A stretch of DNA of 64,000 bases, taken from NCBI GenBank assembly GCA_964057225.1, contig OZ059899.1, positions 16,926,001 to 16,990,000 on the forward strand. Reading direction: 5' to 3'. The DNA comes from Auanema rhodensis. Lineage: Eukaryota; Animalia; Nematoda. A model generated the notes under the pieces. It worked only from the letters and a program-made list of their open reading frames with translations. It was not told the DNA's origin and did no database searches. The translations under genes were made by a program, and so were the position numbers. Shown here piece after piece: positions 1-64,000 of the stretch (the stretch's first letter is position 1; every line of letters begins with the position of its first letter).

Positions 1-3000
1 TTATCTTTCACGGGAAGCGAGTTACATACCATATGCACTTCACTTCTACATTTAATTAGCATAAATTAAAGTTCACGTAAATATCAAAGTCATGGTTACC
101 ATGCACCAATATCAATAATATTATGTTTTTAGACTAATATGGACACGCGGAATTCAAATTTGAAAACAGTATCTCTTTATCTTTCACGGGAAGCGAGTTA
201 CATACCATGTGCACTTCACTTCTACATTTAAATAGCATAAATTAAAGTTCACGTGAATTTCAAAGTCATGGTTACCATGCACCAATATCAATAATATTAT
301 GTTTTTAGACTAATATGGACACGCCGAATTCAAATTTGAACACAGTATCTCTTTATCTTTCACGGGAAGCGAGTTACATACCATGTGCACTTCACTTGTA
401 CATTTAATTAGCATAAATTAAAGTTCACGTGAATTTCAAAGTCATGGTTACCATGCACCAATATCAATAATATTATGTTTTAAGACTAATATGGACACGC
501 GGAATTCAAATTTGAAAACAGTATCTCTTTATCTTTCACGGGAAGCGAGTTACATACCATGTGCACTTCACTTGTACATTTAATTAGCATAAATTAAAGT
601 TCACGTGAATTTCAAAGTCATGGTTACCATGCACCAATATCAATAATATTATGTTTTTAGACTAATATGGACACGCCGAATTCAAATTTGAAAACAGTAT
701 CTCTTTATCTTTCACGGGAAGCGAGTTACATACCATGTGCACTTCACTTCTACATTTAATTAGCATAAATTAAAGTTCACGTGAATTTCAAAGTCATGGT
801 TACCATACACCAATATCAATAATATTATGTTTTTAGACTAACATGGACACGCCGAATTCAAATTTGAAAACAGTATCTCTTTATCTTTCACGGGAAGCGA
901 GTTACATACCATGTGCACTTCACTTCTACATTTAAATAGCATAAATTAAAGTTCACGTGAATTTCAAAGTCATGGTTACCATGCACCAATATCAATAATA
1001 TTATGTTTTTAGACTAATATGGACACGCCGAATTCAAATTTGAACACAGTATCTCTTTATCTTTCACGGGAAGCGAGTTACATACCATGTGCACTTCACT
1101 TGTACATTTAATTAGCATAAATTAAAGTTCACGTGAATTTCAAAGTCATGGTTACCATGCACCAATATCAATAATATTATGTTTTAAGACTAATATGGAC
1201 ACGCGGAATTCAAATTTGAAAACAGTATCTCTTTATCTTTCACGGGAAGCGAGTTACATACCATATGCACTTCACTTCTACATTTAATTAGCATAAATTA
1301 AAGTTCACGTAAATATCAAAGTCATGGTTACCATGCACCAATATCAATAATATTATGTTTTTAGACTAATATGGACACGCGGAATTCAAATTTGAAAACA
1401 GTATCTCTTTATCTTTTACCGGAATTGAGTTACACAACATGTGCACTTCACTTGTACATTTAAGTAGCATAAATTAAAGTTCACGTGAATTTCAAAGTCA
1501 TGGTTACCATGCACCAATATCAATAATATTATGTTTTTAGACTAATATGGACACGCCGAATTCAAATTTGAACACAGTATCTCTTTATCTTTCACGGGAA
1601 GCGAGTTACATACCATGTGCACTTCACTTGTATATTTAATTATCATAAATCAAAGTTCACGTGAATTTCAAAGTCATGGTCACCATGCACCAATATCAAT
1701 AATATTATGTTTTTAGACTAATATGGACACGCCGAATTCAAATTTGAACACAGTATCTCTTTATCTTTCACGGGAAGCGAGTTACATACCATGTGCACTT
1801 CACTTGTACATTTAATTAGCATAAATTAAAGTTCACGTGAATTTCAAAGTCATGGTTACCATGCACCAATATCAATAATATTATGTTTTTAGACTAACAT
1901 GGACACGCCAAATTCAAATTTGAAAACAGTATCTCTTTATCTTTTACCGGAATTGAGTTACACAACATGTGCACTTCACTTGTACATTTAATTAGCATAA
2001 ATTAAAGTTCACGTGAATTTCAAAGTCATGGTTACCATGCACCAATATCAATAATATTATGTTTTTAGACTAATATGGACACGCCGAATTCAAATTTGAA
2101 AACAGTATCTCTTTATCTTTTACCGGAATTGAGTTACACAACATGTGCACTTCACTTGTACATTTAATTAGCATAAATTAAAGTTCACGTGAATTTCAAA
2201 GTCATGGTTACCATGCACCAATATCAATAATATTATGTTTTTAGACTAATATGGACACGCCGAATTCAAATTTGAAAACAGTATCTCTTTATCTTTCACG
2301 GGAAGCGAGTTACATACCATGTGCACTTCACTTCTACATTTAATTAGCATAAATTAAAGTTCACGTGAATTTCAAAGTCATGGTTACCATACACCAATAT
2401 CAATAATATTATGTTTTTAGACTAACATGGACACGCCAAATTCAAATTTGAAAACAGTATCTCTTTATCTTTCACGGGAAGCGAGTTACATACCATGTGC
2501 ACTTCACTTGTACATTTAATTAGCATAAATTAAAGTTCACGTGAATTTCAAAGTCATGGTTACCATGCACCAATATCAATAATATTATGTTTTTAGACTA
2601 ATATGGACACGCCGAATTCAAATTTGAAAACAGTATCTCTTTATCTTTTACCGGAATTGAGTTACACAACATGTGCACTTCACTTGTACATTTAATTAGC
2701 ATAAATTAAAGTTCACGTGAATTTAAAAGTCATGGTTACCATGCACCAATATCAATAATATTATGTTTTTAGACTAATATGGACACGCCGAATTCAAATT
2801 TGAAAACAGTATCTCTTTATCTTTCACGGGAAGCGAGTTACATACCATGTGCACTTCACTTCTACATTTAATTAGCATAAATTAAAGTTCACGTGAATTT
2901 CAAAGTCATGGTTACCATGCACCAATATCAATAATATTATGTTTTTAGACTAATATGGACACGCCGAATTCAAATTTGAAAACAGTATCTCTTTATCTTT

Positions 3001-6000
3001 TACCGGAATTGAGTTACACAACATGTGCACTTCACTTGTACATTTAATTAGCATAAATTAAAGTTCACGTGAATTTCAAAGTCATGGTTACCATGCACCA
3101 ATATCAATAAAAATTTGTTTTTAGACTAATATGGACATGGGGAATCTAATTTTGAGAACTGCATCTCTTTATCTTTCACGTGAAGCGAGTTACATACCAT
3201 GTGCACTTCACTTCTACATTTAATTAGCATAAATTAAAGTTCACGTGAATTTCAAAGTCATGGTTACCATGCACCAATATCAATAATATTATGTTTTTAG
3301 ACTAATATGGACACGGCGAATTCAAATTTGAAAACAGTATCTCTTTATCTTTTACCGGAATTGAGTTACACAACATGTGCACTTCACTTGTACATTTAAT
3401 TAGCATAAATTAAAGTTCACGTGAATTTCAAAGTCATGGTTACCATGCACCAATATCAATAATATTATGTTTTAAGACTAATATGGACACGCGGAATTCA
3501 AATTTGAAAACAGTATCTCTTTATCTTTCACGGGAAGCGAGTTACATACCATGTGCACTTCACTTGTATATTTAATTAGCATAAATTAAAGTTCACGTGA
3601 ATTTCAAAGTCATGGTTACCATACACCAATATCAATAATATTATGTTTTTAGACTAACATGGACACGCCAAATTCAAATTTGAAAACAGTATCTCTTTAT
3701 CTTTCACGGGAAGCGAGTTACATACCATGTGCACTTCACTTGTACATTTAATTAGCATAAATTAAAGTTCACGTGAATTTCAAAGTCATGGTTACCATGC
3801 ACCAATATCAATAATATTATGTTTTTAGACTAATATGGACACGCCGAATTCAAATTTGAAAACAGTATCTCTTTATCTTTTACCGGAATTGAGTTACACA
3901 ACATGTGCACTTCACTTGTACATTTAATTAGCATAAATTAAAGTTCACGTGAATTTCAAAGTCATGGTTACCATGCACCAATATCAATAATATTATGTTT
4001 TTAGACTAATATGGACACGCCGAATTCAAATTTGAAAACAGTATCTCTTTATCTTTCACGGGAAGCGAGTTACATACCATGTGCACTTCACTTCTACATT
4101 TAATTAGCATAAATTAAAGTTCACGTGAATTTCAAAGTCATGGTTACCATGCACCAATATCAATAATATTATGTTTTTAGACTAATATGGACACGCCGAA
4201 TTCAAATTTGAAAACAGTATCTCTTTATCTTTTACCGGAATTGAGTTACACAACATGTGCACTTCACTTGTACATTTAATTAGCATAAATTAAAGTTCAC
4301 GTGAATTTCAAAGTCATGGTTACCATGCACCAATATCAATAAAAATTTGTTTTTAGACTAATATGGACATGGGGAATCTAATTTTGAGAACTGCATCTCT
4401 TTATCTTTCACGTGAAGCGAGTTACATACCATGTGCACTTCACTTCTACATTTAATTAGCATAAATTAAAGTTCACGTGAATTTCAAAGTCATGGTTACC
4501 ATGCACCAATATCAATAATATTATGTTTTTAGACTAATATGGACACGCCGAATTCAAATTTGAAAACAGTATCTCTTTATCTTTCACGGGAAGCGAGTTA
4601 CATACCATGTGCACTTCACTTCTACATTTAATTAGCATAAATTAAAGTTCACGTGAATTTCAAAGTCATGGTTACCATGCACCAATATCAATAATATTAT
4701 GTTTTTAGACTAACATGGACACGCCGAATTCAAATTTGAAAACAGTATCTCTTTATCTTTTACCGGAATTGAGTTACACAACATGTGCACTTCACTTGTA
4801 CATTTAATTAGCATAAATTAAAGTTCACGTGAATTTCAAAGTCATGGTTACCATGCACCAATATCAATAATATTATGTTTTTAGACTAATATGGACACGC
4901 GGAATTCAAATTTGAAAACAGTATCTCTTTATCTTTCACGTGAAGCGAGTTACATACCATGTGCACTTCACTTCTACATTTAATTAGCATAAATTAAAGT
5001 TCACGTGAATTTCAAAGTCATGGTTACCATGCACCAATATCAATAATATTATGTTTTTAGACTAATATGGACACGGCGAATTCAAATTTGAAAACAGTAT
5101 CTCTTTATCTTTTACCGGAATTGAGTTACACAACATGTGCACTTCACTTGTACATTTAATTAGCATAAATTAAAGTTCACGTGAATTTCAAAGTCATGGT
5201 TACCATGCACCAATATCAATAATATTATGTTTTAAGACTAATATGGACACGCGGAATTCAAATTTGAAAACAGTATCTCTTTATCTTTCACGGGAAGCGA
5301 GTTACATACCATGTGCACTTCACTTGTATATTTAATTAGCATAAATTAAAGTTCACGTGAATTTCAAAGTCATGGTTACCATACACCAATATCAATAATA
5401 TTATGTTTTTAGACTAACATGGACACGCCAAATTCAAATTTGAAAACAGTATCTCTTTATCTTTCACGGGAAGCGAGTTACATACCATGTGCACTTCACT
5501 TGTACATTTAATTAGCATAAATTAAAGTTCACGTGAATTTCAAAGTCATGGTTACCATGCACCAATATCAATAATATTATGTTTTTAGACTAATATGGAC
5601 ACGCCGAATTCAAATTTGAAAACAGTATCTCTTTATCTTTTACCGGAATTGAGTTACACAACATGTGCACTTCACTTGTACATTTAATTAGCATAAATTA
5701 AAGTTCACGTGAATTTCAAAGTCATGGTTACCATGCACCAATATCAATAATATTATGTTTTTAGACTAATATGGACACGCCGAATTCAAATTTGAAAACA
5801 GTATCTCTTTATCTTTCACGGGAAGCGAGTTACATACCATGTGCACTTCACTTCTACATTTAATTAGCATAAATTAAAGTTCACGTGAATTTCAAAGTCA
5901 TGGTTACCATGCACCAATATCAATAATATTATGTTTTTAGACTAATATGGACACGCCGAATTCAAATTTGAAAACAGTATCTCTTTATCTTTTACCGGAA

Positions 6001-9000
6001 TTGAGTTACACAACATGTGCACTTCACTTGTACATTTAATTAGCATAAATTAAAGTTCACGTGAATTTCAAAGTCATGGTTACCATGCACCAATATCAAT
6101 AAAAATTTGTTTTTAGACTAATATGGACATGGGGAATCTAATTTTGAGAACTGCATCTCTTTATCTTTCACGTGAAGCGAGTTACATACCATGTGCACTT
6201 CACTTCTACATTTAATTAGCATAAATTAAAGTTCACGTGAATTTCAAAGTCATGGTTACCATGCACCAATATCAATAATATTATGTTTTTAGACTAATAT
6301 GGACACGCCGAATTCAAATTTGAAAACAGTATCTCTTTATCTTTTACCGGAATTGAGTTACACAACATGTGCACTTCACTTGTACATTTAATTAGCATAA
6401 ATTAAAGTTCACGTGAATTTCAAAGTCATGGTTACCATGCACCAATATCAATAATATTATGTTTTTAGACTAATATGGACACGCCGAATTCAAATTTGAA
6501 AACAGTATCTCTTTATCTTTCACGGGAAGCGAGTTACATACCATGTGCACTTCACTTCTACATTTAATTAGCATAAATTAAAGTTCACGTGAATTTCAAA
6601 GTCATGGTTACCATGCACCAATATCAATAATATTATGTTTTTAGACTAATATGGACACGCCGAATTCAAATTTGAAAACAGTATCTCTTTATCTTTTACC
6701 GGAATTGAGTTACACAACATGTGCACTTCACTTGTACATTTAATTAGCATAAATTAAAGTTCACGTGAATTTCAAAGTCATGGTTACCATGCACCAATAT
6801 CAATAAAAATTTGTTTTTAGACTAATATGGACATGGGGAATCTAATTTTGAGAACTGCATCTCTTTATCTTTCACGTGAAGCGAGTTACATACCATGTGC
6901 ACTTCACTTCTACATTTAATTAGCATAAATTAAAGTTCACGTGAATTTCAAAGTCATGGTTACCATGCACCAATATCAATAATATTATGTTTTTAGACTA
7001 ATATGGACACGCCGAATTCAAATTTGAAAACAGTATCTCTTTATCTTTTACCGGAATTGAGTTACACAACATGTGCACTTCACTTGTACATTTAATTAGC
7101 ATAAATTAAAGTTCACGTGAATTTCAAAGTCATGGTTACCATGCACCAATATCAATAATATTATGTTTTAAGACTAATATGGACACGCGGAATTCAAATT
7201 TGAAAACAGTATCTCTTTATCTTTCACGGGAAGCGAGTTACATACCATGTGCACTTCACTTGTACATTTAATTAGCATAAATTAAAGTTCACGTGAATTT
7301 CAAAGTCATGGTTACCATGCACCAATATCAATAATATTATGTTTTTAGACTAATATGGACATGGGGAATCTAATTTTGAGAACTGCATCTCTTTATCTTT
7401 CACGTGAAGCGAGTTACATACCATGTGCACTTCACTTCTACATTTAATTAGCATAAATTAAAGTTCACGTGAATTTCAAAGTCATGGTTACCATGCACCA
7501 ATATCAATAATATTATGTTTTTAGACTAACATGGACACGCCGAATTCAAATTTGAAAACAGTATCTCTTTATCTTTTACCGGAATTGAGTTACACAACAT
7601 GTGCACTTCACTTGTACATTTAATTAGCATAAATTAAAGTTCACGTGAATTTCAAAGTCATGGTTACCATGCACCAATATCAATAATATTATGTTTTTAG
7701 ACTAATATGGACACGCGGAATTCAAATTTGAAAACAGTATCTCTTTATCTTTCACGGGAAGCGAGTTACATACCATGTGCACTTCACTTGTACATTTAAT
7801 TAGCATAAATTAAAGTTCACGTGAATTTCAAAGTCATGGTTACCATGCACCAATATCAATAATATTATGTTTTTAGACTAATAGGGACACGCCGAATTCA
7901 AATTTGAAAACAGTATCTCTTTATCTTTCACGGGAAGCGAGTTACATACCATATGCACTTCACTTCTACATTTAATTAGCATAAATTAAAGTTCACGTGA
8001 ATTTCAAAGTCATGGTTACCATACACCAATATCAATAATATTATGTTTTTAGACTAACATGGACACGCCGAATTCAAATTTGAAAACAGTATCTCTTTAT
8101 CTTTCACGGGAAGCGAGTTACATACCATGTGCACTTCACTTCTACATTTAAATAGCATAAATTAAAGTTCACGTGAATTTCAAAGTCATGGTTACCATGC
8201 ACCAATATCAATAATATTATGTTTTTAGACTAATATGGACACGCCGAATTCAAATTTGAACACAGTATCTCTTTATCTTTCACGGGAAGCGAGTTACATA
8301 CCATGTGCACTTCACTTGTACATTTAATTAGCATAAATTAAAGTTCACGTGAATTTCAAAGTCATGGTTACCATGCACCAATATCAATAATATTATGTTT
8401 TTAGACTAATATGGACACGCCGAATTCAAATTTGAAAACAGTATCTCTTTATCTTTTACCGGAATTGAGTTACACAACATGTGCACTTCACTTGTACATT
8501 TAATTAGCATAAATTAAAGTTCACGTGAATTTAAAAGTCATGGTTACCATGCACCAATATCAATAATATTATGTTTTTAGACTAATATGGACACGCCGAA
8601 TTCAAATTTGAAAACAGTATCTCTTTATCTTTCACGGGAAGCGAGTTACATACCATGTGCACTTCACTTCTACATTTAATTAGCATAAATTAAAGTTCAC
8701 GTGAATTTCAAAGTCATGGTTACCATGCACCAATATCAATAATATTATGTTTTTAGACTAATATGGACACGCCGAATTCAAATTTGAAAACAGTATCTCT
8801 TTATCTTTTACCGGAATTGAGTTACACAACATGTGCACTTCACTTGTACATTTAATTAGCATAAATTAAAGTTCACGTGAATTTCAAAGTCATGGTTACC
8901 ATGCACCAATATCAATAAAAATTTGTTTTTAGACTAATATGGACATGGGGAATCTAATTTTGAGAACTGCATCTCTTTATCTTTCACGTGAAGCGAGTTA

Positions 9001-12000
9001 CATACCATGTGCACTTCACTTCTACATTTAATTAGCATAAATTAAAGTTCACGTGAATTTCAAAGTCATGGTTACCATGCACCAATATCAATAATATTAT
9101 GTTTTTAGACTAATATGGACACGCCGAATTCAATTTTGAAAACAGTATCTCTTTATCTTTTACCGGAATTGAGTTACACAACATGTGCACTTCACTTGTA
9201 CATTTAATTAGCATAAATTAAAGTTCACGTGAATTTCAAAGTCATGGTTACCATGCACCAATATCAATAATATTATGTTTTAAGACTAATATGGACACGC
9301 GGAATTCAAATTTGAAAACAGTATCTCTTTATCTTTCACGGGAAGCGAGTTACATACCATGTGCACTTCACTTCTACATTTAATTAGCATAAATTAAAGT
9401 TCACGTGAATTTCAAAGTCATGGTTACCATACACCAATATCAATAATATTATGTTTTTAGACTAACATGGACACGCCGAATTCAAATTTGAAAACAGTAT
9501 CTCTTTATCTTTTACCGGAATTGAGTTACACAACATGTGCACTTCACTTGTACATTTAATTAGCATAAATTAAAGTTCACGTGAATTTAAAAGTCATGGT
9601 TACCATGCACCAATATCAATAATATTATGTTTTTAGACTAATATGGACACGCCGAATTCAAATTTGAAAACAGTATCTCTTTATCTTTCACGGGAAGCGA
9701 GTTACATACCATGTGCACTTCACTTCTACATTTAATTAGCATAAATTAAAGTTCACGTGAATTTCAAAGTCATGGTTACCATGCACCAATATCAATAATA
9801 TTATGTTTTTAGACTAATATGGACACGCCGAATTCAAATTTGAAAACAGTATCTCTTTATCTTTTACCGGAATTGAGTTACACAACATGTGCACTTCACT
9901 TGTACATTTAATTAGCATAAATTAAAGTTCACGTGAATTTCAAAGTCATGGTTACCATGCACCAATATCAATAAAAATTTGTTTTTAGACTAATATGGAC
10001 ATGGGGAATCTAATTTTGAGAACTGCATCTCTTTATCTTTCACGTGAAGCGAGTTACATACCATGTGCACTTCACTTCTACATTTAATTAGCATAAATTA
10101 AAGTTCACGTGAATTTCAAAGTCATGGTTACCATGCACCAATATCAATAATATTATGTTTTTAGACTAATATGGACACGCCGAATTCAATTTTGAAAACA
10201 GTATCTCTTTATCTTTTACCGGAATTGAGTTACACAACATGTGCACTTCACTTGTACATTTAATTAGCATAAATTAAAGTTCACGTGAATTTCAAAGTCA
10301 TGGTTACCATGCACCAATATCAATAATATTATGTTTTAAGACTAATATGGACACGCGGAATTCAAATTTGAAAACAGTATCTCTTTATCTTTCACGGGAA
10401 GCGAGTTACATACCATGTGCACTTCACTTCTACATTTAATTAGCATAAATTAAAGTTCACGTGAATTTCAAAGTCATGGTTACCATACACCAATATCAAT
10501 AATATTATGTTTTTAGACTAACATGGACACGCCGAATTCAAATTTGAAAACAGTATCTCTTTATCTTTCACGGGAAGCGAGTTACATACCATGTGCACTT
10601 CACTTCTACATTTAAATAGCATAAATTAAAGTTCACGTGAATTTCAAAGTCATGGTTACCATGCACCAATATCAATAATATTATGTTTTTAGACTAATAT
10701 GGACACGCCGAATTCAAATTTGAACACAGTATCTCTTTATCTTTCACGGGAAGCGAGTTACATACCATGTGCACTTCACTTGTACATTTAATTAGCATAA
10801 ATTAAAGTTCACGTGAATTTCAAAGTCATGGTTACCATGCACCAATATCAATAATATTATGTTTTAAGACTAATATGGACACGCGGAATTCAAATTTGAA
10901 AACAGTATCTCTTTATCTTTTACCGGAATTGAGTTACACAACATGTGCACTTCACTTGTACATTTAATTAGCATAAATTAAAGTTCACGTGAATTTCAAA
11001 GTCATGGTTACCATGCACCAATATCAATAATATTATGTTTTTAGACTAATATGGACACGCCGAATTCAAATTTGAACACAGTATCTCTTTATCTTTCACG
11101 GGAAGCGAGTTACATACCATGTGCACTTCACTTGTATATTTAATTATCATAAATCAAAGTTCACGTGAATTTCAAAGTCATGGTCACCATGCACCAATAT
11201 CAATAATATTATGTTTTTAGACTAATATGGACACGCCGAATTCAAATTTGAACACAGTATCTCTTTATCTTTCACGGGAAGCGAGTTACATACCATGTGC
11301 ACTTCACTTGTACATTTAATTAGCATAAATTAAAGTTCACGTGAATTTCAAAGTCATGGTTACCATGCACCAATATCAATAATATTATGTTTTTAGACTA
11401 ACATGGACACGCCAAATTCAAATTTGAAAACAGTATCTCTTTATCTTTCACGGGAAGCGAGTTACATACCATGTGCACTTCACTTGTATATTTAATTAGC
11501 ATAAATTAAAGTTCACGTGAATTTCAAAGTCATGGTTACCATACACCAATATCAATAATATTATGTTTTTAGACTAACATGGACACGCCAAATTCAAATT
11601 TGAAAACAGTATCTCTTTATCTTTCACGGGAAGCGAGTTACATACCATGTGCACTTCACTTGTACATTTAATTAGCATAAATTAAAGTTCACGTGAATTT
11701 CAAAGTCATGGTTACCATGCACCAATATCAATAATATTATGTTTTTAGACTAATATGGACACGCCGAATTCAAATTTGAAAACAGTATCTCTTTATCTTT
11801 TACCGGAATTGAGTTACACAACATGTGCACTTCACTTGTACATTTAATTAGCATAAATTAAAGTTCACGTGAATTTCAAAGTCATGGTTACCATGCACCA
11901 ATATCAATAATATTATGTTTTTAGACTAATATGGACACGCCGAATTCAAATTTGAAAACAGTATCTCTTTATCTTTCACGGGAAGCGAGTTACATACCAT

Positions 12001-15000
12001 GTGCACTTCACTTCTACATTTAATTAGCATAAATTAAAGTTCACGTGAATTTCAAAGTCATGGTTACCATGCACCAATATCAATAATATTATGTTTTTAG
12101 ACTAATATGGACACGCCGAATTCAAATTTGAAAACAGTATCTCTTTATCTTTTACCGGAATTGAGTTACACAACATGTGCACTTCACTTGTACATTTAAT
12201 TAGCATAAATTAAAGTTCACGTGAATTTCAAAGTCATGGTTACCATGCACCAATATCAATAAAAATTTGTTTTTAGACTAATATGGACATGGGGAATCTA
12301 ATTTTGAGAACTGCATCTCTTTATCTTTCACGTGAAGCGAGTTACATACCATGTGCACTTCACTTCTACATTTAATTAGCATAAATTAAAGTTCACGTGA
12401 ATTTCAAAGTCATGGTTACCATGCACCAATATCAATAATATTATGTTTTTAGACTAATATGGACACGCCGAATTCAAATTTGAAAACAGTATCTCTTTAT
12501 CTTTCACGGGAAGCGAGTTACATACCATGTGCACTTCACTTCTACATTTAATTAGCATAAATTAAAGTTCACGTGAATTTCAAAGTCATGGTTACCATGC
12601 ACCAATATCAATAATATTATGTTTTTAGACTAACATGGACACGCCGAATTCAAATTTGAAAACAGTATCTCTTTATCTTTTACCGGAATTGAGTTACACA
12701 ACATGTGCACTTCACTTGTACATTTAATTAGCATAAATTAAAGTTCACGTGAATTTCAAAGTCATGGTTACCATGCACCAATATCAATAATATTATGTTT
12801 TTAGACTAATATGGACACGCGGAATTCAAATTTGAAAACAGTATCTCTTTATCTTTCACGGGAAGCGAGTTACATACCATATGCACTTCACTTCTACATT
12901 TAATTAGCATAAATTAAAGTTCACGTAAATATCAAAGTCATGGTTACCATGCACCAATATCAATAATATTATGTTTTAAGACTAATATGGACACGCGGAA
13001 TTCAAATTTGAAAACAGTATCTCTTTATCTTTCACGGGAAGCGAGTTACATACCATGTGCACTTCACTTCTACATTTAATTAGCATAAATTAAAGTTCAC
13101 GTGAATTTCAAAGTCATGGTTACCATACACCAATATCAATAATATTATGTTTTTAGACTAACATGGACACGCCGAATTCAAATTTGAAAACAGTATCTCT
13201 TTATCTTTCACGGGAAGCGAGTTACATACCATGTGCACTTCACTTCTACATTTAAATAGCATAAATTAAAGTTCACGTGAATTTCAAAGTCATGGTTACC
13301 ATGCACCAATATCAATAATATTATGTTTTTAGACTAATATGGACACGCCGAATTCAAATTTGAACACAGTATCTCTTTATCTTTCACGGGAAGCGAGTTA
13401 CATACCATGTGCACTTCACTTGTACATTTAATTAGCATAAATTAAAGTTCACGTGAATTTCAAAGTCATGGTTACCATGCACCAATATCAATAATATTAT
13501 GTTTTAAGACTAATATGGACACGCGGAATTCAAATTTGAAAACAGTATCTCTTTATCTTTCACGGGAAGCGAGTTACATACCATATGCACTTCACTTCTA
13601 CATTTAATTAGCATAAATTAAAGTTCACGTAAATATCAAAGTCATGGTTACCATGCACCAACATCAATAATATTATGTTTTTAGACTAATATGGACACGC
13701 GGAATTCAAATTTGAAAACAGTATCTCTTTATCTTTTACCGGAATTGAGTTACACAACATGTGCACTTCACTTGTACATTTAATTAGCATAAATTAAAGT
13801 TCACGTGAATTTCAAAGTCATGGTTACCATGCACCAATATCAATAATATTATGTTTTTAGACTAATATGGACACGCCGAATTCAAATTTGAACACAGTAT
13901 CTCTTTATCTTTCACGGGAAGCGAGTTACATACCATGTGCACTTCACTTGTATATTTAATTATCATAAATCAAAGTTCACGTGAATTTCAAAGTCATGGT
14001 CACCATGCACCAATATCAATAATATTATGTTTTTAGACTAATATGGACACGCCGAATTCAAATTTGAACACAGTATCTCTTTATCTTTCACGGGAAGCGA
14101 GTTACATACCATGTGCACTTCACTTGTACATTTAATTAGCATAAATTAAAGTTCACGTGAATTTCAAAGTCATGGTTACCATGCACCAATATCAATAATA
14201 TTATGTTTTTAGACTAACATGGACACGCCAAATTCAAATTTGAAAACAGTATCTCTTTATCTTTCACGGGAAGCGAGTTACATACCATGTGCACTTCACT
14301 TGTACATTTAATTAGCATAAATTAAAGTTCACGTGAATTTCAAAGTCATGGTTACCATGCACCAATATCAATAATATTATGTTTTTAGACTAATATGGAC
14401 ACGCCGGATTCAAATTTGAAAACAGTATCTCTTTATCTTTCACGGGAAGCGAGTTACATACCATGTGCACTTCACTTGTATATTTAATTAGCATAAATTA
14501 AAGTTCACGTGAATTTCAAAGTCATGGTTACCATACACCAATATCAATAATATTATGTTTTTAGACTAACATGGACACGCCAAATTCAAATTTGAAAACA
14601 GTATCTCTTTATCTTTCACGGGAAGCGAGTTACATACCATGTGCACTTCACTTGTACATTTAATTAGCATAAATTAAAGTTCACGTGAATTTCAAAGTCA
14701 TGGTTACCATGCACCAATATCAATAATATTATGTTTTTAGACTAATATGGACACGCCGAATTCAAATTTGAAAACAGTATCTCTTTATCTTTTACCGGAA
14801 TTGAGTTACACAACATGTGCACTTCACTTGTACATTTAATTAGCATAAATTAAAGTTCACGTGAATTTCAAAGTCATGGTTACCATGCACCAATATCAAT
14901 AATATTATGTTTTTAGACTAATATGGACACGCCGAATTCAAATTTGAAAACAGTATCTCTTTATCTTTCACGGGAAGCGAGTTACATACCATGTGCACTT

Positions 15001-18000
15001 CACTTCTACATTTAATTAGCATAAATTAAAGTTCACGTGAATTTCAAAGTCATGGTTACCATGCACCAATATCAATAATATTATGTTTTTAGACTAATAT
15101 GGACACGCCGAATTCAAATTTGAAAACAGTATCTCTTTATCTTTTACCGGAATTGAGTTACACAACATGTGCACTTCACTTGTACATTTAATTAGCATAA
15201 ATTAAAGTTCACGTGAATTTCAAAGTCATGGTTACCATGCACCAATATCAATAAAAATTTGTTTTTAGACTAATATGGACATGGGGAATCTAATTTTGAG
15301 AACTGCATCTCTTTATCTTTCACGTGAAGCGAGTTACATACCATGTGCACTTCACTTCTACATTTAATTAGCATAAATTAAAGTTCACGTGAATTTCAAA
15401 GTCATGGTTACCATGCACCAATATCAATAATATTATGTTTTTAGACTAATATGGACACGCCGAATTCAAATTTGAAAACAGTATCTCTTTATCTTTCACG
15501 GGAAGCGAGTTACATACCATGTGCACTTCACTTCTACATTTAATTAGCATAAATTAAAGTTCACGTGAATTTCAAAGTCATGGTTACCATGCACCAATAT
15601 CAATAATATTATGTTTTTAGACTAACATGGACACGCCGAATTCAAATTTGAAAACAGTATCTCTTTATCTTTTACCGGAATTGAGTTACACAACATGTGC
15701 ACTTCACTTGTACATTTAATTAGCATAAATTAAAGTTCACGTGAATTTCAAAGTCATGGTTACCATGCACCAATATCAATAATATTATGTTTTTAGACTA
15801 ATATGGACACGCGGAATTCAAATTTGAAAACAGTATCTCTTTATCTTTCACGGGAAGCGAGTTACATACCATATGCACTTCACTTCTACATTTAATTAGC
15901 ATAAATTAAAGTTCACGTAAATATCAAAGTCATGGTTACCATGCACCAATATCAATAATATTATGTTTTAAGACTAATATGGACACGCGGAATTCAAATT
16001 TGAAAACAGTATCTCTTTATCTTTCACGGGAAGCGAGTTACATACCATGTGCACTTCACTTCTACATTTAATTAGCATAAATTAAAGTTCACGTGAATTT
16101 CAAAGTCATGGTTACCATACACCAATATCAATAATATTATGTTTTTAGACTAACATGGACACGCCGAATTCAAATTTGAAAACAGTATCTCTTTATCTTT
16201 CACGGGAAGCGAGTTACATACCATGTGCACTTCACTTCTACATTTAAATAGCATAAATTAAAGTTCACGTGAATTTCAAAGTCATGGTTACCATGCACCA
16301 ATATCAATAATATTATGTTTTTAGACTAATATGGACACGCCGAATTCAAATTTGAACACAGTATCTCTTTATCTTTCACGGGAAGCGAGTTACATACCAT
16401 GTGCACTTCACTTGTACATTTAATTAGCATAAATTAAAGTTCACGTGAATTTCAAAGTCATGGTTACCATGCACCAATATCAATAATATTATGTTTTAAG
16501 ACTAATATGGACACGCGGAATTCAAATTTGAAAACAGTATCTCTTTATCTTTCACGGGAAGCGAGTTACATACCATATGCACTTCACTTCTACATTTAAT
16601 TAGCATAAATTAAAGTTCACGTAAATATCAAAGTCATGGTTACCATGCACCAACATCAATAATATTATGTTTTTAGACTAATATGGACACGCGGAATTCA
16701 AATTTGAAAACAGTATCTCTTTATCTTTTACCGGAATTGAGTTACACAACATGTGCACTTCACTTGTACATTTAATTAGCATAAATTAAAGTTCACGTGA
16801 ATTTCAAAGTCATGGTTACCATGCACCAATATCAATAATATTATGTTTTTAGACTAATATGGACACGCCGAATTCAAATTTGAACACAGTATCTCTTTAT
16901 CTTTCACGGGAAGCGAGTTACATACCATGTGCACTTCACTTGTATATTTAATTATCATAAATCAAAGTTCACGTGAATTTCAAAGTCATGGTCACCATGC
17001 ACCAATATCAATAATATTATGTTTTTAGACTAATATGGACACGCCGAATTCAAATTTTAACACAGTATCTCTTTATCTTTCACGGGAAGCGAGTTACATA
17101 CCATGTGCACTTCACTTGTACATTTAATTAGCATAAATTAAAGTTCACGTGAATTTCAAAGTCATGGTTACCATGCACCAATATCAATAATATTATGTTT
17201 TTAGACTAACATGGACACGCCAAATTCAAATTTGAAAACAGTATCTCTTTATCTTTCACGGGAAGCGAGTTACATACCATGTGCACTTCACTTGTACATT
17301 TAATTAGCATAAATTAAAGTTCACGTGAATTTCAAAGTCATGGTTACCATACACCAATATCAATAATATTATGTTTTTAGACTAATATGGACACGCCGGA
17401 TTCAAATTTGAAAACAGTATCTCTTTATCTTTTACCGGAATTGAGTTACACAACATGTGCACTTCACTTGTACATTTAATTAGCATAAATTAAAGTTCAC
17501 GTGAATTTCAAAGTCATGGTTACCATGCACCAATATCAATAATATTTTGTTTTTAGACTAATATGGACACGCCGAATTCAAATTTGAAAACAGTATCTCT
17601 TTATCTTTTACCGGAATTGAGTTACACAACATGTGCACTTCACTTGTACATTTAATTAGCATAAATTAAAGTTCACGTGAATTTCAAAGTCATGGTTACC
17701 ATGCACCAATATCAATAATATTATGTTTTTAGACTAATATGGACACGCCGAATTCAAATTTGAAAACAGTATCTCTTTATCTTTCACGGGAAGCGAGTTA
17801 CATACCATGTGCACTTCACTTGTACATTTAATTAGCATAAATTAAAGTTCACGTGAATTTCAAAGTCATGGTTACCATGCACCAATATCAATAATATTAT
17901 GTTTTTAGACTAATATGGACACGCCGAATTCAAATTTGAACACAGTATCTCTTTATCTTTCACGGGAAGCGAGTTACATACCATGTGCACTTCACTTGTA

Positions 18001-19597
18001 CATTTAATTAGCATAAATTAAAGTTCACGTGAATTTCAAAGTCATGGTTACCATGCACCAATATCAATAATATTATGTTTTTAGACTAATATGGACACGC
18101 CGGATTCAAATTTGAAAACAGTATCTCTTTATCTTTTACCGGAATTGAGTTACACAACATGTGCACTTCACTTGTACATTTAATTAGCATAAATTAAAGT
18201 TCACGTGAATTTCAAAGTCATGGTTACCATGCACCAATATCAATAATATTATGTTTTTAGACTAATATGGACACGCCGAATTCAAATTTGAAAACAGTAT
18301 CTCTTTATCTTTCACGGGAAGCGAGTTACATACCATGTGCACTTCACTTCTACATTTAATTAGCATAAATTAAAGTTCACGTGAATTTCAAAGTCATGGT
18401 TACCATGCACCAATATCAATAATATTATGTTTTTAGACTAATATGGACACGCCGAATTCAAATTTGAAAACAGTATCTCTTTATCTTTTACCGGAATTGA
18501 GTTACACAACATGTGCACTTCACTTGTACATTTAATTAGCATAAATTAAAGTTCACGTGAATTTCAAAGTCATGGTTACCATGCACCAATATCAATAAAA
18601 ATTTGTTTTTAGACTAATATGGACATGGGGAATCTAATTTTGAGAACTGCATCTCTTTATCTTTCACGTGAAGCGAGTTACATACCATGTGCACTTCACT
18701 TCTACATTTAATTAGCATAAATTAAAGTTCACGTGAATTTCAAAGTCATGGTTACCATGCACCAATATCAATAATATTATGTTTTTAGACTAATATGGAC
18801 ACGCCGAATTCAAATTTGAAAACAGTATCTCTTTATCTTTTACCGGAATTGAGTTACACAACATGTGCACTTCACTTGTACATTTAATTAGCATAAATTA
18901 AAGTTCACGTGAATTTCAAAGTCATGGTTACCATGCACCAATATCAATAATATTATGTTTTAAGACTAATATGGACACGCGGAATTCAAATTTGAAAACA
19001 GTATCTCTTTATCTTTCACGGGAAGCGAGTTACATACCATGTGAACTTCACTTCTACATTTAATTAGCATAAATTAAAGTTCACGTGAATTTCAAAGTCA
19101 TGGTTACCATACACCAATATCAATAATATTATGTTTTTAGACTAACATGGACACGCCAAATTCAAATTTGAAAACAGTATCTCTTTATCTTTCACGGGAA
19201 GCGAGTTACATACCATGTGCACTTCACTTCTACATTTAATTAGCATAAATTAAAGTTCACGTGAATTTCAAAGTCATGGTTACCATGCACCAATATCAAT
19301 AATATTATGTTTTAAGACTAACATGGACACGCCGAATTCAAATTTGAAAACAGTATCTCTTTATCTTTTACCGGAATTGAGTTACACAACATGTGCACTT
19401 CACTTGTACATTTAATTAGCATAAATTAAAGTTCACGTGAATTTCAAAGTCATGGTTACCATGCACCAATATCAATAATATTATGTTTTTAGACTAATAT
19501 GGACACGCGGAATTCAAATTTGAAAACAGTATCTCTTTATCTTTCACGGGAAGCGAGTTACATACCATGTGCACTTCACTTCTACATTTAATTAGCA
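1..19597. repeat. Tandem satellite array A, 176-bp monomer, about 111 copies (continues beyond the left edge of the window)
   Basis: TTATCTTT(C/T)AC.. recurs at 1, 177, 2641, 5281 ... 18481, i.e. at exact multiples of 176. Monomers differ only by substitutions. The array stops mid-monomer at ...TTTAATTAGCA (19597). Confidence 0.98.
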
Positions 19598-19602
19598 GGG
19601 GT

Positions 19603-22600
19603 GGGTGAAAATCGAGGAAGTTCACACTTATATCAGTTGATATCTCGGTGCATTTTTAAGCTAGCGCAAATCTGATAACACAGATGGACGCAGCTTACAA
19701 ATATGCATCGAATGCACTATACTACATGGAGAAACGCTCAATACAAAATTTATTTATGATCGTTTGAAAAATGATGCATTAGTGTATGTTGAGTTCCCAT
19801 GTACACTCAACATTGCTTCCAAAAACATTTTGACAAAAATTTTTCCGAAAAATTTCGAAATAATTTCGCAAAAAGTAGATGTTTTTAGATTCCTTTTTTC
19901 AATGCAAAGACGATGGACAATGTTATTCAACGAAAAAATTAATTCTTCAGGGTGAAAATCGAGGATATAAGTGTGAACTTATATCAGTTGATATCTCGGT
20001 GCATTTTTAAGCTAGCGCAAATCTGATAACACAGATCGACGCAGCTTACAAATCCGCATCGAATGCACTATACTACATTGAGAAACGCTCAATACAAAAT
20101 TTATTTATGATTGTTTGAAAAATGATGCATTAGTGTATGTTGAGTTTCCATGTACGCTCAACATTGCTTCCAAAAACATTTTGAGAAAAATTTTTCCGAA
20201 AAATTTCAGAATCATTTCACAAAAAGTAGATGTTTTTAGATTCCTTTTTTTAAGGCGAAGACGATGGACAATGTTATTCAACGAAAAAATTAATTCTTCA
20301 GGGTGAAAATCGAGGAAGTTCACACTTATATCAGTTGATATCTCGGTCCATTTTTAAGCTAGCGCAAATCTGATAACACAGATCGACGCAGCTTACAAAT
20401 CCGCATCGAATGCACTATACTACATTGAGAAACGCTCAATACAAAATTTATTTATGATTGTTTGAAAAATGATGCATTAGTGTATGTTGAGTTTCCATGT
20501 ACGCTCAACATTGCTTCCAAAAACATTTTGAGAAAAATTTTTCCGAAAAATTTCAGAATCATTTCACAAAAAGTAGATGTTTTTAGATTCCTTTTTTTAA
20601 GGCGAAGACGATGGACAATGTTATTCAACGAAAAAATTAATTCTTCAGGGTGAAAATCGAGGAAGTTCACACTTATATCAGTTGATATCTCGGTGCATTT
20701 TTAAGCTAGCGCAAATCTGATAACACAGATCGACGCAACTTACAAATCCGCATCGAATGCACTATACTACATTGAGAAACGCTCAATACAAAAATTAGCT
20801 ATGATCGTTTGAAAAATGATGCATTAGTGTATGTTGAGTTTCCATGTACACTCAACATTGCTTCCAAAAACATTTTGACAAAAATTTTTCCGAAAAATTT
20901 CGAAATAATTTCGCAAAAAGTAGATGTTTTTAGATTCCTTTTTTCAAGGCAAAACGATGGACAATGTTATTCAACGAAAAAATTAATTCTTCAGGGTGAA
21001 AATCGAGGATATAAGTGTGAACTTATATCAGTTGATATCTCGGTGCATTTTTAAGCTAGCGCAAATCTGATAACACAGATCGACGCAGCTTACAAATCCG
21101 CATCGAATGCACTATACTACATTGAGAAACGCTCAATACAAAATTTATTTATGATTGTTTGAAAAAAGATGCATTAGTGTATGTTGAGTTTCCATGTACG
21201 CTCAACATTGCTTCCAAAAACATTTTGAGAAAAATTTTTCCGAAAAATTTCAGAATCATTTCACAAAAAGTAGATGTTTTTAGATTCCTTTTTTTAAGGC
21301 GAAGACGATGGACAATGTTATTCAACGAAAAAATTAATTCTTCAGGGTGAAAATCGAGGATATAAGTGTGAACTTATATCAGTTGATATCTCGGTGCATT
21401 TTTAAGCTAGCGCAAATCTGATAACACAGATCGACGCAGCTTACAAATCCGCATCGAATGCACTATACTACATTGAGAAACGCTCAATACAAAATTTATT
21501 TATGATTGTTTGAAAAATGATGCATTAGTGTATGTTGAGTTTCCATGTACGCTCAACATTGCTTCCAAAAACATTTTGAGAAAAATTTTTCCGAAAAATT
21601 TCAGAATCATTTCACAAAAAGTAGATGTTTTTAGATTCCTTTTTTTAAGGCGAAGACGATGGACAATGTTATTCAACGAAAAAATTAATTCTTCAGGGTG
21701 AAAATCGAGGAAGTTCACACTTATATCAGTTGATATCTCGGTGCATTTTTAAGCTAGCGCAAATCTGATAACACAGATCGACGCAACTTACAAATCCGCA
21801 TCGAATGCACTATACTACATTGAGAAACGCTCAATACAAAAATTAGCTATGATCGTTTGAAAAATGATGCATTAGTGTATGTTGAGTTTCCATGTACACT
21901 CAACATTGCTTCCAAAAACATTTTGACAAAAATTTTTCCGAAAAATTTCGAAATAATTTCGCAAAAAGTAGATGTTTTTAGATTCCTTTTTTCAAGGCAA
22001 AGACGATGGACAATGTTATTCAACGAAAAAATTAATTCTTCAGGGTGAAAATCGAGGATATAAGTGTGAACTTATATCAGTTGATATCTCGGTGCATTTT
22101 TAAGCTAGCGCAAATCTGATAACACAGATCGACGCAGCTTACAAATCCGCATCGAATGCACTATACTACATTGAGAAACGCTCAATACAAAATTTATTTA
22201 TGATTGTTTGAAAAAAGATGCATTAGTGTATGTTGAGTTTCCATGTACGCTCAACATTGCTTCCAAAAACATTTTGACAAAAATTTTTCCGAAAAATTTC
22301 GAAATAATTTCGCAAAAAGTAGATGTTTTTAGATTCCTTTTTTCAAGGCAAAGACGATGGACAATGTTATTCAACGAAAAAATTAATTCTTCAGGGTGAA
22401 AATCGAGGAAGTTCACACTTATATCAGTTGATATCTCGGTGCATTTTTAAGCTAGCGCAAATCTGATAACACAGATCGACGCAACTTACAAATCCGCATC
22501 GAATGCACTATACTACATTGAGAAACGCTCAATACAAAATTTATTTATGATTGTTTGAAAAATGATGCATTAGTGTATGTTGAGTTTCCATGTACGCTCA

Positions 22601-25600
22601 ACATTGCTTCCAAAAACATTTTGAGAAAAATTTTTCCGAAAAATTTCAGAATCATTTCACAAAAAGTAGATGTTTTTAGATTCCTTTTTTTAAGGCGAAG
22701 ACGATGGACAATGTTATTCAACGAAAAAATTAATTCTTCAGGGTGAAAATCGAGGAAGTTCACACTTATATCAGTTGATATCTCGGTGCATTTTTAAGCT
22801 AGCGCAAATCTGATAACACAGATCGACGCAACTTACAAATCCGCATCGAATGCACTATACTACATTGAGAAACGCTCAATACAAAAATTAGCTATGATCG
22901 TTTGAAAAATGATGCATTAGTGTATGTTGAGTTTCCATGTACACTCAACATTGCTTCCAAAAACATTTTGACAAAAATTTTTCCGAAAAATTTCGAAATA
23001 ATTTCGCAAAAAGTAGATGTTTTTAGATTCCTTTTTTCAAGGCAAAACGATGGACAATGTTATTCAACGAAAAAATTAATTCTTCAGGGTGAAAATCGAG
23101 GATATAAGTGTGAACTTATATCAGTTGATATCTCGGTGCATTTTTAAGCTAGCGCAAATCTGATAACACAGATCGACGCAGCTTACAAATCCGCATCGAA
23201 TGCACTATACTACATTGAGAAACGCTCAATACAAAATTTATTTATGATTGTTTGAAAAAAGATGCATTAGTGTATGTTGAGTTTCCATGTACGCTCAACA
23301 TTGCTTCCAAAAACATTTTGAGAAAAATTTTTCCGAAAAATTTCAGAATCATTTCACAAAAAGTAGATGTTTTTAGATTCCTTTTTTTAAGGCGAAGACG
23401 ATGGACAATGTTATTCAACGAAAAAATTAATTCTTCAGGGTGAAAATCGAGGATATAAGTGTGAACTTATATCAGTTGATATCTCGGTGCATTTTTAAGC
23501 TAGCGCAAATCTGATAACACAGATCGACGCAGCTTACAAATCCGCATCGAATGCACTATACTACATTGAGAAACGCTCAATACAAAATTTATTTATGATT
23601 GTTTGAAAAATGATGCATTAGTGTATGTTGAGTTTCCATGTACGCTCAACATTGCTTCCAAAAACATTTTGAGAAAAATTTTTCCGAAAAATTTCAGAAT
23701 CATTTCACAAAAAGTAGATGTTTTTAGATTCCTTTTTTTAAGGCGAAGACGATGGACAATGTTATTCAACGAAAAAATTAATTCTTCAGGGTGAAAATCG
23801 AGGAAGTTCACACTTATATCAGTTGATATCTCGGTGCATTTTTAAGCTAGCGCAAATCTGATAACACAGATCGACGCAACTTACAAATCCGCATCGAATG
23901 CACTATACTACATTGAGAAACGCTCAATACAAAAATTAGCTATGATCGTTTGAAAAATGATGCATTAGTGTATGTTGAGTTTCCATGTACACTCAACATT
24001 GCTTCCAAAAACATTTTGACAAAAATTTTTCCGAAAAATTTCGAAATAATTTCGCAAAAAGTAGATGTTTTTAGATTCCTTTTTTCAAGGCAAAGACGAT
24101 GGACAATGTTATTCAACGAAAAAATTAATTCTTCAGGGTGAAAATCGAGGATATAAGTGTGAACTTATATCAGTTGATATCTCGGTGCATTTTTAAGCTA
24201 GCGCAAATCTGATAACACAGATCGACGCAGCTTACAAATCCGCATCGAATGCACTATACTACGTTGAGAAACGCTCAATACAAAATTTATTTATGATTGT
24301 TTGAAAAATGATGCATTAGTGTATGTTGAGTTTCCATGTACGCTCAACATTGCTTCCAAAAACATTTTGAGAAAAATTTTTCCGAAAAATTTCAGAATCA
24401 TTTCACAAAAAGTAGATGTTTTTAGATTCCTTTTTTTAAGGCGAAGACGATGGACAATGTTATTCAACGAAAAAATTAATTCTCCAGGGTGAAAATCGAG
24501 GATATAAGTGTGAACTTATATCAGTTGATATCTCGGTGCATTTTTAAGCTAGCGCAAATCTGATAACACAGATCGACGCAGCTTACAAATCCGCATCGAA
24601 TGCACTATACTACATTGAGAAACGCTCAATACAAGAATTATTTATGATCGTTTGAAAAATGATGCATTAGTGTATGTTGAGTTCCCATGTACACTCAACA
24701 TTGCTTCCAAAAACATTTTGACAAAAATTTTTCCGAAAAATTTCGAAATAATTTCGCAAAAAGTAGATGTTTTTAGATTCCTTTTTTCAAGGCAAAGACG
24801 ATGGACAATGTTATTCAACGAAAAAATTAATTCTTCAGGGTGAAAATCGAGGAAGTTCACACTTATATCAGTTGATATCTCGGTGCATTTTTAAGCTAGC
24901 GCAAATCTGATAACACAGATCGACGCAGCTTACAAATCCGCATCGAATGCACTATACTACATTGAGAAACGCTCAATACAAAATTTATTTATGATTGTTT
25001 GGAAAAAGATGCATTAGTGTATGTTGAGTTTCCATGTACGCTCAACATTGCTTCCAAAAACATATTGAGAAAAATTTTTCCGAAAAATTTCAGAATCATT
25101 TCACAAAAAGTAGATTTTTTTAGATTCCTTTTTTTAAGGCGAAGACGATGGACAATGTTATTCAACGAAAAAATTAATTCTTCAGGGTGAAAATCGAGGA
25201 AGTTCACACTTATATCAGTTGATATCTCGGTGCATTTTTAAGCTAGCGCAAATCTGATAACACAGATCGACGCAGCTTACAAATCCGCATCGAATGCACT
25301 ATACTACATTGAGAAACGCTCAATACAAAATTTATTTATGATTGTTTGAAAAAAGATGCATTAGTGTATGTTGAGTTTCCATGTACGCTCAACATTGCTT
25401 CCAAAAACATTTTGAGAAAAATTTTTCCGAAAAATTTCAGAATCATTTCACAAAAAGTAGATTTTTTTAGATTCCTTTTTTTAAGGCGAAGACGATGGAC
25501 AATGTTATTCAACGAAAAAATTAATTCTTCAGGGTGAAAATCGAGGAAGTTCACACTTATATCAGTTGATATCTCGGTGCATTTTTAAGCTAGCGCAAAT

Positions 25601-28600
25601 CTGATAACACAGATCGACGCAGCTTACAAATCCGCATCGAATGCACTATACTACGTTGAGAAACGCTCAATACAAAATTTATTTATGATTGTTTGAAAAA
25701 AGATGCATTAGTGTATGTTGAGTTTCCATGTACGCTCAACATTGCTTCCAAAAACATTTTGAGAAAACTTTTTCCGAAAAATTTCAGAATCATTTCACAA
25801 AAAGTAGATGTTTTTAGATTCCTTTTTTTAAGGCGAAGACGATGGACAATGTTATTCAACGAAAAGATTAATTCTCCAGGGTGAAAATCGAGGATATAAG
25901 TGTGAACTTATATCAGTTGATATCTCGGTGCATTTTTAAGCTAGCGCAAATCTGATAACACAGATCGACGCAGCTTACAAATCCGCATCGAATGCACTAT
26001 ACTACATTGAGAAACGCTCAATACAAAATTTATTTATGATTGTTTGAAAAAAGATGCATTAGTGTATGTTGAGTTTCCATGTACGCTCAACATTGCTTCC
26101 AAAAACATTTTGAGAAAACTTTTTCCGAAAAATTTCAGAATCATTTCACAAAAAGTAGATGTTTTTAGATTCCTTTTTTTAAGGCGAAGACGATGGACAA
26201 TGTTATTCAACGAAAAAATTAATTCTCCAGGGTGAAAATCGAGGATATAAGTGTGAACTTATATCAGTTGATATCTCGGTGCATTTTTAAGCTAGCGCAA
26301 ATCTGATAACACAGATCGACGCAGCTTACAAATCCGCATCGAATGCACAATACTACATTGAGAAACGCTCAATACAAAAATTAGCTATGATCGTTTGAAA
26401 AATGATGCATTAGTGTATGTTGAGTTTCCATGTACACTCAACATTGCTTCCAAAAACATTTTGACAAAAATTTTTCCGAAAAATTTCGAAATAATTTCGC
26501 AAAAAGTAGATGTTTTTAGATTCCTTTTTTCAAGGCAAAGACGATGGACAATGTTATTCAACGAAAAAATTAATTCTTCAGGGTGAAAATCGAGGATATA
26601 AGTGTGAACTTATATCAGTTGATATCTCGGTGCATTTTTAAGCTAGCGCAAACCTGATAACACAGATCGACACAACTTAAAAATCCGCATCGAATGCGCT
26701 ATACTACATTGAGAAACGCTTAATACAAAAATTAGCTATGATCGTTTGAAAAATGATGCATTAGTGTATGTTGAGTTTCCATGTACGCTCAACATTGCTT
26801 CCAAAAACATTTTGAGAAAAATTTTTCCGAAAAATTTCAGAATCATTTCACAAAAAGTAGATGTTTTTAGATTCCTTTTTTTAAGGCGAAGACGATGGAC
26901 AATGTTATTCAACGAAAAAATTAATTCTTCAGGGTGAAAATCGAGGAAGTTCACACTTATATCAGTTGATATCTCGGTGCATTTTTAAGCTAGCGCAAAT
27001 CTGATAACACAGATCGACGCAGCTTACAAATCCGCATCGAATGCACTATACTACATTGAGAAACGCTCAATACAAAATTTATTTATGATTGTTTGAAAAA
27101 AGATGCATTAGTGTATGTTGAGTTTCCATGTACGCTCAACATTGCTTCCAAAAACATTTTGAGAAAAATTTTTCCGAAAAATTTCAGAATCATTTCACAA
27201 AAAGTAGATGTTTTTAGATTCCTTTTTTCAAGGCGAAGACGATGGACAATGTTATTCAACGAAAAAATTAATTCTCCAGGGTGAAAATCGAGGATATAAG
27301 TGTGAACTTATATCAGTTGATATCTCGGTGCATTTTTAAGCTAGCGCGAATCTGATAACACAGATCGACGCAGCTTACAAATCCGCATCGAATGCACTAT
27401 ACTACATTGAGAAACGCTCAATACAAAATTTATTTATGATTGTTTGAAAAAAGATGCATTAGTGTATGTTGAGTTTCCATGTACGCTCAACATTGCTTCC
27501 AAAAACATTTTGAGAAAACTTTTTCCGAAAAATTTCAGAATCATTTCACAAAAAGTAGATGTTTTTAGATTCCTTTTTTTAAGGCGAAGACGATGGACAA
27601 TGTTATTCAACGAAAAAATTAATTCTCCAGGGTGAAAATCGAGGATATAAGTGTGAACTTATATCAGTTGATATCTCGGTGCATTTTTAAGCTAGCGCAA
27701 ATCTGATAACACAGATCGACGCAGCTTACAAATCCGCATCGAATGCACTATACTACATTGAGAAACGCTCAATACAAAATTTATTTATGATTGTTTGAAA
27801 AAAGATGCATTAGTGTATGTTGAGTTTCTATGTACGCTCAACATTGCTTCCAAAAACATTTTGAGAAAACTTTTTCCGAAAAATTTCATAATCATTTCAC
27901 AAAAAGTAGATGTTTTTAGATTCCTTTTTTTAAGGCGAAGACGATGGACAATGTTATTCAACGAAAAAATTAATTCTCCAGGGTGAAAATCGAGGATATA
28001 AGTGTGAACTTATATCAGTTGATATCTCGGTGCATTTTTAAGCTAGCGCAAATCTGATAACACAGATCGACGCAGCTTACAAATCCGCATCGAATGCACT
28101 ATACTACATTGAAAAACGCTTAATACAAAACTTAGTTATGATCGTTTGAAAAAAGATGCATTAGTGTATGTTGAGTTTCCATGTACGCTCAACATTGCTT
28201 CCAAAAACATTTTGAGAAAAATTTTTCCGAAAAATTTCGAAATAATTTCGCAAAAAGTAGATGTTTTTAGATTCCTTTTTTCAAGGCAAAGACGATGGAC
28301 AATGTTATTCAACGAAAAAATTAATTCTTCAGGGTGAAAATCGAGGATATAAGTGTGAACTTATATCAGTTGATATCTCGGTGCATTTTTAATCTAGCGC
28401 AAATCTGATCACACAGATCGACGCAGCTTACAAATCCGCATCGAATGCACTATACTACATTGAGAAACGCTTAATACAAAACTTAGTTATGATCGTTTGA
28501 AAAAAGATGCATTAGTGTATGTTGAGTTTCCATGTACGCTCAACATTGCTTCCAAAAACATTTTGAGAAAAATTTTTCCGAAAAATTTCGAAATAATTTC

Positions 28601-31600
28601 GCAAAAAGTAGATGTTTTTAGATTCCTTTTTTCAAGGCAAAGACGATGGACAATGTTATTCAACGAAAAAATTAATTCTTCAGGGTGAAAATCGAGGATA
28701 TAAGTGTGAACTTATATCAGTTGATATCTCGGTGCATTTTTAAGCTAGCGCAAATCTGATAACACAGATCGACGCAGCTTACAAATCCGCATCGAATGCA
28801 CTATACTACATTGAGAAACGCTCAATACAAAATTTATTTATGATTGTTTGAAAAAAGATGCATTAGTGTATGTTGAGTTTCCATGTACGCTCAACATTGC
28901 TTCCAAAAACATTTTGAGAAAAATTTTTCCGAAAAATTTCAGAATCATTTCACAAAAAGTAGATGTTTTTAGATTCCTTTTTTTAAGGCGAAGACGATGG
29001 ACGTTGTTATTCAACGAAAAAATTAATTCTTCAGGGTGAAAATCGAGGAAGTTCACACTTATATCAGTTGATATCTCGGTGCATTTTTAAGCTAGCGCAA
29101 ATCTGATAACACAGATCGACGCAGCTTACAAATCCGCATCGAATGCACTATACTACGTTGAGAAACGCTCAATACAAAATTTATTTATGATTGTTTGAAA
29201 AAAGATGCATTAGTGTATGTTGAGTTTCCATGTACGCTCAACATTGCTTCCAAAAACAGTTTGAGAAAACTTTTTCCGAAAAATTTCAGAATCATTTCAC
29301 AAAAAGTAGATGTTTTTAGATTCCTTTTTTTAAGGCGAAGACGATGGACAATGTTATTCAACGAAAAAATTAATTCTCCAGGGTGAAAATCGAGGATATA
29401 AGTGTGAACTTATATCAGTTGATATCTCGGTGCATTTTTAAGCTAGCGCAAATCTGATAACACAGATCGACGCAGCTTACAAATCCGCATCGAATGCACT
29501 ATACTACATTGAGAAACGCTCGATACAAAAATTAGTTATGATCGTTTGAAAAATGATGCATTAGTGTATGTTGAGTTTCCATGTACGCTCAACATTGCTT
29601 CCAAAAACAGTTTGAGAAAACTTTTTCCGAAAAATTTCAGAATCATTTCACAAAAAGTAGATGTTTTTAGATTCCTTTTTTTAAGGCGAAGACGATGGAC
29701 AATGTTATTCAACGAAAAAATTAATTCTCCAGGGTGAAAATCGAGGATATAAGTGTGAACTTATATCAGTTGATATCTCGGTGCATTTTTAAGCTAGCGC
29801 AAATCTGATAACACAGATCGACGCAGCTTACAAATCCGCATCGAATGCACTATACTACGTTGAGAAACGCTCAATACAAAATTTATTTATGATTGTTTGA
29901 AAAAAGATGCATTAGTGTATGTTGAGTTTCCATGTACGCTCAACATTGCTTCCAAAAACAGTTTGAGAAAACTTTTTCCGAAAAATTTCAGAATCATTTC
30001 ACAAAAAGTAGATGTTTTTAGATTCCTTTTTTCAAGGCAAAAACGATGGACAATGTTATTCAACGAAAAAATTAATTCTTCAGGGTGAAAATCGAGGATA
30101 TAAGTGTGAACTTATATCAGTTGATATCTCGGTGCATTTTTAAGCTAGCGCAAATCTGATAACACAGATCGACGCAGCTTACAAATCCGCATCGAATGCA
30201 CTATACTACGTTGAGAAACGCTCAATACAAAATTTATTTATGATCGTTTGAAAAATGATGCATTAGTGTATGTTGAGTTTCCATGTACGCTCAACATTGC
30301 TTCCAAAAACATTTTGAGAAAAATTTTTCCGAAAAATTTCGAAATAATTTCGCAAAAAGTAGATGTTTTTAGATTCCTTTTTTCAAGGCAAAGACGATGG
30401 ACAATGTTATTCAATGAAAAAATTAATTCTTCAGGGTGAAAATCGAGGATATAAGTGTGAACTTATATCAGTTGATATCTCGGTGCATTTTTAAGCTAGC
30501 GCAAACCTGATAACACAGATCGACACAACTTAAAAATCCGCATCGAATGCGCTATACTACATTGAGAAACGCTTAATACAAAAATTAGCTATGATCGTTT
30601 GAAAAATGATGCATTAGTGTATGTTGAGTTTCCATGTACGCTCAACATTGCTTCCAAAAACATTTTGAGAAAAATTTTTCCGAAAAATTTCAGAATCATT
30701 TCACAAAAAGTAGATGTTTTTAGATTCCTTTTTTTAAGGCGAAGACGATGGACAATGTTATTCAACGAAAAAATTAATTCTCCAGGGTGAAAATCGAGGA
30801 TATAAGTGTGAACTTATATCAGTTGATATCTCGGTGCATTTTTAAGCTAGCGCAAATCTGATAACACAGATCGACGCAGCTTACAAATCCGCATCGAATG
30901 CACAATACTACATTGAGAAACGCTCAATACAAAAATTAGCTATGATCGTTTGAAAAATGATGCATTAGTGTATGTTGAGTTTCCATGTACACTCAACATT
31001 GCTTCCAAAAACATTTTGACAAAAATTTTTTCGAAAAATTTCGAAATAATTTCGCAAAAAGTAGATGTTTTTAGATTCCTTTTTTCAAGGCAAAGACGAT
31101 GGACAATGTTATTCAACGAAAAAATTAATTCTTCAGGGTGAAAATCGAGGATATAAGTGTGAACTTATATCAGTTGATATCTCGGTGCATTTTTAAGCTA
31201 GCGCAAACCTGATAACACAGATCGACACAACTTAAAAATCCGCATCGAATGCGCTATACTACATTGAGAAACGCTTAATACAAAAATTAGCTATGATCGT
31301 TTGAAAAATGATGCATTAGTGTATGTTGAGTTTCCATGTACGCTCAACATTGCTTCCAAAAACATTTTGAGAAAAATTTTTCCGAAAAATTTCAGAATCA
31401 TTTCACAAAAAGTAGATGTTTTTAGATTCCTTTTTTTAAGGCGAAGACGATGGACAATGTTATTCAACGAAAAAATTAATTCTTCAGGGTGAAAATCGAG
31501 GAAGTTCACACTTATATCAGTTGATATCTCGGTGCATTTTTAAGCTAGCGCAAATCTGATAACACAGATCGACGCAGCTTACAAATCCGCATCGAATGCA

Positions 31601-34600
31601 CTATACTACATTGAGAAACGCTCAATACAAAATTTATTTATGATTGTTTGAAAAAAGATGCATTAGTGTATGTTGAGTTTCCATGTACGCTCAACATTGC
31701 TTCCAAAAACATTTTGAGAAAAATTTTTCCGAAAAATTTCAGAATCATTTCACAAAAAGTAGATGTTTTTAGATTCCTTTTTTCAAGGCGAAGACGATGG
31801 ACAATGTTATTCAACGAAAAAATTAATTCTCCAGGGTGAAAATCGAGGATATAAGTGTGAACTTATATCAGTTGATATCTCGGTGCATTTTTAAGCTAGC
31901 GCGAATCTGATAACACAGATCGACGCAGCTTACAAATCCGCATCGAATGCACTATACTACATTGAGAAACGCTCAATACAAAATTTATTTATGATTGTTT
32001 GAAAAAAGATGCATTAGTGTATGTTGAGTTTCCATGTACGCTCAACATTGCTTCCAAAAACATTTTGAGAAAACTTTTTCCGAAAAATTTCAGAATCATT
32101 TCACAAAAAGTAGATGTTTTTAGATTCCTTTTTTTAAGGCGAAGACGGTGGACAATGTTATTCAACGAAAAAATTAATTCTCCAGGGTGAAAATCGAGGA
32201 TATAAGTGTGAACTTATATCAGTTGATATCTCGGTGCATTTTTAAGCTAGCGCAAATCTGATAACACAGATCGACGCAGCTTACAAATCCGCATCGAATG
32301 CACTATACTACATTGAGAAACGCTCAATACAAAATTTATTTATGATTGTTTGAAAAAAGATGCATTAGTGTATGTTGAGTTTCTATGTACGCTCAACATT
32401 GCTTCCAAAAACATTTTGAGAAAACTTTTTCCGAAAAATTTCATAATCATTTCACAAAAAGTAGATGTTTTTAGATCCCTTTTTTTAAGGCGAAGACGAT
32501 GGACAATGTTATTCAACGAAAAAATTAATTCTCCAGGGTGAAAATCGAGGATATAAGTGTGAACTTATATCAGTTGATATCTCGGTGCATTTTTAAGCTA
32601 GCGCAAATCTGATAACACAGATCGACGCAGCTTACAAATCCGCATCGAATGCACTATACTACATTGAAAAACGCTTAATACAAAACTTAGTTATGATCGT
32701 TTGAAAAAAGATGCATTAGTGTATGTTGAGTTTCCATGTACGCTCAACATTGCTTCCAAAAACATTTTGAGAAAAATTTTTCCGAAAAATTTCGAAATAA
32801 TTTCGCAAAAAGTAGATGTTTTTAGATTCCTTTTTTCAAGGCAAAGACGATGGACAATGTTATTCAACGAAAAAATTAATTCTTCAGGGTGAAAATCGAG
32901 GATATAAGTGTGAACTTATATCAGTTGATATCTCGGTGCATTTTTAATCTAGCGCAAATCTGATCACACAGATCGACGCAGCTTACAAATCCGCATCGAA
33001 TGCACTATACTACATTGAGAAACGCTTAATACAAAACTTAGTTATGATCGTTTGAAAAAAGATGCATTAGTGTATGTTGAGTTTCCATGTACGCTCAACA
33101 TTGCTTCCAAAAACATTTTGAGAAAAATTTTTCCGAAAAATTTCGAAATAATTTCGCAAAAAGTAGATGTTTTTAGATTCCTTTTTTCAAGGCAAAGACG
33201 ATGGACAATGTTATTCAACGAAAAAATTAATTCTTCAGGGTGAAAATCGAGGATATAAGTGTGAACTTATATCAGTTGATATCTCGGTGCATTTTTAAGC
33301 TAGCGCAAATCTGATAACACAGATCGACGCAGCTTACAAATCCGCATCGAATGCACTATACTACATTGAGAAACGCTCAATACAAAATTTATTTATGATT
33401 GTTTGAAAAAAGATGCATTAGTGTATGTTGAGTTTCCATGTACGCTCAACATTGCTTCCAAAAACATTTTGAGAAAAATTTTTCCGAAAAATTTCAGAAT
33501 CATTTCACAAAAAGTAGATGTTTTTAGATTCCTTTTTTTAAGGCGAAGACGATGGACATTGTTATTCAACGAAAAAATTAATTCTTCAGGGTGAAAATCG
33601 AGGAAGTTCACACTTATATCAGTTGATATCTCGGTGCATTTTTAAGCTAGCGCAAATCTGATAACACAGATCGACGCAGCTTACAAATCCGCATCGAATG
33701 CACTATACTACGTTGAGAAACGCTCAATACAAAATTTATTTATGATTGTTTGAAAAAAGATGCATTAGTGTATGTTGAGTTTCCATGTACGCTCAACATT
33801 GCTTCCAAAAACAGTTTGAGAAAACTTTTTCCGAAAAATTTCAGAATCATTTCACAAAAAGTAGATGTTTTTAGATTCCTTTTTTTAAGGCGAAGACGAT
33901 GGACAATGTTATTCAACGAAAAAATTAATTCTCCAGGGTGAAAATCGAGGATATAAGTGTGAACTTATATCAGTTGATATCTCGGTGCATTTTTAAGCTA
34001 GCGCAAATCTGATAACACAGATCGACGCAGCTTACAAATCCGCATCGAATGCACTATACTACATTGAGAAACGCTCGATACAAAAATTAGTTATGATCGT
34101 TTGAAAAATGATGCATTAGTGTATGTTGAGTTTCCATGTACGCTCAACATTGCTTCCAAAAACAGTTTGAGAAAACTTTTTCCGAAAAATTTCAGAATCA
34201 TTTCACAAAAAGTAGATGTTTTTAGATTCCTTTTTTTAAGGCGAAGACGATGGACAATGTTATTCAACGAAAAAATTAATTCTCCAGGGTGAAAATCGAG
34301 GATATAAGTGTGAACTTATATCAGTTGATATCTCGGTGCATTTTTAAGCTAGCGCAAATCTGATAACACAGATCGACGCAGCTTACAAATCCGCATCGAA
34401 TGCACTATACTACGTTGAGAAACGCTCAATACAAAATTTATTTATGATTGTTTGAAAAAAGATGCATTAGTGTATGTTGAGTTTCCATGTACGCTCAACA
34501 TTGCTTCCAAAAACAGTTTGAGAAAACTTTTTCCGAAAAATTTCAGAATCATTTCACAAAAAGTAGATGTTTTTAGATTCCTTTTTTCAAGGCAAAAACG

Positions 34601-37600
34601 ATGGACAATGTTATTCAACGAAAAAATTAATTCTTCAGGGTGAAAATCGAGGATATAAGTGTGAACTTATATCAGTTGATATCTCGGTGCATTTTTAAGC
34701 TAGCGCAAATCTGATAACACAGATCGACGCAGCTTACAAATCCGCATCGAATGCACTATACTACGTTGAGAAACGCTCAATACAAAATTTATTTATGATC
34801 GTTTGAAAAATGATGCATTAGTGTATGTTGAGTTTCCATGTACGCTCAACATTGCTTCCAAAAACAGTTTGAGAAAAATTTTTCCGAAAAATTTCAGAAT
34901 CATTTCACAAAAAGTAGATGTTTTTAGATTCCTTTTTTCAAGGCAAAAACGATGGACAATGTTATTCAACGAAAAAATTAATTCTTCAGGGTGAAAATCG
35001 AGGATATAAGTGTGAACTTATATCAGTTGATATCTCGGTGCATTTTCAAGCTAGCGCAAATCTGATAACACAGATCGACGCAGCTTACAAATCCGCATCG
35101 AATGCACTATACTACATTGAGAAACGCTCAATACAAAATTTATTTATGATTGTTTGAAAAAAGATGCATTAGTGTATGTTGAGTTTCCATGTACGCTCAA
35201 CATTGCTTCCAAAAACATTTTGAGAAAAATTTTTCCGAAAAATTTCAGAATCATTTCACAAAAAGTAGATGTTTTTAGATTCCTTTTTTTAAGGCGAAGA
35301 CGATGGACAATGTTATTCAACGAAAAAATTAATTCTCCAGGGTGAAAATCGAGGATATAAATGTGAACTTATATCAGTTGATATCTCGGTGCATTTTTAA
35401 GCTAGCGCAAATCTGATAACACAGATCGACGCAGCTTACAAATCCGCATCGAATGCACTATACTACATTGAGAAACGCTCGATACAAAAATTAGTTATGA
35501 TCGTTTGAAAAATGATGCATTAGTGTATGTTGAGTTTCCATGTACGCTCAACATTGCTTCCAAAAACAGTTTGAGAAAAATTTTTCCGAAAAATTTCAGA
35601 ATCATTTCACAAAAAGTAGATGTTTTTAGATTCCTTTTTTCAAGGCAAAAACGATGGACAATGTTATTCAACGAAAAAATTAATTCTTCAGGGTGAAAAT
35701 CGAGGATATAAGTGTGAACTTATATCAGTTGATATCTCGGTGCATTTTTAAGCTAGCGCAAATCTGATAACACAGATCGACGCAGCTTACAAATCCGCAT
35801 CGAATGCACTATACTACGTTGAGAAACGCTCAATACAAAATTTATTTATGATCGTTTGAAAAATGATGCATTAGTGTATGTTGAGTTTCCATGTACGCTC
35901 AACATTGCTTCCAAAAACAGTTTGAGAAAAATTTTTCCGAAAAATTTCAGAATCATTTCACAAAAAGTAGATGTTTTTAGATTCCTTTTTTCAAGGCAAA
36001 AACGATGGACAATGTTATTCAACGAAAAAATTAATTCTTCATGGTGAAAATCGAGGATATAAGTGTGAACTTATATCAGTTGATATCTCGGTGCATTTTC
36101 AAGCTAGCGCAAATCTGATAACACAGATCGACGCAGCTTACAAATCCGCATCGAATGCACTATACTACATTGAGAAACGCTCAATACAAAATTTATTTAT
36201 GATTGTTTGAAAAAAGATGCATTAGTGTATGTTGAGTTTCCATGTACGCTCAACATTGCTTCCAAAAACATTTTGAGAAAAATTTTTCCGAAAAATTTCA
36301 GAATCATTTCACAAAAAGTAGATGTTTTTAGATTCCTTTTTTTAAGGCGAAGACGATGGACATTGTTATTCAACGAAAAAATTAATTCTTCAGGGTGAAA
36401 ATCGAGGATATAAGTGTGAACTTATATCAGTTGATATCTCGGTGCATTTTTAAGCTAGCGCAAATCTGATAACACAGATCGACGCAGCTTACAAATCCGC
36501 ATCGAATGCACTATACTACATTGAGAAACGCTCGATACAAAAATTAGTTATGATCGTTTGAAAAATGATGCATTAGTGTATGTTGAGTTTCCATGTACGC
36601 TCAACATTGCTTCCAAAAACATTTTGAGAAAAATTTTTCCGAAAAATTTCAGAATCATTTCACAAAAAGTAGATGTTTTTAGATTCCTTTTTTCAAGGCA
36701 AAGACGATGGACAATGTTATTCAACGAAAAAATTAATTCTTCAGGGTGAAAATCGAGGATATAAGTGTGAACTTATATCAGTTGATATCTCGGTGCATTT
36801 TTAAGCTAGCGCAAACCTGATAACACAGATCGACACAACTTAAAAATCCGCATCGAATGCACTATACTACATTGAGAAACGCTCAATACAAAATTTATTT
36901 ATGATTGTTTGAAAAAAGATGCATTAGTGTATGTTGAGTTTCCATGTACGCTCAACATTGCTTCCAAAAACATTTTGAGAAAAATTTTTCCGAAAAATTT
37001 CAGAATCATTTCACAAAAAGTAGATGTTTTTAGATTCCTTTTTTTAAGGCGAAGACGATGGACAATGTTATTCAACGAAAAAATTAATTCTTCAGGGTGA
37101 AAATCGAGGATATAAGTGTGAACTTATATCAGTTGATATCTCGGTGCATTTTCAAGCTAGCGCAAATCTGATCACACAGATCGACGCAGCTTAAAAATCC
37201 GCATCGAATGCACTATACTACATTGAGAAACGCTCAATACAAAATTTATTTATGATTGTTTGAAAAAAGATGCATTAGTGTATGTTGAGTTTCCATGTAC
37301 GCTCAACATTGCTTCCAAAAACATTTTGAGAAAAATTTTTCCGAAAAATTTCAGAATCATTTCACAAAAAGTAGATGTTTTTAGATTCCTTTTTTTAAGG
37401 CGAAGACGATGGACAATGTTATTCAACGAAAAAATTAATTCTTCAGGGTGAAAATCGAGGAAGTTCACACTTATATCAGTTGATATCTCGGTGCATTTTT
37501 AAGCTAGCGCAAATCTGATAACACAGATCGACGCAGCTTACAAATCCGCATCGAATGCACTATACTACATTGAGAAACGCTCAATACAAAATTTATTTAT

Positions 37601-40600
37601 GATTGTTTGAAAAATGATGCATTAGTGTATGTTGAGTTTCCATGTACACTCAACATTGCTTCCAAAAACATTTTGACAAAAATTTTTCCGAAAAATTTCG
37701 AAATAATTTCGCAAAAAGTAGATGTTTTTAGATTCCTTTTTTCAAGGCAAAGACGATGGACAATGTTATTCAACGAAAAAATTAATTCTTCAGGGTGAAA
37801 ATCGAGGATATAAGTGTGAACTTATATCAGTTGATATCTCGGTGCATTTTTAAGCTAGCGCAAACCTGATAACACAGATCGACACAACTTAAAAATCCGC
37901 ATCGAATGCGCTATACTACATTGAGAAACGCTTAATACAAAAATTAGCTATGATCGTTTGAAAAATGATGCATTAGTGTATGTTGAGTTTCCATGTACGC
38001 TCAACATTGCTTCCAAAAACATTTTGAGAAAAATTTTTCCGAAAAATATCAGAATCATTTCACAAAAAGTAGATGTTTTTAGATTCCTTTTTTTAAGGCG
38101 AAGACGATGGACAATGTTATTCAACGAAAAAATTAATTCTTCAGGGTGAAAATCGAGGAAGTTCACACTTATATCAGTTGATATCTCGGTGCATTTTTAA
38201 GCTAGCGCAAATCTGATAACACAGATCGACGCAGCTTACAAATCCGCATCGAATGCACTATACTACATTGAGAAACGCTCAATACAAAATTTATTTATGA
38301 TTGTTTGAAAAAAGATGCATTAGTGTATGTTGAGTTTCCATGTACGCTCAACATTGCTTCCAAAAACATTTTGAGAAAAATTTTTCCGAAAAATTTCAGA
38401 ATCATTTCACAAAAAGTAGATGTTTTTAGATTCCTTTTTTTAAGGCGAAGACGATGGACAATGTTATTCAACGAAAAAATTAATTCTCCAGGGTGAAAAT
38501 CGAGGATATAAGTGTGAACTTATATCAGTTGATATCTCGGTGCATTTTTAAGCTAGCGCAAATCTGATAACACAGATCGACGCAGCTTACAAATCCGCAT
38601 CGAATGCACTATACTACGTTGAGAAACGCTCAATACAAAATTTATTTATGATTGTTTGAAAAAAGATGCATTAGTGTATGTTGAGTTTCCATGTACGCTC
38701 AACATTGCTTCCAAAAACATTTTGAGAAAACTTTTTCCGAAAAATTTCAGAATCATTTCACAAAAAGTAGATGTTTTTAGATTCCTTTTTTTAAGGCGAA
38801 GACGATGGACAATGTTATTCAACGAAAAAATTAATTCTCCAGGGTGAAAATCGAGGATATAAGTGTGAACTTATATCAGTTGATATCTCGGTGCATTTTT
38901 AAGCTAGCGCAAATCTGATAACACAGATCGACGCAGCTTACGAATCCGCATCGAATGCACTATACTACATTGAGAAACGCTCAATACAAAATTTATTTAT
39001 GATTGTTTGAAAAAAGATGCATTAGTGTATGTTGAGTTTCCATGTACGCTCAACATTGCTTCCAAAAACATTTTGAGAAAACTTTTTCCGAAAAATTTCA
39101 GAATCATTTCACAAAAAGTAGATGTTTTTAGATTCCTTTTTTCAAGGCAAAAACGATGGACAATGTTATTCAACGAAAAAATTAATTCTTCAGGGTGAAA
39201 ATCGAGGATATAAGTGTGAACTTATATCAGTTGATATCTCGGTGCATTTTCAAGCTAGCGCAAATCTGATAACACAGATCGACGCAGCTTAAAAATCCGC
39301 ATCGAATGCACTATACTACATTGAGAAACGCTCAATACAAAAATTATTTATGATCGTTTGAAAAAAGATGCATTAGTGTATGTTGAGTTTCCATGTACGC
39401 TCAACATTGCTTCCAAAAACATTTTGATAAAAATTTTTCCGAAAAATTTCAAGATAATTTTACAAAAAGTAGATGTTTTTAGATTCCTTTTTTTAAGGCG
39501 AAGACGATGGACAATGTTATTCAACGAAAAAATTAATTCTTCAGGGTGAAAATCGAGGATATAAGTGTGAACTTATATCAGTTGATATCTCGGTGCATTT
39601 TTAAGCTAGCGCAAATCTGATAACACAGATCGACGCAGCTTACAAATCCGCATCGAATGCACTATACTACATTGAGAAACGCTCAATACAAAATTTATTT
39701 ATGATTGTTTGAAAAAAGATGCATTAGTGTATGTTGAGTTTCCATGTACGCTCAACATTGCTTCCAAAAACATTTTGAGAAAAATTTTTCCGAAAAATTT
39801 CAAGATAATTTTACAAAAAGTAGATGTTTTTAGATTCCTTTTTTCAAGGCAAAAACGATGGACAATGTTATTCAACGAAAAAATTAATTCTTCAGGGTGA
39901 AAATCGAGGATATAAGTGTGAACTTATATCATTTGATATCTCGGTGCATTTTTAAGCTAGCGCAAATCTGATAACACAGATCGACGCAGCTTAAAAATCC
40001 GCATCGAATGCACTATATTACATTGAGAAACGCTCAATACAAAAATTAGTTATGATTGTTTGAAAAATGATGCATTAGTGTATGTTGAGTTTCCATGTAC
40101 ACTCAACATTGCTTCCAAAAACATTTTGACAAAAATTTTCCCGAAAAATTTCAAGATAATTTCACAAAAAGTAGATGTTTTTAGATTCATTTTTTCAAGG
40201 CAAAGATGATGGACAATGTTATTCAACGAAAAAATTAATTCTTCAGGGTGAAAATCGAGGAAGTTCACACTTATATCAGTTGATATCTCGGTGCATTTTT
40301 AAGATAGCGCAAATCTGATAACATAGATCGACGCAGCTTAAAAATCCGCATCGAATGCACTATACTACATTGAGAAACGCTCAATACAAAAATTAGTTAT
40401 AATCGTTTGAAAAATGATGCATTAGTGTATGTTGAGTTTCCATGTACACTCAACATTGCTTCCAAAAACATTTTGACAAAAATTTTTCCGAAAAATTTCG
40501 AAATAATTTCGCAAAAAGTAGATGTTTTTAGATTCATTTTTTCAAGACAAAGACGATGGACATTGTTATTCAACGAAAAAATTGATTCTTCAGGGTGAAA

Positions 40601-43600
40601 ATAGAGGATATAAGTGTGAACTTATATCAGTTGATATCTCGGTGCATTTTTAAGCTAGCGCAAATCTGATAATACAGATCGACGCAGCTTAAAAATCCGC
40701 ATCGAATGCACTATACAACATTGAGAAACGCTTAATACAAAAATTAGTTATGATCGTTTGAAAAAAGACGCATTAGTGTATGTTGAGTTTCCATGTACAC
40801 TCAACATTGCTTCCAAAAACATTTTGACAAAAATTTTTTCGAAAAATTTCAAAATAATTTCGCAAAAAGTAAATGTTTTTAGATTCCTTTTTTTAAGGCA
40901 AAGACGATGGACAATGTTATTCAACGAAAAAATTAATTCTGCAGGGTGAAAATCGAGGATATAAGTGTGAACTTATATCAGTTGATATCTCGGTGCATTT
41001 TTAAGCTAGCGCAAATCTGATAACACAGATCGACGCAGCTTAAAAATCCGCATCGAATGCACTATACTACATTGAGAAACGCTTAATACAAAAATTAGTT
41101 ATGATCGTTTGAAAAAAGACGCATTAGTGTATGTTGAGTTTCCATGTACACTCAACATTGCTTCCAAAAACATTTTGACAAAAATTTTTTCGAAAAATTT
41201 CAAAATAATTTCGCAAAAAGTAAATGTTTTTAGATTTCTTTTTTTAAGGCAAAGACGATGGACAATGTTATTCAACGAAAAAATTAATTCTGCAGGGTGA
41301 AAATCGAGGATATAAGTGTGAACTTATATCAGTTGATATCTCGGTGCATTTTTAAGCTAGCGCAAATCTGATAACACAGATCGACGCAGCTTAAAAATCC
41401 GCATCGAATGCACTATACTACATTGAGAAACGCTTAATACAAAAATTAGTTATGATCGTTTGAAAAATGATGCATTAGTGTATGTTGAGTTTCCATGTAC
41501 ACTCAACATTGCTTCCAAAAACATTTTGACAAAAATTTTTTCGAAAAATTTCAGAATATTTTAGCAAAAAATAGTTGTTTTTAGATTCCTTTTTTCAAGG
41601 CAAAGACGATGGACAATGTTATTCAACGAAAAAATTAATTCTGCAGGGTGAAAATCGAGGATATAAGTGTGAACTTATATCAGTTGATATCTCGGTGAAT
41701 TTTTAAGCTAGCGCAAATCTGATAACACAGATCGACGCAGCTTAAAAATCCGCATCGAATGCACTATACAACATTGAGAAACGCTTAATACAAAAGTTAG
41801 TTATGATCGTTTGGAAAATGATGCATTAGTGTATGTTGAGTTTCCATGTACACTCAACATTGCTTCCAAAAACATTTTGACAAAAATTTTTTCGAAAAAT
41901 TTCAAAATAATTTCGCAAAAAGTAAATGTTTTTAGATTCCTTTTTTTAAGGCAAAGACGATGGACAATGTTATTCAACGAAAAAATTAATTCTGCAGGGT
42001 GAAAATCGAGGATATAAGTGTGAACTTATATCAGTTGATATCTCGGTGCATTTTTAAGCTAGCGCAAATCTGATAACACAGATCGACGCAGCTTAAAAAT
42101 CCGCATCGAATGCACTATACTACATTGAGAAACGCTTAATACAAAAATTAGTTATGATCGTTTGAAAAATGATGCATTAGTGTATGTTGAGTTTCCATGT
42201 ACACTCAACATTGCTTCCAAAAACATTTTGACAAAAATTTTTTCGAAAAATTTCAGAATATTTTAGCAAAAAATAGTTGTTTTTAGATTCCTTTTTTCAA
42301 GGCAAAGACGATGGACAATGTTATTCAACGAAAAAATTAATTCTGCAGGGTGAAAATCGAGGATATAAGTGTGAACTTATATCAGTTGATATCTCGGTGA
42401 ATTTTTAAGCTAGCGCAAATCTGATAACACAGATCGACGCAGCTTAAAAATCCGCATCGAATGCACTATACAACATTGAGAAACGCTTAATACAAAAGTT
42501 AGTTATGATCGTTTGGAAAATGATGCATTAGTGTATGTTGAGTTTCCATGTACACTCAACATTGCTTCCAAAAACATTTTGACAAAAATTTTTTCGAAAA
42601 ATTTCAGAATATTTTAGCAAAAAATAGTTGTTTTTAGATTCCTTTTTTCAAGGCAAAGACGATGGACAATGTTATTCAACGAAAAAATTAATTCTGCAGG
42701 GTGAAAATCGAGGATATAAGTGTGAACTTATATCAGTTGATATCTCGGTGCATTTTTAAGCTAGCGCAAATCTGATAACACAGATCGACGCAGCTTAAAA
42801 ATCCGCATCGAATGCACTATACTACATTGAGAAACGCTTAATACAAAAATTAGTTATGATCGTTTGAAAAATGATGCATTAGTGTATGTTGAGTTTCCAT
42901 GTACACTCAACATTGCTTCCAAAAACATTTTGACAAAAATTTTTTCGAAAAATTTCAGAATATTTTAGCAAAAAATAGTTGTTTTTAGATTCCTTTTTTC
43001 AAGGCAAAGACGATGGACAATGTTATTCAACGAAAAAATTAATTCTGCAGGGTGAAAATCGAGGATATAAGTGTGAACTTATATCAGTTGATATCTCGGT
43101 GAATTTTTAAGCTAGCGCAAATCTGATAACACAGATCGACGCAGCTTAAAAATCCGCATCGAATGCACTATACTACATTGAGAAACGCTCAATACAAAAT
43201 TTATTTATGATTGTTTGAAAAAAGATGCATTAGTGTATGTTGAGTTTCCATGTACGCTCAACATTGCTTCCAAAAACATTTTGAGAAAACTTTTTCCGAA
43301 AAATTTCAGAATCATTTCACAAAAAGTAGATGTTTTTAGATTCCTTTTTTCAAGGCAAAAACGATGGACAATGTTATTCAACGAAAAAATTAATTCTTCA
43401 GGGTGAAAATCGAGGATATAAGTGTGAACTTATATCAGTTGATATCTCGGTGCATTTTCAAGCTAGCGCAAATCTGATAACACAGATCGACGCAGCTTAA
43501 AAATCCGCATCGAATGCACTATACTACATTGAGAAACGCTCAATACAAAAATTATTTATGATCGTTTGAAAAAAGATGCATTAGTGTATGTTGAGTTTCC

Positions 43601-44284
43601 ATGTACGCTCAACATTGCTTCCAAAAACATTTTGATAAAAATTTTTCCGAAAAATTTCAAGATAATTTTACAAAAAGTAGATGTTTTTAGATTCCTTTTT
43701 TTAAGGCGAAGACGATGGACAATGTTATTCAACGAAAAAATTAATTCTTCAGGGTGAAAATCGAGGATATAAGTGTGAACTTATATCAGTTGATATCTCG
43801 GTGCATTTTTAAGCTAGCGCAAATCTGATAACACAGATCGACGCAGCTTACAAATCCGCATCGAATGCACTATACTACATTGAGAAACGCTCAATACAAA
43901 ATTTATTTATGATTGTTTGAAAAAAGATGCATTAGTGTATGTTGAGTTTCCATGTACACTCAACATTGCTTCCAAAAACATTTTGACAAAAATTTTTTCG
44001 AAAAATTTCAGAATATTTTAGCAAAAAATAGTTGTTTTTAGATTCCTTTTTTCAAGGCAAAGACGATGGACAATGTTATTCAACGAAAAAATTAATTCTG
44101 CAGGGTGAAAATCGAGGATATAAGTGTGAACTTATATCAGTTGATATCTCGGTGCATTTTTAAGCTAGCGCAAATCTGATAACACAGATCGACGCAGCTT
44201 AAAAATCCGCATCGAATGCACTATACTACATTGAGAAACGCTTAATACAAAAATTAGTTATGATCGTTTGAAAAATGATGCATT
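19603..44284. repeat. Tandem satellite array B (left part), 351/347-bp monomers, about 70 copies
   Basis: GGGTGAAAATCGAGG...AATTAATTCT(T/C/G)CA recurs every 351 or 347 bp (rarely 350). The repeated ORF starts (19764, 20115, 20462, 20809...) show the same spacing. Confidence 0.98.
44281..44284. other. Target-site duplication CATT (left copy)
   Basis: The satellite reads GATGCATTAGTG. The left flank is GATG-CATT|TGT.. and the right flank is ..ACA|CATT-AGTG. Confidence 0.93.
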
Positions 44285-44683
44285 TGTAATATCCTTATGT
44301 TGGATATTAATATTCCATGATTGACCCTTAGATTGATGTGTTGTAAAAGAAACAATAAGATTTGAGGAAGAGAGAAAGATTTATTATAAATAAAAAACAT
44401 TTAAACAATAAACAAATAAAGATAAAGATAAGTCCGCCAACTGAAGATTCAGTTGAATGGCAAGCTTATATAGCGAATGTTATCAGCATTTTCCACGAAA
44501 GGTTATAAGTTGTCAATGACAATTATAACTATCTCAGAAAATGCTGAGGCTGCAAAATATAACTGATAACATAATACACTAAGACAAGAAACTAGAATTA
44601 TAAAATATAAAATATAAAACACAGAATAAAGAAATACATAAAAATTATAGAAAGAATAAAGTAAAGAATTATAAAGTATAACA
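44285..44683 (-). repeat. 3' LTR (399 bp)
   Basis: TGTAATATCC...GTATAACA; identical by eye to 53265-53663. Confidence 0.97.
44380..44385 (-). terminator. Candidate polyadenylation signal AATAAA in the 3' LTR
   Basis: TTTATT on + reads AATAAA on -. It lies downstream of the LTR TATA-like box in element orientation. Confidence 0.5.
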
Positions 44684-44696
44684 TGCTACCGCTCTT
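44684..44696 (-). other. Putative (degenerate) polypurine tract
   Basis: Minus-strand AAGAGCGGTAGCA directly abuts the 3' LTR. It is purine-rich but interrupted by pyrimidines. Confidence 0.55.
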
Positions 44697-44740
44697 GAAG
44701 TCCTGTGTCCTCACAGGTATGCATAAGGTTTCCAAAATTT

Positions 44741-45253
44741 TCATAATGTTGCAGCAAGCTTTTTGATGAGATCCTTATGTACTTTTCTCATCTTTCCTTG
44801 ACTCATTTCCAATTCCACATATGAGTTGTATACGCCTGTAATTTTGAACGGTTCATTATAAGTGGGTCGCAATTTGCCGTGAACCGTCATATCCTTCAAT
44901 AGTACCATTTCACCTATTTCAAATATACGTGATGCTATTCGGTTACTATTATTCAGCCGATTTTGTTGTTCAATTGATTTTAATTGAATTTTTTCTTGAA
45001 TAGAATCCCAGGTATTTTTCCGGTTTTCATTTCTTTCCAATAATTCGTCATCTTCAGGAGAATTTAGATGAGGTTGTCCTGGTAATTGACGGTCCATAGG
45101 TAGTCGTGCGTCTCTTCCAAATAGAGCAATGTATGGGCTGATTCCGGTAGTTGTACTTGGGATTGTATTTAATGCGAATGTGATTTTAGGTAATTGTGAG
45201 GCCCATTGAGAGACACGGTTTTCAGCACAAGTGGATAAACATTCCTGGATGGT
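44741..45253 (-). pseudogene. Integrase C-terminal part, in frame with the polyprotein but separated from it by a premature TGA
   Basis: Translation past the stop gives TIQECLSTCAENRVSQWASQLPKITFALNTIPSTTTGISPYIALFGRDARLPMD..., which is the canonical Gypsy IN continuation. It runs into the 44741-45097 ORF with a GPF-like motif (KLRPTYNEPFKI...VHKDLIK). Confidence 0.92.
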
Positions 45254-45800
45254 TCAATGTAGTCGTTCCACTTGACCGTTTGTATTTTTGTGATATGGCA
45301 GAGAGAAGGTTTGTACAATTCCAAATTCGTTGCACATTAACTTGAATTCTTTAGATATAAAATTTCCTCCATTGTCAGACACGATGCTCACTGGTGGTCC
45401 AAAAATGAAGACGAAATTCGTCAGGAACTTTCGGACTGTTTCTTCGGCATTCTGTGTGCGTAAAGGTATGCTCGTTATCCATTTCGAAAAAGCATCTTGA
45501 ATAGAAAGAATATATTTAAATCCATTAGTGCTAGGGGAAAAAGGTCCTGTCACATCCATATGAATCCTATCAAATGGTTTTTGTGGGGTAACAAACTTTC
45601 CATATGGTTCTCTCGTTGTATCATGTTGATTTATTTTCCTTTTTGCGCATGTCAGGCATTGGCTGACGATCTCTTTCGCATCTTCCATCATATTTGTCCA
45701 ATGGAATCTTCTTGATAATGCTGCATGTGTTCTTTTGATTCCTTGATGCGCTCCAATTCTTGCGTCTTCATGAAAAAGTTTCGCAAGTACTTGATTCAAT
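45254..45800 (-). other. Integrase domain (HHCC zinc finger and DDE core)
   Basis: FHED..AHQG..CLTC; IHMD (D at 45554-6), VSDNG (D at 45374-6), QVER (E at 45266-8); 35 residues lie between the second D and E. Confidence 0.95.
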
Positions 45801-48800
45801 GTCTTTTGTTTTGGAATCATAATCCTTGGAGTAAGATATTGTTTGTTAGGTCGAGCATGCAAAACTCCGTCGATAACAATATATCTATCGCTATTAATCT
45901 GTTTAGGTTGTTCCGTTAACATATCAGCAATAGTTTCCTTAATCCATGGTGTTCCTTGTTGTAACTGAATTAGTTTGTCGGTATCCAGAGTTTCCACATT
46001 GGTTACATTTATGAGATAGTTGATGGTTTCTTGGATATCCGTTAAACTTGTTGTTGGCGTTGTCTTCTGTAGCTTCGGTTTAGGACCATCGTTAGCTTCG
46101 TTGCCTATGTATCTGGATAGTGCATCACATACACTATTCATACGTCCTGGACAGTACATAATCACAATATCATATTCCTGGATCATTAACTGATATTTCG
46201 CTAGTCTTCCAATAAGATCTCTTCTACTCATTAGACTGGTTAGTGGTCGATGATCCGTTATTAGCTTAGTTGACGTGCCTAAAACATATGTGCGAAATTG
46301 TTGTAATGCGTAGACGAGTGCCAAAGCTTCTAATTCGATAGGTGGGTATTCTCTTTCTGTAGGTGAGAGCTTCCTACTTGCGAACGCAACAGGGTGTAAT
46401 CTATTTCCTGTATCTTGTAGTAAGACTGCTCCAATTGCAATAGTACTAGCGTCACTTTCAATAACAAAAGGTGCTCCATTTGTTGGTGGCTTCAGAACTG
46501 GTGCTGTGCATAGAGCTTTCTTGAGAGTCTCGAATGCTTTTTCACGTTCTTCCGTCCATTCGAAATCTTGATCCTTGTGTGTGAGTTGATACAACGGTTC
46601 GGCTATTTTGGCGTAGTCTCTGATGAATCGCCGAAAATAATTTGTCATTCCAAGGAATGAACGAATAGCGGTGACCGTTTTAGGAGTTGAAAATTTCTTA
46701 ACGGCTGTAATTTTTGATGGATCAGGTTGTATTCCATCGCGACCAATTATAAATCCAAGAAATTTAACTTGTGTAGCTGCAAATTTGCATTTACTTAGTT
46801 TTGCTTTCATTCCTAATCCTTGTAAAGCTTGTAACACTTCTTCTATATCCTCCAGATGTTGTTCAGCTGTGTTTGATATAATGAGTAGATCATCCAGATA
46901 AACAAAAAGTCGACATTTTACTTGATTTTGCAAATAGCGAACAGCTGATTGAAATGTATGTGGAGCTCCACAGAGACCCATCGGCATTCTGCAATATTGA
47001 TAAACTCCTGATGAGGTCACAAATGCAGTGAGGTGACGGTCTTCTTCACGTAAAGGAATTTGAAAAAATCCCGATACGAGATCGATGTTTGTGAAGTATC
47101 GAGCTCCTGCAGTGCTGTCGATTATTTCTGGTATATGAAGAATAGAATAAGTCTGTTTCTGTGTGACACTATTGAGTGCACGGAAGTCCGTTACAAAGCG
47201 GAATGAGTTGTCTTTCTTCTTGACTAAGACGACTGGACTTGTAAAACTTGATGTTGATGTTTCTATTACTCCTTGGTCCAGCATTTCTTTTACTTGACGT
47301 TCAACTTCATCCTGTTTACCCAAAGGAACTCGATATGATCGAGATTTGGGCAGGTCCATATCGGTTCTCAAAGTGATTGAATGTTCTATTGGTCCTTTGA
47401 ATAATCCAATGTTCCGATCTTCGTTAAAAAAAGCATTTTTGAATCTTCTCAACATAGTTTTGAGATTTTGACGTTGATTTTTAGATAGATCCGTTGATTC
47501 GAATTTTAAGTTATCGAAAGGATTCTTCTCAAAAATAGGCAATTTATCTGACCAATCAGCTTCTGGTGGAATATAGTCCGGTATATGTGGGATTCCAATT
47601 TCTTCTGGTATTTTTCCTTTTCCAATAATGGTGTTTCCTGTTAACTTCACCTCATAATTTGCTGTATTGATGGCGAATATTGTGAGTGGTGAAGTCTTGA
47701 TAGCAGTAGGTGTGAATTGAATAGGTCCATTTCCACATCGTATAAGAGCGTATTGTTTTGGTTGTAGTTCTTTTGCCAATTGTAGACGAATCATAGCTTT
47801 AGTTCGGGGTGGAATAATAGATTCTCTAATGTTTATAATTGAAACGGTGTCTGAACTGATGCGAAAGCTCTTCTGGTTAGCGGATAATAATGGTAGAAAA
47901 TGGTTTCCAACTATTAATTGCTTGCGTAGAGCTTGTAGAGAAGTTGTTATTCCTTTTTCTTCTAATGCTTTCATGATGTCCAAACCAAGTAACATTTCAG
48001 TAGGACAATGTTTATCCTCAGAGATTAAAAATGTGTGTGAAAGATGGTATCCAGCAATAACAATGTCCAACGTTATTGTACCCAGAAAGTTGAATATTGA
48101 TCCATTTGCTGCGGTGGCAGAGATTTTAGTTGAGTTGAAATTCTCTTTTCCTAAATAGCGTACTGATGATTCCTTCAAATATGAAACAGATGCTCCGCTA
48201 TCCCATAAAGCTACGAGTCCTCTGCCTTCTGCTTCAATTCTTATATATGGGAGTTCTCTTTTGTTCGTTGCACAGCATCCAACAAAAGGTATAATAATAG
48301 GAATAAAAGTGATGACAGTAGGAAAATATCTTCGAATAGTTTCGTCGTCGGCTGGAACATCGATGTCAGCGTTGAGTAGTTCGTGTTGTTCAACTGCATT
48401 CACATTTAAGATAGGAACTTTCTCTTTGATATAAGATACAACAATAATGTATAATGCTGATCCAAAGATTAATATAACTATCATAACACCTGCAGAGATA
48501 AACATTCTGTTGAGGGATCCAGCAAAGAAATCAACTCCTCGTTCCCATAGTGATGATGCAATATTTTGAGTAGAACTAAAAAGTTCGTTACTTTTTGTAA
48601 ACCATTCTGATAAGCCTGGCAAATTCGCTTGATTCGTGATAACTCGTAGAAAATTTCTATGAGGATTGGTAGCGAAAATGTGTCCATATGTTAAGCTTAT
48701 TGTTCTAACTAAGTTTTCATCGGTGATATTTTCATAAAGATTTCTTTGTGAAAATCGAATGGCTGCTAGATCGGGATACTGATCTGAACCAATGTTTAAA

Positions 48801-51800
48801 GCAGTTACGTTTGTAACTCCGTTGAGGGATTTCCATTCTCCATCCTCTTTCCATATATCATTTTCTACTGTTTCACATGGAATTTCAGTTCCATATGCTT
48901 CCAAATCTGCTGAATCTTGAGGTGCAAAGTAGAGGCGGTCATCATCCGTGATGACGGGTGTTTCTAAATAACACTTATCTTTGTATGTGTGGTTGCGATA
49001 AATGTGAATTGGTTCTATTGGCTGACAGGTTGAAACCCGAATAAGATTCCGTCCAATTATTCGAGCCACTACATCATCTCGTTGCATAATAGATCGGATA
49101 GCAATCGTAGGATTGATATTAAATATAGCTTGCCATGTCTTAATAAGTTCAAGTTGAGCATGACATATGCTGTGATGTTGATGATGAAATTCTTCGACCA
49201 GTATGGTTCTCATTCGTTCAAATCCATAGTTGAGTTTGTTGATGGTAGTTAATGCATCTCGATGTCGAAGTATAGTATTCTGGTGATCAGTTAAGTGAGT
49301 GCCGAATAATTCTTGAGCTTTCTCTATGCTTCCAATCATGGGTTGCATTGATGTCATCCCTTGAATAGTACTAATTGTTTGTTTTGTAGTAGATGATGTA
49401 TTTACAACAGGTTTTGAGGTAGCACTAAGAAATCGTGCAGTTGGCGTAGTTTTAGTGGTGATAGAGCGACTGAATACTCTTTTTGTAATCTCTTCAGGTG
49501 CTGGTTTTGAAAACCATGACATTAAATCAGTTAATTGTTTAGCGTCAATATTGATGTTACGGCTGTAGAGATCTTCTTTATTCGAAGGCATCGGTATTCC
49601 AAAATTGGTTTCTCGGTTTCTGAGTGTCCAGTTATCCAACAGCTTTAATTTCATTTCATATACTTGATCTTTCACTTGTCGTTGCATAAAATGACTATGA
49701 AAGAACAGTTTCATTCGATAATATTCTATCAGTTGAGGTTGAGAATACTGATAGCGTAGTTCACGAAGTAATTCTTTTGCTTTATATACCACAGAACGTG
49801 GATCTCCAAATGTGAAGTTGAGATGGTTTTGATATACTGTGAATATCAAAAATTCGAGTGGTGGCACATATTCTGTTTCGGATAAGATTGCAGGTATTTG
49901 TATCAATTCCCATAATTTATCTCTTGCAACCGAAATTGTAGAATTGCCTGGTTTAACTATTCTTTTTATATAATTGATAGGAAGTCGGTGTGCTAGTTGA
50001 CCGATGACAAAACTAGGCTCCATTTGTTCGATCCACATTTTTGTAATCATCTTGCTTTCTTCTCCTCCTAGAGCATGTAGTAAGAGAATATTCGGATCGC
50101 GGAAGTCTTTTAAATTTGCCCAGTAATCTATAGTATGATCAGTAATGTTCAAAATATGGACAGCTGACAGCAAAAATTGATGATATCGAGCAATAACAGT
50201 CAGGTTCTGATATTCGTTGCTAACTGATTGATAGTGATACCAGTTATGAATATATCGTATGGTATTTCCGCCAGACGTGACAGTATATCTAGCAAACGGT
50301 AGATCCAATATTTGAATAGGAGTTAACTTATATTCCATTTCTGAGCGAAATGACGCAATTAAGGATGAATTTGTTGAACGTTTATAGCGTTGGCGTGAAG
50401 GATCCATTTGATTATCCAAATAACTTGTTAGATCCAGTAGAGAATATGCATGCGGATAATCAATAAACGAGACAAGAGTCTCAGTAGTGGATTCAAAAAT
50501 TGGTGAAGAAAAACAAGATTGAGTTGTAGTAGATGCTGAGGTGTTGGCTAAGACAAGTGCTGTTTCTAGACTTGATATTAGCAGTGTTTGATCTCCAAGT
50601 ATTCCATACAGAGGTCCAATACGTGTGTATTGGCATGGTGCTCGGGGTGTGGGTGGTTTCCAAACTACTGAACCATCTCCAAATGTACAGCTTCCCATTT
50701 GAGCTTTACAGCCTTCGGCGTTGACAATTAAGTCAGATACAATAGTATTGTCCTTTAAATTTGTAATAACTCCTCGCTCCATCACAAATTGAGTTAAGTT
50801 GGCGCATTGAGTAAAACTGAAGAAACGTTCCGGTTCATATACTGGCTTAGGAGCTTCATATGTAAGTGGATTAGCGCTCAACAGTTTTTCATTTTTCCAT
50901 TTCTTGTCTCGAGCAGCTATACGGCATTCTTCTACAGATACATATCCATTACCAATGATGGTGTCATTGCTTTCTCGGAACCAAAATTGATCCGTTACAC
51001 ATAATCGATAGATGCGTGTATAACATTTCCACGCTTCCCATGTTACGACGGTTTGTTTAGGAATGAACAATTCAACGTTAACTTGATGAGCTTGTTGAAT
51101 TGCTTTCCGTTGGCATCCTGTTATCTCTGGTGGTGTCATCAGAATTCCTCCTTTATGAGCTAAACATAGTTGATATGAAGCATTCACAGTGGGAAGCAGA
51201 AATGTGCAGATTATTGTTGTGAGCAGGAATGGTAATGCAATAGTATTTATATTGAATCGAGGTTTCCATCGTCGTTGATTGCCTTGATTCTCTCTTGGAT
51301 AATTGTCGCGATTATTCCTGGCAAAGTTGTCTCGATTTTCTCTTTGATAATTGTTGCGAGGTTCTCTCGAATGGTGATTACTCTCCATTGAGTAGTTGTT
51401 TCCATAATTTTGTCGAGGGCCAGAGTTCCTGCTGAATTTATTTTTGAAATTCTTCCAAGGGTTTCTTGAATTGTTGCCATTGTTCCGTTCGAAATCTCGT
51501 GGCTGCTGATGGTTCCTTTGGTTCCTATTTTCCTTCATGGTGATCTTTTGAACTGCAGAGATCAACTCTTGCATAGTTGAGTTTTCTTCATGCTGTTTTT
51601 TATAGTTAGCACGAATTGCTTCTTCAAAACGTGCTGTCCTTTTTGCTTCCTCATAAGTCTTCGGATCTTTTCCTTGAACAATTATGCCTAAATCAGCGTT
51701 CAATCCATTTAAGAAAGCTGATCTTAATATGAGCTCTCTTTCTCGATCAGTTGGGCTCATAATACTGGAAGCCATTTCTTCCAAGTATGAGGCAAACTGA

Positions 51801-52267
51801 GTAACAGTTTTCTCTCCTTGCGTCGAGCGTAGCAACTTCGCGATCGTGAAATTCCTTTCCGTGGCAGGGCAAAGTAACTCTGCCAATTGTGAAACAAGGT
51901 CTTTCCAAGGTCCTCGTTCACGAATTTCGGAAGGAATCGAGTTATATGCAGAGATCGCAGAATCATTCTGCTGAAGCAGCAGAGGAAGAAGAAAAATTCT
52001 TTCAATTACAGAAAGTCCCGCAGCATTCGCGAATCGGTTAAATATATCGATGTACGATCGAAAGCTTCGGCTACCATCGTATTTGGGGCAGTGTGGACTG
52101 CCTAGAACTTTTGTTAAGTTTTTGGTCAACTCTGGAGATGCCATTAAATTAGGCGTTTCCAGAGTTGAATCTCTGTTTGATTGCTCATGTGGTCTCATGT
52201 TGAGTAGGAGCTTCAGAGGTAGTTTTTCGCGCTGGGGAGTTTTTTCTTTTTTCGGTGTTACAGCCAA
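45254..52267 (-). CDS. Gag-Env-Pro-Pol polyprotein (2337 aa as called from a TTG; frame is open from 52444; first ATG at 52198; candidate ACG start at 52426; would extend to 44741 without the TGA)
   Basis: Gag CA-like PKYDG and LRSAFLNGL; signal peptide and TM-bounded glycoprotein; protease WDSGAS..LLGLD; RT SPVVLVKK, FVTDFRALN, DLVSGFFQI, MPMGL, YLDD; RNase H ESDAS, ELEALA, TDHRPL, DALSR; IN H-H-C-C and D,D(35)E. Confidence 0.95.
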   Translation of the reverse strand: MAVTPKKEKTPQREKLPLKLLLNMRPHEQSNRDSTLETPNLMASPELTKNLTKVLGSPHCPKYDGSRSFRSYIDIFNRFANAAGLSVIERIFLLPLLLQQNDSAISAYNSIPSEIRERGPWKDLVSQLAELLCPATERNFTIAKLLRSTQGEKTVTQFASYLEEMASSIMSPTDRERELILRSAFLNGLNADLGIIVQGKDPKTYEEAKRTARFEEAIRANYKKQHEENSTMQELISAVQKITMKENRNQRNHQQPRDFERNNGNNSRNPWKNFKNKFSRNSGPRQNYGNNYSMESNHHSREPRNNYQRENRDNFARNNRDNYPRENQGNQRRWKPRFNINTIALPFLLTTIICTFLLPTVNASYQLCLAHKGGILMTPPEITGCQRKAIQQAHQVNVELFIPKQTVVTWEAWKCYTRIYRLCVTDQFWFRESNDTIIGNGYVSVEECRIAARDKKWKNEKLLSANPLTYEAPKPVYEPERFFSFTQCANLTQFVMERGVITNLKDNTIVSDLIVNAEGCKAQMGSCTFGDGSVVWKPPTPRAPCQYTRIGPLYGILGDQTLLISSLETALVLANTSASTTTQSCFSSPIFESTTETLVSFIDYPHAYSLLDLTSYLDNQMDPSRQRYKRSTNSSLIASFRSEMEYKLTPIQILDLPFARYTVTSGGNTIRYIHNWYHYQSVSNEYQNLTVIARYHQFLLSAVHILNITDHTIDYWANLKDFRDPNILLLHALGGEESKMITKMWIEQMEPSFVIGQLAHRLPINYIKRIVKPGNSTISVARDKLWELIQIPAILSETEYVPPLEFLIFTVYQNHLNFTFGDPRSVVYKAKELLRELRYQYSQPQLIEYYRMKLFFHSHFMQRQVKDQVYEMKLKLLDNWTLRNRETNFGIPMPSNKEDLYSRNINIDAKQLTDLMSWFSKPAPEEITKRVFSRSITTKTTPTARFLSATSKPVVNTSSTTKQTISTIQGMTSMQPMIGSIEKAQELFGTHLTDHQNTILRHRDALTTINKLNYGFERMRTILVEEFHHQHHSICHAQLELIKTWQAIFNINPTIAIRSIMQRDDVVARIIGRNLIRVSTCQPIEPIHIYRNHTYKDKCYLETPVITDDDRLYFAPQDSADLEAYGTEIPCETVENDIWKEDGEWKSLNGVTNVTALNIGSDQYPDLAAIRFSQRNLYENITDENLVRTISLTYGHIFATNPHRNFLRVITNQANLPGLSEWFTKSNELFSSTQNIASSLWERGVDFFAGSLNRMFISAGVMIVILIFGSALYIIVVSYIKEKVPILNVNAVEQHELLNADIDVPADDETIRRYFPTVITFIPIIIPFVGCCATNKRELPYIRIEAEGRGLVALWDSGASVSYLKESSVRYLGKENFNSTKISATAANGSIFNFLGTITLDIVIAGYHLSHTFLISEDKHCPTEMLLGLDIMKALEEKGITTSLQALRKQLIVGNHFLPLLSANQKSFRISSDTVSIINIRESIIPPRTKAMIRLQLAKELQPKQYALIRCGNGPIQFTPTAIKTSPLTIFAINTANYEVKLTGNTIIGKGKIPEEIGIPHIPDYIPPEADWSDKLPIFEKNPFDNLKFESTDLSKNQRQNLKTMLRRFKNAFFNEDRNIGLFKGPIEHSITLRTDMDLPKSRSYRVPLGKQDEVERQVKEMLDQGVIETSTSSFTSPVVLVKKKDNSFRFVTDFRALNSVTQKQTYSILHIPEIIDSTAGARYFTNIDLVSGFFQIPLREEDRHLTAFVTSSGVYQYCRMPMGLCGAPHTFQSAVRYLQNQVKCRLFVYLDDLLIISNTAEQHLEDIEEVLQALQGLGMKAKLSKCKFAATQVKFLGFIIGRDGIQPDPSKITAVKKFSTPKTVTAIRSFLGMTNYFRRFIRDYAKIAEPLYQLTHKDQDFEWTEEREKAFETLKKALCTAPVLKPPTNGAPFVIESDASTIAIGAVLLQDTGNRLHPVAFASRKLSPTEREYPPIELEALALVYALQQFRTYVLGTSTKLITDHRPLTSLMSRRDLIGRLAKYQLMIQEYDIVIMYCPGRMNSVCDALSRYIGNEANDGPKPKLQKTTPTTSLTDIQETINYLINVTNVETLDTDKLIQLQQGTPWIKETIADMLTEQPKQINSDRYIVIDGVLHARPNKQYLTPRIMIPKQKTLNQVLAKLFHEDARIGAHQGIKRTHAALSRRFHWTNMMEDAKEIVSQCLTCAKRKINQHDTTREPYGKFVTPQKPFDRIHMDVTGPFSPSTNGFKYILSIQDAFSKWITSIPLRTQNAEETVRKFLTNFVFIFGPPVSIVSDNGGNFISKEFKLMCNEFGIVQTFSLPYHKNTNGQVERLH
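46110..46480 (-). other. RNase H domain (Ty3/Gypsy type)
   Basis: FVIESDASTIAIGAVLLQ, PVAFASRKL, ELEALALVYAL, ITDHRPL, CDALSR. Confidence 0.93.
46700..47350 (-). other. Reverse transcriptase domain
   Basis: YRVP..EMLDQGVI..SPVVLVKKKD..FRFVTDFRALN..DLVSGFFQI..TAF..MPMGL..VYLDD (46889-46900)..KCKF..FLG. Confidence 0.97.
47960..48250 (-). other. Retropepsin aspartic protease domain
   Basis: LPYIRIEAEGRGLVALWDSGASVSYL (catalytic D at 48200-2), ATAANGS, MLLGLDIM. Confidence 0.92.
48428..51241 (-). other. Envelope glycoprotein domain, class III fusion-protein-like (aa ~343-1280 of the ORF)
   Basis: Hydrophobic signal IALPFLLTTIICTFLLPTVNA|SYQLC; Cys-rich ectodomain with more than 10 N-x-S/T sequons; furin-type RYKR (50378-50389); gB-like block C..Q....W....NP..I.......ARIIG....VSTC...CY..P...C (48850-49200); C-terminal TM MFISAGVMIVILIFGSALYIIVVSYI (48428-48505). 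Confidence 0.85.
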
Positions 52268-52426
52268 GTGTGTTGGCGTTTTTTCGTCGTCCGATGGACT
52301 TAAATCGTTGTCAAACGAGTCGTCACTATCGGGAAAAGGAAATCGAGAAATACGATTTCTCTTGTCTCTTAATCTTTGAGAGGTACGGAAAGGCGTATCC
52401 GTATAATTATTCTTGGAGGTTGCCGT
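51245..52426 (-). other. Gag domain (capsid-like core plus Asn/Arg-rich C-terminus; no CCHC knuckle)
   Basis: CPKYDGSRSFRSYIDIF..., QGEKTVTQFASYL, AFLNGL, PKTYEEAKRTA are typical Gypsy capsid motifs. Confidence 0.85.
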
Positions 52427-53251
52427 TTTGGAAAAGGAGGAAAGTCAGAACAATCTACAATGTAAAATAGTGGAATAAGTTAGTAAACAAGATAAGAATA
52501 TGAATAGTTAATAGTGAATAAATTAGTGAATAACGTGAAAAAAAAAATCAAAGAAAAAAAAAGATATATAATAATATGGGTTGAAGATTAATTAATTAAT
52601 GAACTCATACAAAAACAAACTATAGAGAGGAAAAAAAAAAGTGAATATAATTAATTGTTAAGATGATGATAGGATATGATTATGTGACAATGTGATTCAT
52701 AAATTAGAGAAGTGAGTATGGCGGACAAATCAAAATCTCAATTGTTACTGAATAACAATGAATTACCAAACAAGGCATCTTTCAAATTCCAAAGTCTTTG
52801 TTTCAACTTGAATCAACAATCAAAAAATTATGAGAGGAAGGTTTAAATTCAAATATGACAAATGATACAGCGGATGTTATTTTCTTACAGTGGCCATTCT
52901 GTTAGTACAAACTTGTAATCTTTATCAAAAATATCGCAAATTGACTTTATTAAGGTCCAATTTTGCTTATATCAAACAGCTTTTCCATTTCCAAAAAATA
53001 TATATTTTTCGCCACAATGAAAAATCAAAAGTACAACTGCGCAGAAACAAAAAGAAATCGAAAAGTTGGCCAATTCAGTATCTCACCCTTGCGCAAAATA
53101 TCAACCCTGTTTATTAAAAAAATGAGTGAGACCCTTCGTACTGAATTGGAAAGAGAGGTGGTAGCCCAGGGAAATAGCTCAAAAAAATTCTCTTTAACTG
53201 AATGATAATTCATAATTTAATCGAGTTCGAAAAATCGTAAAAAGATTCTAA

Positions 53252-53264
53252 GGTGGAACCTCCA
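53252..53264 (-). promoter_or_regulatory. Primer-binding site complementary to the 3' end of tRNA-Gln
   Basis: Minus strand TGGAGGTTCCACC directly follows the 5' LTR. The + strand GGTGGAACCTCCA matches the metazoan tRNA-Gln 3' end (...CTCGGTGGAACCT-CCA) as I recall it. Confidence 0.85.
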
Positions 53265-53663
53265 TGTAATATCCTTATGTTGGATATTAATATTCCATGA
53301 TTGACCCTTAGATTGATGTGTTGTAAAAGAAACAATAAGATTTGAGGAAGAGAGAAAGATTTATTATAAATAAAAAACATTTAAACAATAAACAAATAAA
53401 GATAAAGATAAGTCCGCCAACTGAAGATTCAGTTGAATGGCAAGCTTATATAGCGAATGTTATCAGCATTTTCCACGAAAGGTTATAAGTTGTCAATGAC
53501 AATTATAACTATCTCAGAAAATGCTGAGGCTGCAAAATATAACTGATAACATAATACACTAAGACAAGAAACTAGAATTATAAAATATAAAATATAAAAC
53601 ACAGAATAAAGAAATACATAAAAATTATAGAAAGAATAAAGTAAAGAATTATAAAGTATAACA
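53265..53663 (-). repeat. 5' LTR (399 bp)
   Basis: Identical to 44285-44683; TG...CA termini; adjacent to the PBS. Confidence 0.97.
53446..53452 (-). promoter_or_regulatory. Candidate TATA box (TATATAA) of the LTR promoter
   Basis: Minus-strand CTATATAAGC in mid-LTR, about 80 nt upstream of the AATAAA, which is the usual U3-R arrangement. Confidence 0.6.
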
Positions 53664-53667
53664 CATT
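53664..53667. other. Target-site duplication CATT (right copy)
   Basis: Immediately follows the LTR end ACA, and the satellite monomer resumes in register. Confidence 0.93.
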
Positions 53668-56600
53668 AGTGTATGTTGAGTTTCCATGTACACTCAACAT
53701 TGCTTCCAAAAACATTTTGACAAAAATTTTTTCGAAAAATTTCAAAATAATTTCGCAAAAAGTAAATGTTTTTAGATTCCTTTTTTTAAGGCAAAGACGA
53801 TGGACAATGTTATTCAACGAAAAAATTAATTCTGCAGGGTGAAAATCGAGGATATAAGTGTGAACTTATATCAGTTGATATCTCGGTGCATTTTTAAGCT
53901 AGCGCAAATCTGATAACACAGATCGACGCAGCTTAAAAATCCGCATCGAATGCACTATACTACATTGAGAAACGCTTAATACAAAAATTAGTTATGATCG
54001 TTTGAAAAATGATGCATTAGTGTATGTTGAGTTTCCATGTACACTCAACATTGCTTCCAAAAACATTTTGACAAAAATTTTTTCGAAAAATTTCAAAATA
54101 ATTTCGCAAAAAGTAAATGTTTTTAGATTCCTTTTTTTAAGGCAAAGACGATGGACAATGTTATTCAACGAAAAAATTAATTCTGCAGGGTGAAAATCGA
54201 GGATATAAGTGTGAACTTATATCAGTTGATATCTCGGTGCATTTTTAAGCTAGCGCAAATCTGATAACACAGATCGACGCAGCTTAAAAATCCGCATCGA
54301 ATGCACTTATACTACATTGAGAAACGCTTAATACAAAAATTAGTTATGATCGTTTGAAAAATGATGCATTAGTGTATGTTGAGTTTCCATGTACACTCAA
54401 CATTGCTTCCAAAAACATTTTGACAAAAATTTTTTCGAAAAATTTCAAAATAATTTCGCAAAAAGTAAATGTTTTTAGATTCCTTTTTTTAAGGCAAAGA
54501 CGATGGACAATGTTATTCAACGAAAAAATTAATTCTGCAGGGTGAAAATCGAGGATATAAGTGTGAACTTATATCAGTTGATATCTCGGTGCATTTTTAA
54601 GCTAGCGCAAATCTGATAACACAGATCGACGCAGCTTAAAAATCCGCATCGAATGCACTATACTACATTGAGAAACGCTTAATACAAAAATTAGTTATGA
54701 TCGTTTGAAAAATGATGCATTAGTGTATGTTGAGTTTCCATGTACACTCAACATTGCTTCCAAAAACATTTTGACAAAAATTTTTTCGAAAAATTTCAAA
54801 ATAATTTCGCAAAAAGTAAATGTTTTTAGATTCCTTTTTTTAAGGCAAAGACGATGGACAATGTTATTCAACGAAAAAATTAATTCTGCAGGGTGAAAAT
54901 CGAGGATATAAGTGTGAACTTATATCAGTTGATATCTCGGTGCATTTTTAAGCTAGCGCAAATCTGATAACACAGATCGACGCAGCTTAAAAATCCGCAT
55001 CGAATGCACTATACTACATTGAGAAACGCTTAATACAAAAATTAGTTATGATCGTTTGAAAAATGATGCATTAGTGTATGTTGAGTTTCCATGTACACTC
55101 AACATTGCTTCCAAAAACATTTTGACAAAAATTTTTTCGAAAAATTTCAAAATAATTTCGCAAAAAGTAAATGTTTTTAGATTCCTTTTTTCAAGGCAAA
55201 GACGATGGACAATGTTATTCAACGAAAAAATTAATTCTGCAGGGTGAAAATCGAGGATATAAGTGTGAACTTATATCAGTTGATATCTCGGTGAATTTTT
55301 AAGCTAGCGCAAATCTGATAACACAGATCGACGCAGCTTAAAAATCCGCATCGAATGCACTATACAACATTGAGAAACGCTTAATACAAAAATTAGTTAT
55401 GATCGTTTGAAAAAAGACGCATTAGTGTATGTTGAGTTTCCATGTACACTCAACATTGCTTCCAAAAACATTTTGACAAAAATTTTTTCGAAAAATTTCA
55501 AAATAATTTCGCAAAAAGTAAATGTTTTTAGATTCCTTTTTTTAAGGCAAAGACGATGGACAATGTTATTCAACGAAAAAATTAATTCTGCAGGGTGAAA
55601 ATCGAGGATATAAGTGTGAACTTATATCAGTTGATATCTCGGTGCATTTTTAAGCTAGCGCAAATCTGATAACACAGATCGACGCAGCTTAAAAATCCGC
55701 ATCGAATGCACTATACAACATTGAGAAACGCTTAATACAAAAATTAGTTATGATCGTTTGAAAAAAGACGCATTAGTGTATGTTGAGTTTCCATGTACAC
55801 TCAACATTGCTTCCAAAAACATTTTGACAAAAATTTTTTCGAAAAATTTCAAAATAATTTCGCAAAAAGTAAATGTTTTTAGATTCCTTTTTTTAAGGCA
55901 AAGACGATGGACAATGTTATTCAACGAAAAAATTAATTCTGCAGGGTGAAAATCGAGGATATAAGTGTGAACTTATATCAGTTGATATCTCGGTGCATTT
56001 TTAAGCTAGCGCAAATCTGATAACACAGATCGACGCAGCTTAAAAATCCGCATCGAATGCACTATACTACATTGAGAAACGCTTAATACAAAAATTAGTT
56101 ATGATCGTTTGAAAAAAGACGCATTAGTGTATGTTGAGTTTCCATGTACACTCAACATTGCTTCCAAAAACATTTTGACAAAAATTTTTTCGAAAAATTT
56201 CAAAATAATTTCGCAAAAAGTAAATGTTTTTAGATTCCTTTTTTTAAGGCAAAGACGATGGACAATGTTATTCAACGAAAAAATTAATTCTTCAGGGTGA
56301 AAATCGAGGAAGTTCACACTTATATCAGTTGATATCTCGGTGAATTTTTAAGCTAGCGCAAATCTGATAACACAGATCGACGCAGCTTAAAAATCCGCAT
56401 CGAATGCACTATATTACATTGAGAAACGCTCAATACAAAAATTAGTTATGATTGTTTGAAAAATGATGCATTAGTGTATGTTGAGTTTCCATGTACACTC
56501 AACATTGCTTCCAAAAACATTTTGACAAAAATTTTCCCGAAAAATTTCAAGATAATTTCACAAAAAGTAGATGTTTTTAGATTCATTTTTTCAAGGCAAA

Positions 56601-59600
56601 GATGATGGACAATGTTATTCAACGAAAAAATTAATTCTTCAGGGTGAAAATCGAGGAAGTTCACACTTATATCAGTTGATATCTCGGTGAATTTTTAAGC
56701 TAGCGCAAATCTGATAACACAGATCGACGCAGCTTAAAAATCCGCATCGAATGCACTATACAACATTGAGAAACGCTTAATACAAAAGTTAGTTATGATC
56801 GTTTGGAAAATGATGCATTAGTGTATGTTGAGTTTCCATGTACACTCAACATTGCTTCCAAAAACATTTTGACAAAAATTTTTTCGAAAAATTTCAGAAT
56901 ATTTTAGCAAAAAATAGTTGTTTTTAGATTCCTTTTTTCAAGGCAAAGACGATGGACAATGTTATTCAACGAAAAAATTAATTCTTCAGGGTGACAATCG
57001 AGGATATAAGTGTGAACTTATATCAGTTGATATCTCGGTGAATTTTTAAGCTAGCGCAAATCTGATAACACAGATCGACGCAGCTTAAAAATCCACATCG
57101 AATGCACTATACAACATTGAGAAACGCTTAATACAAAAATTAGTTATGATCGTTTGAAAAAAGACGCATTAGTGTATGTTGATTTTCCATGTACACTCAA
57201 CATTGCTTCCAAAAACATTTTGACAAAAATTTTTTCGAAAAATTTCAAAATAATTTCGCAAAAAGTAAATGTTTTTAGATTCCTTTTTTTAAGGCAAAGA
57301 CGATGGACAATGTTATTCAACGAAAAAATTAATTCTGCAGGGTGAAAATCGAGGATATAAGTGTGAACTTATATCAGTTGATATCTCGGTGCATTTTTAA
57401 GCTAGCGCAAATCTGATAACACAGATCGACGCAGCTTAAAAATCCGCATCGAATGCACTATACTACATTGAGAAACGCCCAATACAAAAATTAGTTATGA
57501 TCGTTTGAAAAATGATGCATTAGTGTATGTTGAGTTTCCATGTACACTCAACATTGCTTCCAAAAACATTTTGACAAAAATTTTTTCGAAAAATTTCAAA
57601 ATAATTTCGCAAAAAGTAAATGTTTTTAGATTCCTTTTTTCAAGGCAAAGACGATGGACAATGTTATTCAACGAAAAAATTAATTCTGCAGGGTGAAAAT
57701 CGAGGATATAAGTGTGAACTTATATCAGTTGATATCTCGGTGAATTTTTAAGCTAGCGCAAATCTGATAACACAGATCGACGCAGCTTAAAAATCCGCAT
57801 CGAATGCACTATACAACATTGAGAAACGCTTAATACAAAAATTAGTTATGATCGTTTGAAAAAAGACGCATTAGTGTATGTTGAGTTTCCATGTACACTC
57901 AACATTGCTTCCAAAAACATTTTGACAAAAATTTTTTCGAAAAATTTCAAAATAATTTCGCAAAAAGTAAATGTTTTTAGATTCCTTTTTTTAAGGCAAA
58001 GACGATGGACAATGTTATTCAACGAAAAAATTAATTCTGCAGGGTGAAAATCGAGGATATAAGTGTGAACTTATATCAGTTGATATCTCGGTGCATTTTT
58101 AAGCTAGCGCAAATCTGATAACACAGATCGACGCAGCTTAAAAATCCGCATCGAATGCACTATACAACATTGAGAAACGCTTAATACAAAAATTAGTTAT
58201 GATCGTTTGAAAAAAGACGCATTAGTGTATGTTGAGTTTCCATGTACACTCAACATTGCTTCCAAAAACATTTTGACAAAAATTTTTTCGAAAAATTTCA
58301 AAATAATTTCGCAAAAAGTAAATGTTTTTAGATTCCTTTTTTTAAGGCAAAGACGATGGACAATGTTATTCAACGAAAAAATTAATTCTGCAGGGTGAAA
58401 ATCGAGGATATAAGTGTGAACATATATCAGTTGATATCTCGGTGAATTTTTAAGCTAGCGCAAATCTGATAACACAGATCGACGCAGCTTAAAAATCCGC
58501 ATCGAATGCACTATACAACATTGAGAAACGCTTAATACAAAAATTAGTTATGATCGTTTGAAAAAAGACGCATTAGTGTATGTTGAGTTTCCATGTACAC
58601 TCAACATTGCTTCCAAAAACATTTTGACAAAAATTTTTTCGAAAAATTTCAAAATAATTTCGCAAAAAGTAAATGTTTTTAGATTCCTTTTTTTAAGGCA
58701 AAGACGATGGACAATGTTATTCAACGAAAAAATTAATTCTTCAGGGTGAAAATCGAGGAAGTTCACACTTATATCAGTTGATATCTCGGTGAATTTTTAA
58801 GCTAGCGCAAATCTGATAACACAGATCGACGCAGCTTAAAAATCCGCATCGAATGCACTATATTACATTGAGAAACGCTCAATACAAAAATTAGTTATGA
58901 TTGTTTGAAAAATGATGCATTAGTGTATGTTGAGTTTCCATGTACACTCAACATTGCTTCCAAAAACATTTTGACAAAAATTTTCCCGAAAAATTTCAAG
59001 ATAATTTCACAAAAAGTAGATGTTTTTAGATTCATTTTTTCAAGGCAAAGATGATGGACAATGTTATTCAACGAAAAAATTAATTCTTCAGGGTGAAAAT
59101 CGAGGAAGTTCACACTTATATCAGTTGATATCTCGGTGAATTTTTAAGCTAGCGCAAATCTGATAACACAGATCGACGCAGCTTAAAAATCCGCATCGAA
59201 TGCACTATACAACATTGAGAAACGCTTAATACAAAAGTTAGTTATGATCGTTTGGAAAATGATGCATTAGTGTATGTTGAGTTTCCATGTACACTCAACA
59301 TTGCTTCCAAAAACATTTTGACAAAAATTTTTTCGAAAAATTTCAGAATATTTTAGCAAAAAATAGTTGTTTTTAGATTCCTTTTTTCAAGGCAAAGACG
59401 ATGGACAATGTTATTCAACGAAAAAATTAATTCTTCAGGGTGACAATCGAGGATATAAGTGTGAACTTATATCAGTTGATATCTCGGTGAATTTTTAAGC
59501 TAGCGCAAATCTGATAACACAGATCGACGCAGCTTAAAAATCCACATCGAATGCACTATACAACATTGAGAAACGCTTAATACAAAAATTAGTTATGATC

Positions 59601-62600
59601 GTTTGAAAAAAGACGCATTAGTGTATGTTGATTTTCCATGTACACTCAACATTGCTTCCAAAAACATTTTGACAAAAATTTTTTCGAAAAATTTCAAAAT
59701 AATTTCGCAAAAAGTAAATGTTTTTAGATTCCTTTTTTTAAGGCAAAGACGATGGACAATGTTATTCAACGAAAAAATTAATTCTGCAGGGTGAAAATCG
59801 AGGATATAAGTGTGAACTTATATCAGTTGATATCTCGGTGCATTTTTAAGCTAGCGCAAATCTGATAACACAGATCGACGCAGCTTAAAAATCCGCATCG
59901 AATGCACTATACTACATTGAGAAACGCCCAATACAAAAATTAGTTATGATCGTTTGAAAAATGATGCATTAGTGTATGTTGAGTTTCCATGTACACTCAA
60001 CATTGCTTCCAAAAACATTTTGACAAAAATTTTTTCGAAAAATTTCAAAATAATTTCGCAAAAAGTAAATGTTTTTAGATTCCTTTTTTTAAGGCAAAGA
60101 CGATGGACAATGTTATTCAACGAAAAAATTAATTCTGCAGGGTGAAAATCGAGGATATAAGTGTGAACTTATATCAGTTGATATCTCGGTGCATTTTTAA
60201 GCTAGCGCAAATCTGATAACACAGATCGACGCAGCTTAAAAATCCACATCGAATGCACTATACAACATTGAGAAACGTTTAATACAAAAATTAGTTATGA
60301 TCGTTTGAAAAATGATGCATTAGTGTATGTTGAGTTTCCATGTACACTCAACATTGCTTCCAAAAACATTTTGACAAAAATTTTTTCGAAAAATTTCAAA
60401 ATAATTTCGCAAAAAGTAAATGTTTTTAGATTCCTTTTTTTAAGGCAAAGACGATGGACAATGTTATTCAACGAAAAAATTAATTCTGCAGGGTGAAAAT
60501 CGAGGATATAAGTGTGAACTTATATCAGTTGATATCTCGGTGCATTTTTAAGCTAGCGCAAATCTGATAACACAGATCGACGCAGCTTAAAAATCCGCAT
60601 CGAATGCACTATACAACATTGAGAAACGCTTAATACAAAAATTAGTTATGATCGTTTGAAAAAAGACGCATTAGTGTATGTTGAGTTTCCATGTACACTC
60701 AACATTGCTTCCAAAAACATTTTGACAAAAATTTTTTCGAAAAATTTCAAAATAATTTCGCAAAAAGTAAATGTTTTTAGATTCCTTTTTTTAAGGCAAA
60801 GACGATGGACAATGTTATTCAACGAAAAAATTAATTCTGCAGGGTGAAAATCGAGGATATAAGTGTGAACATATATCAGTTGATATCTCGGTGAATTTTT
60901 AAGCTAGCGCAAATCTGATAACACAGATCGACGCAGCTTAAAAATCCGCATCGAATGCACTATACAACATTGAGAAACGCTTAATACAAAAATTAGTTAT
61001 GATCGTTTGAAAAAAGACGCATTAGTGTATGTTGAGTTTCCATGTACACTCAACATTGCTTCCAAAAACATTTTGACAAAAATTTTTTCGAAAAATTTCA
61101 AAATAATTTCGCAAAAAGTAAATGTTTTTAGATTCCTTTTTTTAAGGCAAAGACGATGGACAATGTTATTCAACGAAAAAATTAATTCTTCAGGGTGAAA
61201 ATCGAGGAAGTTCACACTTATATCAGTTGATATCTCGGTGAATTTTTAAGCTAGCGCAAATCTGATAACACAGATCGACGCAGCTTAAAAATCCGCATCG
61301 AATGCACTATATTACATTGAGAAACGCTCAATACAAAAATTAGTTATGATTGTTTGAAAAATGATGCATTAGTGTATGTTGAGTTTCCATGTACACTCAA
61401 CATTGCTTCCAAAAACATTTTGACAAAAATTTTCCCGAAAAATTTCAAGATAATTTCACAAAAAGTAGATGTTTTTAGATTCATTTTTTCAAGGCAAAGA
61501 TGATGGACAATGTTATTCAACGAAAAAATTAATTCTTCAGGGTGAAAATCGAGGAAGTTCACACTTATATCAGTTGATATCTCGGTGAATTTTTAAGCTA
61601 GCGCAAATCTGATAACACAGATCGACGCAGCTTAAAAATCCGCATCGAATGCACTATACAACATTGAGAAACGCTTAATACAAAAGTTAGTTATGATCGT
61701 TTGGAAAATGATGCATTAGTGTATGTTGAGTTTCCATGTACACTCAACATTGCTTCCAAAAACATTTTGACAAAAATTTTTTCGAAAAATTTCAGAATAT
61801 TTTAGCAAAAAATAGTTGTTTTTAGATTCCTTTTTTCAAGGCAAAGACGATGGACAATGTTATTCAACGAAAAAATTAATTCTTCAGGGTGACAATCGAG
61901 GATATAAGTGTGAACTTATATCAGTTGATATCTCGGTGAATTTTTAAGCTAGCGCAAATCTGATAACACAGATCGACGCAGCTTAAAAATCCACATCGAA
62001 TGCACTATACAACATTGAGAAACGCTTAATACAAAAATTAGTTATGATCGTTTGAAAAAAGACGCATTAGTGTATGTTGATTTTCCATGTACACTCAACA
62101 TTGCTTCCAAAAACATTTTGACAAAAATTTTTTCGAAAAATTTCAAAATAATTTCGCAAAAAGTAAATGTTTTTAGATTCCTTTTTTTAAGGCAAAGACG
62201 ATGGACAATGTTATTCAACGAAAAAATTAATTCTGCAGGGTGAAAATCGAGGATATAAGTGTGAACTTATATCAGTTGATATCTCGGTGCATTTTTAAGC
62301 TAGCGCAAATCTGATAACACAGATCGACGCAGCTTAAAAATCCGCATCGAATGCACTATACTACATTGAGAAACGCCCAATACAAAAATTAGTTATGATC
62401 GTTTGAAAAATGATGCATTAGTGTATGTTGAGTTTCCATGTACACTCAACATTGCTTCCAAAAACATTTTGACAAAAATTTTTTCGAAAAATTTCAAAAT
62501 AATTTCGCAAAAAGTAAATGTTTTTAGATTCCTTTTTTTAAGGCAAAGACGATGGACAATGTTATTCAACGAAAAAATTAATTCTGCAGGGTGAAAATCG

Positions 62601-64000
62601 AGGATATAAGTGTGAACTTATATCAGTTGATATCTCGGTGCATTTTTAAGCTAGCGCAAATCTGATAACACAGATCGACGCAGCTTAAAAATCCACATCG
62701 AATGCACTATACAACATTGAGAAACGTTTAATACAAAAATTAGTTATGATCGTTTGAAAAATGATGCATTAGTGTATGTTGAGTTTCCATGTACACTCAA
62801 CATTGCTTCCAAAAACATTTTGACAAAAATTTTTTCGAAAAATTTCAAAATAATTTCGCAAAAAGTAAATGTTTTTAGATTCCTTTTTTTAAGGCAAAGA
62901 CGATGGACAATGTTATTCAACGAAAAAATTAATTCTGCAGGGTGAAAATCGAGGATATAAGTGTGAACTTATATCAGTTGATATCTCGGTGCATTTTTAA
63001 GCTAGCGCAAATCTGATAACACAGATCGACGCAGCTTAAAAATCCGCATCGAATGCACTATACAACATTGAGAAACGCTTAATACAAAAATTAGTTATGA
63101 TCGTTTGAAAAAAGACGCATTAGTGTATGTTGAGTTTCCATGTACACTCAACATTGCTTCCAAAAACATTTTGACAAAAATTTTTTCGAAAAATTTCAAA
63201 ATAATTTCGCAAAAAGTAAATGTTTTTAGATTCCTTTTTTTAAGGCAAAGACGATGGACAATGTTATTCAACGAAAAAATTAATTCTGCAGGGTGAAAAT
63301 CGAGGATATAAGTGTGAACATATATCAGTTGATATCTCGGTGAATTTTTAAGCTAGCGCAAATCTGATAACACAGATCGACGCAGCTTAAAAATCCGCAT
63401 CGAATGCACTATACAACATTGAGAAACGCTTAATACAAAAATTAGTTATGATCGTTTGAAAAAAGACGCATTAGTGTATGTTGAGTTTCCATGTACACTC
63501 AACATTGCTTCCAAAAACATTTTGACAAAAATTTTTTCGAAAAATTTCAAAATAATTTCGCAAAAAGTAAATGTTTTTAGATTCCTTTTTTTAAGGCAAA
63601 GACGATGGACAATGTTATTCAACGAAAAAATTAATTCTTCAGGGTGAAAATCGAGGAAGTTCACACTTATATCAGTTGATATCTCGGTGCATTTTTAAGC
63701 TAGCGCAAATCTGATAACACAGATCGACGCAGCTTAAAAATCCACATCGAATGCACTATACAACATTGAGAAACGTTTAATACAAAAATTAGTTATGATC
63801 GTTTGAAAAATGATGCATTAGTGTATGTTGAGTTTCCATGTACACTCAACATTGCTTCCAAAAACATTTTGACAAAAATTTTTTCGAAAAATTTCAAAAT
63901 AATTTCGCAAAAAGTAAATGTTTTTAGATTCCTTTTTTTAAGGCAAAGACGATCGACAATGTTATTCAACGAAAAAATTAATTCTGCAGGGTGAAAATCG
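53664..64000. repeat. Tandem satellite array B (right part), about 29 monomers, mostly organised as a 2449-bp 7-mer higher-order repeat
   Basis: Same monomer as the left part. Diagnostic variants recur every 2449 bp (ORFs at 57154/59603/62052 and 56109/58558/61007/63456); 2449 = 5x351 + 2x347. Confidence 0.97.

Follow-up and report, generated by a model that had tools for sequence, protein, structure and literature searches.

What kind of element has interrupted a satellite array in the genome of the nematode Auanema rhodensis, and how could a single reading frame that leads from Gag through an envelope protein into Pol be translated, cut and packaged? The window analysed here, a stretch of 64,000 nucleotides, is nearly all satellite, with a 176-bp array at 1-19597 and a 351-bp array at 19626-44284 and 53664-64000. 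The two arrays (111 copies of the shorter unit and about 100 of the longer) are unrelated, the longer unit is no dimer of the shorter one and holds short palindromes, and a short G-rich junction lies between them near 19597-19626. A single LTR element of 9,379 bp on the minus strand (53663-44285) interrupts the 351-bp array, and its LTR ends agree with the coordinates 44285..53663 given in a preliminary description of this DNA; no further fragments of it were found elsewhere in the 64-kb window. As in other Ty3/gypsy (Metaviridae) elements, LTRs, a primer binding site and a target duplication are present (Table 1). The LTRs are identical at 399/399 positions, and removal of the element with one copy of the 4-bp duplication restores a satellite unit at 80/80 bases. 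Chary and Hayashi (eLife 2026, PMC13524379) tabulate in their supplement, for two Caenorhabditis elements, a 12-nt tRNA-Gln end that is the reverse complement of this primer site; tRNA-Gln is named there in 8 of 36 nematode rows, two of them with this 12-mer. On the basis of the identical LTRs, the restored satellite unit and the primer site match, the insertion is clean and recent.

Table 1. Coordinates of the element and associated features in the window; residues are numbered along the long frame.
Feature	Position	Strand	Remarks
5' LTR	53265..53663	(-)	399 bp, TG...CA; same sequence as 3' LTR
3' LTR	44285..44683	(-)	399 bp
Target duplication, 4 bp	44281..44284; second copy 53664-53667		In 351-bp satellite
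Primer binding site, tRNA-Gln	53253..53264	(-)	12 bases just after 5' LTR
5' leader	52445..53252	(-)	T-rich; acceptor-like TTGTAG near 52455; indels among runs
Gag	51251..52198	(-)	From first Met (residue 83) to about residue 398; putative start
Internal signal-like segment (putative)	51185..51241	(-)	Residues 402-420, hydropathy; motif INTI just before
Env ectodomain, gB/class III (predicted)	48494..51178	(-)	Residues about 423-1317; 14 conserved Cys
Variable Env insert	49295-50375	(-)	Residues about 690-1050, after furin-like site
Env transmembrane helix (putative)	48437..48493	(-)	Residues 1318-1336; hydropathy 2.75; AlphaFold helix pLDDT 92-95
Env tail and linker	48326..48436	(-)	Motif VNAV at 1348-1351; without P[TS]AP
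Third hydrophobic segment	48269..48325	(-)	Residues 1374-1392, directly ahead of protease
Aspartic protease	47969..48238	(-)	DSGA at 1415
Reverse transcriptase core	46745..47224	(-)	YLDD at 1849
RNase H	46172..46558	(-)	Pfam
Integrase zinc finger and D-D(35)-E core	45257..45802	(-)	Pfam and motifs
In-frame stop inside integrase	45254..45256	(-)	Three residues past catalytic Glu
Integrase frame past stop	44741..45253	(-)	170 codons, same frame
Polypurine tract, weak	44684..44696	(-)	Purines 10/13
Antisense intron, 43 nt, GT-AG	45147..45189	(+)	X12 and X13 contigs
Antisense intron, 46 nt, GT-AG	45309..45354	(+)	X12 and X13 contigs
Deleted sibling form	45073..51325 missing		6,253 bp; 6-bp microhomology; not GT-AG on sense strand

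A stop-free frame of 2,396 codons extends from 52444 to 45257 on the minus strand, with its first Met at residue 83. Pfam orders Gag, Monjiviricetes_fusion, protease, RT, RNase H and integrase along it: a weak Retrotrans_gag match under the Pfam cut-off at residues 169-249 (E 0.0011), the protease at 1403-1492, RT at 1741-1900, RNase H at 1963-2091, the integrase zinc finger at 2215-2271 and the integrase core at 2288-2385. The order PR-RT-RH-IN, with catalytic motifs in place, is that of Ty3/gypsy Pol. The 82 open codons ahead of the first Met (52199-52444) include Arg-rich and acidic stretches and have an acceptor-like site upstream; the real start of Gag may be upstream of this Met or non-ATG. 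In the leader, a 62-codon frame is disrupted by indels in other runs. One contig of run X10 that covers leader and 5' LTR (53090-53643) has 22 other letters and 13 gaps relative to the window and represents a more distant subfamily, from the same study as X1.

The coding region had initially been read as one uninterrupted frame. This reading stands from Gag to the integrase core, but the codon at 45256-45254 is a stop and leaves 170 residues beyond it. Because contigs of five runs (X1, X2, X5, X12 and X13, from four studies) differ at this codon, the stop appears to be specific to this copy or to the assembly. For new transposition the window copy would need integrase from another copy.

Two hydrophobic peaks, at residues 402-420 and 1318-1336, enclose an insert of 935 residues, close to the original estimate of about 940; given the base composition, 954 open codons would arise by chance with a probability of about 1e-29. 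Within it Pfam recognizes Monjiviricetes_fusion (residues 1051-1208, E 9.5e-12), and a profile of 110 aligned Env sequences compared with the PDB matched herpesvirus gB best (E 1.6e-19) and rhabdovirus G as well. A fold search with an AlphaFold model of Env likewise returned gB at the top in the PDB and nyamivirus and rhabdo-like glycoproteins in BFVD, with whole-chain TM-scores to gB that are low (0.16-0.18). The model, built from 45 rows, has a mean pLDDT of 67.9, with values below 50 in 309 of 889 residues; it is confident at residues of about 424-680 and 1060-1210 and poor across much of the intervening insert. Each of the 14 cysteines is conserved in a majority of the aligned relatives (54/78 to 88/91 rows). 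Altogether, the profile matches and the model identify the insert of about 935 residues as a predicted gB-type (class III) envelope protein, with a signal segment and a TM helix assigned from hydropathy and the model only. A furin-like RYKR at 686-689 has counterparts between the conserved Env halves in 52 of 100 relatives. The variable insert that follows it is modelled as largely helical at low confidence and ends in a Thr/Ser-rich stretch; by a measure that gives 397 for the window Env, its length ranges from 8 to 504 across 100 relatives. A search of the ESM Atlas with this insert gave a best value of 0.84 and no lead.

Is the Env block an integral part of the element, or could it be a nested insertion, a viral fragment captured by one copy, or a misassembly? 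Such an origin could be suspected from the first search with the Env region, a word-indexed one among 1,317-4,193-residue proteins that returned 0 of 5,111 candidates, and from the middle 360 residues, whose sole relative among 267 fetched proteins is P0123. The blank result reflects a limit of sensitivity, since a full HMMER scan with Env found 225 matches. Env stands upstream of PR in 25 of the best 120 of 679 Pol relatives, the top ones with this arrangement coming from Caenorhabditis, Diploscapter and Auanema. Among the 267 fetched proteins (147 by the Env query), 63 match both Env and Pol queries and Env comes first in every one, a count that covers proteins whose Pol matched the queries and that is based on gene predictions in which frames may have been joined. 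The same order in all 63 informative relatives argues strongly against an insertion peculiar to this copy, as do the conserved cysteines, the flat depth over env and pol, and the contigs of independent studies that bridge gag and env (one of X1, 48289-51409, and one of X2, 48289-51307). We consider a nested, captured or misassembled Env block to be extremely improbable. At the other end of the insert, from TM to protease, cover comes from a pair of X1 contigs with 30 nt in common, no single listed contig spanning from the TM to the protease active site. No indels within the ORF are listed for X1, X2 or X5. Some long Env matches have Env late in the chain and no match to the Pol queries. Five other proteins (P0149, P0185, P0194, P0253 and P0256) carry the same Env type late in chains of 2,500-2,800 residues and are likely env-after-pol elements of another lineage.

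The element has env between gag and protease in a frame open to the integrase core, and its RT groups with those of nematode env-before-pol elements. In a FastTree phylogeny of RT-RH (127 rows aligning over at least 330 residues), the element belongs to a group of 12 rows (support 99) that includes proteins of Caenorhabditis, Diploscapter, Auanema and Heterorhabditis, the nearest row being a Heterorhabditis protein at 66% identity. This group is nested in a larger one of 36 rows (support 95), of which 31 carry Env upstream and the remaining 5 are partial proteins. The hosts in the tree are partly shared with those of PMC13524379, the rows not being matched to its elements or to published NERV. 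Pfam, the profile search, the tree and PMC13524379 bear out three points proposed from the sequence: the order of the genes, the nature of the insert as an Env and a tie to a nematode clade already described. The GAG-ENV-POL layout is real, and it is already in print (PMC13524379).

How would such a polyprotein sit in the membrane? The signal and TM assignments are putative, resting on hydropathy and one AlphaFold model, with signal cleavage inferred after Ala422. N-glycosylation sequons number 13 in 896 Env residues versus 3 in 997 Pol residues. Hydropathy and sequon spread are both consistent with the topology suggested at the outset, in which Gag would be cytosolic, Env lumenal and Pol cytosolic, but a third hydrophobic peak at 1374-1392, missed earlier, complicates it. 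This segment raises the possibility that the subclade has a second, leaky signal ahead of the protease, one that would divert part of Pol to the ER so that the level of Pol, compared with Gag and Env, would be reduced by topology and not by a frameshift. Its hydropathy reaches at least 1.4 in 10 of 12 subclade members versus 1 of 22 others, and the small residues that follow it are signal-peptide-like; however, the threshold was set after the fact and the members are kin. Moreover, two or three prolines fall within the segment, whose aligned counterpart in other clades is a non-hydrophobic (F/Y)-(I/V)-P-x-(I/V) motif with an invariant proline (35/35 rows), and AlphaFold renders the segment as low-confidence coil rather than helix (pLDDT 47-48), which is weak evidence. 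A leaky signal is, in our view, unlikely. The proline motif resembles the N-terminal cut site and strand of retropepsins, and we favor a model in which the third segment would likewise supply the N-terminal cut site and strand of the protease.

Taken together, these data very probably describe a young Ty3/gypsy element of the published nematode GAG-ENV-POL (NERV-type) kind, whose one frame carries Gag, a fusion protein of gB type and Pol and whose polyprotein is predicted to pass through the ER membrane and be cut there. We envision a scenario in which Gag is synthesised first, in the cytosol; segment 402-420 would then start translocation, with signal peptidase releasing the Env N-terminus, and helix 1318-1336 would act as a stop-transfer that returns Pol to the cytosol. 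Furin would cut Env at 686-689, and the element's own protease would cut at [IV]N-x-[IVL], freeing Gag and Pol from their membrane tethers. Such a scheme would require no frameshift, and no slippery heptamer was found at the gag/env or env/pol junction. Of the five copies of [IV]N-x-[IVL] in the window protein, three lie at junctions, one ahead of the signal segment, one past the TM helix and one separating RH from IN. Within the 36-row group the motif precedes the signal segment in 12 of 16 scorable relatives (1.7 expected), and it follows the TM in 21 of 30 relatives (2.8 expected; 2.4 in shuffled linkers), in counts for a motif that was chosen after inspection of these same sequences and among relatives that are not independent. 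By analogy, the motif is likely the site of the element's own protease. P[TS]AP, an ESCRT-I budding motif, is absent from the entire window protein, but 9 of 30 relatives have it in the linker that joins TM and protease (0.12 in shuffled linkers).

It had been proposed that a single polyprotein could make an infectious particle with Gag, Env and Pol at 1:1:1. This ratio is doubtful. A joint that omits 45073-51325 is present in DNA-type runs X1, X2, X5 and X10 (three studies) and also in X12, in a form that has diverged from the window (in X10, 29 other letters in 566). Its microhomology and lack of splice ends make a template-switch deletion the likely origin. A retro-copied splice was considered for this joint and ruled out, with GT-AG at 0 of 17 shifts. 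The joint cuts Gag at residue 373, ahead of the anchor, and window letters then give a stop two residues on, so that the deleted form would yield a predicted soluble Gag. Such elements are likely a second source of extra, unanchored Gag, and the real ratio therefore need not be 1:1:1.

The proportions could also be set at the level of RNA, if a spliced, env-skipping message were the main source of Gag-Pol and the full frame served for Env only. A GT that resembles a donor (51381) has the same phase as a TTCCAG that resembles an acceptor (48352), as would happen by chance one time in three, but three runs guessed to be RNA, with thin cover and an uninformative lack of env cover, contain no such joint, and the sole env-skipping joint seen carries microhomology and comes from DNA runs. 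We regard an env-skipping message as quite improbable. A more elaborate proposal is that ratios are set without a frameshift by two unreported means, the leaky second signal before the protease, sending part of Pol to the ER, and a Gag-only partner element, cut before the anchor, that gives free capsid, with budding signals in the Env tail instead of Gag; as a whole this appears improbable as well.

The element may also be transcribed in the opposite direction. Contigs of X12 and X13, two runs of one study whose RNA status is guessed and whose depth is 5-7, share two small introns on the plus strand, and a loose end of 14 bases in X12 fits a third antisense intron of 46 bases (region 45012-45354). 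These joints point to a spliced antisense transcript over the integrase, possibly originating in the 3' LTR; a role in silencing is a guess. An antisense spliced gene was rejected as an explanation: its longest frame, of 94 codons, is near the unspliced antisense frames of 83-85. An 81-codon antisense frame is also present, and antisense acceptors show no enrichment (8 versus 12.6 in shuffles), while sense-strand ones are slightly low in number (5 versus 9.8; as low in 11 of 300 shuffles). A literature search on late domains in errantiviruses and on antisense or deleted nematode elements returned nothing specific among the papers listed, which does not imply absence from print.

This element shares one question with the rest of its group, namely how a chain of Gag, Env and Pol that is threaded through the membrane would be cut and packaged. 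The junction motif, the P[TS]AP in the tails of relatives and the Gag-only form offer specific, testable guesses on both counts.

NERV elements are among the close known systems. They reportedly have a continuous gag-env-pro-pol ORF with a nyamivirus-like Env, are said to occur in chromadorean nematodes, and reportedly carry additional ORFs for a small protein or an Upf1-like helicase, perhaps not in all members. The nyamivirus G fold matches of the window Env agree with such an Env. Neither kind of additional ORF was recognized here, where no frame reaches helicase size and the small frames considered were the 62-codon leader frame and the 81-codon antisense frame. Env before Pol in nematodes is common to the NERV clade and the window, according to PMC13524379, which credits the nematode case to Sacco et al. 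2022 (J Gen Virol) and describes elements of Nematoda, Bryozoa and Platyhelminthes with a gB-type Env and the order GAG-ENV-POL. The window shares with its nematode elements a Ty3/gypsy Pol, a gB-type Env between gag and pol with signal segment and TM helix, LTRs and a tRNA-Gln site, and differs from them in the integrase stop. Its supplement tabulates 36 nematode GAG-ENV-POL elements, with no row for Heterorhabditis, Auanema or Diploscapter, the genera nearest to the window in our tree, and the portion of the article used here does not treat polyprotein processing. The window element adds one family to this survey, likely from a rhabditid host that its nematode rows leave unnamed, and may already be among its rows through the entry 'Rhabditida sp.' (PMC13524379). 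Drosophila errantiviruses (gypsy) and the nematode Atlas viruses (belpaoviruses) are likewise Env-carrying invertebrate LTR elements; unlike the window, gypsy has an F-type Env 3' of pol, as described in PMC13524379, and Atlas viruses have a phlebovirus-like Env where the window's is of gB type. The profile and fold matches liken the window Env to class III fusogens, herpesvirus gB and mononegavirus G, from which it differs by about 360 additional residues, mostly helical or of low confidence, past the furin-like site.
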